Origin: Candidatus Latescibacterota bacterium
GTDB taxonomy: Bacteria; Latescibacterota; CBDEFO01
Length of the DNA: 64,000 nt
NCBI GenBank assembly: GCA_965237525.1
Contig: CBDEFO010000006.1
Span: 256,001 to 320,000 of the forward strand
Direction of reading: 5' to 3'
Both the position numbers and the translations under genes were made by a program. Position 1 is the stretch's first letter; every line of letters begins with the position of its first letter. A model generated the notes under the pieces. That model ran no database searches. It was not told where the DNA came from and was given only the letters and a program-made list of their open reading frames with translations. Positions 1 through 64,000 of this stretch are shown piece after piece.

Positions 1-25
1 TGCGTGACCACCGGTAATAGTGTAA

Positions 26-2224
26 TTAATAGACGACAGAGACAGTCCCGGTCTTAGTCTCCTCCTCTTCCTGAGCCTCTACCGATATGTGATAGACATA
101 TATCCCCGGCGGAACAAGATTATCCTTGTTGTCTTCCCCATCCCAATGCCGGGTATATTGTCCTACGGAGTCGTTCCCAGAATAGACTGTCTTTATAAAG
201 ACACCGGAAAGATCGTATATATCGATTGAGACAGGAACAGAGGCAGTCAGCCTCAAAATGGTATAAGATATGTTCAGTACATCATTGACACCGTCGCCAT
301 TGGGTGTAAAGGGATTTGGAGAGACCTCTGCTGAGGACAATATCGATTCGGCCAAAGACGTTATCACCGTAAGGACATCGCTTTCGATCTCATCTGCCAC
401 GTTGCCCGGCATGATCCTCTGACGAACTTCGTGAGGCTTTGCGCTGTCGAACACCCTGCCGTCAAAAAAGGTCCCGCGCTCCCTCAAAACAGGAGCTTGG
501 AAGACCACTTCAACAATTTCTCCGCTGTTTCCTATATCCAACTTCCCAGGTAATGTGACCTCAAAGCCAGAGCCGTCTTCCTTTATCATCCAGGTGAAAT
601 CGTCCTGATTGATTCCATCTACTCGAAGCGAATCCACCGAAGTAACCCCATAAGGTGTGGTGATCTCCAAGCTGTCGAATCCTTTATCCACAGCTGCCAT
701 CGTTGCAGAGACAAAATAGCTGAACTTGTGTGTTACCTTCCCTATTTCGACCTCCACAGGGAAGATCTCACCTACTATCTCTCGAGCCGCAGGAGGCACA
801 GAGGCCTTAAACTGTAAATACTCGATCCGGCTGCCATCGTTACCTTCGGAGGTAAAACCCACGCCGATCTGAAAGAATCTGCGGGGACCAGGAGAGGCGA
901 TAGCCTCTCCCGGACTTTCAAACTTGTAAGGTGCAGACCAGAAGCTCCAGTTTTCCGCATCGTAAGTCACTGGACCCCTAAAACTTTTGGGGAGTTTGTC
1001 GTACTCACTTTTGTACTCCTCTTGGCTGAGGTCTTTCCCCCCCTTTTCGGGAGGCAAAACTACCGACGTTTGCTGCTCAGGGTTAAGTGTCCAGTAGACG
1101 TTCGGATGACGATCTGTCCCGCTCCTGGTTCGGATCCTAGCCTCGGCCTTGGGATCACTACTGCCAGACCAGGTGATCTCGCCGAAACTGCCGATGTCGT
1201 CCAACTCAATTATGTCAGCTATATAAGAGGCTTCATCTACAAAGCCCTGTCCCAAGACCTCAAACTCGGCGATCTCTATCGTCTTCAAATTTGGGGTATA
1301 GATCAACAACGCGACATAAGAGATTTTCTCCGGAGGATCAAGCGGTATTATAACTTCAGGAAATAGATTTTCAACGCGCTCATGACGTGCACTGGCGCCA
1401 GATGGAAATCCAGATTGACCTCTACTGCCTGGGTGAGTGTACTTGGCAAACTGTCGGAAACTCGGGATGTAACCCGTTCCTCGACAATAGTGGGTCTCGA
1501 TGAAATCCTGCGGGCGGCCAAGGCTGGTACCCAATTCGTAGTCCTGTATGAAGTGAGTCTCATATTCCTCACCCTCTGGGGATGTTCCTTCACGAGTGTA
1601 GAATCTTACTTTATTGACGACAAATATTCCGCCTAAGTTAATAACTATCCGGTGAGGCGCATGATGACATCTTGCGCCGCCTCTTTGCTCCCCCGCGGGC
1701 GCCGGCCAAGGCCACACAAAAGCCGTGGTCGGATCCCCATCTATCATGTTATTCCCAATGTTGCCTTCGATTCCATATCCCTGATGGATGCCTAGCCTCT
1801 CATAGGATTGGGTACCTTCGGCTATCCATCCTCCTCTGTCCAGAGCCGTTGCGGCTATGCTCTCACCCTCCCTGATAAACTTGGGTTGAATTGAGCCGGC
1901 ATCCGCCACTTTCAGAGAGTCCTCATCCAGGTTCTCCCTGAACTCAGATGCATCTTTGTTCAACCAGCTGATCTCAATGATCTCCTTGTCCCCGAACCCT
2001 ATCCCCTTTAGACTGTCCCTTTCTGCAGGTGAAAAGGGCTTTCCGATTCTATAGATAATCGCAGAGGATGCGTCATCTAAAAAGATGGTGGTGACCATCA
2101 AAGCAAGCAGAATCAACCCTGACAGCTTACATAAAATACTACCCATTCTTGCACACCAAGACATTTTTATCACCCCATTGGAGGTTAATCGGTCTGACTT
2201 CCCGTGATTAAAGGAGTTTGACAT
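26..2224 (-). CDS. Large secreted protein with C-terminal FlgD-Ig-like domain
   Basis: 732-aa ORF; N-terminal hydrophobic segment; C-terminal motif SPNPFTPNGDGVND...IYDLSG...WDGED...VPPGIYVY; paralogous to the upstream gene. Confidence 0.8.
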   Translation of the reverse strand: MSNSFNHGKSDRLTSNGVIKMSWCARMGSILCKLSGLILLALMVTTIFLDDASSAIIYRIGKPFSPAERDSLKGIGFGDKEIIEISWLNKDASEFRENLDEDSLKVADAGSIQPKFIREGESIAATALDRGGWIAEGTQSYERLGIHQGYGIEGNIGNNMIDGDPTTAFVWPWPAPAGEQRGGARCHHAPHRIVINLGGIFVVNKVRFYTREGTSPEGEEYETHFIQDYELGTSLGRPQDFIETHYCRGTGYIPSFRQFAKYTHPGSRGQSGFPSGASARHERVENLFPEVIIPLDPPEKISYVALLIYTPNLKTIEIAEFEVLGQGFVDEASYIADIIELDDIGSFGEITWSGSSDPKAEARIRTRSGTDRHPNVYWTLNPEQQTSVVLPPEKGGKDLSQEEYKSEYDKLPKSFRGPVTYDAENWSFWSAPYKFESPGEAIASPGPRRFFQIGVGFTSEGNDGSRIEYLQFKASVPPAAREIVGEIFPVEVEIGKVTHKFSYFVSATMAAVDKGFDSLEITTPYGVTSVDSLRVDGINQDDFTWMIKEDGSGFEVTLPGKLDIGNSGEIVEVVFQAPVLRERGTFFDGRVFDSAKPHEVRQRIMPGNVADEIESDVLTVITSLAESILSSAEVSPNPFTPNGDGVNDVLNISYTILRLTASVPVSIDIYDLSGVFIKTVYSGNDSVGQYTRHWDGEDNKDNLVPPGIYVYHISVEAQEEEETKTGTVSVVY

Positions 2225-2339
2225 CAGGATTCCCTCCCTTCAGGTAAAAGCCCAGTATCGCATCAAAATAGTATGCACAAGTTTATAGGGATCCTAAATA
2301 GCAGCCAATACACAGGGAGAGGCAACCTAAGTCAGATTG

Positions 2340-2420
2340 CTTCGCCCACTTCGCGGTTTGCTGGCACTTTGTCCCCCAGCAAAAAGGGGCCCCAGCAGTG
2401 CGCGAGGTGCCCACGCCGCC
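2340..2420 (-). repeat. Degenerate partial copy of the 37942-38043 segment of the candidate ncRNA
   Basis: Same order of blocks on the + strand in both: cttcgcccact, cactt, ccccc, aaaaagg, gcgcgaRgtgcccacRccgcc (19/21 identical in the last block). Confidence 0.7.
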
Positions 2421-2461
2421 GAATGCCCGATTGAGCCTATCGGGGATCGGGGGCTACTTGC

Positions 2462-5236
2462 TTAATATGCAACCTGTACTAACCGGTTGACTGAAGTATC
2501 TTCAGCAGAATCTGAATCGGTGTCAACATTAATCCTTATAACATATATACCAGGAGTGACTAACCCTCCTGACTTATCAACGCCATCCCAGATCACTGCA
2601 TCGTCTTTTTTATATGCCCCCGAAGAAAGAGAGTCATTCAGCAACTCAACAACTATATTGCCGCTAAGATCGTATATCTGCACCTGCACAGGAGTTGATA
2701 ACCCCACACGCAACAGTAAAAAGCTTATCGACGTCTTATCGTTAATCCCGTCTCCATTGGGTGTAATTATCTTAGGATCTACCTCAATAGCATCTAATAT
2801 CCTATTCCCCTCAAGGGCTAATACTACTGTCTTTTCGCTGTCTGTAACGCCATTAGCATCACCATCGTCCGTCCTCTGCCAGGAACCCTCTACGGATGAA
2901 TTGCCTATAGAACCATCGAAAAATGTGCTGAATCCGAATAACTGCGCTTCAAACTTGACCTCCAATAGAACATTACCTGTAGTCGTCTTTATACGACCCG
3001 GCAGCCGAACCCACAGTGAATCGGACTCAGGTCTGGATAAAACCTCAAAACCTTCGCTTTCATCTGTATAACTTTCATCAGGTTCCCTCAGATCGCCATC
3101 TATGATCATGTCTTCAATGCTTTCATCCTCCCACTTATTGACCTGCTTAAAGTTCATCCTGACTCCAGAAGGCGCCTCGATAAGGATCTCATCCAACCCT
3201 TTGCTCCTAAAATCAAACGTGGGGCGGATGAAAAAGGACAGTTCCTGCTTAATGCCTATCGAATCCAGACGGGAAGGTGTTACCTCTCCGATCACAGATG
3301 TGGCAACAGGGTCACCTGCCAAGAAATTAAGCCTCACTGAACGCAAAGTAGCAAATCGAAAAGGATCGTCCGTCAGAAAGGTAGCTCGGGTCATAACGTA
3401 TTTTCTGGGACTGGGAGATCTGAACCTGTCCCCCGAACGCACATAGGTCTCACTCCAGCCGCTCCAACCAGTTCCTGGGACTGTCTCAGTAACTATATCC
3501 CCCTTATTAAAACTGAAAAGCTTGGCATATGCTGCAAATGCGTTTTTCTCGTTCCCCGGGTGCAATTCTTTGGCTCTGGGATTGTCCCCTATCATCTTGA
3601 AGTAGTGTATTACCTGCTCGACCGTATCACCTGTCTTTGTCTGAATAAGCACATCTGTGCCTTCCGGCGTATCTGCATCCCACTCTATCGACGTCAGATT
3701 CTTTATCCCCGGCAGCTCAATGAAGGGGATACTCCCTTCAAATTTGATGGCATGAAGGGATGCGTCAAAGATAGATACGATCTGGGCCTCCGGCAAATAG
3801 CCCTCTCCGAATAATTGAATCTCCTTTATTGCGCCACGTCCTCCCCCTCCCGGTACCGGAAGCAGAGTCCAGGTAAGGGAGAAGAATTTAGCTTTGGAAG
3901 CCTCGAATTTGTGGTCGTGATATTTTATTTCAGCAAACTCCTCTCTTACGGAGGAACTCACCTCAGCCACAAACTTCCAGGCTAAGCTCCCGTCAGGAGT
4001 CCTGGAACCATCCGACAGCCTCATTGCGTAATTATCATCAAGCGTGCCCTGACCGAACACCCCCCCTAAATCCGTAATCATCCGAACGTTATCTAAAAAG
4101 AAGGCACCTCCAAGATCCATACGTAACTCGCGCTCAATTTGCACATCTTCCCGCGCCGGGTCGTTCTTATATTGATTCGCAATGTTGTACGCCGGGTTGA
4201 TCTTACCATCCACTACGTTCGGTTCGTTTGGGGCTTCAGTGCTCTCTAAAGTGCCGCCGCGATCTAATATGCCCAAAGCGATGTTGTCGCCAACTGACCA
4301 CACCTCCACCTCCGCCAACCTCGGCAACTCCCGACGGTAATGGACTACAGGCCCTCGTTTGCTCTCATCCTCTATAGCCTGCCAATACTCTAAGCCTTCC
4401 ACCAACCTCAACCTGCCTGTTGACTCTCGTCTGAAGTACTCTATATCTCCACGTTCGTCAGGCTCCAGACTTTCATATCCAGATTCGGTGACCCGCAGCC
4501 CCTTACCGTATCTGCTATCTGTTATTACCACGACCAAATATCTGATAACATCACCCGTGAAATCCCCGAGTACATCTGGAAAATCAGTGGGCGTCAGAAG
4601 AGTCATATCCACCTCAAAGACCCTCTCATCCAGGTTAGGCTGGTCCGTACTCAAGACCTTTCTGAATATAAACAGGTCAGGCCGACCAGGGAACGGCTCC
4701 CCTTGAGCCGTTAGGACCTTAAACTGCAAAAATGGATCTCCAAGATCCTCCCCCACGAACCTGAGAACGATCTTGGTGACAGATATAAGCTGCCCCAGAT
4801 CTATCTGCACCCACCAATTCTCTATAGGATCATCCATATCCGGTTCCCAGTAGGTGTCCAGATCACCATCCATAAGGTCGGCGGCGATTGAAGCGTTTGA
4901 ACCTGCCGCCTTTATGCCTCCTCCAAACTCAAATGCATTTGGGACAACGTCTATGCCGGGAACCCTCACCATCTGGCCATCTATCTCTATTTCTGTGCTC
5001 TTGCGCATGAACCCAGGTCTTACCCCCTCATCGGTGACCTGGATCGTCTTTGCAGCAGCCTTCCAGAAAGACCATTGCTCTTTCGAATCTATGACGACCT
5101 TGTTGCCGCCCGCGATCGAATATCCCTGACGCTCCACACGAACCTGAGCCTGCACACGAACAGGAAATAGCAAAAGTACCAAACTCATCATAAGAACCGC
5201 TTGGCAAGCACAACGTATAGTTCTAAGATCTCTCAC
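2462..5236 (-). CDS. Large secreted protein with discoidin-like segment and C-terminal FlgD-Ig-like domain
   Basis: 924-aa ORF; signal peptide ending VQA; LMDGDLDTYW...WWVQIDLG motif; ITPNGDGIND...WDGVD...PGIYVI tail. Confidence 0.8.
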   Translation of the reverse strand: MRDLRTIRCACQAVLMMSLVLLLFPVRVQAQVRVERQGYSIAGGNKVVIDSKEQWSFWKAAAKTIQVTDEGVRPGFMRKSTEIEIDGQMVRVPGIDVVPNAFEFGGGIKAAGSNASIAADLMDGDLDTYWEPDMDDPIENWWVQIDLGQLISVTKIVLRFVGEDLGDPFLQFKVLTAQGEPFPGRPDLFIFRKVLSTDQPNLDERVFEVDMTLLTPTDFPDVLGDFTGDVIRYLVVVITDSRYGKGLRVTESGYESLEPDERGDIEYFRRESTGRLRLVEGLEYWQAIEDESKRGPVVHYRRELPRLAEVEVWSVGDNIALGILDRGGTLESTEAPNEPNVVDGKINPAYNIANQYKNDPAREDVQIERELRMDLGGAFFLDNVRMITDLGGVFGQGTLDDNYAMRLSDGSRTPDGSLAWKFVAEVSSSVREEFAEIKYHDHKFEASKAKFFSLTWTLLPVPGGGGRGAIKEIQLFGEGYLPEAQIVSIFDASLHAIKFEGSIPFIELPGIKNLTSIEWDADTPEGTDVLIQTKTGDTVEQVIHYFKMIGDNPRAKELHPGNEKNAFAAYAKLFSFNKGDIVTETVPGTGWSGWSETYVRSGDRFRSPSPRKYVMTRATFLTDDPFRFATLRSVRLNFLAGDPVATSVIGEVTPSRLDSIGIKQELSFFIRPTFDFRSKGLDEILIEAPSGVRMNFKQVNKWEDESIEDMIIDGDLREPDESYTDESEGFEVLSRPESDSLWVRLPGRIKTTTGNVLLEVKFEAQLFGFSTFFDGSIGNSSVEGSWQRTDDGDANGVTDSEKTVVLALEGNRILDAIEVDPKIITPNGDGINDKTSISFLLLRVGLSTPVQVQIYDLSGNIVVELLNDSLSSGAYKKDDAVIWDGVDKSGGLVTPGIYVIRINVDTDSDSAEDTSVNRLVQVAY

Positions 5237-5409
5237 CGCCTGCCTCCTTTTATTAGTTGATCAAACCTAAAGCCCAGCTACATCTGTATCGCTTCCTCAA
5301 CCGCAGGCTAAGGATAGCTTTATGATTATGACTTGCTTTAGTGCAAAAAAGTTTCAAGCTGAATATTCGACATTAAAGATACAGCGAGAACTGTTAGGTG
5401 TCAATAGGA

Positions 5410-5777
5410 ATTGTGAGGATGATGGAACACAACGATTCTTTCGTCGAAATGGGTAAATGGTCCCTTAACTCTGGATGTGGTGCGCTTTTAATCCTTTTGT
5501 CCAATACCCCATCGCGCTTTCAGGCATGGAAAAGGCGGTCCCCGTAAGCTGTCCCGTTCCACGATGCACCCGCCGCTCTTGAGAACTCCAGGGAAAGAAC
5601 GTAATGATGGTGCCCGGTCCCACCAATTGTTGCCGCAGTAGAGATGTTAGGTGTAGGGATCGTCGAAGTTGACGGTCTTCTTTACCAATCGCAACCCTCC
5701 TCATAGAAAACGACATTTTCCCGCAAATCACCTGCAAGCGCCCGAACATAGTGAATCCCATCACCCCCCGTAGCCAT
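5410..5777 (-). pseudogene. Ring-cleaving dioxygenase (MhqO-like VOC family) remnant
   Basis: Fragments in different frames: GIHYVRALAGD, LRLVKKTVNFDDP, GPGTIITFFPW, GTGQLTGTAFSMP; frameshifts, a stop and 3' truncation. Confidence 0.75.
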
Positions 5778-5809
5778 GCGACTACCTCTTGTTCCATGCT
5801 TGGTTCTTA

Positions 5810-6160
5810 TCACTCCAGTGTCACAAAGATCGACCTACGGGGTTGATTGTTTACAATACGCGATCTGTGTCCGTATCCGGTCGTGTCTTCAGCCAGCAGG
5901 GTATCTCCGCCTCGGAAGCGGCGTTTGGTACCGTCGCCAACCTCTATCTCAACTTCGCCATCCAACATAATGATATACTGTCTTTGGGGCGCGTTGTGCC
6001 AGTCGTAGTCGTAGTCTGCATCATTTTCACGGAAGATAACGCCTGTTGCCAGATAGCGTTTCGACAGCTTACCGATCTGTCCAGCATCTTCCAGAGAGAT
6101 TTCGATATCTTCAAAATGCGAATGTCCATCTTGACCGGTATAGAGACGGGTTATTTGCAT
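5810..6160 (-). CDS. Cupin-domain protein
   Basis: MQITRLYTGQDGHSHFEDI...WHNAPQRQYIIMLDG...EDTTGYGH; start moved to the ATG behind a GAGG RBS. Confidence 0.85.
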   Translation of the reverse strand: MQITRLYTGQDGHSHFEDIEISLEDAGQIGKLSKRYLATGVIFRENDADYDYDWHNAPQRQYIIMLDGEVEIEVGDGTKRRFRGGDTLLAEDTTGYGHRSRIVNNQPRRSIFVTLE

Positions 6161-6481
6161 AATTTCCTCAGCCTGTTCGTAAGTCCCATTATTGATTGTA
6201 GATCTTGCCGCTCTGTCAAAGGGAGCGGTACGCCATCTAAGAGCCCCGGTTCCGAACTGCACCCCCCAGTTTCCCCATAATTGTATGGATGCAGCCCCAG
6301 AAAGTCAAGAACAATTCCCCCGCAATCAAACAATCCGCCTTGGCACAGCTTAGTCTGTTGCGGTTATCCCTTTACGCCCCTTCGTTAGTTGGGCGATCGA
6401 ATAACATACGGTGCCAAAGCTAGTACTCTTAAGTGTCCCGAGTTTAGAGGATCTGTCTGAGACGATTCCATTCCTTTTTCG

Positions 6482-6510
6482 TTGACTTAGAAAGAAATAC
6501 ACTATATATT
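6482..6510 (+). promoter_or_regulatory. sigma70-type promoter
   Basis: TTGACT-17 bp-TATATT upstream of the aldolase/deacetylase/TPP-enzyme cluster. Confidence 0.55.
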
Positions 6511-6800
6511 TTCTGAGTCACGTACGCGAGAATCGCAACATCCATTTATTGCAATCCAAAAGTCGGACACATTTTCAGGCTATTGCTCTAGGCTCGATCC
6601 CCAACCCCAAATAGATTCAATTGGGGATTGAGCCTTAATGAGTTCTTTCATATGCAGCTTTAAACTCAGCAGATGTCAGATAACTGAGCGCTCTTGCTAC
6701 CAATTGCTCGTTCAAACTCTGAGAAAGTTCATATTCTCTTGTCGCTCAGGTACAAACATCGATCCAGACCACCGGGTCATCTGACAAGGAGACTCCGAAA

Positions 6801-7578
6801 ATGCCCTCAGACGAGCCATATATTACCAACATAGCAAAGCAGCAACTGAAGGAAGACAAACCTCTATTTGTGTTTCAGGTCTGGGAGCTGACCCGGCCGG
6901 TTGCGGCAAAAATATCGGCTCAGGCGGGCTTCCACATGATAGCTGTGGAATCAGAGCACGAACTGCACAACGGGAAGACACTCACCGACTTTATCGTGAC
7001 AGCCAACGACAATGGGCTCGCCGTGATGGTAAGCGCGCCGACGATCGAGAGACACTTCATCTCCCGGATTCTGGACGCCGGGGCTCTGGCCATCATGCTG
7101 CCTCACGCCGAGACTCCCGAGCAGGTCGAGCAGCTTGCCGGCTGGATGAAGTATCCCCCCGTGGGCGGGAGGGCGGTTTCCTTCGGCCCAAACAGCGACT
7201 TTCAGATACCTGACGTGGCCCGATATTGCGAGCAGGCAAACGACGCGACAATGATCATATTAAAGATTGAGTCTGCAAAGGGCATCCAGAACGCTGAAGC
7301 CATGATGTCCACAGGATGGGTTGACGGGATCGTATTTGGTCAGGTGGATCTGACGGTAGACTGGGGTGTCCCGGGGCAGCTCGATCACCCCGAGATAGCG
7401 GCTGCGGTCGACAACGTGTCCAAGATGGCCATGTCGCATCGCGGTGGCAGGCAGTGCGTCGGACCGCGCTTCCTACGAACGCGAGCGCGCACGCGGAGCC
7501 CAGATCTTCTTTGTGCCGAGCGAGCTGGATATCATCCGTAAGGCGGCGTTTGAGTTCATGGATATGGTCCGCAGTTGA
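6801..7578 (+). CDS. HpcH/HpaI aldolase family protein, frameshifted near the C-terminus
   Basis: ILDAGA..IMLPHAETPEQV, KYPPVGGR, KIES, VFGQVDL motifs; plausible true C-terminus (..RARGAQIFFVPSELDIIRKAAFEFMDMVRS*) lies in another frame after ~7445. Confidence 0.75.
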
Positions 7579-7606
7579 GATTTCTTTTCACAAGGAGAAC
7601 AATCAA

Positions 7607-8473
7607 ATGAATCCACCGAGTGTACCCGACAAGCTGCGATTGCTCTCTGTTGTCGCGCATCCACATGATATTACCTACACACTTGGGACCTCTGCTCATC
7701 ACATTGAGCGGGGCGATACCCTAACTGCTGTCTCCCTGACCGACGGCGTCAGCACCCACGATGAAGAACTGGCAGACGAGCTTCGCAAGCCGCCCGGGGA
7801 ACGACGACAGGAGATCCTGCTGAGGACCCGCGCAGAGCAGGCTGAAGCCAAACAGAAGGAGATGACCGAGGTATGCGGCGTGTTCGGCATCACCGACGTC
7901 CGCATATTGCCGTTTGCCGATAATCCCATTGACGCCACGAAGGAACTGTATCGCTGGCTGGGCGATATCTTTTACGACATTCGGCCCCATATTGTGATCA
8001 CCCATGCGCCTTATAATCCTCCCGAACGGGGCCATATAAGTCTCCAGAATAACGACCACGCCGCGGCTGGTCAGATAGTCCAGCGGACAATGCAAGCCGT
8101 CTCCCAGCCGGATCCGCAACGCAAAAAGGAGCCGCATCGGGTGGCTCAGCTTTACTACATTGGTGTTGAATTTGGGCACAACGAGATCGACTTACTCGTA
8201 GATATCTCAGATCAAGTGGCTAATCGCATAAAGGCAGAGGCGCTTTATGAGACCCAGGGTCACACCCCAGAGTTGGCCCGCAAGAGAATCGAGAGTTTCG
8301 CGGGGTATGCCGGCTGGTGGGGTCATGCTGCGTACGCCGAACCGTATATTCGGGGCCAGAGGGAGGTCAGCAATTATCTGACCGTTTCCGACAACGACCT
8401 GTTGGATGCCCAAAGGTCAAGCAAAGAGACTCTGGCAAGTATAGCTCAAATGGCTCGTCCCCACGACGCCTGA
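7607..8473 (+). CDS. PIG-L/LmbE family deacetylase
   Basis: VVAHPHD metal motif, SLTDG, IRPHIVITH, NDH; AAGGAG RBS before ATG 7607. Confidence 0.8.
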   Translation: MNPPSVPDKLRLLSVVAHPHDITYTLGTSAHHIERGDTLTAVSLTDGVSTHDEELADELRKPPGERRQEILLRTRAEQAEAKQKEMTEVCGVFGITDVRILPFADNPIDATKELYRWLGDIFYDIRPHIVITHAPYNPPERGHISLQNNDHAAAGQIVQRTMQAVSQPDPQRKKEPHRVAQLYYIGVEFGHNEIDLLVDISDQVANRIKAEALYETQGHTPELARKRIESFAGYAGWWGHAAYAEPYIRGQREVSNYLTVSDNDLLDAQRSSKETLASIAQMARPHDA

Positions 8474-8639
8474 TCTATTCGGACACCCACTGGCGTTTGG
8501 CACGGATGAAGAAGGAACGCAAAGATATTGCAAAGCGACGGCGTTCGGGACAGGTGCAGCAGAAATTGCGGGCGTCAAGTAGAGAGCAGTAGAACTTCTT
8601 GTGGAAAAGATTAACCGATCAAAAAAAGAAAGGAAAATT

Positions 8640-10283
8640 ATGAAGGGCAAAGCCGCCGTTGTAAATATCTTGAAGCAGGAGGGCACAGAGTTTCTGTTCT
8701 GCTTTCCGCACAACCACCTCATAGATGCCGCAGCTTGCGTGGGGATCAGGCCCATACTAACCAGGACCGAACGGACGCTTGTGAACATGGCGGACGGATA
8801 TACGCGGGTTTTGAACGGCAGACTCACAGGCGTATGCGCAGTGCAACACGGACCCGGCGCTGAAAACGCCTTTGCGGGCGTGGCGCAGGCCTTCTCAGAC
8901 TCCATACCGATCCTGATGCTTCCGGGCCAATTCGCGCGACACAGGTTGGGCGTGCATCCCCACTTCGATGGGGTGCAAAGCTACGCAGGGATTACAAAGT
9001 GGGCGGCCCAGATCAACTATGCAGATCGCGTCCCGGAGCTTTTGAGACGGGCTTTCACCCTGCTCAGGAACGGAAAGCCCGGGCCGATTGTGTTGGAGAT
9101 ACCAATAGACGTGATGGATGAGGAATTCGACGACTCCGCGCTGGACTATAGCCCAGTCAGGAGAGCAAAGACCCTAGCGGATCCGGAAGATGTGAAGGAA
9201 GCGGTCAGAGCACTGCTCTCAGCAAAGAATCCCGTCCTCCACGTCGGACAGGGCGTCCTCTGGGCAGAGGCGTGCGATGAACTAATTCGGTTTGCAGAAC
9301 TGGTCGGCACCCCTGTGATGACAACGCTGGCCGGGAAGAGCGCCTTTCCCGAGAATCATCCCCTCTCCGCCGGGATGGTAGCGAATACCAGAACTAAACC
9401 TGCCGCTCATTTTCTGCAAAAAGCTGATTTAGTGTTCGGGATCGGTTGCAGCTTCTCGAAGGCGCCGCTGACTGCACCTATCCCCCCTGACAAGGTAATG
9501 GTCCAGGTGACCATAAACGAACTAGACATCAACAAAGACTATCCGATAGACCACGCCGTGGTAGGCGACGCGAAGTTGGTACTCGAGCAACTGATAGCTG
9601 AGGTCAAGAATCAGGCAGGGGAGCGAGGCAAAAGGGGGAACGACGCTGTGGTTCAGGAAATAAAAGCCATCAAGGACGAATGGCTTGAGGAGTGGATGCC
9701 GAGGCTGACATCATCCGAAGTCCCCATCAACCCGTATCGCGTGATCTGGGATTTGATGCATACCATAGACCGGAAAAACACGATTGTGACGCACGACTCC
9801 GGCAATCCAAGAGACCAGATGGCCCCGTTCTTCGAGGCGATCGCACCCAGGGGCTACCTCGGCTGGGGAAAATCGACTCAGCTGGGCTACGGCCTCGGCC
9901 TTGCGATGGGGGCAAAGTTGGCAGCGCCGGATAAGATGGTGGTCAACTTTATGGGCGACGCCGCCTTCGGAATGGCGGGGATGGACTTTGAGACTGCTGT
10001 GAGAGAGAAGATCCCGATTTTGACGATTATCGTGAACAACTCTGCGATGGGTGGATACGAAACATATCTCCCGAATGCGACCGAGCGCTACGGCACCAAG
10101 TTCCTATCCGGAAATTACACCAAAGTCGCCGAAGGACTGGGAGGCTACAGCGAGAGGGTGGAAAAGCCGGACGACATCATCCCGGCGATCCATCGGGCCA
10201 AAAAGGCGACGGAATCCGGACGGCCCGCGCTCCTTGAAGTAATCACAAGAGAGGATCCAGTGTTTTCAAAGTACGAGCATTAA
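8640..10283 (+). CDS. Thiamine pyrophosphate-dependent enzyme (acetolactate synthase-like family)
   Basis: MADGYTR, GPGAEN, GDAAFGM...NN TPP-binding motif. Confidence 0.9.
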   Translation: MKGKAAVVNILKQEGTEFLFCFPHNHLIDAAACVGIRPILTRTERTLVNMADGYTRVLNGRLTGVCAVQHGPGAENAFAGVAQAFSDSIPILMLPGQFARHRLGVHPHFDGVQSYAGITKWAAQINYADRVPELLRRAFTLLRNGKPGPIVLEIPIDVMDEEFDDSALDYSPVRRAKTLADPEDVKEAVRALLSAKNPVLHVGQGVLWAEACDELIRFAELVGTPVMTTLAGKSAFPENHPLSAGMVANTRTKPAAHFLQKADLVFGIGCSFSKAPLTAPIPPDKVMVQVTINELDINKDYPIDHAVVGDAKLVLEQLIAEVKNQAGERGKRGNDAVVQEIKAIKDEWLEEWMPRLTSSEVPINPYRVIWDLMHTIDRKNTIVTHDSGNPRDQMAPFFEAIAPRGYLGWGKSTQLGYGLGLAMGAKLAAPDKMVVNFMGDAAFGMAGMDFETAVREKIPILTIIVNNSAMGGYETYLPNATERYGTKFLSGNYTKVAEGLGGYSERVEKPDDIIPAIHRAKKATESGRPALLEVITREDPVFSKYEH

Positions 10284-10471
10284 GGCCTACCACATCTTGC
10301 ATCTATTACCAATATCCTACCGCTTTGTATCCTGCAAGTAGAGATCGAGCCTATCGGGGATCGAGGGCTGCTGACTGGGGCAGCCCCACGGGTCTGCCCC
10401 TACCTGATATGACCTTTCTCCTCTTCTGCTATAATCCAAGACAAAAATTTACATTTTTCTTAAAAAAGGGC

Positions 10472-10523
10472 TTGACATACAATATATAGTATTGTATATT
10501 ATCGACCGCACTACATATTGATC
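10472..10523 (+). promoter_or_regulatory. sigma70 promoter overlapped by tandem NrdR boxes
   Basis: TTGACA(10472)-17 bp-TATATT(10495); boxes atacaatatatagtat (10477-10492) and gcactacatattgatc (10508-10523), 31 bp apart, matching acaCwAtATaTwGtgt. Confidence 0.85.
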
Positions 10524-10561
10524 CCCGATTGCTTCTATCGGGGACTGGATAAGGAAAAGAG

Positions 10562-11059
10562 ATGAAATGTCCCTATTGTGAGTCTGTGGAGGATAAAGTA
10601 GTAGATTCAAGATCGAACAAGGAAGAAAACGCGATCAGGAGGAGGAGGGAGTGTCTATCGTGCGGGAGGAGGTTCACGACATATGAGTACGTGGAGCTTT
10701 ACAAGACAGATGTGATAAAGTCTGACGGTAGGAGAGAGCCTTTCATCCGTGATAAGGTATTTAACGGGATAAGGATCGCCTGCACGAAAAGGTCTATATC
10801 CATAACTCAGATGGAGGATCTTGTAGATGCAGTAGAGCTTGAGATCAGAGCTCTGGGCGAAAGGGAAGTGAGCACCAAAGTGATCGGTGAGCTGGTTATA
10901 TCGAAATTGAAGGACATAGATGAAGTCGCTTACGTGCGCTTCGCCTCCGTCTACAGGGATTTCAAGGATAAGGGAGAGTTCTTGGCCGAACTGAGAAAGA
11001 TGGGAGAAGTAGAGGATCAGTTCTATATATGGAGCCAGAGTGAAGAGAGTAAGAGTTAG
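10562..11059 (+). CDS. nrdR: Transcriptional repressor NrdR
   Basis: MKCPYC...RRRRECLSCGRRFTTYE zinc ribbon, ATP cone, DEVAYVRFASVY. Confidence 0.97.
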   Translation: MKCPYCESVEDKVVDSRSNKEENAIRRRRECLSCGRRFTTYEYVELYKTDVIKSDGRREPFIRDKVFNGIRIACTKRSISITQMEDLVDAVELEIRALGEREVSTKVIGELVISKLKDIDEVAYVRFASVYRDFKDKGEFLAELRKMGEVEDQFYIWSQSEESKS

Positions 11060-11611
11060 GTTCAATATATCTTGTACATCTGTGGCTTGAAGCACCAGCT
11101 ACGCATATGCAATAACTCCACAAACAGAGGTGAAACGAAATGGCAGTCAAGATCTGGAAAATAGCTCTGCTGGTGAGTGATATGAAAAAGTCAAAAGATC
11201 TCTACGTCAATAAGTTTGGATTCAAGGTGACCGAACGGATGGATCTGGGAGAGAAGGGAGAAGTGCTCTTTCTGGATGCAGGCGATGTTAAGTTGGAACT
11301 CATATCCGCCGCTGCATTTGAGGGAGTCGAGGGATTGGACCGCCCAGGAGTACATCACATCTCTTTTCAGGTTGATGATGTTGAAGCTACGACTGAAGAG
11401 TTCAGAGGAAAGGGCATTTCGGTTATAAAGGAACCCTTCGAACCCATTGAGGGGATGACCCTTGCGTTCTTCGACGGCTTGGACAGCGTCAATCTGCAGC
11501 TCTTTCACCACGAGAAAGGGTAGTAGTTATTAAGCAGATCTGAGAAAGATGGGAGCAGTAGAGGATCAGTTCTATATATCGAGCCAGAGTGAAGAGGATA
11601 ACGGTTAAGTT
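10991..11611 (+). repeat. ~72-bp direct repeats (nrdR 3' end) flanking the VOC gene
   Basis: ctgagaaagatgggagMagtagaggatcagttctatatatSgagccagagtgaagag at 10991-11062 and 11540-11611. Confidence 0.9.
11140..11523 (+). CDS. VOC/glyoxalase family protein
   Basis: IALLVSDM...KLELI...GVHHISFQVDDVE; GAGG RBS. Confidence 0.85.
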   Translation: MAVKIWKIALLVSDMKKSKDLYVNKFGFKVTERMDLGEKGEVLFLDAGDVKLELISAAAFEGVEGLDRPGVHHISFQVDDVEATTEEFRGKGISVIKEPFEPIEGMTLAFFDGLDSVNLQLFHHEKG

Positions 11612-11628
11612 GATCGGAGGTATTTATT

Positions 11629-11844
11629 ATGAAGGATAAAAAACAGTCTGTTAACTCATTGCTGGATATGCTAACCGGCAGAAAACCGAAAGATAAGACA
11701 CAGTCTGAGAACCCTTCGCATGGCATTCTAGGCAGCTTAATAAAGGAAGATAAAGCACAGTCTGGAAACCCCTCGCATGGCATTCTAGGCAGCTTAATAA
11801 AGGAAGATAAGACACAGTCTGAAACCCAGTGCTGGGTATTCTAG
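11629..11844 (+). CDS. Small hypothetical protein built from a 57-bp (19-aa) tandem repeat
   Basis: GGAGG RBS; unit (K/E)DK(T/A)QS(E/G)NPSHGILGSLIK twice plus a partial third. Confidence 0.45.
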   Translation: MKDKKQSVNSLLDMLTGRKPKDKTQSENPSHGILGSLIKEDKAQSGNPSHGILGSLIKEDKTQSETQCWVF

Positions 11845-11954
11845 CCAGCAGAAAACCGGAAGATAAAGTAAAGTCTAAAGAATGAATTTCTGAAAAAACT
11901 AGCTGGGATGAATAGAAAACAGGATAACTAGACCAGATAAAATGGGGGTCCAAG

Positions 11955-14678
11955 ATGCCGTCAACCGGTAAGGATTTAAAAGTCAAAGGTTTAAAGATAG
12001 ACAGGATGTACACAACCGTGGGAGTACATCCCTTCGATGCGATAGAGTGGGAGGAGAGGGACGCTTCGATTACGAACGAAAAGGGGGAGGTTATATTCGA
12101 GCAGAAGGAGGTCGAGGTCCCCAAGTCCTGGTCTCAGCTTGCTTTGAACGTGGTTGCCTCCAAGTATTTCAACGGGAAGATGGACTCTCCAGGCAGAGAA
12201 AGGAGCGTAAAGCAACTGATAAACCGGGTCTCAAGGACCATCGCCGACTGGGGGATAAAGGACGGCTATTTTGCATCTGAGGAGGACGGCGAGTCGTTCT
12301 ACGACGAATTGACCCACCTTTTAGCCAATCAGATGGTATCTTTCAACAGCCCGGTGTGGTTCAACATCGGGATTGAGTCCAAGCCTCAGGCCTCAGCGTG
12401 CTTTATCAATTCCGTCTCGGACACTATGGAGTCTATCTTAGGGCTCGCCAAGACCGAGGGTATGCTCTTCAAGTGGGGCAGTGGCACGGGGACGAACCTT
12501 TCGCCAATTAGAAGTTCCAAAGAGAATCTCTCCTCAGGCGGCATTGCGTCCGGTCCTGTGTCGTTTATGAAGGGGTACGACGCCTTTGCGGGAGTCATAC
12601 GCTCAGGAGGCAAGACAAGGAGAGCCGCCAAGATGGTGGTCCTGAACATAGATCATCCCGACATCGTGGAGTACATAAACTGCAAGGTGAACGAGGAAAA
12701 GAAGGCGTGGGCTTTAATAGACGCAGGATACGACGGCTCGTTCAACGGCGAGGCCTACGGCTCGATATTCTTCCAGAACTCCAACAACAGCGTCAGAGTC
12801 ACAGATGCCTTTATGAACGCTCTATTGGACGACGAAGAGTGGCAGACCAGGGTTGTGACCACCTTAGAGGTGATGGACACTTACAGGGCACGTGATTTGA
12901 TGAAAATGACCTGCGAGAGCGCGCACGTCTGCGGAGACCCGGGCCTCCAGTTCGATACGACTACCAACAGGTGGAACACGTGCAAAGAATCAGCCAGAAT
13001 CAACGCCTCTAACCCCTGTTCGGAATTCGTCTTTTTAGATGATACGGCCTGCAACCTCTCCTCTCTAAACCTCATGAAATTCAGGGACTCAGACGGGGAG
13101 TTCGATATAGAGTCGTTCTGCCACGCTGTGGATATTATGATAACTGCCCAGGAGATAATCGTCTCTAACGCCAGCTATCCGACCGAGGCGATAGAAGAAA
13201 ACAGTCACAAGTTCAGACCCCTGGGGTTGGGCTATGCGAACTTAGGCGCACTCTTGATGACAAAGGGTATGCCCTACGACAGCGAAGAAGGCAGAGCATA
13301 CGCAGGGGCTATCACTGCTCTGATGACGGGGAGGGCTTACAGGCAGTCGGCTATTATAGCAGGCAGGATAGGTCCATTTGAGGAGTTTGCAAAAAACAAG
13401 AAGCCGATGCTGGCTGTGATAAAGATGCACGGCGATCACGTGGATAACATAGACAGAGAGCTCCTCTCCAAAAAGCTCTGGGACACAGCTAAAGAGACGT
13501 GGAACGAGACCTACGAGTTAGGCCAGAAATTAGGCATCAGGAACGCTCAGGCGACGGTGCTGGCCCCTACGGGGACGATAGGATTTATGATGGACTGCGA
13601 CACGACAGGTGTTGAGCCTGATATAGCGTTAGTCAAGTACAAAAAACTCGTCGGAGGCGGACTCTTAAAGATAGTGAACGGGGCAGTTCCCGAGGCTCTG
13701 AAGAAGCTGGGGTACGATGAGAACGAAGTTAGATCTATTGTGGACTATATAGATCAAAGAGACACTATAGAGGGCGCGCCGGGGCTAAAGGACGAACATC
13801 TTCCCGTGTTCGACTGCGCCTTCCGTCCTCAGAAAGGCGAAAGGTCCATCCACTACATGGGACACGTCAAGATGATGGGAGCTGTACAGCCGTTCCTGTC
13901 CGGGGCGATCTCCAAGACCGTGAACATGCCCCAGGAGGCAACCACAGACGATATTACGGAGACCTACATCGAGGCGTGGAAGTTGGGCTTAAAAGCGATT
14001 GCGATATACAGGGACGGCTCCAAAAAGAGCCAGCCCCTGAACACGGGTCTGGACACTGACGATAAGAAAGAGGAAAAGAGGGAGGAAGAGCAGGAGAACG
14101 TAAGGATCGAGTACAGACCTGTCAGAAGGAGGCTTCCCGACGAGCGGAATGCGATCACGCACAAGTTCAGTGTAGCAGGACAGGAAGGATATATCACTGT
14201 AGGGATGTACGAGGACGGATCTCCGGGGGAGATATTCCTGGTGATGTCGAAGGAGGGTTCCGTAGTATCAGGACTTATGGACTCCTTTGCAACGGCGATC
14301 TCGATAGCGCTGCAGTATGGGGTGCCCCTGCGGACGTTGGTGGACAAGTTCAGCCATATGCGCTTTGAGCCTGCGGGCTTCACAAACAATCCCGACATCC
14401 CGATGGCCAAGTCCATTATAGATTATATCTTCAGATGGCTGGGGAAAAAGTTCCTTCCTGAAGAAGATCAGAATCCGGGCGACAACGGGAATAATACAGA
14501 ATCCGACCTCTTACACAAAGAGAACGGGATGACGATGAAAGAGGTGGAGATGCGGGAGAAGGAGGTATTCCTGACTCAGGCCGACGCCCCTGCCTGCCAC
14601 GAGTGCGGAGCCATAATGGTCAGGAACGGATCGTGCTACAAGTGCCACAACTGCGGGGCTACTAGTGGGTGTTCGTAA
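11955..14678 (+). CDS. nrdJ: Class II (adenosylcobalamin-dependent) ribonucleotide reductase
   Basis: QASACFI, SNPCSE active site, APTGTIG, SGAISKTVN, C-terminal TSCPD-like region and CxxC...CxxC...SGCS tail. Confidence 0.95.
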   Translation: MPSTGKDLKVKGLKIDRMYTTVGVHPFDAIEWEERDASITNEKGEVIFEQKEVEVPKSWSQLALNVVASKYFNGKMDSPGRERSVKQLINRVSRTIADWGIKDGYFASEEDGESFYDELTHLLANQMVSFNSPVWFNIGIESKPQASACFINSVSDTMESILGLAKTEGMLFKWGSGTGTNLSPIRSSKENLSSGGIASGPVSFMKGYDAFAGVIRSGGKTRRAAKMVVLNIDHPDIVEYINCKVNEEKKAWALIDAGYDGSFNGEAYGSIFFQNSNNSVRVTDAFMNALLDDEEWQTRVVTTLEVMDTYRARDLMKMTCESAHVCGDPGLQFDTTTNRWNTCKESARINASNPCSEFVFLDDTACNLSSLNLMKFRDSDGEFDIESFCHAVDIMITAQEIIVSNASYPTEAIEENSHKFRPLGLGYANLGALLMTKGMPYDSEEGRAYAGAITALMTGRAYRQSAIIAGRIGPFEEFAKNKKPMLAVIKMHGDHVDNIDRELLSKKLWDTAKETWNETYELGQKLGIRNAQATVLAPTGTIGFMMDCDTTGVEPDIALVKYKKLVGGGLLKIVNGAVPEALKKLGYDENEVRSIVDYIDQRDTIEGAPGLKDEHLPVFDCAFRPQKGERSIHYMGHVKMMGAVQPFLSGAISKTVNMPQEATTDDITETYIEAWKLGLKAIAIYRDGSKKSQPLNTGLDTDDKKEEKREEEQENVRIEYRPVRRRLPDERNAITHKFSVAGQEGYITVGMYEDGSPGEIFLVMSKEGSVVSGLMDSFATAISIALQYGVPLRTLVDKFSHMRFEPAGFTNNPDIPMAKSIIDYIFRWLGKKFLPEEDQNPGDNGNNTESDLLHKENGMTMKEVEMREKEVFLTQADAPACHECGAIMVRNGSCYKCHNCGATSGCS

Positions 14679-14700
14679 GAACAGTACACAGTACACACAT

Positions 14701-14755
14701 TGTAGGGGCGAGGTCTACTCGCCCTAGGGGCTAGACACACGGGTCTGCCCCTACA
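14701..14755. repeat. REP-like GTAGGGG palindromic element (related copies 10376-10403, 15722-15767)
   Basis: tgtaggggcgag...ctcgcccta...gggtctgcccctaca nested inverted repeats. Confidence 0.6.
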
Positions 14756-14840
14756 GGCACACCGTCTTGAAGAGCAGTATAAAAAGCGTCTGAAACCTAC
14801 AGGAAACAAGCGGTAGCTTACTTGGAGCACTTTCACAAAA

Positions 14841-14904
14841 CATCGAAGTTCTGGACGCGGCCTACCGATCGGCGGAGTCCAGAAAGCCAGAGGCGGTATC
14901 GTAG
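14841..14904 (+). pseudogene. Orphan 3' fragment of a Gfo/Idh/MocA oxidoreductase gene
   Basis: Encodes IEVLDAAYRSAESRKPEAVS*, matching the C-terminus of 21151-22200 (IEVLDAAYRSAQSGRPESV*). Confidence 0.75.
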
Positions 14905-14997
14905 ACTAAGTTTCTTTATGAGTTTGCTCAGCTAAAATAGATAAGAGAAATTTGGACTTTGCTTATTGCACATGGTTTTAAAAACTGGAGGTTCAAA

Positions 14998-15273
14998 ATG
15001 CCAAGAAAAGAGAGAGTTACCAAAGTAATTGATGGCGACACTTTTCACACCAACAGAAGAAGAAAACATCCGGTACGACTTGCAAATGTTGATGCTCCGG
15101 AAAAAGGGACGCGTGGAAGTGAAAAAGCGACAAATGACTTGAAAAGATTGATCGATGGACAAGAAGTTACCATCGATAAAGTAGCAACAGATAAATATGG
15201 GAGATCCGTCGCGAACGTGAAGAAGGGAAGAAGGTCAGTAAACAAAGCAATGAACGAAAAATTAAGGAATTAA
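14998..15273 (+). CDS. Thermonuclease (SNase-like) protein
   Basis: VIDGDTF, VRLANVDAPE, DKYGRSVANV motifs; GGAGG RBS; AT-richer than flanks. Confidence 0.85.
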   Translation: MPRKERVTKVIDGDTFHTNRRRKHPVRLANVDAPEKGTRGSEKATNDLKRLIDGQEVTIDKVATDKYGRSVANVKKGRRSVNKAMNEKLRN

Positions 15274-15899
15274 AGGAATCGACTGCTTATAGTGGAACGC
15301 TCGAAAGGGTTTGGATTGACTCCCTATGCTGAAATGCTGACAATCAACGAGCTAATCCTATAGCACACAAAACCTAACAAGAAGCCGGAGCTGACGGTCC
15401 GCCACGTGGGTCAAAAGTTGTGCTCACTGGCTCAGCTTGTGGTAGTGATAACATCCGAACAGTGACAAAGCGCTCTCGTACAGAGTAGAAAGGGAAACGC
15501 AAAAGCTCTGTAGAGCAGTTTGACAGAAAGCGGATCGGTGAAAGATATTACTACCTTGGAGTCGGTTAAAAAGATTTGGGGAGCTTTTGCATAGAACTTT
15601 TTGGAAATTGAAAATGAAATGAAAAGTTTATAGTATAAGCTCCCCAAGCTCCCCAACTGAGAGCAAGCAACAAAATTGTGATTGACATCCTCACGGGAGT
15701 TTTGTATCTTCCTGTGACAAATGTAGGACTGGGTAACCCAGCCCCTGGGGCGAGACAACCTCGCCCCAGCATTGTTTTAGAACACCGTATCGTCCTACGC
15801 AGACCCGCGCGTCTGCCTCCCTCTCTTCAAGAAGCGGGACGATGTGGAGCTCGCGTCCGACCGGCGACCGGCTAGTCGTCAGGACGCAACCTGGTCCAC

Positions 15900-17435
15900 G
15901 TGAAGAAAGGCAAGCCATTCTGTCGTTCCTGGCCCTACTGTGGAACAGTGACAGGAAATCCCTCCGGGCAACTGGGACTTCCCCCAACGTTCTCTAAAGC
16001 TTTCTGGTGGTCACGACAACCGAGTCCACAATTACGTACAGTTGCGATGCGACTTGAGGTTACGGCTCTTATGGAAATGATATTGGACAGGTACTACTAC
16101 ACCCCCGATGTGGAACGGGCTCAGATCGTTCTGACGACAGAGACCTCCCATGGTGCTTCCTTCAGACTTGAAATAAACTGCCGGGCGGAGGCGTCCGAAC
16201 CGATTCCACTTGTTGAAGATCAGCAGCGGTACGCCGTCTCTGTAGATATGACCGGCTGGAAACTTGGGCGACACGTCGTCAGCGCGCATCTGGTGGACGG
16301 AGACGGACGGACACTGGCCTCGATGCATCGTGTCCTGATCAGAAAGACTATCCAACGCGCCCAGAGTCCGCCGCGCGTTGAGGAACTCGAACTGAGATCA
16401 GACGGGATCATCCTTGTCAACGGCACACCATTTTGCCTCTTTTTCGCCAGCACGGGCGAGGAGGCGCCTCCGTTCGCCCGGGATTGTTTCAATATGGCTT
16501 ACCGCACCGATTCGTGCATAGCCAACCCGCTGCAAAGACCAAGCGCTGTCGTTTCGAGGTTCGTCAGAGAAGAAGGCGAAGCGCGAATCCTGGTTCCTCA
16601 GGAAGACGATTGGCCGCGGACGGTGCGTCCCATCATTGAGGCGATGAAGGACGACGATACGTTCATCTACTGGTTCCTCCAGTACGAAGGTAACTACCCC
16701 CTGTATCGAGAGGAAGGCAGAATTCCACTGAACAATGCAGACGTATGGCACAGGCTGAACCGCCTTGTCAAGGGCATGGATTCCAGGCATCTGACCGTTC
16801 TGCAGATCGAGGGGCCGCCTTATGCCCCTTATCGGGACTCAGCCGACATCATCGAGATCGCCTGCCCGAGTTCGTATGCCCCGCAGCTCATACTGCGGCT
16901 TGTCGAAGACCTCAGAGAGATCAGGTCGCAGCTCGGCCCCGGAAAGCCCTTCATTTTGTGGATCGGCGCTTCTATCCCAAGTCCGGACAACAGGACTGCC
17001 GAAGAGATCCGATGCGCCTGCTACCTGGCGCTGATGGGGGGCGCCACTGGTCTGATCTTTCACATGGGCCATGGCGGAATCGGCCCCAAACACGCGCGGC
17101 TCTGGTCGGTATTCCCCGGCTTGTCGCGCGAGATCGAACCGTTATTTGCCATACTTACATGCCCCCAGGAATCGGATCCACTCGAGGTGGGGATAGATCG
17201 TCCGGAAATCGAATATTGCGTACGCCAATATGACGGCAAGTCGTATCTGCTGGCCGTTAACACTGCGCCTGAATCTGTCGCTGCTTCCATTTCTATTCTC
17301 AAGACGGCGTCCACATACCGGCGCGTAAGTCTCCCTTTCGAAAACAGACAGATCCAACTGGAAAAAAATGTTCTTCGCGACACCTTCACCGCTTACGAAC
17401 CGCACCTGTATGAATTCACGCCGCCGACGCGCTGA
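15900..17435 (+). CDS. Hypothetical protein, probably N-terminally truncated (possible carbohydrate-active enzyme)
   Basis: 511-aa ORF; start uncertain; RTAEEIRCACYLALMGGATGLIF and YLLAVN segments. Confidence 0.55.
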   Translation: MKKGKPFCRSWPYCGTVTGNPSGQLGLPPTFSKAFWWSRQPSPQLRTVAMRLEVTALMEMILDRYYYTPDVERAQIVLTTETSHGASFRLEINCRAEASEPIPLVEDQQRYAVSVDMTGWKLGRHVVSAHLVDGDGRTLASMHRVLIRKTIQRAQSPPRVEELELRSDGIILVNGTPFCLFFASTGEEAPPFARDCFNMAYRTDSCIANPLQRPSAVVSRFVREEGEARILVPQEDDWPRTVRPIIEAMKDDDTFIYWFLQYEGNYPLYREEGRIPLNNADVWHRLNRLVKGMDSRHLTVLQIEGPPYAPYRDSADIIEIACPSSYAPQLILRLVEDLREIRSQLGPGKPFILWIGASIPSPDNRTAEEIRCACYLALMGGATGLIFHMGHGGIGPKHARLWSVFPGLSREIEPLFAILTCPQESDPLEVGIDRPEIEYCVRQYDGKSYLLAVNTAPESVAASISILKTASTYRRVSLPFENRQIQLEKNVLRDTFTAYEPHLYEFTPPTR

Positions 17436-17541
17436 GCGGGCAAGAGGATGCCGGCGGAGAGCGGTTTCGCTTAGACGGTGGAGCCGTGTGATCTCCCCTC
17501 CCCCGCTCTTTCATCCCTAACATTTCAGAAAGGAGTGCCGT

Positions 17542-18897
17542 ATGAAAGTATGGACATTCGTTCACAACCCCCTTGAACACTGGCTGGACGATTATGAACG
17601 CACTTTCGATGCCTGGCACGATGGGGGCATGAGGGGCATTGTCATTGGCCGCATGTTTTTTCAACAGGACGACGGTACACAAATTCCGACGTACCGCGCC
17701 GATCCGGCCATCTATGAATCGTTCGGCGTTGCCCCGCCTCCGGAGGCCCCGACAGATCCGGAAAAGGAACGACGTTTTCATGCGATGCTGGACGATGCCG
17801 CTGCTCGCGGCTGGCACATTATGGTCTTTGGCGGCTCCCTGGCGCAGGGGAGCAGTCTTCCTGTGGAACGGGATCCCTTTGGCGCCATCAGCGACGCTGC
17901 CTCGGCGCTGGACTTGGTCAAGGCCTACCCGCAGGTGCACGGCAAGATCATAGACGGTCCGGGAGAAAACCATTACGAGTTGGCCTTTCATCACGGCGGC
18001 CAGGTATTCGAGATACGCGAGCACGAACAGGCGATCTTCGAACAGATGGGCCTGGATACCGCCCGTATGGAGCGCGGTATAGCGCATCTGCAGAAGCGCT
18101 TTCACAATCTGACGCCGGACCTCGTACGCTATCACGCTCCGGGAGGTATGCTGGCCGCGCTCACCCTGTTCGACATCAACGAAGACGTCATCTACTGGCT
18201 GCGCGCACGACAGGAGAAGACCATAGCCTCCATGGCTGCCGTCCGCGCCGAGCTTGACAAACTGGACCGGAAGGTCGAAATCGGAGGCATCCCGCGTACA
18301 GCCGCCTTCTCTTCGCTCACCGGACAGAACTATCAGCGTCTGGGGCCTATCCTGGACTATATCTTCCCGAAGCACTATTTCTGGCATCGGGGCTTCGACG
18401 GGATGTACGGGACAATCTCGCGCTGGGTGAAGAGGCTCGCCAAATGGAATTCTACACTGACAGAAGAAGACTGCTTTACGGTTGTGAAGGCCTTTCTTGG
18501 TATCGAGCTGCCGGGCATTGGCTCGCTGACGGATATGGACGAGATAGGATTTCCTGAGGAATTCTTCACAGAAACCGTCTACAGCGAAACGAAGCGGGCG
18601 TTGGAGGCTGTTGGAGATGACGATAAAGTTATCTGCTGGGTGGACACCGGACGCGCTTCTCACGCGGGTGACCAGATGCCGCCGACAGACCTTTACCGTA
18701 TTCTACAGGCCTGCCAGCGGGCGGGGCTGAAGCGTTTTGTGCACCACTCGTCGGTCAACATGGGCGCTGCGGAATGGCGCGTTATCTCCAGGGTGTGTGG
18801 AAATCTGTGGGACGAGGACCCTGACGGCTACTGGCCGACAGGCACCGAAAAGCCCACTATGTTTAGCGGAGGTCTCACACCACCTCCTGAAGACTGA
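17542..18897 (+). CDS. Hypothetical protein, copy 1 of a near-identical pair
   Basis: 451 aa; AAAGGAG RBS; about 16 aa differences from 19690-21045. Confidence 0.85.
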   Translation: MKVWTFVHNPLEHWLDDYERTFDAWHDGGMRGIVIGRMFFQQDDGTQIPTYRADPAIYESFGVAPPPEAPTDPEKERRFHAMLDDAAARGWHIMVFGGSLAQGSSLPVERDPFGAISDAASALDLVKAYPQVHGKIIDGPGENHYELAFHHGGQVFEIREHEQAIFEQMGLDTARMERGIAHLQKRFHNLTPDLVRYHAPGGMLAALTLFDINEDVIYWLRARQEKTIASMAAVRAELDKLDRKVEIGGIPRTAAFSSLTGQNYQRLGPILDYIFPKHYFWHRGFDGMYGTISRWVKRLAKWNSTLTEEDCFTVVKAFLGIELPGIGSLTDMDEIGFPEEFFTETVYSETKRALEAVGDDDKVICWVDTGRASHAGDQMPPTDLYRILQACQRAGLKRFVHHSSVNMGAAEWRVISRVCGNLWDEDPDGYWPTGTEKPTMFSGGLTPPPED

Positions 18898-19031
18898 TGG
18901 AGAGATGAATATACACGTCGCCGAATGGAGTAAGGCGGGTACCGCCCCATAACATCCTGCTGATAACGAGCTGCTTCATCCTTTAGCGTGTCACTCTATC
19001 CTGATGGCAAACTGACAGAGAAAGCTTGCAG

Positions 19032-19382
19032 ATGGCAATCGATTCACAACAGCGAAAACAGTTCGAACGCCAAGGTTATCTGATTATTCGGCGGCTGATC
19101 TCGGGAAGCGATCTGCTCGAACTTGATCGGATGATTGATCGTCTGCTCGACGGTGAACTCAAACCAGTGACGGCGTACGAAGGTTGGCTACCCGATTACT
19201 TCTATACGTTTTGGGAACCGGAGATGAAAGACCGCACGGAACTACCGCGACGCGATCGTGTTCGACTAATGTCGAACATGTACCATCACCACCCCTATTT
19301 CAGGGCCATTGGCAGCCACCCGACGATCTACGATGTGATTCCATCGTTATACCAAACCGGGGGCCAGGCCTCGTCCTCGTAG
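19032..19382 (+). pseudogene. Phytanoyl-CoA dioxygenase (PhyH) family 5' fragment
   Basis: QQRKQFERQGYLIIRRLIS...FRAIGSHPTI; truncated and joined to an unrelated fragment (~19400-19665). Confidence 0.65.
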
Positions 19383-19689
19383 ATCAACCATGTACCGGAG
19401 GTGCTACCCTCCTTCGGGATCGAGTACACTCCGGCCAGCAATTACGGTACCAACTTCGGTTTCTTCCTGGACGCCGGCGGTGAAGACGATTACTTCGAGT
19501 TCAGTGCGGACGGGGAGCACAAAGAGGCTGAAATCTGGCGGAACGATCGCGTCTGGCAGCAGCCCGCTCCGGACGACGAGCGTTTCGGCTACAATTCGCG
19601 CGGGATCGGCATGGATGTAGAGTGGGGGCCGTTCCCGAATTCCACCGCTTCGAGCAGAGGCAAATTGACATTTCAGAAAGGACCGCCAT

Positions 19690-21045
19690 ATGAAAGTATG
19701 GAAATCCGTAGACAACCCGTTTGAACACTGGTTGGACGATTATAAGCGCACTTTCGATGCCTGGCACGACGGGGGCATGAGGGGCATTATCATTGGGCGC
19801 ATGTTTTTCCAACAGGACGACGGTACACAAATTCCGACGTACCGCGCCGATCCGGCCATCTATGAATCGTTCGGCGTTGCCCCGCCTCCGGAGGCCCCGA
19901 CAGATCCGGAAAAGGAACGACGTTTTCATGCGATGCTGGACGATGCCGCTGCTCGCGGCTGGCACATTATGGTCTTTGGCGGCTCCCTGCCGCAGGGGAG
20001 CAGTCTTCCTGTGGAACGGGATCCCTTTGGCGCCATCAGCGACGCTGCCTCGGCGCTGGACCTGGTCAAGGCCTACCCGCAGGTGCACGGCAAGATCATA
20101 GACGGTCCGGGAGAAAACCATTACGAGCTGGCCTTTCATCACGGCGGCCAGGTGTTCGAGATACGCGAACACGAACAGGCGATCTTCGAACAGATGGGCC
20201 TGGATACCGCCCGTATGGAGCGCGGTATAGCGCATCTGCGGAAGCGCTTTCACAATCTGACGCCGGACCTCGTACGCTATCACGCCCCGGGAGGTATGCT
20301 GGCCGCGCTCACCCTGTTCGACATCAACGAAGACGTCATCTACTGGCTGCGCGCACGACAGGAGAAGACCATAGCGTCCATGGCTGCCGTCCGCGCCGAG
20401 CTTGACAAACTGGACCGGAAGGTCGAAATCGGAGGCATCCCGCGCTCAGCCGCCTTCGCTTCGCTCACCGGACAGAACTATCAGCGTCTGGGGCCTATCC
20501 TGGACTACATCTTCCCGAAGCACTATTTCTGGCACCGGGGCTACGACGGGATGTACGGGACAATCTCGCGCTGGGTGAAGAGGCTCGCCCGGTGGAACCC
20601 TGTCCTGACCGAAGAAGACTGCTTTACGGTTGTGAAGGCCTTTCTTGGTATCGAGCTGCCGGGCATTGGCTCGCTGACGGATATGGACGAGATAGGATTT
20701 CCTGAGGAATTCTTCACAGAAACCGTCTACAGCGAAACGAAGCGGGCATTGGAGGCTGTTGGCGATGACGATAAAGTGATCTGCTGGGTGGACACCGGAC
20801 GTGCTTCTCACGCCGGCGACCAGATGCCGCCGACAGACCTTTACCGTATTCTACAGGCCTGCCAGCGGGCGGGGCTGAAGCGTTTTGTACACCACTCGAC
20901 GGTCAACATGGGCGCTGCGGAATGGCGCGTTATCTCCAGGGTGTGTGGAAATCTGTGGGACGAGGACCCCGACGGCTACTGGCCGACAGGTACCCAAAAG
21001 CCCACTATGTTTAGCGGAGGTCTCACACCACCTCCTGAAGACTGA
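19690..21045 (+). CDS. Hypothetical protein, copy 2 of a near-identical pair
   Basis: 451 aa; identity extends to tgatggagagatgaatatacacgtc downstream of both copies. Confidence 0.85.
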   Translation: MKVWKSVDNPFEHWLDDYKRTFDAWHDGGMRGIIIGRMFFQQDDGTQIPTYRADPAIYESFGVAPPPEAPTDPEKERRFHAMLDDAAARGWHIMVFGGSLPQGSSLPVERDPFGAISDAASALDLVKAYPQVHGKIIDGPGENHYELAFHHGGQVFEIREHEQAIFEQMGLDTARMERGIAHLRKRFHNLTPDLVRYHAPGGMLAALTLFDINEDVIYWLRARQEKTIASMAAVRAELDKLDRKVEIGGIPRSAAFASLTGQNYQRLGPILDYIFPKHYFWHRGYDGMYGTISRWVKRLARWNPVLTEEDCFTVVKAFLGIELPGIGSLTDMDEIGFPEEFFTETVYSETKRALEAVGDDDKVICWVDTGRASHAGDQMPPTDLYRILQACQRAGLKRFVHHSTVNMGAAEWRVISRVCGNLWDEDPDGYWPTGTQKPTMFSGGLTPPPED

Positions 21046-21150
21046 TGGAGAGATGAATATACACGTCAGGGCTGGGATTCCACAGGTGCAGCGCGCCCGT
21101 GTCCGCGCCTGCGGAACCTATTGTCTCCTGCATAAGGATGGAGGCTAAAG

Positions 21151-22200
21151 ATGAAGAGCGGCAAGGTGCGAATCGGCGTAATCGGCGCGGGATGGTGGGC
21201 AAGTTCTAACCACATTCCTGTCTTGAAAAAGCGGGACGATGTGGAGCTCGCAGCGGTCTGCCGGATCGGCATGTCAGAGTTAAAGCGGCTTCAGGATGAG
21301 TTCGGGTTCGAATATATAACTGAGGACTATCAGAAGCTCCTGTCAGAGGTCCAATTAGATGGCGTGGTAGTCGCTTCGCCGCATACCCTGCACTATGAAC
21401 ACGCCACGGCGGCGCTTGAGGCCGGCTGCCACGTGATGTGCGAAAAGCCATTAACGACAAATGCCGACGACGCTCGCGATCTTGTAGCGAGGGCTAAAGA
21501 TAAGAACCTGACCCTTATGATCCCGCACGGCTGGCACTATAAACCCTATATCCAGGAGGCCAAGCGGCGGATGGACGCCGGAGTAGTCGGCAAGATCGAG
21601 GCGATCCATTGCCAGCAGTCATCGCCTATAGTTTCTCTCCTTCGCGGCCAAGAGTTCATCCACGGCGAGATGTTCTTCAAACCCGATAAGGAGACATGGG
21701 CAGATCCAAAGGTCGCAGGCGGAGGCTACGGCCTGGCGAATCTGACGCACGCCCTCGGGATGCTTTTCCTTCTGACTGATCTGAAGCCGAGCAACGTCTA
21801 TGCCCGGACCACCAGCCCCGGCGCAGAGGTGGAGATCAATATTGCCATAAGCGCGGAGTTCGAAGTCGGCGCTATCGGCACGATCTTTGGAACGGCCTTT
21901 GTTCCGGATCAGGCAAGATTCCAGGTGGATGTGCGCGTCTATGGGACAGAGGGGATGCTTATGGTGGACATGGATCGCGCCCGGATGGATGTTCAGAGGT
22001 TCGACGGCGATGACTTTCTGATGGAACTGGACCTGGCCGCCGGAGTCTACAGTTGCGAAGGTCCGCCCAACAATTTTGTGGATCTAATCCTGGGAGTGGA
22101 TGACACCTGCTGGGCGCCCGGCGAGGTGGGTATGAGAGCGATCGAGGTTCTGGACGCTGCCTATCGGTCGGCGCAGTCAGGACGGCCAGAATCCGTGTAG
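21151..22200 (+). CDS. Gfo/Idh/MocA family oxidoreductase
   Basis: IGVIGAGWWA Rossmann motif, VMCEKP, GGGYG; GGAGG RBS. Confidence 0.92.
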   Translation: MKSGKVRIGVIGAGWWASSNHIPVLKKRDDVELAAVCRIGMSELKRLQDEFGFEYITEDYQKLLSEVQLDGVVVASPHTLHYEHATAALEAGCHVMCEKPLTTNADDARDLVARAKDKNLTLMIPHGWHYKPYIQEAKRRMDAGVVGKIEAIHCQQSSPIVSLLRGQEFIHGEMFFKPDKETWADPKVAGGGYGLANLTHALGMLFLLTDLKPSNVYARTTSPGAEVEINIAISAEFEVGAIGTIFGTAFVPDQARFQVDVRVYGTEGMLMVDMDRARMDVQRFDGDDFLMELDLAAGVYSCEGPPNNFVDLILGVDDTCWAPGEVGMRAIEVLDAAYRSAQSGRPESV

Positions 22201-22317
22201 CTAAAACAGGCAGTCACAGGAAATACAAAGAAACAGCGTGTGAATAAAACTGTCTATTCTTATGCTCAGATAAGGAATGAAATTCCCTCGTTCTGATTCC
22301 CTGCTCGTCTACCTAGC
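21999..22317 (+). repeat. Junction repeat copy A (oxidoreductase 3' end + intergenic + YtoQ-gene 5' end)
   Basis: Native 3' end of 21151-22200 followed by a decayed first ~11 codons of the YtoQ gene; homologous to 25044-25360, 26653-27112 and 32227-32545. Confidence 0.92.
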
Positions 22318-22418
22318 GAGTGATAAGTCCTGCTGACAATCTGTAGGAAATGATGTTGAATTGAGGTTTTATACAGGCTATATATAATTGCTACAAAACT
22401 TATGATAATTAGGCCACA
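22318..22418 (+). repeat. ~100-bp AT-rich promoter-like module (second copy 27162-27262)
   Basis: gagt...aagtcctRctgacaatYtgtaggaaatgRtgttgaattg...cttatgataattaggccaca in both; this copy has TTGAAT-17 bp-TATATA. Confidence 0.8.
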
Positions 22419-22540
22419 ACAGAATGATATTTTTAATATTACACGTGTTGTCATAATATTTCAGTGGGGTCTTATATAGCTCAAATAGCTGTATATAGGT
22501 CCTTAGCATAGAAAACTGTATAAGCCCTAGTTCGGCGCCC

Positions 22541-24382
22541 TTGAACGACAACCATTCGAATTCGGTCCGCGAGCCGGATAGAATCACACTGCTTATGAAC
22601 AAACCAACTAAGGTACAAAGTCATGTAAGCCATCGGAAGGGCATGGGCGTGCACTACACGCCAACGCTTCTGGCGCGGTTCGTTGCAGAACGACTCGTAA
22701 CATGCGTGCAACACAGTGGCGGTGGTCCCCTTCGGATTCTGGATCCTGCTTGTGGTGATGGTGCCCTTCTTGAGGCGTTGCTGGCATCTTTGCTGGATGC
22801 CGGCCGGCTCCGTGGCTGTGAGGTCATCGGCGTGGAAGCCGACGAGCGGGTGCTACCAGAAACAGAATCACGGCTTGAGAAGTTCACGCAAGTTCGCTGT
22901 CGGCTGATTCCGGCGGATTTTCTAGACCTTGTTACCAGGCGCCGAGGCCAAGCGGAGCTTTGGGAAACCGACACATCGGATCCTGGCTTCGAGGATGCCT
23001 TCGATATCGTCATTGCTAATCCCCCCTATGTGCGTACTCAAGTCCTGGGTACTGAGAAGGCTCAGCGACTGGCGGTGCGATATGGCCTGACTGGACGCGT
23101 TGATCTCTATCACGTCTTCCTCGTGGCCGCGACGGAGACGATACGGCCCGGGGGGTACATCGGCATCATCACTTCTAATCGGTTTCTTTCGACTCTCGCT
23201 GGAGCGGCGATCCGGGCCTTCTTGGCACACAACTATGAGATCGAGGAGGTGGTCGACTTGGGGGACACCAAGCTTTTTGAGGCTGCCGTGCTTCCTGCAA
23301 TCTTTGTTGGGTGTCGTCGCGAAGACCGTTCCGGACGACACATCCGAACGCAGCCCCGCTTTCTGAAGATCTATTCAGAACCAGATCGGCGTGGTGATAG
23401 CTGCCAGAAGCTGTGGCCCGCCGACGACATCCTGGGAATCCTGAGACAAGGCCAGGCGGGATTGTACCAGACCCCCGAGGGTATATTCAGGCTGACCACG
23501 GGCGATCTGCTTCCCGGTAACGACCCCAAAGGAGTTTGGTCGCTGACAACCCGCAAGGAGGCTGCTTGGCTCTCTCGCGTTCGTAAAGCTGCGTGGAGGC
23601 TCTTCAAAGACATTGCCGTGGTGCGAGTGGGCATAAAGACAACAGCCAACGATGTGTTCATCCGACGCGATTGGGATGTGCTCCCACAAGAAGTGAGACC
23701 GGAGGCGGAACTCCTACGTCCACTATTGAGGCACGAGGACGCGCGGCACTGGTCCATTCCGGACGGAGTGCAACCGACGTCGTGGCGCGTCCTGTATCCG
23801 CACGAGGTGCTTAACGGCATCAGAAGGCCGATTGATCTGAGCCGTTACCCACGCGCCCGGGCATACCTGGAGCAGAATAGGGAGCGGCTGGAGAAACGAC
23901 ACTACGTGATTGAGGCCGGGAGGCAGTGGTACGAGATCTGGGTGCCGCAGGACCCTGAAGCCTGGGGCACTCCAAAGATCGTCTTTCCTGACATTAGTCC
24001 AGAACCGCGTTTCTACTTGGATCATGGCGAATGCCTCGTCGATGGTGACTGTTATTGGATAACCCTACGTCCGGGAACAGCGCCGAGTGTGTTGTATCTC
24101 TTGCTGGCACTCGCCAACTCGTCACTGATGACGCGATTCCATGATCTCGCATTCAATAACAAGTTGTATTCCGGCAGGCGCCGCTACATCACTCAGTACG
24201 TCGGAGAGTACCCGTGTCCTGATCCAGCATTACCGGCTTCTAAAGAAGCTGATCGCTTTGGTGAAGGAAATCGTTCAAGAAACCAAGAGTGGTGCGAATC
24301 AAGCAAAGGTTCAGCTAGCTTACTGGAGAGCTCGAGATACTCGTCCAAGAAGCGTTCGGAATCAATCCTGATGAGCGAGTGA
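22541..24382 (+). CDS. Type II N6-adenine DNA methyltransferase (gamma class, TaqI/Eco57I-like); possible frameshift near the C-terminus
   Basis: GVHYTP, motif I ILDPACGDG, motif IV IANPPY, KIVFPDIS segment; a more protein-like C-terminus (KKLIALVKEIVQ) appears in another frame after ~24240. Confidence 0.88.
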   Translation: MNDNHSNSVREPDRITLLMNKPTKVQSHVSHRKGMGVHYTPTLLARFVAERLVTCVQHSGGGPLRILDPACGDGALLEALLASLLDAGRLRGCEVIGVEADERVLPETESRLEKFTQVRCRLIPADFLDLVTRRRGQAELWETDTSDPGFEDAFDIVIANPPYVRTQVLGTEKAQRLAVRYGLTGRVDLYHVFLVAATETIRPGGYIGIITSNRFLSTLAGAAIRAFLAHNYEIEEVVDLGDTKLFEAAVLPAIFVGCRREDRSGRHIRTQPRFLKIYSEPDRRGDSCQKLWPADDILGILRQGQAGLYQTPEGIFRLTTGDLLPGNDPKGVWSLTTRKEAAWLSRVRKAAWRLFKDIAVVRVGIKTTANDVFIRRDWDVLPQEVRPEAELLRPLLRHEDARHWSIPDGVQPTSWRVLYPHEVLNGIRRPIDLSRYPRARAYLEQNRERLEKRHYVIEAGRQWYEIWVPQDPEAWGTPKIVFPDISPEPRFYLDHGECLVDGDCYWITLRPGTAPSVLYLLLALANSSLMTRFHDLAFNNKLYSGRRRYITQYVGEYPCPDPALPASKEADRFGEGNRSRNQEWCESSKGSASLLESSRYSSKKRSESILMSE

Positions 24383-24383
24383 C

Positions 24384-25007
24384 ATGACGACTCGACGTTC
24401 CTCCATCTCGAAGTCAACTATTGCCAAGAGACAACGCATCCACGACTTGGACTTGGCCGACGGTGATCCTCTCGCAAACGCACCTGCCGACCCGAGCCTA
24501 CTTTTCACCCTCGAGGAGCTTGCCACGCTACTGAAGCCACTGATGAGGATGGACGCTCCAAGAGATGATGGCAATCGAATTCTTGAAGTGCGTCCAAAGG
24601 GGCACTGATTTGAGTTCGAGGTTTCCAAGCATCTTGGATACCATTACCCGCCAGGCTCTGGTCTTTTTCCAGACATTCGTCACCAACTCCTGGAAGTGAA
24701 GCACCATACTGGCAGGTCCGTTACGGTTGACTTCGGTCGACACCATCCGGGATCAGAAGATGTGCCCGACGCGCGGTGGAACGAAAAGGCCCAAGCACGA
24801 ATCTGTGACATTCGGTACTTGATAACGCTAGCTCCTCCTCCTGAGTTCCAAGTTGTGACCATGGTTCTTGCAACTGGTGCAGATATCAATTCCATCTTTG
24901 GCGTGTCACCCACACAGACGATCAAGTATCAGATGGGTATCTCGAAGCGATGGCGAGACGAGCACGTCGGCAAGATCCTTGTGTCTGGGCGCGAGTTCCG
25001 TGGATAG
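24384..25007 (+). pseudogene. Putative cognate PD-(D/E)xK restriction endonuclease split by an in-frame TGA
   Basis: 24384-24608 and 24696-25007 share a frame; read-through gives KGH*FEFEVSK...FPDIRHQLLEVK; directly follows the MTase. Confidence 0.7.
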
Positions 25008-25043
25008 GCAACGCTTCAGATGGGGAGATGGGGCGCCGAACCC

Positions 25044-25360
25044 GTTCGAAGGCAATGCTTTTTGATGGAATTGGACCCGGCAGCCGGAGTCTACGGTTGC
25101 GAAGACCCGCCCAACAATTTTGTGGATCTCATCTTAGGGGTGGACGACACCTGCTGGGTGCCCGGCGAGGTGGGTATGAGAGCGATCGAGGTTCTGGACG
25201 CTGCCTATGCTCGGCGCAGTCTGGACGGTCAGAATCCGTCTAAATAAAGCAGGCAGTTACAGGAAATACAAAGAAATAAAGTGTGAATAAAACTGACTAT
25301 TCTTATATTCAGATAAGAACTGAAAATGGCCCGTTCTGATTCCCTGCTCGTCTATCTGGC
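25044..25360 (+). repeat. Junction repeat copy B
   Basis: Encodes MELDPAAGVYGCEDPPNNFVDLILGVDDTCWVPGEVGMRAIEVLDAAY, then the intergenic block and ATGGCCCGTTCTGATTCCCTGCTCGTCTATCTGGC. Confidence 0.92.
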
Positions 25361-25520
25361 CGCACCTGATCCGCGACGTTGGCGATCTGGATAGCCACGG
25401 GCCTCACATATTCCCGGCGACTAATTGCGTGACACCGCCGGGCCAGGAACACACAGCACACCCTGACCGCGCTGCTGCGTCAGTCGATCTGCAGCCGACT
25501 GCGCGACGCCACCCAAGGGG

Positions 25521-25990
25521 ATGCTAGCCATGATCGATTTCAGCCAGGATCGGCCTCCGGAGACGACCGACGAGCGCATCAAAGCGCTGCGCTCGCTGGC
25601 CCGTCTGGAGAAAGAAATGGACTATCTTGACGAGCGCGTTTCGGAAGCGGAACTGCCGCCGCCGCAGGTTGAGGGGGAGCGCTATGAGGACGACGTGCCC
25701 GATACGTTGGACCTGACCGTCCACGCGCAATACGCCATCAACGCTTACACGCGAATGCTCGACCCGGCGATGGACTACCGGTTCCACGGTAACGCGCGTT
25801 TCCTGAGCCGTCCGCCGCGCCTGTCCCTCAGTCCCTCCTTCGAGTGCACCGCCAAGCATCTCGAGTCCCTGCCGCTGATGCGCCTGATGAGCGGCAGCAC
25901 GTTCAACATCGACATCGATAACAAGTTCATGCAGAGCCGCTTGCATCTGACGGCGGCCGACGGATTCGGCTACTGCCCGGGGAGCAAAGC
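25521..25990 (+). pseudogene. Truncated hypothetical protein fragment
   Basis: GC-rich ORF (YEDDVPDTLDL...KHLESLPLMRLMSGS) cut off at an attC-like half site. Confidence 0.5.
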
Positions 25991-26031
25991 AGGTGATCCA
26001 TACGTTAGCCGGACTTTCTCTGGAGGCGCGG

Positions 26032-26658
26032 ATGACGACAGAGAGACTAATTAAACTAGCCGGCGTGGCCCTGATCGGTAGTGGGATCCTCGCCACGATT
26101 GGGTTCTCGGTCCACCCGCATGACTCATCCGGATCGAATCACGTCATGTGGCTCTTTGGCCACATCCTGATCGTCCTTGGCTTCCTTATGAACTTCCTGG
26201 GCTTGGTTGGGCTGTACAGCGCAACTGCCAAGAACGTGGGTGCCTTTGGCTTCGGGGGTTTCCTTGTCGCCTGCGTGAGCCTAGTCCTCTACCTCGGCAA
26301 ATTGTACTGGTCAGGTTTCATCTATCCGCTCGTCATAGCGCAGCACCCGGAGTTCATTTCTGAGTATGGCTTCAACCCCGGCTCGGATCCAGCGGATCCG
26401 GTTGTGAGAATGGTGTTCTATCTAGGCCCGATTCTTTTCGCTGTGGGCTATGCCGTCTTCGGACTGGCTCTTCTAAAGGCTCGCACGTTCCCGGCGATGC
26501 CTGTTTGCCTTGTAGTCGCGGGTTCCTTGCTGCTTGGGGTTTGGCCGTTGCTCCCTGCTGTGATTCAGCACCTTAGTGTCTTCGTATCGTTGGTGTACAC
26601 CTTAGGGATCGCCTGGCTGGGATACCTCCTGGCAGCGGGAAGGTACAGTCTGAGTTGA
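26032..26658 (+). CDS. Integral membrane protein (about 6 TM), cassette-like
   Basis: Multiple hydrophobic helices; preceded by a GTTAGCC core-site-like motif and GGAGG RBS. Confidence 0.75.
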   Translation: MTTERLIKLAGVALIGSGILATIGFSVHPHDSSGSNHVMWLFGHILIVLGFLMNFLGLVGLYSATAKNVGAFGFGGFLVACVSLVLYLGKLYWSGFIYPLVIAQHPEFISEYGFNPGSDPADPVVRMVFYLGPILFAVGYAVFGLALLKARTFPAMPVCLVVAGSLLLGVWPLLPAVIQHLSVFVSLVYTLGIAWLGYLLAAGRYSLS

Positions 26659-27112
26659 AGGAGGCCGACCAATAACTTCGTGGAACTTATCCTGGGAAAT
26701 GATGACACCTGCTGGGCGCCCGGCGAGGCGGGTATGAGAGCGATCGAGGTTCTGGACGCTGCGTACCGCTCGGCACTGTCTGGACGGCCAGAACCCGTCT
26801 AACTAAAGCAGGCAGTCACAGGAAATACAAAGAAATAAAGTGTGCATAAAACTGTCTTTCTTATATTGAGATAAGAACTGAAAATGGCTCGTTCTGATTC
26901 CCTGCTCGTCTACCTGCCCGGGCACATCCACGGCGGGTGGCGCGAGCTATGAAGACTGTGTGATGAGCGCAACCTTCCGGTCATCTTCAAAGGCCCCTCT
27001 TAGGACAACGCCCCAAGCGACGCATAGGCGTCCAAATCGGGAGTATTACCGAAGCCTATGTCGGATCCAGAGGCTTCCCGTCCAGAGTCAGGAATGACCT
27101 GGGTGGAAGGAT
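26653..27112 (+). repeat. Junction repeat copy C, with a longer decayed YtoQ-gene fragment
   Basis: Matches the oxidoreductase 3' end, the intergenic block and about 75 codons of the YtoQ gene with stops and indels. Confidence 0.92.
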
Positions 27113-27265
27113 ATCAAAACAACAATGATTTATACTCACGTTCTAAACCGTGGTGGAAAGGGAGTAGTAAGTCCTACTGACAATTTGTAGGAAATGGTGT
27201 TGAATTGGGGTTTTATACAGTCTGTATATAATCTCTACAAGACTTATGATAATTAGGCCACAGCG

Positions 27266-27709
27266 GACCTTGCCGCTGCCGATGGCGATCAGTCAATGGT
27301 CGTTCATGACGCTGCAAAACAAGCTGATCAAGATCGAGGGGAAAGTGGTCCGCCACCTTCGCTACGTCACGTTCCAGATGACGGAGGTGCCCGTAGCGCG
27401 AGCTATTCAGGGCGATTCTTGAGAGGATTCAACAGTCGGGGTCGCCGCTGCTGTGGGGTTACCGGGATGAGGGGTAACGTTCCCGGTACGATATCGATGT
27501 GTAAACAACCGCGTAGCGGTCTGTCCGGATATGTACTCAGGAGCCTTGTAACAGCAAGAACACCAAGGGATCACGGGTCATTATGGCTAGCTGTCGATTG
27601 GACAGCGGATGCCTTGAAGCATTCGCGGATCCGTGGTCAAATGCTAGCATCCTGATATCTAGCAACGTGAGGAGCGCGACTTGCAAACCGGCTATCTGGG
27701 AAATCCCGG
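27266..27709 (+). mobile_element. IS1380-family remnant (transposase C-terminus and putative right end)
   Basis: WSFMTLQNKLIKIEGKVVRHLRYVTFQMTEV resembles IS1380 C-termini; tatctgggaaatcccgg at 27693-27709 looks like an IS end. Confidence 0.65.
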
Positions 27710-27724
27710 AACTATATCTGCGAA

Positions 27725-29054
27725 ATGCAAAGGAGGCCGACGGTAGATTTATTGACAAACAAGAATATCGACGAGGTTCAAATGCCTGAGAATGTCGCCT
27801 TGTCCATGAAAGTCACCATGTTCCGCCTGAAGTGCGCCCAGATGGGATGCACTTACGATTACGCCCATTTCGCGTTCGGGGGCTCCCCCTTTCCCGTCCC
27901 GGACGGCGTGCAAGAAGCGTTGAGGCAGCATAGCGGCGCAGGAGAATATCTGCCGCCGGTCGGGATCGAGCCTCTCAGAAGGCAGATTTCCAAATTCTGG
28001 GGGAATCATTTCAATCTCGACATCGATCCGAACCGTGTTGTCGTCATGCCCGGGTCGAAGCAGGCGATCTACCAGATCCTCGCGTTGTTCCAGGGGCCTA
28101 TGATCCTGCCGCAACCTTCCTGGGTGGGTTACCTGCCGATCGCCCAGCTTTTGAACAAGGAGATCGTTAGGCTTCCCACGCCTGCGGACAACGGCTACCG
28201 GATCACCGCCGAACAGATTGGCCGATGTGGCCAAGAAGATGGATGCTCCCCAGAGCATCCTGATTTTGAACTCCCCGCACAATCCCACCGGTGCCGTTTA
28301 CACGGACGGCGAGCTACGGGCATTCGTCGACGTTTGTCGCAAATACAACGTCCTCGTGCTCTCCGATGAGATCTACTCGCTCCTCGCATACGACGCCGAC
28401 GGCTTCACGAGCGTGGCGAAGCTCTACCCGGAGGGGACGTTCGTCACCAATGGAGTCTCGAAGCACGCCGGCGCCGGCGGCTATCGGCTAGGGTTCGCGA
28501 TTCTGCCCGACAACTCCACCGAAGAGCAGGTCTTGAACTTTCAGAAGGTGGGTGCAGCCATCTACACCAATGCGAGTGCTCCGATTCAGTTCGCGGCCAT
28601 CGCCGCTTTCGGCCTCGACGAAGAGATGACGCGCTACATCGAGGCCCAGCGTGACATACATCGCATCATGACAACGGATTTGGCCCGGCGATTTCGGGAG
28701 CTCGAAGGCGTCGATGTCACGACACCCCAAGGGTCCTTCTACTTTTTCGCGGACTTCGAAGGCCTGCGCGACAAGCTGGCCCCGTACGGCATCCAGACGG
28801 GTGTGGAGCTGGGAGACCTTCTCTACGGTCACCCGCACCACATTGCCATGGTGGCAGGGGAGTATTTGATGATGCCGCCCGAGAGCCTCACGTTCCGCGT
28901 CGCAAGTGTCGACTACGACGGGAACCAGGCGATGAAGGCCTACCTCGAGGAGCCACCGAAGGGGGCAGGCGACGAACGGGCGTTCGTGGAGAGTAACGCA
29001 CATCGCCTTCTGATGGGAGTGGAGCGCCTCCGCCGGTGGATCGAATCTCTGTGA
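27725..29054 (+). pseudogene. Class I/II PLP-dependent aminotransferase, frameshifted near 28220
   Basis: PGSKQAIY...PSWVGY in the first frame; LNSPHNPTG, SDEIY, SKHAGAGGYRLG in the second. Confidence 0.8.
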
Positions 29055-29129
29055 GAAAAGACGTTACGAAGAAAGAGCTTGCAATGACGTAGGTATCGCG
29101 TCATTCAGTCCTTTGGATCGAGGGTTATG

Positions 29130-29335
29130 GGCCCGTGCGAGGACCACGCCCGAAGCGACGCCATAGGCGTCGAAATAGCGGGCATTACCGAAGCCGATGT
29201 CGTATCCTCTGGCTTCCCGTCCAGAGGCAGCAGCTGCTCGCGGCGGATGCCCTATTGGTGCCGTCATGGTTACAAATGGTGAAATCATCGCTCGGGACGG
29301 GAACAGGATAGTTGAGTCGAAGGATCCTACGGCAC
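29130..29335 (+). pseudogene. Internal YtoQ-gene fragment (copy D, 29130-29226) fused to a TadA-like deaminase fragment
   Basis: gaggaccacgcccgaagcgacgccataggc matches the YtoQ gene; then EAAAARGGCPIGAVMVTNGEIIARDGNR...DPTA, lacking the HAE motif. Confidence 0.7.
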
Positions 29336-29511
29336 AGCAGCTCCGTTTCACTCCGGCGCCGTCGTGTATGGCCGAGGACCCGGACGGACTGTCGCTGCGC
29401 ACTATTCACTACAATAGACGGCACCCGTCTCAAGACTCGCTATCGTGGAATCATTCACTATATTTGTCACTGACGCGCGGACCGAACACTCCCAAGGAAA
29501 GGAGTAGAGCT

Positions 29512-30249
29512 ATGTCAGGAATCGAACCCGCATCCCGATTGACCCGCTTGAGCGGTGCCAGGATCGGACTTCTGGATCCGGGAAAGCGTACTTCAGCAGC
29601 CGTTCTCGAGGCGGTAGGGGAACGGCTCGGAGGAGAGTATGACGCGAATGTGGTCGGACCGTGGAGGAAGTCATCTCCCTACCGGGTCTGCTCGAAGAAG
29701 CTTCTGGAGGAGATCGTTCACCGGTGCGATGGGCTTGTGATGGGAGTCGTGGACTGATGCGGCGCCAGTTCGTGCAGTTTGCACGATATGCTGGAGTTCG
29801 AGTTGAGAGGCATCCCGACCGCCTATATCACGGCCTCTGGAAGGGTTCCAATGATCGAACGCGATGGTGATGGGTTCAGGCTGTCGCATGCGACGGGGAG
29901 CTATCTAGTAGAGGGATGGGAGGACTCCGGCCAACAGTCTGACGGCGTGCATCGCAGGCTGGTCCACTTCGGGGTACACCGCAGGATGCGGATGAGCGGG
30001 GTGAAGGAGGGAGACACGGTCCGCTACGGCAGCAGGGAGCTGCGATGGGAATATCCTCGAAAGGAGCTGGAGTCCAGAGTCAGGCCCGCCGGAGCCGGCG
30101 CCTGGTCGAGCACCTTTGACGGCGTTGCAGGCTACAGGAGTATCGAACTGCGGGCGTACGCTGCACCCGTGGAAGGCGATGAATTCAATGAAAGTGTGGC
30201 GGAGGCTGTCCCGCAGTTGGTGTCGATTCTGACGGGCGGGAAGGCGTGA
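29512..30249 (+). CDS. Putative UGSC-family selenoprotein (Sec at TGA 29755-29757)
   Basis: AAAGGAG RBS; the two ORFs are in frame across one TGA: ..VVD-U-CGASSCSLHDMLEFELRGIPT; hairpin 29770-29786. Confidence 0.72.
29770..29786 (+). promoter_or_regulatory. Putative bacterial SECIS hairpin
   Basis: TCGTGCA-GTT-TGCACGA perfect 7-bp stem starting 12 nt after the UGA, loop beginning GU. Confidence 0.6.
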
Positions 30250-30255
30250 GGTCAC

Positions 30256-30823
30256 TTGGTCGATGCAACGATTAGCCAACACGGAAGAGTCGACATCCTG
30301 GTAAACAATGCGGGGTTTCAGCATGTCTCGCCGCTTGAGGATTTTCCAGAAGAAAAATGGGATCAAATGTTGAGAGTGATGCTGACAGCGCCCTTTCTGC
30401 TGACCAAATATGTGTGGCCCTACATGAAAACTCAAGAATGGGGTCGTGTTGTGAACATCGCCTCAATACATGAAATGGTTGCTTCCCAGAACAAGGTTGG
30501 ATGTATCTCAGTCAAACCATGGTCTAATAGGATTGACCCGTACGGCCGCCCTTGAAGGTGGGGCTCATGGGATAACCGTAAATGCCCCTTGTCCAGCCTA
30601 TGTACGGACTCCCTTAGTTGAAAACCAAATCGCCGATCAGGCCAGAATACACCAGATTCGTGAAGAAGAGGTAGTGGCGGACATCATGCTCAAATCAGCC
30701 GCCATAAAGAAACTAATAGAACCAAAGGAAGTTGCCGACCTTGTGCTCTATCTTTGTTCTGAAAAAGGCGTATCGATAACTGGAGCATGTTGGACGATTG
30801 ATTGTGGCTGGACAGCACAATAA
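30256..30823 (+). pseudogene. 3-hydroxybutyrate dehydrogenase-like SDR, 5'-truncated and frameshifted
   Basis: [20 protein letters not shown], then [14 protein letters not shown]...YVRTPLV in another frame; Rossmann N-terminus missing. Confidence 0.8.
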
Positions 30824-30843
30824 CAGAGTACCCTCAACAAGCG

Positions 30844-30904
30844 GGCTAACAAACCGGATGCAGGGGACGGCAAATAGACGCGCCGCCGAGGCTAGTCGTT
30901 AGAA
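30844..30904 (+). other. attC-like integron recombination site (degenerate)
   Basis: GGCTAAC...ccggatgcaggggacggcaaatag...GTTAGAA, about 60 bp, between a stop codon and the next gene. Confidence 0.55.
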
Positions 30905-30936
30905 TCCTGAACGGACGATGAAAGGAACATGGAGTC

Positions 30937-32163
30937 ATGAGTCATTCACGGAAAGAGATCGCCCGGGTTGCTCCAAAGGCGTACGAATACGTCAAGGAGG
31001 TCCTGGACTTCGGCTTCCACAATGCCACTTCGGTAGGAATGACCGCCCGACTGGAGCGCGAGTTCGCGCAACGCTTCGGGCAGACCTACGGCATAGCTCA
31101 CTGCAACGGCACCGCCACGATGCAGAGCGCTCTCATGGCTGCCGGTGTGGGAGTCGGCGATGAGGTAATCGTGCCGGCCTTCACGGTGTTCTCCACCCCG
31201 GCGGCAGTGCTGCACTGTAATGCGGTTCCGGTCGTTGTGGATGTAGACGCAGATACGTGGACCGTGAGCGCGGTCGCTATTCACAAGCAGATTACCCCGC
31301 GAACGCGGGCGATTATTCCAGTTTCCATCTGCGGATTGCCGGCGGATCTCGACCCAATCATGAGATTAGCCGAGGAGCACGACCTTGTGGTTATAGAAGA
31401 CAATACCCAGTGCTTATTGGGCCAATACAAAGGGCGTGTTGCCGGATCTATCGGCCATTTCGCCAGCTTCAGCTTTCAGTCTTCCAAGACGCTCACCTGC
31501 GGTGACGGTGGCATTCTGATCTGTTCAGACGATTCGCTGGCCCTGGCAACCAGAAAGGCCGCCACCCTGGGATTCAAGGATCTCACCTTGAAACCGGGCG
31601 ATAACGCAGTCGCGGAACGCCTGCGGTGCCAGCCGGATTATCAGCGCCACGACACCGTAGGGTGGAACCAGCGCCTGCCTGAAATAGCGTCTGCGGTGGC
31701 TCTGGCTGAACTTGAGCGAATCAATGAACTGGCGGAGATGCGCACGCACAGCGCCATGGCGTTTGACCAGGTCGTGCAAGACTGCGAGTGGATTGTGCCG
31801 CAAGGAACTCCTGAAGAATATGTCAACGCCTACTGGAATTACGCGGCCCGAATCACGCGCGACGATATCGTCTGGGCAGATTTCCTGGCGACGTTCATCC
31901 AGCTTGGAGGCGACGGTTTCTACGGTGCCTATCAGCCCGCTCATCTTGAACCGGTTTTTGCAAGTCTGAACAGGGCAGTGGTTGAGAAGCCGGATCGCTA
32001 TCCCCAGTTCGCGGGCCGGTTGCCAGGCTATGAGCGTGGAACTTGCCCGGTCTGGGAAGAGATCCAGCCATGGATTATCATGCTGAAGACCAATTACTTT
32101 GACACTGTTGAAGCCGACCAGCAGGCGGAGATTCTTGCGGAAGCTATTAAGCGATTCGATTGA
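30937..32163 (+). CDS. DegT/DnrJ/EryC1/StrS aminotransferase
   Basis: NGTATM, GDEVIVP, IEDNTQ, FSFQSSKTLTCGDGG. Confidence 0.9.
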   Translation: MSHSRKEIARVAPKAYEYVKEVLDFGFHNATSVGMTARLEREFAQRFGQTYGIAHCNGTATMQSALMAAGVGVGDEVIVPAFTVFSTPAAVLHCNAVPVVVDVDADTWTVSAVAIHKQITPRTRAIIPVSICGLPADLDPIMRLAEEHDLVVIEDNTQCLLGQYKGRVAGSIGHFASFSFQSSKTLTCGDGGILICSDDSLALATRKAATLGFKDLTLKPGDNAVAERLRCQPDYQRHDTVGWNQRLPEIASAVALAELERINELAEMRTHSAMAFDQVVQDCEWIVPQGTPEEYVNAYWNYAARITRDDIVWADFLATFIQLGGDGFYGAYQPAHLEPVFASLNRAVVEKPDRYPQFAGRLPGYERGTCPVWEEIQPWIIMLKTNYFDTVEADQQAEILAEAIKRFD

Positions 32164-32226
32164 GACTACGGATTCTATCCACTGCGTCGAGCGGGCACCA
32201 CGGATGCGGGGCCGCTCACGCATGAC

Positions 32227-32545
32227 GTTCGGGGGCGATCACTTTCTGATGGAATCGGACCCAGGAGCCGGAGTCTACAGTTGCGAAGATCCGCCCAATA
32301 ACTTCGTGGATCTAATCCTGGGCGTGAATGACATCTGCTGGACACCCGGCGAGGTCGGTATAAGAGCAATCGAGGTTCTGGACGCTGCCTATCGCTCGGA
32401 GCAGTCTGGACGGTCAGAATTCGTCTAACAAAAGCAGGCAGTCACAGGAACTACAAAGAAATAAAGTGTGGATAAAGCTGTCTCTTCTTATACTCAGAAA
32501 GGAATGAAAATGGCTCGTTCTGATTCACTACTTGTCTACCTAGCT
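32227..32545 (+). repeat. Junction repeat copy E, leading into the intact YtoQ-family gene
   Basis: Encodes FLMESDPGAGVYSCEDPPNNFVDLILG...IEVLDAAYRSEQSGRSEFV* followed by the same intergenic block. Confidence 0.92.
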
Positions 32546-32998
32546 GGCCACATCCACGGCGGCTGGCGCGAGCGTGTACGTCAACTCTGTGAAGAGCGCA
32601 ACCTTCCGGTCATCTTCAAAGGTCCGTCTGAGGACCACGCCCGAAGCGACGCCATAGGTGTGGAAATCCAGGGTATTACCGAAGACAATGTCGGATCCTC
32701 CAAGTACTTCTCCAGAGTCCAAGACGACCTCGGCGGAAGGATCAACGACCTGCGCACCGGTATCTGGATCTCCAAATGCGACGTCCTGATCGCCTTCTTT
32801 GACGAAGAGCAGAAAGGCTTGCGTCAGTGGAACACCGCCAGCGACATCGCAGAAGCCGCCCGCCACGGTAAGCCCATTATTGTAGTTCACGGCCCCGGGT
32901 TCCAACACTCCCTGAAAGAAGTGGACGGCCGTGCCGACGTGATCGTTGAAACCCTCGAACAGGCTGTGGAAGTCTTTGCGTACATCTGTGAGGAATAA
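32510..32998 (+). CDS. YtoQ family protein (nucleoside deoxyribosyltransferase-like fold)
   Basis: VYLAGHIHGGWRE, DHARSD, QWN, HSLKEVD motifs; AGAAAGGA RBS. Confidence 0.8.
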   Translation: MARSDSLLVYLAGHIHGGWRERVRQLCEERNLPVIFKGPSEDHARSDAIGVEIQGITEDNVGSSKYFSRVQDDLGGRINDLRTGIWISKCDVLIAFFDEEQKGLRQWNTASDIAEAARHGKPIIVVHGPGFQHSLKEVDGRADVIVETLEQAVEVFAYICEE

Positions 32999-33118
32999 GA
33001 CAAATAGTCTTGTCACAGGCAGTGACGAGGTACAACCTATGTTCCGCTCACTGGCTTATCTCGTACCGCTGAAGAAGCATCTGAATCCTGATCAACTGCA
33101 CCAAGAGTAACCTTCCTA

Positions 33119-33544
33119 CTATTTCTCTCCCTTGGACCGCAGGGCATCTACAGAATACCGATCATCTTTAGAAGTCGTAAGCGCAAAGGCCGTTATCAGG
33201 ACATATATGGCATTGCGGGCCACAACCGAAGGGTCCCCCTGAACGACCATTCCGAACACAAGTAGTACGCTCAGAACTCCTATTACAACGAGGGCCTTGC
33301 GGGTAAATAAGCCGATTATGAGCAGCGCTCCGCCTATTGCCTCTACGAAGGGAAGCGCATAGACAAAGGGATAGAGCAGAACAGAAGGAAGCCACGTCTG
33401 GCTGAAATTTTTGAGCATTCCCTCTGCGTATCCGCTGTAGTCGGGGAATTTGCCTATACCGAAGAAGAGGAACACGACCCCAAGAGCAAGCCGCAAAAGC
33501 AGTGTGGCAAGGCTATTATCAGATCTGCTGCGGTCTTCGTCCAT
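33119..33544 (-). CDS. DoxX family membrane protein
   Basis: LLLRLALGVVFLFFGIGK...E..GG.LLIIGLFTR...YSVD. Confidence 0.88.
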   Translation of the reverse strand: MDEDRSRSDNSLATLLLRLALGVVFLFFGIGKFPDYSGYAEGMLKNFSQTWLPSVLLYPFVYALPFVEAIGGALLIIGLFTRKALVVIGVLSVLLVFGMVVQGDPSVVARNAIYVLITAFALTTSKDDRYSVDALRSKGEK

Positions 33545-33562
33545 TCTGTTCTCCTTTGTTTC

Positions 33563-33903
33563 TTAAACTGGCTGAAAAGTGACGATCACTAAAGAACCGA
33601 TAACCAGGAATACAAAACCCAGAGTGTAGATAAGAGTCAGCGTTAAGACTCTCCAGCTTTTCGCATGGCCATAATCGTCAATCACTGTTCTCAAGCCGTT
33701 CAACCCGTGCAGAAGAGGTCTTGAGTGTAGCGACCCGCCACGAAATCGTAATTGATCTCGTCCACGTTATGGATAATGTGCATTGCGGCTAAATATCAAA
33801 GGGCCAAGAATAAGAGTAGAACTCCTGAAACTGTCATAAAAAACCACGTGTAGAGTTCAAATCCACCCGTCGGCCTCGGTATTGAAATCCCGACAGCGTT
33901 CAT
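33563..33903 (-). pseudogene. sdhD: Succinate dehydrogenase hydrophobic anchor subunit pseudogene
   Basis: GFELYTWFFMTVSGVLLLFLAL*...INYDFVAGR, then a deletion/frameshift, then LHGLNGLRTVIDDY. Confidence 0.75.
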
Positions 33904-33921
33904 CTCGGACGTCTCCTTATC

Positions 33922-34269
33922 TTACAGGATCGGCATAAGCATAACGATAGCCGCAGGAACAAAGATGATGACAAAGATCCCCGCAACTGCGTAGAACATC
34001 TGTCTTTGAAACTTGGTAGATTCTGTCCAGAAGTCTATGATTATAATGTGGATGCCGTTTAAGGCGTGGTAGAGCACGGCTCCCGCAAGCAAAACTTCGC
34101 CCACACGGAACACCGGCTTCGTATAAAGGGCAACGAACCTGTTGTAGACCTCAAGCCCCCATGCTATTGGCATCGTATCTCAAATATGGATCAGCAGAAA
34201 GAGTAGAATCCCATGCCCCGATATGCGATGAAGTATCCACGACCACATTCCTTCCCCTCCCCTGTACAT
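33922..34269 (-). pseudogene. sdhC: Succinate dehydrogenase cytochrome b556 subunit pseudogene
   Basis: MYRGGEGMWSWILHRISG...IHI*DT with an in-frame TGA at 34180-34182; YHALNGI..IIIDFW. Confidence 0.8.
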
Positions 34270-34339
34270 ATCCCTCCTCCTTTCAAATCAGGCGCTGACT
34301 CCGTGCGGGTCGCCGACTCTGGAATCAATTTCAAAAGAC

Positions 34340-34378
34340 AAAAAGTGCCTCACATAGTCCAGCACAATGTGAGGCACT
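34340..34378 (-). terminator. Rho-independent terminator after mdh
   Basis: agtgcctcacat/atgtgaggcact 12-bp stem followed by a T tract on the minus strand. Confidence 0.75.
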
Positions 34379-34436
34379 CAAACAGCTAGACAGCAAACGG
34401 GGCATTCCTGCTCCTGCCCTACTACTGTCTACTTAC

Positions 34437-35360
34437 TTATACGTCCAGCTTGCCCATGTTAGTCTTCACTGCTCCAGCCGACTTGTGGAGCGCTTCCTTC
34501 TCCTCTTTAGTCAGCCCAATTTCAATAATCTCTTCGACGCCATTTTTGCCCAACTTCACAGGAACGCCTACATAGACATCATTCAGTCCATATTCTCCCG
34601 TCAGCCAGGCGGCGCAGGGCAATATGCGCTTCTTATTCTTTACAATAGCTTCGACCATCTGAACTGTGGCTGAAGACGGGGCGTAGTATGCGCTTCCTGC
34701 CTTGAGGTAGTTTACTATCTCGGCGCCGCCATCTCTCGTCCTCTGGACCAGCCTGTCTATCGTAGGTTGAGACATCAACTCGGGGAGGGGTATTCCTGCG
34801 ACAGTTGAGTACCTCGGAAGAGGAACCATAGAATCTCCGTGCCCCCCCAACACACAGGCGGTCACATCCTTTACAGAGACGTCCAACTCTTCGGCTATAA
34901 ACAATCTAAAGCGCGCAGTGTCCAGAATGCCCGACTGTCCCATAACCTTTCTCGGCTCGAATCCTGTGACTTTGAGGGCAACATAAGTCATCACGTCCAG
35001 GGGATTGCTCACCACGATAACTATAGAATCGGGAGCGTTCTTGGCTATTTCCTGGCTCACCGACTCAACAATATCCGCGTTCATAGTCAGAAGGTCGTCT
35101 CTGCTCATGCCGGGTTTTCTCGGCAAGCCGGCCGTGACTACAACCACGTCCGACCCTTTGATATCGTCGTAACTGTTCGTGCCGACTATCTTTACATCGA
35201 ATCCCTCGACAGGGGATGACTGAGCCAGGTCCAATGCCTTTCCTATCGGCATACCTTCGATCACGTCGAACAGGATCACTTCATTTGAAAGCTCTTTTTG
35301 GGCTATCCACTGGGCTGTAGAGGCACCCACCTGTCCTGCGCCTATAACACTGATCTTCAC
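34437..35360 (-). CDS. mdh: Malate dehydrogenase (LDH-like)
   Basis: [41 protein letters not shown]. Confidence 0.96.
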
Positions 35361-35379
35361 TGTAGATTTCTCCCTGTCT

Positions 35380-35631
35380 TCAAGCGTAAACGCTTACTTT
35401 CTTCTTACTTTTTCCCATTGGCTCGTAGCTAACCTTCCCATCTATCAGGGCAAAGAGTGTATAGTCTCTACCCAGGCCTACGTTATTCCCGGGATGGCAC
35501 TTGGTCCCCTTCTGTCTTACCAGGATAGTTCCGGACGTAACAGTCTGTCCGTCAAATCTCTTGACCCCTAATCTTTGACCTTTGCTGTCCCTGCCATTTT
35601 TGGAACTTCCTACACCCTTCTTATGAGCCAT
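35380..35631 (-). CDS. rpmA: 50S ribosomal protein L27
   Basis: [16 protein letters not shown]...GRDYTLFAL. Confidence 0.98.
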
Positions 35632-35673
35632 TTAGTCTATCCTCCTAAACAAGTAGACAGGCCAGGGCCGAGG

Positions 35674-36030
35674 CTAAGTCAGTTGGGCATCAGCCTTTGG
35701 CTTTGTCTGCTTGCTGTCTGCTAATTCAATGTCATCAATTACGATCTCTGTGAATTCCTGTCTGTGTCCTCTTTTTCTCCTGTAGCCTTTTCTTCTTTTC
35801 ATCTTGAAGACGGTTATCTTGTCGCCTTTAGCGTGCGAAAGGACGGTAGCTTTGACCTTAACCCCATCCAAGAGGGGTTCTCCAATTTTAACTTCATCGT
35901 CAGCACATAAAAGAAGAACATCCTTTATCTCGAAGGATTCTCCCTCATCGAATCCAAGCTTGGGGATTTTGAACTTTTCTCCCTTTTCTACTTTGATCTG
36001 ATTTCCCGCTACCTCCACAACTGCATACAT
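35674..36030 (-). CDS. rplU: 50S ribosomal protein L21
   Basis: MYAVVEVAGNQ...KRRKGYRRKRGHRQ; adjacent to rpmA. Confidence 0.97.
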   Translation of the reverse strand: MYAVVEVAGNQIKVEKGEKFKIPKLGFDEGESFEIKDVLLLCADDEVKIGEPLLDGVKVKATVLSHAKGDKITVFKMKRRKGYRRKRGHRQEFTEIVIDDIELADSKQTKPKADAQLT

Positions 36031-36081
36031 ACATTAGCCTCCAGCCTTTAATCGTTTATAACAAGAACCCAAGGTATTAAA

Positions 36082-36110
36082 AAGATACGCAATCATACTG
36101 GCTCTGTCAA
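36082..36110 (-). promoter_or_regulatory. sigma70 promoter for rplU-rpmA-mdh
   Basis: TTGACA-17 bp-TATCTT on the minus strand. Confidence 0.65.
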
Positions 36111-36136
36111 GGCATTTCGATGCTCTACGAGCAGCT

Positions 36137-37672
36137 TTATGCTTTGAATTCATGGGTTATATCGTTTCCTTGTCTGAGGGAAAAGACCCTATATTCGTCT
36201 ATGGGAAGCTCAGGGTCTTCTTGGAGTTCTAACCTCACTTTTGCGACTTTTTCCAAAAGTTTCAATCTTCCCTTTTTGTTTTCTGTCAGGTATTCTCCGA
36301 CGGTTGGATGGACTCTAAGCTGTAGTTTGCGCTCCTTCATAGTTACCCTTGAGCGTTTAAGCCATCTTTCGATCTTTGTAACAGTCGTATCTCTGCCCTG
36401 GACTCTCCCGAGTCCGTTACACAGTGGACACGGCTCGCTGAAGGTATGAAGGAGGCTGGGTCTTACTCGCTGTCTGGTCATCTGGACGATCCCGAACTCG
36501 CTCATAGTCGATACATCGGTCTTGGAGCGATCTTTTCTCAGGGCTGCATTAATCTCATCCTGGACTCTCTTCCGGTCCTTGAAAGATGCCACGTCTATGA
36601 AGTCTATAACTATGATGCCTCCTATGTCTCTTAGCCTAAGTTGACGTGCTATCTCCATTGCAGCTTCCAGGTTGGTCTTCATGATGGTCTCCCCCTGGTT
36701 GGTCCTGCCTACATATCTTCCGGAGTTTACGTCCACAGTGACAAGGGCCTCTGTGTGGTCTATAACTATGAAACCGCCCCCCTTGAGCCAGACTTTGCGG
36801 TTGGAGGCCTTTTCTATTTCATCCTCGATCTGGAAAGCGTCGAAGATGGGTTTTCTGTTGGCGTAAAGTTCGACTCTGCTCCTGAGATGCGGGGCAACGG
36901 ACTTAAGGTAGGATAAGATCTGTTTGTATTCTCTCTTAGAGTCGGTTACTACACGGTCCACATCATCTGTGAAGAGATCCCTGATGATGCTGGAGGTCAT
37001 TCCCATTTCCTTGTGTATTATGGCAGGGGCTTTTGTCCTGTGTGCCCTCTTTTCGATTTTGGTCCAGATCTTAAAGAGGGTCCTTATATCTGATTTGAAC
37101 TCCCCTTCGCCCTTTCCCTTTCCGACTGTCCTTATAATTAAGCCGCACCCTTCGGGCTTGAGCCTCCCGATGATCTCTTTGAGCTTCCTCTTTTCGCTCC
37201 AGTTGACGATTTTTCGGGATATGCCGATGTGGTCCCCCCCGGGGACGAGGACTGTGAACCTTCCCGGCAGGGAAATCTCAGATGTTATCCTGGGTCCTTT
37301 GGTGCCTATAGGTTCCTTGGTGATCTGGACCAGAATCTCCTGACCCGTTTGGAGCATCTCTTGGATCGGAACAAATTTCTGTCTTTTTGAACGAGAATCG
37401 TCTTTTTTGTTGTTATCCCCGTTGTCGAAGTCGTACTCTTCATACGACTCAGCTACGTCGGAAACGTGCAAGAAGGCGCTTTTCTCGGTACCTATATCTA
37501 CAAAGGAAGCTTGCATCCCAGGAAGGACAGCTTTGACTATTCCTTTGTAAATGTCTCCGACCATCCTCTCATTTTCGGGGCGCTCCACTAATATCTCAAC
37601 GAGTCGCCCATCTTCTATAATAGCTATTCTGGTTTCGTGAATAGCCACGTTGATGATCATCTCTGTACGCAA
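36137..37672 (-). CDS. rng: Ribonuclease E/G family endoribonuclease (RNase G size)
   Basis: GDIYKG..VLPGMQASFVDIG S1 domain, TEALVTVDVNSG, RLRDIGGIIVIDFID, CPLCNG. Confidence 0.93.
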   Translation of the reverse strand: MRTEMIINVAIHETRIAIIEDGRLVEILVERPENERMVGDIYKGIVKAVLPGMQASFVDIGTEKSAFLHVSDVAESYEEYDFDNGDNNKKDDSRSKRQKFVPIQEMLQTGQEILVQITKEPIGTKGPRITSEISLPGRFTVLVPGGDHIGISRKIVNWSEKRKLKEIIGRLKPEGCGLIIRTVGKGKGEGEFKSDIRTLFKIWTKIEKRAHRTKAPAIIHKEMGMTSSIIRDLFTDDVDRVVTDSKREYKQILSYLKSVAPHLRSRVELYANRKPIFDAFQIEDEIEKASNRKVWLKGGGFIVIDHTEALVTVDVNSGRYVGRTNQGETIMKTNLEAAMEIARQLRLRDIGGIIVIDFIDVASFKDRKRVQDEINAALRKDRSKTDVSTMSEFGIVQMTRQRVRPSLLHTFSEPCPLCNGLGRVQGRDTTVTKIERWLKRSRVTMKERKLQLRVHPTVGEYLTENKKGRLKLLEKVAKVRLELQEDPELPIDEYRVFSLRQGNDITHEFKA

Positions 37673-37691
37673 TTCTTATCTCTCCCAAAGT

Positions 37692-37733
37692 AAAAACGTA
37701 AAAGGGCTGCGCCTGTCACACAGCCCTTTTACG
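37692..37733 (-). terminator. Intrinsic terminator just upstream of the RNase E/G start codon
   Basis: CGTAAAAGGGCTG/CAGCCCTTTTACG 13-bp stem plus TTTTT on the minus strand. Confidence 0.75.
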
Positions 37734-37849
37734 ATAAGCTCCTTGCGGTTATTCCCATACACCTTTGAAGTCCTGGCGTATGTACAAACCGAATTTCACA
37801 ATCTGATAAGCTGCAGCAATTATCTTTTGCGAAGGGCTGTCTTGTGCAA

Positions 37850-38326
37850 AGAGGAAAACCGGGAAGATATCGAGCCTTTAAAGGGGAGATTCAAATTAGG
37901 AGGGTAAATGACAATCTCACACCCTTTGTCCTACGAAAGTTCTTCGCCCACTGCGCCGCTCCGTGGGCTGTCGACAAAACCGCTATCACTTAGCGCCCCC
38001 CTGAAAAAAGGTTGGCACCGACGCGCGAAGTGCCCACACCGCCTTGGGGGGTTCCCCGAAGCTTCGGGGAACCCCAGTCAGCATGTTCTGTATATCCGGG
38101 AACCTACAAAGGGACGCAAGAAAAAGGGACAAGGAGTCTCCTACATATCCTTGCTGCCGCGTCATCTGTGCAACCTACGGGCGCTCAAATGACTGGCGAT
38201 TCCTATACAGACTTCGATTAGCCTACTTGAAGGGTCCTATCCTGTGTTGGGAAGAAAGTACTCCCAAGTTCCTCAAAATTGATATGATGACCCGTAATCT
38301 CGACTATTCGGTCCGGGAATTCCTCT
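37850..38326 (-). ncRNA. Candidate large structured non-coding RNA (~480 nt)
   Basis: Terminal pairing AGAGGAA/TTCCTCT, CCGG/CCGG, TCGAG/CTCGA; nested pairs 37921-26/38230-35 and 38088-94/38204-10; local hairpins at 37946-68, 37981-95, 38014-34, 38048-75, 38130-53, 38247-67; no credible ORF. Confidence 0.6.
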
Positions 38327-38459
38327 AATTGTTCTCAAAAGACGCACAAGTTCTAAGCAAAAGACACGATAACAAACCTGTTCTATATTATTTGGATCTT
38401 TGACGCTATGATTAAAGTTGCCGCTTATGTTACTTAAACAAAAAACATATTCTTAACTA

Positions 38460-38488
38460 AATATAAGAGAACGGGGACTTTTAAGCAA
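38460..38488 (-). promoter_or_regulatory. sigma70 promoter for the candidate ncRNA / rng leader
   Basis: TTGCTT-17 bp-TATATT on the minus strand. Confidence 0.6.
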
Positions 38489-38673
38489 GAGATTTCTCCT
38501 CGGGTCCCTATTGGAAATCCAAAACGACAGCGGCGTTGTATTTGAAGACATGGCTTACCATGCAGATCCTGTCTTTATCCTGCCTAAATTGGGCGCCTCA
38601 TGTTTCAAGCCTATCGTACCGATGTTAATATGATCACCCAAATTCTTCTCCTGACTTCTTTTGCAGCGGAATT

Positions 38674-39420
38674 TCAGTTCTGCTGCAACTTGCGGTGATT
38701 TATCCTTATCCTCACAAGGTCTCGGAGCATATGAGTGCCCTCTCTAGTTATGTTAAGCGTACTCCCCGGGACATCTCTCCACCGCACAGGCATCTCCTTT
38801 ACCCTGTATCCGAGTTTTTCAGCTAAATATAGCGTCTCCGAATCGAACATGTAGCGCTCTATTGTCAGGCGTCCGAACAGGTCTCTTGCGACTCGACCCT
38901 TGAAGAGCTTGAAACCACACTGAGTATCTGCGTAACCTACCCCGAGGATCGCATACCGGATAAAGTTGAAGATCTTTGCGGATTCTCGCCTGTAGAAGGG
39001 CTGAAAGACCTCTATTTTCGAGTCGACAAGGCGCTTTGAAGCTATGACAATATCGTAACCTTTATCCAGAAGCGGAAAGAACTTTTCCACCTCTTGGATC
39101 GGAGTAGACAGGTCTGCATCGGTAAAGAGGATATTCTTGCCTTTTGATCCCAATATGCCGCACCTGACAGCATATCCTTTGCCCCTGTTGGGAAAATAGC
39201 TTATGATCCTGGCGCCTTCCACCCCGTCAATTAGGGACCTGACTGCATCTTTAGTCCTATCTTTGCTCCCGTCATCTACAACGATCAACTCATATCTGTA
39301 AGCGGTTTTGTCCAGATACTCAAAGATAGCAGGAAGAGTCGAACCGATCCTCTTTTCCTCGTTGAAGGCAGGGACTACTACCGATAGATGAATATCCTCC
39401 AACACAAGTTGCTTATTCAC
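38674..39420 (-). CDS. GT2 glycosyltransferase (dolichyl-phosphate glucosyltransferase-like)
   Basis: SVVVPAFNEE, VDDGSKD, NRGKG, FTDADLS, DTQCGFK. Confidence 0.9.
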   Translation of the reverse strand: MNKQLVLEDIHLSVVVPAFNEEKRIGSTLPAIFEYLDKTAYRYELIVVDDGSKDRTKDAVRSLIDGVEGARIISYFPNRGKGYAVRCGILGSKGKNILFTDADLSTPIQEVEKFFPLLDKGYDIVIASKRLVDSKIEVFQPFYRRESAKIFNFIRYAILGVGYADTQCGFKLFKGRVARDLFGRLTIERYMFDSETLYLAEKLGYRVKEMPVRWRDVPGSTLNITREGTHMLRDLVRIRINHRKLQQN

Positions 39421-39453
39421 AAGGAGTTAAAACATTTTAACCGAGATGTCGAG

Positions 39454-40434
39454 TTATCCAACACAGGATAGCTTTGAATCCCCAAAGCCAGAGGAACCCT
39501 TGAGTGATCTGAAATATTCCACCGTCTCCTTCAAACCTTCCTCTACGGTCACAGAAGGTTGCCAGCCCAGAAGGGACTTCGCCCTATTATACGAAACCAC
39601 ATTCTTAAGAAGATCTCCCTGTCTTGGAGAACCGTAGTTTATCTTGCCCTCAAAGTCGGTAATGTCCGCTATCTTGAACCAGAGATCCTGTATGGTTATC
39701 CCATTATCTATTCCTATATTAAATGCGCCTTTGCCACCGTTCCCCAGAACCAGCAGATTGGCTTTAGCTACATCCTTCACATAGACAAAATCCCTTATAC
39801 AGCCCTCATCCCCTGTGTATTTTGCCCCGTTTACGGCAGGCGATTCCCCGCTTGTCATAGCCATACAAAAGATAGCCACCACAGAGGCCTCTCCACAAGG
39901 GTCCTGACGCGGCCCGTAGACATTGGAGTATCTTAAGATCGTGTAGCCGAGTCCATAGTGCTTGTTATAGTATCCAAGATAGAATTCTCCAGCTATCTTG
40001 GATGCCGCATAAGGAGAGGCAGGAGCTAAAAACGGAGAGTCCTCCTTTATAGGAATTTCAGCAGCCTCTCCGTAGACACATCCCCCCGAAGAGGCGAAGA
40101 TGATCTCCTTTACTCCAGCTCGTACGGATGCTTCAAGGAGACTTATAAAGCCTATAATGTTCACCTTTGCATCTGAAATTGGATCTTTGACAGAATCAGA
40201 GACACTCGCCCTGGCCGCGTGGTGATTTACGCAATCGGGCCTCTCCTCAGATAGAATTCCTCCTAATTTGTCGTCGGCAATATCTATGTCGTAGAATCTA
40301 ACTTTCGGGTTGAGGTTCTCCTTTTTCCCCGTGGAAAGATCGTCAACTACCACCACCTCATGCCCAGCTTCGATGTAGCTATCCGCAACGTGCGAACCGA
40401 TAAATCCGGCTCCTCCAGTTACCAATATTTTCAT
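39454..40434 (-). CDS. NAD-dependent epimerase/dehydratase (GalE-like)
   Basis: TGGAGFIGS, YAASK, NVYGPRQDP, RDFVYV. Confidence 0.92.
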   Translation of the reverse strand: MKILVTGGAGFIGSHVADSYIEAGHEVVVVDDLSTGKKENLNPKVRFYDIDIADDKLGGILSEERPDCVNHHAARASVSDSVKDPISDAKVNIIGFISLLEASVRAGVKEIIFASSGGCVYGEAAEIPIKEDSPFLAPASPYAASKIAGEFYLGYYNKHYGLGYTILRYSNVYGPRQDPCGEASVVAIFCMAMTSGESPAVNGAKYTGDEGCIRDFVYVKDVAKANLLVLGNGGKGAFNIGIDNGITIQDLWFKIADITDFEGKINYGSPRQGDLLKNVVSYNRAKSLLGWQPSVTVEEGLKETVEYFRSLKGSSGFGDSKLSCVG

Positions 40435-40615
40435 TCTGCTTGGTATTCCTCTCTATCCTCTTACTGTAGACAGAAATTGCAGCGGTTGCATGGGCGACAG
40501 ATCCACAGAATTAGGACGACTCGTAAAATAACATAAAGTCACATATTTGTCAAGCAGAAAAGCCAAAGCCCCACATACGAGATTGCTTCGCTGACCCTTT
40601 GCTGAGCTCTGGGCT

Positions 40616-40638
40616 TCCCCGATAGATTCAATCGGGGA
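40616..40638. repeat. CCCCGATAGATTCAATCGGGG mini-palindrome family (representative copy)
   Basis: Related copies at 2426-2446, 6591-6634, 10343-10369, 10522-10544, 43481-43522, 48625-48658 and 49091-49108 (partial). Confidence 0.8.
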
Positions 40639-40814
40639 CTCGCAATGAACGGAGGCAAAAAACCTGACAAGGTCAATGCGAGGTGCCAAAGCCGACCCGT
40701 CAGGAGTTGTTCCCCCGGAGGATACGTGAAACTGATCCAATCGCACCTGTCAACAATATAAGGCGGATCGCAAAGGGAAAAGGTTCTTATGTGTATCCTG
40801 ACTCGTTTTTTATC

Positions 40815-40843
40815 TTGACTTAGGACGTTCGGAATGTTATCAT
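40815..40843 (+). promoter_or_regulatory. sigma70 promoter with extended -10 (divergent promoter TTGACA-17-TATTTT at ~40525-40553 on the minus strand)
   Basis: TTGACT-17 bp-TATCAT with TG upstream of the -10. Confidence 0.55.
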
Positions 40844-40938
40844 ACATTGTTAAAAAATGGGTCAAAAAATGGAAGGGAGCAATCGGGTGGGGCTATTCAG
40901 TTTTTTGGAAACTCCGGATAAAAGGGAGGGATATCACT

Positions 40939-41456
40939 ATGAAAATACGATTGACCTTTCATTTTTGACTCTGTGCAGTTGCACGTTGCTCCTGCTGATT
41001 TCAGGCTGTGGTGGGGACAGTGGCACAGACCCAACGCAACCCGGTGTCTCATGGTCGAAAATCGCTTTTGTGTCATCACGGGATGGCAACTTGGAAATCT
41101 ATGTGATGAACGCTGACGGTTCCAACTAGACAAGGCTGACCAACAACCCGGCGGATGACTGGAAGCCTTCTTGGTCGCCTGACGGGACGAAGATTGCTTT
41201 TATGTCACACCGCGATGGCAACTTGGAAATCTATGTGATGAACGCCGACGGGTCAAACCCAATAAGGCTGACTGACAACCCAGCGCATCACGGTTTTTTT
41301 CCTTCTTGGTCCCCGGATGGAACAAGGATCGCCTTTACGTCATCACGCGATGGCAACGATGAAATCTATGTGATGAACGCCGATGGGTCAAACCAGACAC
41401 GGCTCACCAACAGCCCGGCGTTTGACTTTGAGCCTTCTTGGTCGCCGTCACCGTAG
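40939..41456 (+). pseudogene. TolB-like PD40-repeat lipoprotein pseudogene
   Basis: Three IAF.S.RDGN.EIYVMNADGSN repeats; lipobox ISGC; frameshift after the ATG and an in-frame TAG at 41127-41129 where repeat 3 has CAG. Confidence 0.8.
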
Positions 41457-41662
41457 CACAAATCACACAGAATCCGGCATCACGAATGATAGGGGCGTAG
41501 TAAGGAATATAGGGCATTTCCGAAGGAGTGTATCGGCAAGGCTATTCAGTTTTCTTGGAAGCACCGGTCGAGTTAGGAGCGAAGCGACGGGTGAAGACTA
41601 ACTGAGATATCTGGGCAATTCCGTTTGCAAGAACTGAATAACCCTACGATCGAGAGGACACT

Positions 41663-43411
41663 ATGGCAATTTTTACTACACGTCCGGTAATCATGGGAAC
41701 CAACGGGGTGGTAACCGCCGGCCACTACCTGGCGGCCGCGGCGGGATTCAGGATATTAGAACGGGGTGGTAACGCAATAGACGCTGGAGTGGCCGCAGGG
41801 TTTGTCGAAAGTGTCGTTGAACCCAGATCAAACGGTATAGGCGGGGAGGTCCCTATCCTTTTATATTCGGCTGCGGAAGGAAGACCATTTGCTATCAACG
41901 GACAGGGATGTGCCCCGAAAGCCGCAACCATAGAGTGGTTTAAGGCCAACAAGATAGATATAATACCCCCAGACGGTTTTTTGCCCGCCACAGTGCCCGC
42001 TGCCTTCGGGTCGTGGGCGACAGCTTTGATGCGATTCGGGACAATGAGGCTCAAAGACGTTCTGGAGCCGGCGATAGAGATGAGCGAGGAGGGCTTCGCC
42101 ATGTTTCCCAAGTTTAGGGAGGAAATGGAGTGGATGGCGCCGAGGTTCATCGAGGAATGGCCCACAACTGAAAAGATATATCTTCCGAACGGAAGGATAC
42201 CTGAGGTGGGCGAGAAGATCAAGAATACCGACTGGGCAAATACGTTCAAGAAGGTGGTGGATGCAGAGACAAAAGCGTCGGCTGCAGGTCGCGCCAAGGC
42301 CATACGGGAGGCTATAGATTTCTACTATAAGGGAGAGATAGCCGAAAAAATAGTGGAGTTTTCAGGTAAGACCCCAGTTAAAGACGTCAGCGGAGAACCG
42401 CATACAGGTCTTTTGACGATGGATGACTTTTGCAGCTATCGCACAAAGGTCGAAGAACCCGTCTCCACCAATTACCGCAGCTATCAGGTCTATAAGTGCA
42501 ACACATGGAGTCAAGGGCCTGTCTTCCTTCAGCAGTTGAATCTTCTGGAAGGATACGACTTGGCGCATACGGGACACAGCTCTCCCCAGCATATACACAC
42601 CGTTATCGAAGCCTCCAAACTCGCCTTTGCAGATAGGGAGAAATACTACGGCGACCCGGACTTCGTATCTGTGCCCCTGGACATGCTCCTGTCCAAAGAC
42701 TATGCTGAAGAACGCAGAAACTTAATCGACCCCAGGAAGGCCTCCGTCGAACTTCGCCCTGGCGATGCTCCACCGACTGTTCCGATTGCCTCCGTTGAGT
42801 CCGATCTAAGCACGTCTGTTCATATAAACGATACGACGCATCTGGATGTGATCGACAAAGAGGGAAATATGATGGCCGCTACTCCGAGCGGCGGCTGGAT
42901 ACCCTCGTCGCCTGTGGTGCAGGGCTTAGGATTTCCCCTCGGAACGAGAGCACAGATGTTCTACCTGGATTCAAAACATGCCAACGCGCTTGTCCCGCGC
43001 AAAAGACCGCGCACTACCCTGACGCCATCTTTAGTCTTAAAGGACAAGAAACCCTTCATGGTCTTCGGAACGCCGGGAGGGGATAAACAGGATCAGTGGA
43101 CACTCCAGTTTTTCCTCAATTTCGTAGATTTCGGTATGAACCTTCAGGAGGCGATAGACGCCCCTAACTTTCACAGCGATCACTTCCCCAGCTCCTTCTA
43201 TCCTCACGATGCTCATCCGGGGCACATGACAGTTGAGGGACGGATAGGAGAGGATATCTGCTCCGCGCTTTCAGATATGGGGCATATTGTGAAGGTATCA
43301 GACCATTGGGAAAACGGCCTCGTGATGGCAGTTAAGCTGGATAACGACAGCGGGGTCATATCAGGAGCAGCGTCGCCGCGCCATCAAATGGCATACGCAA
43401 TGGGAAGATAA
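41663..43411 (+). CDS. ggt: Gamma-glutamyltransferase family protein
   Basis: GGNAIDAGVA, KLAFADREKYYGDP, DTTHLDVID autoproteolysis Thr, GTPGGDKQDQ. Confidence 0.92.
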   Translation: MAIFTTRPVIMGTNGVVTAGHYLAAAAGFRILERGGNAIDAGVAAGFVESVVEPRSNGIGGEVPILLYSAAEGRPFAINGQGCAPKAATIEWFKANKIDIIPPDGFLPATVPAAFGSWATALMRFGTMRLKDVLEPAIEMSEEGFAMFPKFREEMEWMAPRFIEEWPTTEKIYLPNGRIPEVGEKIKNTDWANTFKKVVDAETKASAAGRAKAIREAIDFYYKGEIAEKIVEFSGKTPVKDVSGEPHTGLLTMDDFCSYRTKVEEPVSTNYRSYQVYKCNTWSQGPVFLQQLNLLEGYDLAHTGHSSPQHIHTVIEASKLAFADREKYYGDPDFVSVPLDMLLSKDYAEERRNLIDPRKASVELRPGDAPPTVPIASVESDLSTSVHINDTTHLDVIDKEGNMMAATPSGGWIPSSPVVQGLGFPLGTRAQMFYLDSKHANALVPRKRPRTTLTPSLVLKDKKPFMVFGTPGGDKQDQWTLQFFLNFVDFGMNLQEAIDAPNFHSDHFPSSFYPHDAHPGHMTVEGRIGEDICSALSDMGHIVKVSDHWENGLVMAVKLDNDSGVISGAASPRHQMAYAMGR

Positions 43412-43651
43412 GTAGAATGTGACAGTAGACAGTAGTATGCAGACAGGGCACCTCTCCCCTCCATTACGATTGCTTCGCTGTCCCCGACCCCCAATTGAAT
43501 CTATTGGGGGTTCAATCGGGGATCACTATGACAGTCTATTTGCTGCTCTTCTGTTCAGTCACTGCGAGGGACAAAATCCGAAAACAATCTCACAGACAGT
43601 AGACAAAACACGTTCACCTATTGCTGTTTACGTTTCAGAAAGGATAGACCC

Positions 43652-44287
43652 ATGGATAGAGGAGATCGCATAGATTCCAAAGAGGACGAGACGTTCGGCA
43701 ACGCCACGATAAGCCTCTACGTAAGCCCAGACAGCATCTTTACCGTACACACCTACAGAAAGGAATCGGCCGAAAGGATCCAAAAGATCACAGAGGAAAT
43801 GATCAAAGCAGGTGACATGTCAAGAGATGAAAACGATAAGGTATCATTTTCCTGCGGTCACAGGCACCAGAAGGCAGCAAAGATGATCTTTACACAGGTC
43901 ATCCGACACAGAGAGTCATCTGTCCAGACAGAAGGCGAGATGATGATGATGGAAGACCGCAAGTCCGGGGAGATTATCACTATCCGTGCCGATGAGGGAG
44001 CAGACGGATGGGTCTTCACGGTAAGAGCCCACGACAAGTCCGAGAAGATGTCAAAAAGGATAAATGGAATCGTGCGCAACTTCGTCTTTCTTCTGCAGAT
44101 GGAGCAGATAGAAGGTACCACTGATCAGGTCGCCTTCCCCTGCAGCCAGAACCACTTTGAGTTAGTCAAGCTCTCCTTCCCCAAAGCACTTACCCGCTCG
44201 CCAGTGAAATTGAAGACAGAAGAGGCGGAAAGAGAGGAGCAGGAAATGGCAAGGGGAATACTGACAGTGGGTACGTCCACGCAGTGA
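43652..44287 (+). CDS. Hypothetical protein
   Basis: 211-aa ORF with AAAGGA RBS; internal repeated motif DKVSFSCGHRH / DQVAFPCSQNH. Confidence 0.7.
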   Translation: MDRGDRIDSKEDETFGNATISLYVSPDSIFTVHTYRKESAERIQKITEEMIKAGDMSRDENDKVSFSCGHRHQKAAKMIFTQVIRHRESSVQTEGEMMMMEDRKSGEIITIRADEGADGWVFTVRAHDKSEKMSKRINGIVRNFVFLLQMEQIEGTTDQVAFPCSQNHFELVKLSFPKALTRSPVKLKTEEAEREEQEMARGILTVGTSTQ

Positions 44288-44831
44288 AAATCGCCTGATC
44301 TCCCCTTGCCTTTACGAACGATCCAATCGAGTACGCCTGCTCAAGAATAGCCACCGTAGCTTAAGTATCTGTTGAAGAAGTTGAAAATTCCATTTAGCGA
44401 GTAATAGTTGTGCTTGAGCGAAGTTCTGGCTGGACTGAAGGGTCCAGCCCAAAGACTGCTCGATTCTGCCAAATTAAAGAACGTTCAAATGGTTCAAGAC
44501 AACGAACAGGTCGTGCAGGACTCTCCCATTCCAGGCGGATGGCCCGGATGTTTGTAAAGACCGGCTTCAAGGGAGCAGCTATCCACGAATCTGGAAGCTG
44601 CGCAGATCCAGCATTTTCGGTGAATCGATTCTGGAACTATATGAGATGGATCTCAGATGAGTACATCGCAGATATGCCATAACCAGATTGCTGCCAACTC
44701 AGCCAAGCAACCCCGCCGCTTCTCAATGACAATCTGGTGTGTCTTTGAGTTGCTCATCTTCGGCCCTCAGTCATTGCCAGAAGTGAAACCCGCAGTAACC
44801 ACAAGCTACTTGAGTTTACGGGCGTGGGAGG

Positions 44832-45803
44832 ATGTCCCCTGTACACTGCCCCCTTGAAATGGGAATGACTATGGGCAATTACCTAATTCCCCAGGTAAGG
44901 CTAAACATATACCCGCCAAAGCGACCCTTTCTGGCGCCTCTTGTCCACAGGACAAAGTTGACGCATCTTTCCAGCCCTAATTTTTCCTGGCATCTGACGT
45001 TTGATATAAGCCAAAGCCGGCTGGCCGGCGCAGTCAGAACAGGAACAAGCATGGGTGTCAAAGCTCCAGGCGTGGATGAAAGAGGAAGGGAACACAAACC
45101 CCGCGCCTATTCTGTGGCATCACCGGTCTGGGGCGATGACGGCAAGGGACATACCTTTTCACTGACCGTGAAGCGTGAACTTGCTGAGGATCCTAAAACG
45201 GGCAAATTGGTCAAGGGAGTTTGCTCAAGCTACCTTTGCGATATGCAGATAGAGGAAAAAGCACAGGTGATGGGGCCGTGGTACGACAACTTTCTTCTGT
45301 CCAATGATCTTTTGGATCACGATTACGTCTTTATAGCCACCGGCACCGGGATTGCGCCTTTTCGAGGAATGTTAGAAGAACTCTTTACACTCGGGTTTAC
45401 GCGTCAGGTCTGGCTGATCTTTGGCGTGCCTTACAGCACAGACGTTCTATATGACAATATGTTTCGACAGTATGCCGAAGCGCACTCAAATTTTCATTAT
45501 GTCACTGCTATCAGCCGGGAAAATCCTTCCAAGGGCAAGGTCTACGTTCAACACAGATTACGGGAACACGTTCACGAGCTTGAGCATCTGCTCAAAAAAG
45601 AGTCAACGTGCCTTTACATTTGCGGGTTAGCGGGGATGGAAGCGGGGATCTACGCGGAGCTTCTGAGAATGAGGACGAATCTGATCTCTCTGCCTGATGG
45701 ATATAGTCTAGACGACATCGCAAGCATGTCCAAGAAGGATTCTGCAATCAAACAGATATTCAGAGATCGCAACAAAGACCGTCTCTTTGTCGAGACGTAT
45801 TGA
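44832..45803 (+). CDS. Ferredoxin-NADP+ reductase family protein (plant-type FNR/BoxA-like); start may be slightly downstream
   Basis: RAYSVAS, GVCSSYLCD, ATGTGIAPFRG, KVYVQ, YICGL, C-terminal VETY. Confidence 0.88.
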   Translation: MSPVHCPLEMGMTMGNYLIPQVRLNIYPPKRPFLAPLVHRTKLTHLSSPNFSWHLTFDISQSRLAGAVRTGTSMGVKAPGVDERGREHKPRAYSVASPVWGDDGKGHTFSLTVKRELAEDPKTGKLVKGVCSSYLCDMQIEEKAQVMGPWYDNFLLSNDLLDHDYVFIATGTGIAPFRGMLEELFTLGFTRQVWLIFGVPYSTDVLYDNMFRQYAEAHSNFHYVTAISRENPSKGKVYVQHRLREHVHELEHLLKKESTCLYICGLAGMEAGIYAELLRMRTNLISLPDGYSLDDIASMSKKDSAIKQIFRDRNKDRLFVETY

Positions 45804-45852
45804 TAGACGCTTGCTATAGTACGCACCAGGGCCCTCCATAGCTTAGGGTTCT

Positions 45853-48279
45853 TCAGGAGGAAACTGGCATTGTGTTTCTCATCTTCTCAGCTGCTGGGAA
45901 AGCTTCATCATTTCTACTTCCGGGCCAGAAGAAGTATCTGTAGCTGTTCCCTCCGGTTCTACCATAGGGACTTTGCTGAACCGGGTGTTCCATGGAAGCA
46001 ATGCGCTCGGAGCTCCCAAAAATGTTACGTGCCCGCTCTGCTGAAGTGGCGGCAAGTCTCGAAGTGGGCGAAGAGCTTTCTGGGAAAGAAGTGATACGAT
46101 CGCCGTAAACCGGGAGCCTTATAATAAAGGTAGCCCCCTTATTGGGGATGCTATGGACTTTAATCTCCCCTTTATGTCTTTCGACGATCCCATAGACTAA
46201 ACTCAAGCCCAGGTCGCTCCCGTTAGCTCCTTTAGTCGTAAAGAAGGGATCGAATACCTTATTCTGTATTTCATTCGGAATCCCGACTCCTGTGTCCGAT
46301 GCGGTAATCAAAATCGAATCCCCAGAAGACTCAGTCTTAATATATATGTCGCCGCCATCGGGCATTGCATCTATGGAGTTGAAGATAAGATTGGTAAAGA
46401 TCTCCCGAATCTCTACGGGATTCCCAAATATAGGGGGAACATCAGCGAGCCCTCTGTGCAACTGTATCTGGATTCCTCTTATTTGCGCCTCTCTTTCCCA
46501 GTTGGGCCTTGTTATATCAATTACCTCTTCTATAATTTCGTTTATATCGACTTTTACAAAGTTTACTTCCTGGCGTGGGCGTGTAGAATCTTGTATTTTG
46601 GCTATAATTTCAGCCCCGTCCATGGTGGCTTTTTCTATGGCCTTAAGGCGCATTTTCGACTCGGGCTGCTCCAGGCTCCTGTGGAGTATCTGCGACTGGC
46701 CGAGTATGATGCCCAAGATATTGTTGAATTCGTGAGCCATTCCCGCTGCCACTTCGCCGAGGGCGTTTAGCCTTTCCATCTGGATTATCTGCTTTTGCGC
46801 CCCCGGCAATTTGCGATAGGAACTCTCTAAATCCGCCTGAGCCAGGGCCAGTTTTTCGATATGTTCTTCACTGCGCCTGTGCTCCAAACACCTGTGAACT
46901 GTAAGGGACACAAGATCGGAAATTGCAGAAAGGGATACTACAGCCTCGCGTTCTCGAAACTCGACGTTATCCCGTCGCCACGCTCTCAGATAGCCCGCAG
47001 TCCTGTTTTCAACATAGATATCTATCCTTACACCCTCTTTATCAAGCTCTAACCCTTCAACAATGGAACTCTCGGAAGACCCTCCGTTTGTTCTCGAAGC
47101 TGCAACTTGTCCCAGCTCTGAGACCGATTTTGCTGCTCGATACGTCTCCCCATTACCCATGTCTATTACACATTCTGCCTTGTAGAACCCTATGCCCGAT
47201 GTTGCACATCTGATAGCCGCTTTGACCACCTCATCTATCTCTACACAAGTCTGTAGATTAAGACCGAGTTTATGAAGAGCTGTCCTTTCGGCTAATCTGA
47301 TTTGCAGCTTCCTGTTTGTGTGATCTAAATCCAGGTTTATCTGACTCAGTTCCTGATTGGCTCTCTGCATAAGAGTCAGATGATCTTTGCCCGAGCCTAT
47401 GTCTCGGTCCAGTGTCTGAGCTATTTCCTGTACCTTTTCCTCGGCCTTTGAAGCTATCTCCCTTAAGTCGTCCTCCGGGATTTTGAATCTATCTCTTAGT
47501 TTCTCTATTTGATCGAAAGTGCCGTTTAAACCGATCATCTTGCCGGAACAGACGTTGGATACGTTATTAGCCAAAGAGACCAAAGAGGTCATAAGCTGCT
47601 CCCGTCTGTTCCCCTGTGCATCTATGCCCGGCGGGTTATGATGCATCCAGGCGGCTTCTATCAGATGGTCGGGAAACTTCCACTTCTCCATAATCCACTT
47701 GCCCACAAGTCCGTGGTCAACGCCGATTATGCGCCTTTCCGCCTCATGTAAGTCTATTCTGTCCTTCATCGAAAGCTCTAACGCGGACCCAAATTTGTCA
47801 GGTACATGTAAATCTAATATGAGCTTCCCTATATCGTGAAGCAGACCGGCTACGAACACCTGATCGGAGAAGCTGAAACTGAGTCTTTGCGATATATCCT
47901 GGGATAAAACAGCGCAGGAGAAGGAGTGGCGCCAGAACTCCTTCATATCTAAATTGGAGTTCTCAAGCGATTCCAAATTGTCCATCAAAGAGATGCTCAA
48001 TACTATGTTCTTGAGCTTATTAAATCCCAAAATGACTATGGCGTTCTTGACCGTGGATACTGCTTGTGGTCTTCCGTAGAAGGAGGAGTTGGCAACTCTG
48101 AGGACTTTGGTAGTTAAAGATTGGTCCGTTTCCACAAGCTCAGAGACATCCTGAACACTGGAGTTCTCATCCAGAACCCTGTTCATTACCTCCACCAGCA
48201 TCGAGGGCAGTGTCGGAAGACCATCCAGATTTCCTATGGCCTGCTTGATCTTTAACTTATCAGTACTGTTCTCAGCCAT
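45853..48279 (-). CDS. HDOD-domain sensor histidine kinase
   Basis: LPTLP..VLRVANSSFY..FWRHS..GLLHDIGK HDOD; AHEFNNIL H-box; NLIFNSIDA, DTGVGI, FDPFFTTK. Confidence 0.88.
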   Translation of the reverse strand: MAENSTDKLKIKQAIGNLDGLPTLPSMLVEVMNRVLDENSSVQDVSELVETDQSLTTKVLRVANSSFYGRPQAVSTVKNAIVILGFNKLKNIVLSISLMDNLESLENSNLDMKEFWRHSFSCAVLSQDISQRLSFSFSDQVFVAGLLHDIGKLILDLHVPDKFGSALELSMKDRIDLHEAERRIIGVDHGLVGKWIMEKWKFPDHLIEAAWMHHNPPGIDAQGNRREQLMTSLVSLANNVSNVCSGKMIGLNGTFDQIEKLRDRFKIPEDDLREIASKAEEKVQEIAQTLDRDIGSGKDHLTLMQRANQELSQINLDLDHTNRKLQIRLAERTALHKLGLNLQTCVEIDEVVKAAIRCATSGIGFYKAECVIDMGNGETYRAAKSVSELGQVAASRTNGGSSESSIVEGLELDKEGVRIDIYVENRTAGYLRAWRRDNVEFREREAVVSLSAISDLVSLTVHRCLEHRRSEEHIEKLALAQADLESSYRKLPGAQKQIIQMERLNALGEVAAGMAHEFNNILGIILGQSQILHRSLEQPESKMRLKAIEKATMDGAEIIAKIQDSTRPRQEVNFVKVDINEIIEEVIDITRPNWEREAQIRGIQIQLHRGLADVPPIFGNPVEIREIFTNLIFNSIDAMPDGGDIYIKTESSGDSILITASDTGVGIPNEIQNKVFDPFFTTKGANGSDLGLSLVYGIVERHKGEIKVHSIPNKGATFIIRLPVYGDRITSFPESSSPTSRLAATSAERARNIFGSSERIASMEHPVQQSPYGRTGGNSYRYFFWPGSRNDEAFPAAEKMRNTMPVSS

Positions 48280-48651
48280 CTTTCCTCTCCCTCCATCTAC
48301 TTCGACTCATGATGCGATATACTTGAGACTTACGATGATGCTGAACGGTACTTTGACACGCTGCTTTTAGCTGGAACTCCTATCACATTCTTGTTACGAA
48401 TTAGTATCTGACTGACACGCCCTTTGGACCTTTACGCTAAAAGATAATAAAAAATGAAACCACTGTCAACATAAATTTCAAAGAATATAATGTTTTACAG
48501 ACACTTTATCTGTGATCTCCATCACATTTTTTGAAAAAAGATTAAGTTTGAAAAAGATTAAGAAATTAGTTTGGGACAAGACACCTATAACCATGGACAC
48601 AGATGGGGCAGGTGCCCTTTCTACTCCCGATAGGTTCAATCAGGGATAGAT

Positions 48652-49089
48652 TCAATCGTGGCTACTATCTACTTGCTTTGGTCTCAACCACATCAGTTTG
48701 ACTCCCACTGACATCAATAAAACTAACCCGAAAGTACACACCATCGCGGCACCTGTAGGAAGATCAAAACTGTAGGAAAAAACACAGCCCAACACACTGA
48801 CGACTGTGCCCATAATCCATCCTAAGGTCAGCCGTTTTCCTAAACTATCGCAGAACATAGCCCCGCATACAGCAGGAACGATGAGAAAGGAAAATACTAA
48901 AAGAACCCCAGCAATCTGAACAGAACTTGTGATCACAAGCCCGAAAGATGCATAAAACAGAAAATTCCACAGACTTATGTTCATGCCTTCCTTTAAAGCC
49001 TGCTCCGGTTGAAGAGATATTAGCAAAAACTTCTTTCTGAATATCCAATTAAAGACCCCTACTGCGCCGCAGATAAGAGCCGTCTTCAT
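48652..49089 (-). pseudogene. Metal ABC transporter permease (ZnuB/MntB-like), C-terminal fragment
   Basis: FGLVITSSVQIAGVLLVFSFLIVPA...DLPTGA; N-terminal half absent; palindromic repeat copies at both ends. Confidence 0.7.
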
Positions 49090-49276
49090 GCCCCGATTAA
49101 AATCCCGGTCAAGTATGGGTTTTCTTTGTAGTAAATATGTTAAATGACAATGCCAAGGTCAAGCTCTTTTTGAAACTTACATATAAACAGCGAGGGCCAG
49201 AGCAACAAGGTTCGGAAAGAATGTATAACAGGGCGGACAGAAGGAGGGCTAAATAATTACTTACATTTTGCGACGT

Positions 49277-50830
49277 TTACAGGGAGTTAACGCGGCTTTT
49301 CAAGGCTATGAGATTCTGAACGGCGTTTTCGTAGTTAGGATCTAATCTTAAGGCGGCTCTGTAGCTGGATAGAGCCGATTCGTACTGTCCCATCTGCGCA
49401 TAGCAGGAGCCGAGATTGGTAAGAACTTGGGGGTCAGCATTGCCACTCTCACAGTTGTTACGGTGGAGGAATCTTTCGTAAAGCCCTGCGGCTGTTTCGT
49501 AATCTGCAATGTTCACGCTTATGTCTCCGAGCTTCCTTATGGCTTTAAGTGAGATGTCTTCGACAAGTTTTGTCCTTTCGACAATGCTTTTGACCTTGTC
49601 CCTTCTATCTTGAGCGATGTATACCTGGGCCAGATTCAAAAGAGCTTCCGGCCAGTCAGGCTTGTACCTCAGGGCAGCATTGAACTCCTCCAAAGCCTTA
49701 TCGAGTTTGCCCTTGAGAAGATACACATACCCAAGTCCATTGTAAGCCTCAGAATATGTGGGGTCTATCTCTGAGGAAGCTTTGTATGCCCGTTCGGCTT
49801 CCTCCAAAAAGGTCAGCGATTTTGAGGAAGAGTGGTGCGACCATAGTGAAAGGTAGCAGTATCCGATCAAAGAGTAGGCGATTGCATGGTCTTCTATGGT
49901 GCTGACGATGAGAAAGTTGAGCTTTGGGCTATCAACCCATTCTTGCCTCTTTGCAAGATAGGTCTGTAGAACTTGGATGGACTTTTCGTGTTCCCTTTTT
50001 TGGAGATAGACCTGTCCCAATGTAAGAAGGATGTCTATATAGTTGTCCTTCTTATCAAGGGCAGAAAGACAAAACTTTTCCGCTTTCTCGTAGTTGGAAA
50101 GGTGAAGGTAAGAAAAGGCGACGTCGTAGAGTATCATAAGGTAGAAGTTAGGGTCTTTTTCGTAGGGAATCCTGTCAAGAACATCTTCCCCGTATCGGAG
50201 GACAAGCTCGAACTCTTTTCGGTTCCTGTATATCCTTATGAGATTGTGCCACGCAAAGATATTATCAGGATCGTCTTGAAGTTGCTTTTCAAGAAGCTTT
50301 CTGCTCCTTTCACTTTTTTGCATTGTCTTTTTATGCCCCAGGTTATACCCTTTATGATATATCCTTATTTCACTGTGTAGGCCTTTGCCCTCATAGATGA
50401 GTTGGTTGTGTACTATGCCTTCGTAGTGGGCCTTGCCCCTTCTGTACAATCTGGGATAGTAGAATTTGGATCTGCCTTGGGGGAGGTCGTTGTATATGGC
50501 CAGAAAAACAGCGTTGTAGAGGTCGGATTCAACTGCGTTCTTCAGGATGGGAAGATCGTCTTTTTCAAACTCTTCGTCGGCGTCCAGTTGAAGTATCCAA
50601 TCTGAGGATGCACAGCCGATGGAATAATTTCTGGCTTCCGAAAAGTTGTCCTTCCAGGAATGATGGTAGACTTTAGCTCTATGGCTTTCGGCTATTTGGG
50701 CTGTGCGGTCGGTCGAGCCAGTATCCACTACTATCATCTCATCGACAACGCCCAGGACGCTCTCCAGACAGGCTCCGAGGTGTTCCTCCTCATCTTTGAC
50801 GATCATGCAAAGGGAAATTGTGGGTCTCAT
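49277..50830 (-). CDS. GT2 glycosyltransferase with TPR repeats
   Basis: ISLCMIVKDEE, VDTGSTD, LDADE, YEGIVHNQ; multiple TPRs. Confidence 0.9.
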   Translation of the reverse strand: MRPTISLCMIVKDEEEHLGACLESVLGVVDEMIVVDTGSTDRTAQIAESHRAKVYHHSWKDNFSEARNYSIGCASSDWILQLDADEEFEKDDLPILKNAVESDLYNAVFLAIYNDLPQGRSKFYYPRLYRRGKAHYEGIVHNQLIYEGKGLHSEIRIYHKGYNLGHKKTMQKSERSRKLLEKQLQDDPDNIFAWHNLIRIYRNRKEFELVLRYGEDVLDRIPYEKDPNFYLMILYDVAFSYLHLSNYEKAEKFCLSALDKKDNYIDILLTLGQVYLQKREHEKSIQVLQTYLAKRQEWVDSPKLNFLIVSTIEDHAIAYSLIGYCYLSLWSHHSSSKSLTFLEEAERAYKASSEIDPTYSEAYNGLGYVYLLKGKLDKALEEFNAALRYKPDWPEALLNLAQVYIAQDRRDKVKSIVERTKLVEDISLKAIRKLGDISVNIADYETAAGLYERFLHRNNCESGNADPQVLTNLGSCYAQMGQYESALSSYRAALRLDPNYENAVQNLIALKSRVNSL

Positions 50831-50898
50831 TTTTGGTAGCCAGCAAACATAGGTAGACAGCATACAGGGAGGGGAGAATACCCTGCTTACTACCTACT

Positions 50899-52200
50899 GG
50901 TTATTTATCAAATGAAATCGGTGCACTTCTCTTTCGATCTTTGATTGATCTTGAATGATAGGTTTTCGACAATCTTTGGTTTCTGTTCTTTTTCAAAATG
51001 GATGTATAATTGTTCTTCTTTTAGGTTCCATTCAGCCAGGACAAAGTAGTTGGTGTAAGAGGAGGGAAGAGATACTTTCTCATTTAGGACATCGATAAAG
51101 GCTTTATCTGTCTGTTCTGTGTCCTGTTTGACTTGTCTGATAAAATAGGTCTTGGGAATGAAATCTTTCTCGTTTGACTTCTCTTGCTTAGGTGGACGGT
51201 AGCCGGTGTATCTCTGTGATGAAAGATTAAACCATTCTAACTTCTGATCAACTTCTTGTAAGCTTTTGAACTGAATTCTGTTCCAGAACTTCCTTGAAAA
51301 TACAGAATTGTTGCCTTCTATAGATGCTTGAGAAAAGGGCCTTCTGGGAACGGCAAATATCGGAATCACTTGATTTTTCAAGAGAAACTGCATTGCTTTG
51401 CTGACATTCCTTTTACCTGAAACACTGCCAATAGTCGCCGAGCAATTGTCCACCTTAACGAAATCTGGTTTTTCAAACCTGTCAAAGAAAGACTGACACT
51501 TCTCGATAAAGTTAGTTGCTGTTTGACCGTCAACCCGCCGAAAATACCTTAACTTAGGCTCTTTCTTAAAGGAAAATCCAACGAAGTTGACCGGCTCAGT
51601 TCTGCCGGTAAGATACTTTTTACCAATAAAGTCTGATTCTAGGACTCTGCCTCCTGAAAGATAGTAAATGGTATACTCTGGATAACAAAGATAACGAGAT
51701 GCACCCTTGTTTTTACCTTTCTTCCTTCTCTGGGAAAGTCCTAAATCTGAAAGCATTCTGCCGATAGTCGGCAACGACGGAGGAGGGGTGCTAGAATATC
51801 GATTCCTCCATTCTTGTTCAATAACAGTGGCTCCTGAATAGAACTGATAAGGATCGTCCTCTAAGCTATGGTAAATCTCTTTGATTCTCTGTTCGTCAAC
51901 TTTAGCCAATTTTCGCCTTTTTCCTTTTGGCCAACCCCGATTATCCATGGCAAAATCCTGATCCAGAGATTTAGTCCAAGCCGTAACGAAATCATTGGAA
52001 ACTCTCGCTTGTTTGATAACTTCTCGCTTTGACATTTCTTTCTTAAAATACATCTCGTTGACTTCTTGTCTTAATACGGCCAATCTCTCTTTGTCCATAG
52101 GACTCCGTAGATTAAAGTTAAGACAATCAACTCAACTTAATCTACTAATACTCTAAACAAAGATCAAATTAGGTGCACCGATTTCATTTGATATTCAACC
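50899..52200 (-). mobile_element. Insertion sequence (DDE transposase, IS481/ISNCY-like)
   Basis: 28-bp imperfect TIRs at 50899-50926 and 52173-52200 (inner 21 bp perfect); 6-bp TSD cctact/tctact; empty-site paralog tactacctactgtttac at ~63931-63947. Confidence 0.85.
50908..52098 (-). CDS. DDE-type transposase
   Basis: N-terminal HTH-like region; D (ESDF), D (VDN), E (SIEGNN) triad; stop codon inside the TIR. Confidence 0.8.
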   Translation of the reverse strand: MDKERLAVLRQEVNEMYFKKEMSKREVIKQARVSNDFVTAWTKSLDQDFAMDNRGWPKGKRRKLAKVDEQRIKEIYHSLEDDPYQFYSGATVIEQEWRNRYSSTPPPSLPTIGRMLSDLGLSQRRKKGKNKGASRYLCYPEYTIYYLSGGRVLESDFIGKKYLTGRTEPVNFVGFSFKKEPKLRYFRRVDGQTATNFIEKCQSFFDRFEKPDFVKVDNCSATIGSVSGKRNVSKAMQFLLKNQVIPIFAVPRRPFSQASIEGNNSVFSRKFWNRIQFKSLQEVDQKLEWFNLSSQRYTGYRPPKQEKSNEKDFIPKTYFIRQVKQDTEQTDKAFIDVLNEKVSLPSSYTNYFVLAEWNLKEEQLYIHFEKEQKPKIVENLSFKINQRSKEKCTDFI

Positions 52201-52216
52201 TCTACTGTTTACTTAT

Positions 52217-54016
52217 TTATGATGTGGCATCTGCCATCTTCTCTTCGCCGAGTTTAGCTATGGCGTTGTCTATGACCCTGAGGTTGCGGGCTGCCTCGCT
52301 GTAGTTAGTATCAATGCTAAGAGCAGTCTGATACGCCATCTGGGCGGATTCTAAATGCCCGAGTTTCGCATAGCAGGAACCCATGTTGGACATAGTGACT
52401 TTGTCTGCAGGATCTTTTTTGATGCATTCTTTATATAATTCAATAGCTTTCTCGAACTTTCCGAGTTTGATGCAAATATCGCCAGCATCTTTGTAAACTT
52501 CAGCACTTTCGGGCTTCAGAGGAACTAATTTATCAATCTCTTCTAAAGCCTCCTGGTGTGCCCCTTGGGAAAATTTCAGCTTCATAAGATTGAAATGAGC
52601 CCGTTCGTGATAGGGATTAAGCTCAAGCGCCTTTGAAAATTTCAAATCTGCATCCTCCTTTTGGCCTTTCATAAGGAGAGCGTATCCCCAACCGTTATAG
52701 GCATCGGAATTATCGGGATTCATCTCTAAAGCTTCTTCGTACTGTTTTATTGCCTCATCGAATCTGTTCTCCCTTATGTACAAATCTCCAAGCTGTACAA
52801 AGACAAAATCGTCAGCTATTCCAGCTACGAAAGCGCTTTCAAGCACACGCTGGCCGTCAGATAATTCCCCCGTCTCAATATAACAGAAAGCAAGAGTTTT
52901 GTAGAGGTCGAGATGCTGATCGTCCTGGGAAATAGCGTTTTTCAAATGATCTATAGCCTTTTCGTAGTCTCCCAAAAGCCGGTAGCATTCACCTATGCAG
53001 TGCCGGACAATGTTCTGGTATGACCACGTGTCCATATCCAAGTTTGGACTTTCTTTTGCCCTTTCCCTCTCCTCAAGGAATCTTTGGTACGCATTTACAG
53101 CATCGGCGTAGCGTTTCTTCTTGAAATAGATCCCCCCGAGGGTAAATAGTATATCGAGGTTTCCAGGGTTATGCGCCAGACCTTCTTGGCACAGTTTCTC
53201 CCCTTCGTGCAAGCGTCCACTCATAAGGCAGTGGTGGGCTGTGTCGTAGAGAAGCATAAGATAAGTTCCTGGATCCTCCTCATAGTTCTTAATAGAAAGC
53301 TTGTCTGTATCCTGGATAGTAGTTTCTCCCCGACAGCTATTCTGGCTGCTATGTTCTCTTTGCAAAAACCAAAGATTTGGAACATCTAAGTGAAAACTTA
53401 TATTTTTTAAATATTCTTTTGCTTCATCTAAATTGTTGAGTTCCATACCTTTAAACTCATCAAAACAGCAAAACCCTTTTTCAAAAAATAGATTCAACAA
53501 TTTATGGTGATCATGCTTCCTAGAAGCATAAAGATAGAACTCAACATATAAACACCTAGTAAAATCCAATGCAGTTTCCAAATCTTCGTAAAGTAACAAT
53601 TCTGATCCCTCAATGTCGATCTTCATAAAATCCACAGAATTAAAATGGTATTTCCTCAATAAATTTATCAATGTGTCAGTTTGCACTTTCTCTGTTGGCA
53701 GCTTACTATCAAAACTTGGAACCACGCCTGGCATAATTGCATTGACTGTTCCTACGCTGTTTATCCTTATATTAACCATACCCTTTTTATCTGAAACAGC
53801 CTTATTTTCTAGTATGACATTACTGAACCCTTCCATGGTCTTCTGTAAAATAGCAAAATTTTGACTCGATGGCTCGACGGCTAAAATCTTAGCCTGTGGG
53901 TTCTTCTGTAAGCAGTATGAAGAGACTTCCCCATGATGAGCGCCCAGATCAACAACATAATTAAATTTTATATTATGATCTTCAAAGAATCCTAAATTTT
54001 TTATGATGCGTATCAT
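52217..54016 (-). CDS. FkbM-family methyltransferase fused to TPR repeats
   Basis: VDLGAHHG, AVEPS, FMKIDIEGSE; TPR region homologous to the neighbouring GT2-TPR genes. Confidence 0.88.
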   Translation of the reverse strand: MIRIIKNLGFFEDHNIKFNYVVDLGAHHGEVSSYCLQKNPQAKILAVEPSSQNFAILQKTMEGFSNVILENKAVSDKKGMVNIRINSVGTVNAIMPGVVPSFDSKLPTEKVQTDTLINLLRKYHFNSVDFMKIDIEGSELLLYEDLETALDFTRCLYVEFYLYASRKHDHHKLLNLFFEKGFCCFDEFKGMELNNLDEAKEYLKNISFHLDVPNLWFLQREHSSQNSCRGETTIQDTDKLSIKNYEEDPGTYLMLLYDTAHHCLMSGRLHEGEKLCQEGLAHNPGNLDILFTLGGIYFKKKRYADAVNAYQRFLEERERAKESPNLDMDTWSYQNIVRHCIGECYRLLGDYEKAIDHLKNAISQDDQHLDLYKTLAFCYIETGELSDGQRVLESAFVAGIADDFVFVQLGDLYIRENRFDEAIKQYEEALEMNPDNSDAYNGWGYALLMKGQKEDADLKFSKALELNPYHERAHFNLMKLKFSQGAHQEALEEIDKLVPLKPESAEVYKDAGDICIKLGKFEKAIELYKECIKKDPADKVTMSNMGSCYAKLGHLESAQMAYQTALSIDTNYSEAARNLRVIDNAIAKLGEEKMADATS

Positions 54017-54094
54017 CCCAGTTACCTTTATGAAAGGCAAAGTTAAAGGCGAACCCACAAACACCTTAGCCTCTATATTATTGTGTTGACCTAT

Positions 54095-56041
54095 CTACGA
54101 GGTGGCACTGACCATATTCTGTTCACCGGTTTCGTGTTTGGCTATCATGTTTTCAACCACTTTGAGGTTCCGGGAAGCCTCGCTGTAGTTAGGATCAATG
54201 CTGAGAGCAGTCTGATACGCCATCTGGGCGGATTCTAAATGCCCAAGTTTCGCGTAGCAGGAGGCAACATTGGACATAGTACCTTTGTCTGCAGGATTGC
54301 GTCTTATGCATTCTTCGTACAGATCAATAGCTTTCTCGAACTTTCCGAGTTTGATGCAGATATCTCCAGCATCTTTGTAAACTTCAGCACTTTCGGGCTT
54401 CAGAGACACTAATTTATCAATCTCTTCTAAAGCCTCCTGGTGTGCCCCTTGCGAAAATTTCAGCTTCATAAGATTGAAATGAGCCCGTTCGTGGTTGGGA
54501 TTAAGCTCAAGTGCCTTTGAAAATTTCAAATCTGCACCCTCCTTTTGGCCTTTCATAAGGAGAGCGTATCCCCAACCGTTATAGGCATCGGAATTATCAG
54601 GATTTATCTCTAAAGCTTCTTCGTACTGTTTTATTGCCTCATCAAGTCTGTTCTGCCTTATGCACAAGTCTCCGAGCTTTACAAAGGTGAAATCGTCGGC
54701 TATTCCAACTTCAACTGCCCTCTCAAGGGTACACCGGGCGCCAGGTAATTCGCCCGTCAGAATATAACAGAGAGCAAGATTTTTGTAGAGGTCGAGATGC
54801 TGGTTGTCCTCTGTTATAGCGTTGTTCAGATAATCTATAGCCTTTTCGTAGTCTCCCAAAAGCCGGTAGCATTCACTGATGTTGTTGCTGATAGCGCTCT
54901 TCATTGACCTTGTATCCATAACATAAGCCTTGAAATTTGGATCGTTTTCGATTATTTCTCTCTGCTTAAGGAATTCTTGGTAGGTACTTATAGCGTCGCT
55001 GTAACGTTTCTTATTAAAATAGATATCTCCAAGGACAAATAGCAGATTGAGACTTTGAGGGTTGTATCTTAAACCTTCTTGGCACAGTCTCTCGCCTTCG
55101 TCCAAGCGTCTACTCATAAGACAGCAGTAGGCTGTGCTCAAGAGGAGCAGAAGATAGGTTTCGCGGTCCTCCTCATAGGGTTTGAAAGAAAGAGCGCGAA
55201 TTCCATTTTCGACGGCTCTGTCAAATTCTCCTTTGTCGCGCAAGATTTGATTCAGGTTGAACCAGGCTAAGGTGTTGTTAGGATCCTCTTCTATCTGCCT
55301 TTCGAGGCTTTCAAAGCTGCTGTGATAGCTCTTTTTGCTGTGTTTTCTCTGGAGAAACCAAAGATTTGAGATCGATTCTTTATTTATCCATGCTTCGTAC
55401 AAATATTCCTTAGCTACATCTAAACTTTTTAACTCTGTCCCCCATAGATCAAAACACTTAAAATCTTCCCTAAACAGTAGTCCCATTAATCTATGATCAC
55501 CATCAAGGGTCTTTAAAGAGCCGAGTTCAATAAAGATTAATTTGATGATTGAAGAATCCTTCTCTAAACTTTCATAGAGCAAGGGTTCAACTCCCTCAAT
55601 ATCAACCTTCATGAAATCAACATAATCAAAATTATATCGTCTCAACAGATTTGAAAGTGTATCGCTTTTGACCTTTTCGGTTCTCAAATTTTCTTTTCGG
55701 AAGGGCTTCAACCACGGGTGATAACGCCACCGCTTTTTTTCATCTAAAACAATCGTATTTTCGCCACCTCTATCTAAGGTCATATCGACAACACCTGCTC
55801 TATCCGATATGGCCTCATTTACCAAAATGATGTTTTTAGTTAAGAGGTTCTGCTTTTCAACATTCTCCTTGAGGATAGCAAAACTTTGACTCGATCCTTC
55901 AACAGCCAGAATCCTTGCCGAAGGATTACTTTGGGCAAAGTATATAGCTGCTCCACCGTGATGAGCCCCGAGATCAACCACAGAATTAAGTTCTATCTTA
56001 TGATCTTCAAAGAATCCTAAATTTCTTATGCTATCGTTCAT
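54095..56041 (-). CDS. FkbM-family methyltransferase fused to TPR repeats
   Basis: VDLGAHHG, FMKVDIEGVE; shared TPR scaffold. Confidence 0.88.
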   Translation of the reverse strand: MNDSIRNLGFFEDHKIELNSVVDLGAHHGGAAIYFAQSNPSARILAVEGSSQSFAILKENVEKQNLLTKNIILVNEAISDRAGVVDMTLDRGGENTIVLDEKKRWRYHPWLKPFRKENLRTEKVKSDTLSNLLRRYNFDYVDFMKVDIEGVEPLLYESLEKDSSIIKLIFIELGSLKTLDGDHRLMGLLFREDFKCFDLWGTELKSLDVAKEYLYEAWINKESISNLWFLQRKHSKKSYHSSFESLERQIEEDPNNTLAWFNLNQILRDKGEFDRAVENGIRALSFKPYEEDRETYLLLLLSTAYCCLMSRRLDEGERLCQEGLRYNPQSLNLLFVLGDIYFNKKRYSDAISTYQEFLKQREIIENDPNFKAYVMDTRSMKSAISNNISECYRLLGDYEKAIDYLNNAITEDNQHLDLYKNLALCYILTGELPGARCTLERAVEVGIADDFTFVKLGDLCIRQNRLDEAIKQYEEALEINPDNSDAYNGWGYALLMKGQKEGADLKFSKALELNPNHERAHFNLMKLKFSQGAHQEALEEIDKLVSLKPESAEVYKDAGDICIKLGKFEKAIDLYEECIRRNPADKGTMSNVASCYAKLGHLESAQMAYQTALSIDPNYSEASRNLKVVENMIAKHETGEQNMVSATS

Positions 56042-56123
56042 CCGAGTTACTTTCCTGATAAGGGCACAGTCTTTTTGTTCTTCCTGTTATGAGTTTTCGT
56101 ACGCTATCCTATCGACCTATATA

Positions 56124-58086
56124 CTACGATGCAGCATCAACTGTCTTCCGTTCACCGGTTCCGTGTTTGGCTATCATGTTTCCAACTAGTTTGAGGTTGC
56201 GGGCTGCCTCGCTGTAGTTAGGATCAATGATGAGAGCAGTCTGATACGCCATCTGGGCGGATTCTAAATGCCCAAGTTTCGCGTAGCAGGAGGCAACATT
56301 GGACATAGTAACTTTGTCTGTAGGATCTTGTCTGATGCATTCTTCGTGCAGTTCAATAGCTTTCTCGTACTTTCCAAGCCTGACGCAGATGTTTCCAGAT
56401 TCTCTGTATATTTCAGCGCTTTTGGGTTCCAACGACACTAACTTATCAATCTGTTCCAGTGTCTCCTGGTGTGCCCCCTGGGCGAACTTCAGCTTCACAA
56501 GATTGAAACGAGCCCGTTCGTGGTTGGGATTAAGCTCAAGTACCTTTGAAAATTTCAGATCTGCATCCTCCTTTTGGCCTTTCATAAGGAGGGCGTATCC
56601 CCAACCGTTATAGGCATCGGAATTAGCAGGATTTATCTCTAAAGCTTCTTCGTACTGTTTTATTGCCTCATCGATTCTGTTCTCCCCTATGTACAAATCT
56701 CCAAGCTTCACAAAGACAAAATCGTCAGCTATTCCAACTTCAGCTACTCTCTCAAGCGTACGCTGGGCGGAAGATAATTCCCCCGTCTCAATATAACAGA
56801 ATGCAAGACCTTTGTAGAGGTCGAGATGCTGATCGTCCTCGACAATAGCGTTTTCCAGATGATCTATAGCCTTTTCGTAGTCTCCCAAAAGTCGGTAGCA
56901 CGCACCGATGTTCTTCTTGGCAATTCCCTGGAATGACCATGTAATGACAACATGGGCGTCAAAATTTGGCCTTTTTTCCGCTATTTCTCTCTGCTTGAGG
57001 AATTCTCGATACGTATTTATAGCGTCCTCATATCGTTTCTTCTTGACATAGATACCAGCAAGGATGAATATCACATCAAGGTTTTCAGGATTATGCTTTA
57101 AGCCCTCTTGGCACAGTTTCTCACCTTCATCCAAGCGTCCACTCGTAACGCAACACTGAACTGTTTCGTAAAGGAGCATAAGATACGTTACTGGGTCCGC
57201 TTCATAGGGTTCAAGAGAAAGAGCGTGCTTTCCATTTTCGACAGCTGTGTCGAATTCTCCTTTGTCGCGCAAGATTAGATTGAGGTTGTACCAAGCAAAC
57301 GTGTTGTTGGGATCTACTTCTATCTGATTTTCGAAGCTCTCAAGGCGTCTAGCCAGGAACTCTTCTTCGTCTATGAAGATCATGCAATCTGATAGGATTA
57401 GTTGATTTTGAGAAGCAGTATTAGCATGCTTTTTCTGTAAGAACCAAAGGTCGATACCTTCTCTAATGTCATATTTTTCACCAAAATATTTTTGGGCTTC
57501 CTTAAGGGTTGTTAATTCTTCGCCAAAGTCCTTAAAACATAAAAAACCTTTTTCGAAAAATAGCTGAAAAATAGCTTTCTTTTGTATTACCATAGTTAAA
57601 TTCGATAAATAACGATTTAATATCCGATGCATGCTTTTTTAAGCTTTCATAAAGTAATGGTTCAGCTCCCTCAATATCGATCTTCATGAAATCAACATAA
57701 TCAAAGTTATACTGACTCAACAAATTTGAGAGTGTATCTGCTTGAACCCTCTCTGTTTGCGCTTTATATTCAAGCCCCAAATTTCTTTCATCCAAAATGA
57801 TAGTGTTGTATAATCTGCCAATAGACAGTTCAATAGTTTCTACTCTATCTGAAACAAGCTTATTTACTAAGATGATATTGTTACAGCCAGATCTCTGAAT
57901 ATTCTTCTGAAGAACGGAAAAGTATTGACTTGATCCTTCGATCGCCAAAATTCTCGCTTTGGGTTTTCTTTGAGCACAGTAAAGAGTTATTTTGCCAATA
58001 TGGGCTCCAATATGAACAACTGACCTGAGTTCTATTTTGTGTTTTGCAAGAAATTTCTCAATACTATGACACTCTTCCAATATCAT
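56124..58086 (-). pseudogene. FkbM-TPR gene with a frameshift at ~57575-57590
   Basis: VHIGAHIG and FMKIDIEGAE in 57532-58086; continuation LFFEKGF..LWFLQ plus TPRs in 56124-57632. Confidence 0.8.
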
Positions 58087-58195
58087 CCACCTGTCTAGGT
58101 TTTTCCCAACAACAATTCAACAGCGTTGCCTCGGCATCAATCACTAGAATCAAACCCCACAAGTTGAACGAGCTCCGCTCCAATAGCTTAACTGG

Positions 58196-59995
58196 CTACG
58201 AGGCGGCGTCTACCATCTTCTCTTCGCCAACTTTAGCTATGGCGTTGTCAATGATGCTGAGGTTGCGGGCTGCCTCGGCGTAGTTAGGATCAATGCTAAG
58301 AGCAGTCTGATACGCCATCTGGGCGGATTCTAAATGCCCAAGTTTTGCGTAGCAGGAACCCATGTTGCACATAGTGACTTTGTCTGCAGGAGCTTTTTTG
58401 ATGCATTCTTTGTATAATTCAATAGCTTTCTCGTAATTTCCAAGTTTGATGCAGATATCTCCAGCATCTCGGTAAATCTGACCACTTTCGGGCTTCAGAG
58501 ACACTAATTTATCAATCTCTTCTAAAGCCTTCTGGTGTGCCCCTTGGGAAAATTTCAGCTTCACAAGATTGAAATGAGCCCGTTCGTGATAGGGATTAAG
58601 CTCAAGAGCCTTTGAAAATTTCAAATCTGCATCCTCCTTTTGGCCTTTCATAAGGAGAGCATATCCCCAACCGTTATAGGCATCGGAATTATCGGGATTT
58701 ATCTTTATGGCTTTTTCGTACTGTTTTATTGCCTCATTGAATCTATTTTCTCTTCTGTACAAATCTCCAAGCTTAACAAATGTGAAATCATCCGCTATTC
58801 CAACTTCTACAGCTCTTTTGAGCACAAGTTGAGCGTTCAGAAAGTCGCCTATCTCAATGTAACAAAGGAAAAGGCTCTTGTAGAGGTTCAGATGTTGGTC
58901 ATCCTGGGTAATAGCGCTCTCCAAACAATCTATAGCCTTGTCGTAGTCTCCCAGTAGTCGGTAGCACAGACCGCTGTTATTCCTGACAATGCTGCCGTAT
59001 GACCACGTGTCCACCACATTGGCGTCGAGGTTTGGCCTTTTTTCTGCTATTTCTCTCTGCCTGAGGAATTCCTCGTGGGCTTGTATAGCTTCGTCATAGC
59101 GTTCTTGCTTAAAATAGATGCCTCCAAGAGTGAAAAGTAAATTGAGGTTTTCAGGGTTATGCCTTAAACCTTCGTGGCATAGTTTCTCACCTTCGTCCAA
59201 GTGTTCGGTCTTAAGGCAGCAGTAGGCTGTGTCATAAAGGAGCGTAAGATAGGTTGCTGTATCCTCTTCGTAGCGTTTAAGAGAAAGAGCGTGCTTCCCA
59301 TTTTTGACAGCCTTGGCAAACTCTCCTTTGCTGCGGTAGATTCGATTAAGGTTGCACCAGGCAAAAGTGTTCTTTGGATCTTCTTCTATCTGCCTTAAAA
59401 GGAGCTCTTTGTTCCTTTTGTCTTTAGCCGCCATCTTCTCTTTGGACAGATTGTAGCCGTAGTGGTATATGCGTATCTCCGCATGAACGATGGGTCCTTC
59501 TACTATGATCTGTTCGTGGACTATGCCTTCGTACCGAGCTACCCCTCTCCTGAAGAGCCTCTTGTAATAGAACTTGGAAAGGCCATTCGGCATGTGATTG
59601 TATATGGCGATCAACACCCCGTTGTAGAGGTCGGACTTGATCGCTTCCCTCAGAAGAGGCATATCCTCCTGTTCAAGTACCTCGTCTGCATCTATCTGCA
59701 GTATCCAGTCGCAGGTGGCATACGAAAGAGTACAGTTTCTGGCCTCTGTGAAGTTGTCGTTCCAGGCGTGACGATAGACCTTAGCTCCAAAACTTTCAGC
59801 TATCTCCACCGTGCGGTCGGTCGAGCCGGTATCTACGACTACTATCTCGTCCACAGCATCCCTGATGCTATCCAGGCATCCGGGCAAAAACTCCTCTTCG
59901 TTTCTGACGATCATACAGGCCGATAGAGTCGCCCCAAAGGATGATGAGGACTCGTTCTCTTTCCCTATCTTCTGAATCGGCTTTAGTTGCTTCAT
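58196..59995 (-). CDS. GT2 glycosyltransferase with TPR repeats
   Basis: LSACMIVRNEE, VDTGSTD, IDADE; TPRs. Confidence 0.92.
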   Translation of the reverse strand: MKQLKPIQKIGKENESSSSFGATLSACMIVRNEEEFLPGCLDSIRDAVDEIVVVDTGSTDRTVEIAESFGAKVYRHAWNDNFTEARNCTLSYATCDWILQIDADEVLEQEDMPLLREAIKSDLYNGVLIAIYNHMPNGLSKFYYKRLFRRGVARYEGIVHEQIIVEGPIVHAEIRIYHYGYNLSKEKMAAKDKRNKELLLRQIEEDPKNTFAWCNLNRIYRSKGEFAKAVKNGKHALSLKRYEEDTATYLTLLYDTAYCCLKTEHLDEGEKLCHEGLRHNPENLNLLFTLGGIYFKQERYDEAIQAHEEFLRQREIAEKRPNLDANVVDTWSYGSIVRNNSGLCYRLLGDYDKAIDCLESAITQDDQHLNLYKSLFLCYIEIGDFLNAQLVLKRAVEVGIADDFTFVKLGDLYRRENRFNEAIKQYEKAIKINPDNSDAYNGWGYALLMKGQKEDADLKFSKALELNPYHERAHFNLVKLKFSQGAHQKALEEIDKLVSLKPESGQIYRDAGDICIKLGNYEKAIELYKECIKKAPADKVTMCNMGSCYAKLGHLESAQMAYQTALSIDPNYAEAARNLSIIDNAIAKVGEEKMVDAAS

Positions 59996-60107
59996 CTTTT
60001 CTATCTTTCCACTTGTTCTCTGAATTACGACTCTAGCAGAGTCGATACGTCAGACAGCTTATATGGAGCGGAGGATACCCTGTCGACTTCGTTACGTAGT
60101 GACTTAT

Positions 60108-61916
60108 TTACTGTCTTGAGTCAGCCATATTCTGTTCGCCGATTCCGTATTTAGCTATGATGTCTTCAATTACTTTGAGGTTGCGGGCTGCCTCAGCGTA
60201 GTTAGGATCAAGCTTGAGGGCAGTCTGATACGCAATCTGCGCCGATTCTAAATGCCCAAGCCTTGCGTAGCAGCTAGCTATGTTGGACATCGTGACTTTG
60301 TCTGTAGGATCTCTCCGGATGCATTCTTCGTATAAGTCGATAGCTTTCTCATAGTTTTCGAGCCTGACGCAGATGTTGCTAGTCTCTCTGTAAACTTCAG
60401 CACTTTCGGGACCTAAAGAGACTAACTTGTCAATCTCTTCCAAAGCCTCCTGGTCCACCCCTTGGTGGAGTTTCAGCTTCACAAGATTCAGACGTGCCCA
60501 CTCGTGACGGGGGTCAAGCTCAAGTGCCTTTTTAAATTTTGAATCAGCACTCTCTGTTTCACCTTTCGTAAGGTGGATATATCCCCAACTGTTATAAGCG
60601 TCGGGATTATCAGGATTCATCTTTATGGCTGTTTCGTACCGTTTCATTGCCTCATCGAATCCGTTCTCCCTTTGGTGCAAATCTCCAAGCTTTACAAAGG
60701 TCAGATCGTCAGCTATTCCAGCTTCAACTGCACGCTCGAGAGTACTGCTGGCCCTGAGGAAATCCTCCGTCTCAAGGTAACACAGAGAAAGGCTCTTGTA
60801 GAAGTTGAGACACTGGTTGTCCTGCGTAATAACGTTCTTCAGATAATCTATAGCCTTTTGGTAATCTCCCAAAAGCCGGTAGCACAGACCGATGTTATTC
60901 TTGACAATTCCCTGGAATGACCACGCGTCCACAATTGGGGCGTCGAGGTTTAGAGGACTTTTTTCCGCTATTTCTCTCTGCCTGAGGAACTCCCGGTACA
61001 TATTTATAGCGTCGTCGTAGCGCTTTTGCTTAAAATAGATGCCTCCAAGGGTGTATAGCAGATCCAGGTTTTCAGGGCTATACTTTAAACCTTCTTGGCA
61101 CAGTTTCTCACCTTCGTCCAAGCGTTCACTCATAAGGCAGGAGTAGGCCGTGTCATAAAGGAGCATAAGATAAGTTGATGTACCTTCTTCGTAGCTTTTA
61201 AGAGAAAGAGCGTGCATTCCATTTTTGACAACCGTATCAAACTCTCCTTTGCTGCGGTAGATTCGATTCAAGTTGTACCACGCAAAGATCTTGTTGGGAT
61301 CTTCTTCTATCTGCCTCAAAAGGAGCTCTTTGTTCCTTTCGTATTTGTCCGCCATCTCCTCTTTGGAAAAATTGTAGCCGTAATGATAGATGCATATCTC
61401 CGCATGAACGATGCCTCCTTCGATTATGATCTGTTCGTGGACTATGCCTTCGTAGCGAGCTACCCCTCTCCTGTAGAGCCTCTCGTAATAGAACTTGGAA
61501 AGGCCCTTTGGCGTGTGATTGTATATGGCGATGAAGACTCCGTTGTAGAGGTCCGAATTGATCGTCCTCCTCAAAAGAGAAATATCTTCTTGTTCAAGTT
61601 CCTCGTCTGCATCTATCTGCAGTATCCAGTCGCAGGTGGCATACGAAAGAGAGTGATTTCTGGCCTCTGAAAAGTCATCGTTCCAAGGGTGATGATAGAC
61701 TTTAGCTTTATAGCTTTCGGCTATCTCGACCGTGCGGTCGGTCGAGCCGGTATCTACGACTACTATCTCATCCACAGCATTTTTTATGCTCTCAAGGCAT
61801 CTGGGCAAGAACTCCTCTTCGTTTTTAACGATCATACAGGCCGATAGAGTTGCCTCAAGGGGTGATGAAGACTCGTTCTTCTTTCCTATCCTCTCAATCG
61901 GCTTTGGTTTTTGCAT
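60108..61916 (-). CDS. GT2 glycosyltransferase with TPR repeats
   Basis: LSACMIVKNEE, VDTGSTD, IDADE; TPRs. Confidence 0.92.
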   Translation of the reverse strand: MQKPKPIERIGKKNESSSPLEATLSACMIVKNEEEFLPRCLESIKNAVDEIVVVDTGSTDRTVEIAESYKAKVYHHPWNDDFSEARNHSLSYATCDWILQIDADEELEQEDISLLRRTINSDLYNGVFIAIYNHTPKGLSKFYYERLYRRGVARYEGIVHEQIIIEGGIVHAEICIYHYGYNFSKEEMADKYERNKELLLRQIEEDPNKIFAWYNLNRIYRSKGEFDTVVKNGMHALSLKSYEEGTSTYLMLLYDTAYSCLMSERLDEGEKLCQEGLKYSPENLDLLYTLGGIYFKQKRYDDAINMYREFLRQREIAEKSPLNLDAPIVDAWSFQGIVKNNIGLCYRLLGDYQKAIDYLKNVITQDNQCLNFYKSLSLCYLETEDFLRASSTLERAVEAGIADDLTFVKLGDLHQRENGFDEAMKRYETAIKMNPDNPDAYNSWGYIHLTKGETESADSKFKKALELDPRHEWARLNLVKLKLHQGVDQEALEEIDKLVSLGPESAEVYRETSNICVRLENYEKAIDLYEECIRRDPTDKVTMSNIASCYARLGHLESAQIAYQTALKLDPNYAEAARNLKVIEDIIAKYGIGEQNMADSRQ

Positions 61917-62034
61917 GTTTCTTATCTTCCTGCTTGTTTATGTACTACGGCTCTATTTAAGTCGATTCCTAATACGGCAAACAGTGGCCAGCATACAGGG
62001 ATCGCAGAGATGTTCCCGTTTACTGTCTACCTTT

Positions 62035-63870
62035 TTACGGTGTAGCATCAACTGTACTCTGCTCGCCGAGTTTAGCTATGACGTTGTCTATGATGCTGAG
62101 GTTGCGGGCTGCCTCAGCGTAGTTAGGATCAAGCTTGAGGGCAGTCTGATACGCTATCTGCGCCGATTCTAAATACCCAAGCCTTGCGTAGCAGGTAGCT
62201 ATGTTGGACATCGCGACTTTGTCTGTAGGATCTCTCCTGATGCATTCTTCGTATAAGTCGATAGCTTTCTCATACTTTTTGAGCCTGACGCAGATGCTTC
62301 CAGTCTCTCTGTAAACTTCAGCACTTTCGGGCCCTAAAGACACTAACTTGTCAATCTCTTCCAAAGCCTCCTGGTGCGCCCCTTGGTGGAGTTTCAGCTT
62401 CACAAGATTCAGACGTGCCCACTCGTGATCCGTATTAAGCTCAAGTGCCTTTTTAATTTTTAGATCAGCACTATCTATTTCACCTTTCGTAAGGAGGATG
62501 TATCCCCAACTATTATAGGCGTCGGGATTATCAGGATTCATCTTTATGGCTTTTTCGTACTGTTTTATTGCCTCATCGAATCTGTTCCCATTTTTGTGCA
62601 GATCACCCAACTTTACAAAGGCGAAATCATCGGCTATTCCGGCATCGACAGCACTTTCAAGCATAAGCTGGGCGCCTGCAAAATCCTCCGTCTCATTGTA
62701 ACACAGAAAAAGGTTCTTGTAGGAGTTGAGATACTGGTCGTCCTGGGTAATAGCATTCTTCAGATAATCTATAGCCTTTTCGTAGTCTCCTAAAAGCCGG
62801 TAGCACAGACCGATATTATTCTTGACAATTCCCTGGAATGACCACGTGTCCACAATGTAAGTCTCGAGATTTGGAGGACTTTCTTCCTCTGTTTCTCTCT
62901 GTCTAAGGTACTTTCGGTACATATTTATAGCGTCGTCGTAGCGCTTTTGCTTAAAATAGATGCCTCCAAGGGTGAATAGCAGATCGAGGTTTCGGTGTTC
63001 CTTATCTAGACCTTCTTTACAGAGCGCTTCGCCCTCGTCCAAGCGTTCACTCATAAGGCAGCAGTAGGCCGTGTCATAGAGGATCATAAGATAGGTTCCT
63101 GCTGTATCCTTTTGGTAGGGCTTAAGAGAAAGAGCGTGCATCCCATTTTCGACAACCGTGTCAAACTCTCTTTTGTTGCGGTAGATGCGATTGAGGTTGT
63201 ACCACGCAAAGATGTTGTTGGGATCTTCTTCTATCTGGTTTTCGAGGAGCTTCTGGCTCCTTTCGTATTTTGCCTCCATCTTCTCTTTAGAAAGATGGTA
63301 GCCATAGTGGTATATGCGTATCTCCGTATGAGCAACGGCTCCTTCGACAATAATCCAATTGTGAACTATGCCTTCGTAGTGGGCTTTTCCTCTCCCGTAG
63401 AGCCTCTGGGAATACCCTTTGGAAAGGCCATCTGGCATATGATTGTATACGGCAACGAAGACTCCGTTGTAGAGGTCCGAATTGATCGTCCTCCTCAAAA
63501 GAGGAATATCTTCCTGTTCAAGCTCCTCGTCTGCATCTATCGTCAGTATCCAGTCACAGGTGGCATACGAAAGAGAGTGATTTCTGGCCTCTGAAAAGTC
63601 ATCGTTCCAGGGGTGATGATAGACTTTAGCTTTATAGCTTTCGGCTATCTCCACCGTGCGATCTGACGAACCCGTATCTACGACTATTATCTCGTCCACA
63701 GCGTCCTTGATACTCTCAAGGCATCTGGGCAAAAACTCCTCTCCGTCTTTAACGATCATACAGGCAGATAGAGTTGCCCCAAAAGATGATAAAGAATCTT
63801 TCTTCTTTCCTATCTTCTTGACCGGCTTTAGCTCCTTTATACTTTTTATCTTTCTATATTGTTTATGCAC
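62035..63870 (-). CDS. GT2 glycosyltransferase with TPR repeats
   Basis: LSACMIVKDGE, VDTGSSD, IDADE; TPRs. Confidence 0.92.
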   Translation of the reverse strand: MHKQYRKIKSIKELKPVKKIGKKKDSLSSFGATLSACMIVKDGEEFLPRCLESIKDAVDEIIVVDTGSSDRTVEIAESYKAKVYHHPWNDDFSEARNHSLSYATCDWILTIDADEELEQEDIPLLRRTINSDLYNGVFVAVYNHMPDGLSKGYSQRLYGRGKAHYEGIVHNWIIVEGAVAHTEIRIYHYGYHLSKEKMEAKYERSQKLLENQIEEDPNNIFAWYNLNRIYRNKREFDTVVENGMHALSLKPYQKDTAGTYLMILYDTAYCCLMSERLDEGEALCKEGLDKEHRNLDLLFTLGGIYFKQKRYDDAINMYRKYLRQRETEEESPPNLETYIVDTWSFQGIVKNNIGLCYRLLGDYEKAIDYLKNAITQDDQYLNSYKNLFLCYNETEDFAGAQLMLESAVDAGIADDFAFVKLGDLHKNGNRFDEAIKQYEKAIKMNPDNPDAYNSWGYILLTKGEIDSADLKIKKALELNTDHEWARLNLVKLKLHQGAHQEALEEIDKLVSLGPESAEVYRETGSICVRLKKYEKAIDLYEECIRRDPTDKVAMSNIATCYARLGYLESAQIAYQTALKLDPNYAEAARNLSIIDNVIAKLGEQSTVDATP

Positions 63871-63951
63871 TACGGCTCTATCTAAGTCGATGCCTGAGAC
63901 AACATACAGGGAGGGGAGGATGTTCCTGTCTACTACCTACTGTTTACTCAT

Positions 63952-64000
63952 TTACGGTGTAGCATCAACTGTACTCTGCTCGCCGAGTTTAGCTATGATG
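63952..64000 (-). CDS. 3' end of a further TPR paralog that extends beyond the window
   Basis: Encodes ..IIAKLGEQSTVDATP*, nearly identical to the end of 62035-63870. Confidence 0.8.
   Translation of the reverse strand, partial: IIAKLGEQSTVDATP

Follow-up and report, generated by a model that had tools for sequence, protein, structure and literature searches.

An apparently integron-derived array of cassettes, integrase-gene tails and repeated host-gene ends at an oxidoreductase–ytoQ locus in a Latescibacterota genome

The oxidoreductase–ytoQ locus

We analyzed a 64,000-nt stretch of DNA (the window) from the genome of a Candidatus Latescibacterota bacterium (G000), in which copies of an oxidoreductase–ytoQ junction alternate with other genes and gene fragments. 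The features of the locus are as follows, with names for putative integron elements reflecting the interpretation developed below.

21151–22200 (+): Gfo/Idh/MocA oxidoreductase gene, 349 aa, intact; putative host target gene; orthologue intact in the sister species G001
21999–22008 (+): predicted attG, with G/TT crossover at 21999|22000 and CRGM at +6 to +9 (motif as described in 10.1101/2022.09.11.507474)
21999–22317 (+): copy A, comprising the end of the oxidoreductase gene, the intergenic DNA and about 13 codons from the start of ytoQ (from self-comparison and alignment)
22315–22346 (+): integron-integrase tail 1, last 8 codons an exact match to integrase P0006; 3-letter overlap with copy A
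22347–22532 (+): attI-like segment, crossover at 22530|22531, the shared end point of 16 copies in G000, of which 13 have GTT
22531–25044 (+): R-M gene cassette, with type II MTase (22541–24382) and REase (24384–25007, in-frame TGA at 24606)
25031–25041 (+): R'' of the collapsed attC of the R-M cassette, an 11/11 reverse complement of the cassette start
25044–25364 (+): frameshifted copy B, which begins at the attC crossover; orthologous copy in G001 preceded by a complete attC
25362–25384 (+): right arm of an attC-like site (G at 25378), recognized by eye, outside the model scoring
25521 to about 25980 (+): gene fragment following the attC-like right arm, no product name
25984–26658 (+): attC right arm (G at 26004) and membrane-protein cassette (26032–26658); full attC kept in G001 (34.5 bits)
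26653–27112 (+): copy C, first ~55–62 letters absent, reaching ~230 nt into ytoQ, decayed
27107–27262 (+): second integron-integrase tail, 27 codons with 89% identity to P0006, plus the left portion of an attI-like segment; 6-letter overlap with copy C
27257–27712, ends approximate (+): IS1380-like remnant (27297–27394, 74%), interrupting the second attI-like segment
27725–29054 (+): class I/II aminotransferase gene, split near 28215, a point at which the sequence is one letter shorter in runs X2 and X4
29127–29232 (+): fragment D, an internal ytoQ piece nearest to the decayed copy C (81%)
29233–30823 (+): deaminase scrap, UGSC-family ORF (29512–30249, in-frame TGA) and SDR scrap
30843–30904 (+): weak, degraded attC-like candidate (G at 30898) opening the DegT cassette
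30899–32233 (+): DegT aminotransferase cassette, gene at 30937–32163, attC at 32170–32233
32227–32998 (+): copy E, beginning at the attC crossover and running into the intact ytoQ (32510–32998)

Self-BLAST recovered the repeated host-gene junction that a preliminary description had reported (A, 21996/21999–22317; B, 25043–25362; C, 26665–27112; D, 29130–29230; E, 32224–32544), and both outer genes, the oxidoreductase at the left and ytoQ at the right, are intact, as stated there. Copies A, B, C and E share 82.7–88.3% pairwise identity and are thus 12–17% different. The common start of B and E at the oxidoreductase GTTCG was likewise confirmed. The right ends, which extend to about +40, +45, +230 and the full length of ytoQ, are nested in the order E > C > B > A (the order C, B, A has a chance probability of 1 in 6), and overlap the next segment by 3 letters in A and 6 letters in C. 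Of the preferred boundaries proposed earlier, the left edge is site-specific, whereas the right ends vary. Copies C and D begin elsewhere than at G/TT, for which later deletion would account.

The tree suggested for ordering the events (8 rows, 0 of 5 inner branches starred) gave no order. Differences between B and E are mostly synonymous (14.8 of 27 vs 7.7 expected, P 0.0016 uncorrected), and those between C and E show no such enrichment (P 0.53). Synonymous bias between some of the dead copies hints at imported alleles rather than copies made in place.

All cargo ORFs named above lie on the + strand. Their earlier labels held for the R-M, IS1380-like, aminotransferase, UGSC, SDR and DegT segments, while the deaminase match is only weak (E 0.002, below cut-off). 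The SDR scrap is 95.6% identical to C7:462589–463204.

A check of the assembly, also called for earlier, found it not to be chimeric. Contigs of run X2 (study P2) span 22503–25189, 25179–26759, 26733–27151, 27203–29390 and 30786–35000 with 1–12 differences each, and run X1 (study P1) contains matching pieces with 0 differences, so that most junctions are bridged in two studies. Among the contigs listed, none covers the whole array, and 29502–30786 lacks a listed long piece.

Integron remnants and the predicted target site

Judged by its sequence features, the array consists of integron cassettes and integrase-gene tails that were stacked on one another and have since decayed. C-terminal remnants of an integron integrase are present at 22320–22343 and 27107–27187, so the earlier statement that the array has no integrase holds only for an intact gene. 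We name the recombinase as an integron integrase (IntI) because its gene tails lie inside the array. P0006, to which they were compared, scores 477.6 bits against a TIGR02249 cut-off of 265. In neither G000 (completeness 96.6%) nor G001 was an intact intI found, beside attI or elsewhere; both showed C-terminal remnants only, with 0 of 2 genomes over the TIGR02249 cut-off and no P0006 match at E ≤ 1e-100. These results agree with the earlier suggestion of a recombinase acting in trans, and the array has probably stopped changing unless an integrase is supplied in that way. A search of 168 genomes for an intact intI attached to this attI type found none (E ≤ 1e-100), and 5 genomes of family f6 likewise gave none; other integron integrases occur in 8 of the 168, and none of the 9 loci checked carries this attI. 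The attI motif was absent from the viral contigs searched.

The attI-like segment, which the preliminary description had overlooked together with the attC sites, resembles a true attI in having a fixed crossover and variable downstream cassettes: the 16 copies in G000 share one end point, and the cargo at the crossover differs between species. On the left, these copies stop at widely differing points of the intI tail and spacer, and orthologous sites in G000 and G001 diverge at the crossover or ≤10 nt away at three loci (L007, L032 and L034). An inverted-integrase layout, with intI co-oriented with the cassettes and attI at its 3' end, is present at L013 and L063; at the latter, intI has an internal deletion and leads into attI and attCs that score in the model. 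A promoter-like site at 22361–22388 is single and at chance level. The reading of this AT-rich repeat as an attC or an RNA was dropped, as it carries an intI tail and a fixed end.

For attC sites, we used a covariance model of our own, trained on 12 sites from other loci and distinct from that of IntegronFinder. Its best match in the window is the DegT attC (19.3 bits, E 0.018), which ends at the start of E. The candidate at 30843–30904 has no score in the model and folds no better than shuffled sequences. With at least two attC sites taken to mark an integron-derived array, the window has one scored site, one collapsed site and two right arms, and the orthologous array in G001 has two complete attCs (E about 5e-6), including a 33-bit site that ends at the start of B. 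Cassette ends are complementary at 11/11 positions for R-M (background 0/20000), 9/10 for DegT (22/20000) and 8/9 for the G001 cassette (80/20000). Complementary R''/R' core sites and co-oriented genes, both seen here, are features of cassettes in an integron-derived array of the kind classed as a CALIN with an intI pseudogene. The aminotransferase and UGSC segments have no recognizable cassette ends.

The oxidoreductase gene contains what appears to be an attG hotspot, with GWT at the crossover and CRGM at +6 to +9, a combination found at 1.8% of genomic GWT sites. Copies B and E begin exactly at the attC G/TT crossover, and recombination of attC with attG by IntI very probably fixed where the copies begin on the left. 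What is targeted is one G/TT crossover point and not a fixed 320-bp unit, because the right ends vary and overlap the next segment by a few letters (3–6). The earlier proposal of iterative capture with regeneration of a ~320-bp target thus stands in part: serial capture at one regenerated site is supported, but the target is this point rather than the longer unit.

The sister species and other loci

The comparison across relatives proposed earlier revealed different cargo and no empty site. G001 carries a different cassette at the same attI, and run X6, too, has other cargo in the first slot. G001 independently shows the tandem A-B-C layout and lacks the C–E block. A single old tandem duplication followed by decay, with relatives sharing its cargo, was rejected on these grounds. 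The last copy in G001 has the left junction of C, yet shares 16 minority states with E, and a lone oxidoreductase/ytoQ piece lies 1.2 Mb away in the same genome. The search for an empty oxidoreductase–ytoQ site covered 41 genomes, only 2 of which matched ytoQ; of two metagenome loci, the one examined (L026, 70%) has another upstream gene.

A second, independent case was found at L070 (genome G011, Latescibacterota, family f6). Here, an intact GH20 gene is followed by an intI tail, attI, cassettes and a collapsed attC, and then by a 99-nt, 92% copy of the GH20 gene end that starts at G/TT. GTT is present at this site and CRGM is absent. Such a host-tail signature occurs at 3 distinct loci among 57 attI-like ends examined and is thus a minority pattern; the idea that attI islands generally duplicate their target was rejected on this count. 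At one of the three loci, the repeated piece is also found at another locus and may be integron-borne, which leaves only two clear host-gene cases. Among the family-f6 ends, 13 of 30 have short flanks. For the attI island at C6:425-kb in G000, G001 has an empty site with a 4-letter overlap only and no duplication.

Possible origins of the array and relation to known systems

We give about an even chance to an origin of the array by repeated one-ended captures, in which attCs were joined to one G/TT point and the gene tail was duplicated through microhomology repair. In this scheme, IntI would join the attC of an incoming fragment to the attG point in the oxidoreductase gene. The donor might, with similar confidence, be a linear fragment from an integron of inverted layout, carrying an intI tail, attI, a cassette and attC; linear single-stranded DNA is accepted as a substrate in cassette excision (PMC12614218). 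Exchange of the bottom strand alone would produce a 3' flap able to prime where 3–6 letters match on the right-hand side of the site; copying from there back to G/TT would duplicate the gene tail. Repair leftward would cost the gene some of its sequence, and selection would act against the products. Each event would hit the leftmost working copy and shift older units rightward, making E the oldest and A the youngest, and units would later be remodelled by cassette swapping at attI, IS insertion and deletions. Counting against one-ended capture are the minority status of the pattern, the C6:425-kb island, the starts of C and D, the lack of CRGM at L070, the nested junctions of A and C, the synonymous bias between some dead copies and the absence of any starred branch from the copy tree. 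We found no paper on flap repair, host-gene tail duplication at attG or Latescibacterota integrons in literature coverage that excluded most subscription journals.

A close rival, which we take seriously at somewhat below an even chance, is duplication of a whole unit. IntI would act on an array attC and the attG upstream of it in one of two ways. The two sites may recombine across sister chromosomes, or a circle made up of gene tail, intI, attI, cassette and attC may be excised and return to the same site, perhaps in a related strain, through IntI or through Campbell-type homologous recombination. Cargo exchange at attI and deletions that trim the junction would follow. Such a process predicts the same fixed left edge, and the ytoQ|intI junction of A, with less ytoQ and less intI, is nested inside that of C, which fits whole-unit duplication equally well. 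The synonymous enrichment fits donor alleles, and the last G001 copy looks as a product of crossover between copies would. Excision outside the insertion point has been reported (10.1101/2022.09.11.507474). Furthermore, the DNA after ytoQ (from G/TT at 33041) resembles sequence after attC-like sites at 15417 and at L033, so an array may once have ended there; however, no integron follows the last ytoQ in G000 or G001. Nor does any cargo gene occur twice within the array by self-BLAST, and the single unit at L070 would need three steps instead of the one required by one-ended capture.

It is unlikely that IntI produced a single attC/oxidoreductase junction that RecA-type amplification and microhomology deletions then multiplied, with cassettes exchanged later and the site not repeatedly targeted. 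The lineage does have many stray duplications without att sites, such as the lone G001 piece, the duplicated segments 17520–18919 and 19668–21067, and a host-flank copy in a C8 array that does not start at GTT. However, the attCs before B (in G001) and before E differ in sequence and belong to different cassettes, each matching its own cassette start, and changing them would require IntI to act again at the junction.

Very little probability attaches to a non-integron recombinase, or a rolling-circle enzyme (ISCR/IS91- or other HUH-type), that recognizes a hairpin and generates the repeats. The search for tyrosine recombinases recommended earlier did return three full-length ORFs of 333–393 aa in G000, but the array boundaries follow integron rules (G/TT and R''/R' complementarity), intI tails are present, and no rolling-circle transposase was recognized beside the repeats among the array ORFs scanned. 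Complex class 1 integrons arise by a rolling-circle mechanism. Like those with repeated 3'-CS, the array has repeated flanks around differing cargo, and one fixed and one variable end; unlike them, it has no recognized ISCR, and its repeat boundary is an IntI crossover (PMC4839121). Finally, a chimera of several strains' versions of the locus is scarcely credible given the bridged junctions, the tandem A-B-C in G001 and the divergence of the copies, even though no single listed contig spans the array and 1-nt differences in runs X2 and X4 (24242, 24322 and 28215) suggest errors or variants in the window.

The closest published process is attG insertion with SALIN/CALIN formation (Loot et al., bioRxiv 10.1101/2022.09.11.507474), which shares with this locus attC bottom-strand crossover at genomic GWT, the CRGM right motif and the absence of integrase from the site. 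Its main text describes plain gene-disrupting insertion and deletion on excision, and nowhere duplication, whereas here the gene survives whole beside its duplicated tail, an intI tail and attI form part of the insert, and one site serves more than once. attG insertion has so far been characterized in E. coli and V. cholerae assays, with genes broken or DNA deleted; this locus looks like a natural record of repeated use of one site without gene loss, and a second family shows the same footprint at another gene. We tentatively suggest that integron integrases of this clade could drive one-ended capture, with linear fragments joined at attG and healed with target duplication. The gene would keep working, new attI platforms would be seeded across the genome, and host DNA would enter arrays in pieces bounded by attC, which may be a rudimentary step in the making of cassettes. 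If true, this mechanism would explain integrase-less arrays inside core genes, a dozen or more attI copies per genome and chromosomal DNA between attC sites, and would bear on how cassettes are made. With full-length cognate integrases (P0001–P0009) and the target site in hand, a direct test is feasible.

The layout also recalls the inverted-integrase (Treponema-type) integrons and CALINs (PMC3607928, PMC4889954). The integrons described in PMC3607928 have one attI each, in contrast to the 13–16 attI-like copies per genome, the variably truncated intI tails and the host-gene segments interleaved with cassettes found here. Published integron units with attC at the left and an attI fragment at the right resemble copy A with its intI tail and attI. 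The published attC/attI-bounded unit holds a cassette ORF, whereas the unit described here holds a chromosomal gene tail that is continuous with the intact gene at its left end.

The repeated host gene junction and its cargo

Self-BLAST placed the five copies (A to E, left to right) of the oxidoreductase tail, intergenic DNA and ytoQ start where the preliminary description had put them, and its further observations were borne out: the oxidoreductase and ytoQ are both intact, copies A, B, C and E have diverged from one another (82.7–88.3% identity), and B and E share as their first letter the G of one GTTCG, position 21999 in the oxidoreductase. The array is a real feature. Its genome, G000, comprises 4.58 Mb in 8 contigs, and sequencing runs of two studies yielded contigs that cross the R-M/B, B/C, C/next segment and DegT/E/ytoQ junctions; none among the pieces listed covers the entire array. 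The right ends of the copies are nested, with E including all of ytoQ, C ~230 nt, B ~45 and A ~40. Their overlap with the following segment is 3 letters for A and 6 for C. We infer the original start of copy C, because it begins ~55–62 letters after the 21999 site, fused to the end of the membrane gene. Copy D comes from the interior of ytoQ and is most similar to C.

The R-M and DegT cargos are gene cassettes. The R-M segment starts at an attI crossover and closes, two letters short of copy B, with 11 letters that exactly reverse-complement its own beginning (background 0/20000); the ends of the DegT segment are complementary at 9/10 letters (background 22/20000). An attC model was built from 12 sites, all outside this locus, and 84.8% of the cells in its alignment are paired, versus 22–39% in slid controls. 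In the sister species G001, it recovered two attCs on which it was not trained (33 and 34.5 bits), one of which has its end in the opening letters of copy B. Neither the aminotransferase nor the UGSC segment shows recognisable cassette ends.

Sequence features within the array (window coordinates)
22315–22532: dispersed repeat after copy A
22530|22531: attI crossover, start of the R-M segment
27107–27262: partial version of the dispersed repeat, after copy C
29512–30249: candidate selenoprotein ORF (UGSC family) whose codon 82 is an in-frame TGA, context VD-U-CG
30843–30904: attC candidate, without a score in the attC model
32173–32233: best match of the attC model in the 64-kb window (E 0.018), its end falling in the opening letters of copy E

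At 24242, 24322 and 28215, sequencing runs X2 and X4 each have one letter fewer, so the altered MTase C-terminus and the split aminotransferase may be errors or strain variants.

Integrase remnants and the attI-like site

The array had been described as lacking an integrase. Neither G000 nor G001 yielded an intact integron integrase gene (intI), but intI tails after copies A and C had been overlooked. The left part of the dispersed repeat codes for the C-terminus of an integron integrase, and the tails in the window are identical to a full-length Latescibacterota integron integrase at 24/27 and 8/8 residues. Full-length relatives have 331–338 aa, and this one, named integron integrase of Latescibacterota, passes TIGR02249.

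The right end of the attI-like segment is constant, with 16 copies in G000 terminating at one point, 13 of them with GTT; unrelated DNA follows most of them. On the left, copies begin at various points in the intI tail and spacer. The segment has 13 matches in G001 and is present in 7/13 genomes of another Latescibacterota family, f6. At three loci (L007, L032 and L034), collinearity between the two species extends to the crossover, or 10 nt beyond it, after which the cargo differs. A fixed right end with species-specific cargo is the behaviour of attI, with the integrase pointing toward the cassettes, a layout described for Treponema (PMC3607928). Locus L063 (2526–2855; G041:C684) shows this inverted layout and has lost the integrase core, with intI residues 1–56 fused in frame to 284–338, followed by attI and scored attCs and cassettes. 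The locus is an integron-derived array with intI pseudogenes (PMC4889954) and not a complete integron; it resembles attG insertion in its working, and also delta-attI cassettes (PMC12901181).

Related loci and divergence of the copies

G001, of the same genus and ~95% identical, carries different cargo at this locus. The order there is intact oxidoreductase, attI, a 339-aa cassette that differs from the G000 cassette in the same slot, complete attC, copy B, membrane cassette and a last copy that continues into intact ytoQ; run X6 carries this allele. The last copy has the left junction of C, yet shares 16 minority states with E, which implies either that G000 acquired the C–E block or that G001 lost it through a crossover between copies. 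Locus L070 of f6 has an intact GH20 gene, intI tail, attI, cassettes, a collapsed attC and a gene-end copy (99 nt, 92%) starting at G/TT. A lone 263-nt oxidoreductase-tail/ytoQ fragment lies 1.2 Mb from the G001 locus (L009 10566–10828; G001:C1:2298565–2298827), where no att site was noticed; over its intergenic part it is nearest copy A (3 differences in 84).

A tree of the copies, proposed earlier for ordering the events, was built and gives no resolved order. Across 11 pairs of dead oxidoreductase tails, with uncorrected P values, differences are enriched at synonymous sites for B–E (P 0.0016), B–C (P 0.019) and G001 B versus its last copy (P 0.0024), are not for C–E (P 0.53), and are neutral for orthologous dead pairs (P 0.17 and 0.85). 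The enrichment in some pairs implies that part of the divergence arose while the tails were still coding, which fits serial displacement of the working tail and, perhaps, import from relatives.

Origin of the duplicated gene ends

Secondary sites of the integrase, IntI, have the consensus GWT, to which hotspots add CRGM at +6..+9 (10.1101/2022.09.11.507474). The 21999 site has both, a combination found at 5633 of 314388 genomic GWT sites; the L070 site is without CRGM. The left edges of the copies were very probably set by IntI through an attC × attG crossover.

For the duplication itself we favour one-ended capture, at about an even chance. A linear donor fragment (intI tail/attI/cassette/attC) would be joined through a single strand exchange, and microhomology downstream would serve to repair the end left free. 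Cassette excision is known to accept linear single-stranded donors as substrates (PMC12614218). One-ended capture explains, as a single step, the fixed left edge, variable right edges, variably truncated intI, intact gene and single-unit L070. Duplication of the whole unit through a circle or sister exchange is a somewhat less probable route: the nested A and C junctions agree with it and the DNA after ytoQ resembles other array ends, whereas self-BLAST found no cargo gene repeated within the array. That DNA (33041–33170) begins at G/TT just past ytoQ, includes the DoxX 3' end and resembles the DNA after attC-like sites at window 15417, G000 C8:50717 and G001 L033; a former array end may lie just after ytoQ.

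We examined 57 attI-like ends (16 from G000, 11 of the 13 G001 matches and 30 from f6, 13 of these with short flanks), and three distinct loci bear the signature of host-tail duplication. At one, tRNA/dnaX, the repeated piece recurs after an attC at C6:77 kb and may therefore be integron-borne, leaving two cases that clearly involve a host gene. An attI island whose site is empty in G001 shows a 4-letter overlap but no duplication. Near G000 C7:547595, a 260-nt segment is repeated (L030 5366–5625 and 6671–6930), both copies beginning at G/TT, one directly after attI and the other after an attC-like site. Reported off-target outcomes include inversions, deletions, truncated cassettes and cassette duplications (PMC10127599, PMC3518468, PMC8024014); the literature searched, of incomplete coverage, yielded no report of host-gene tail duplication.

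Other features of the window
14836–14903: more diverged oxidoreductase-like tail, after the ribonucleotide reductase gene
14836–15460: region mostly absent from G001
14995–15270: small SNase-family nuclease ORF
15372–15423: weak attC-like site (E 4.7)
15820–15854: 35 nt from the 5' region of the oxidoreductase
17520–18919 and 19668–21067: 451-aa gene in tandem duplicate (96%), with no Pfam or NCBIfam match; G001 has both copies
49277–64000: tandem glycosyltransferase/TPR and methyltransferase-like genes, 66–85% alike, period ~1.9 kb
50908–52098: IS481-like transposase interrupting these tandem genes
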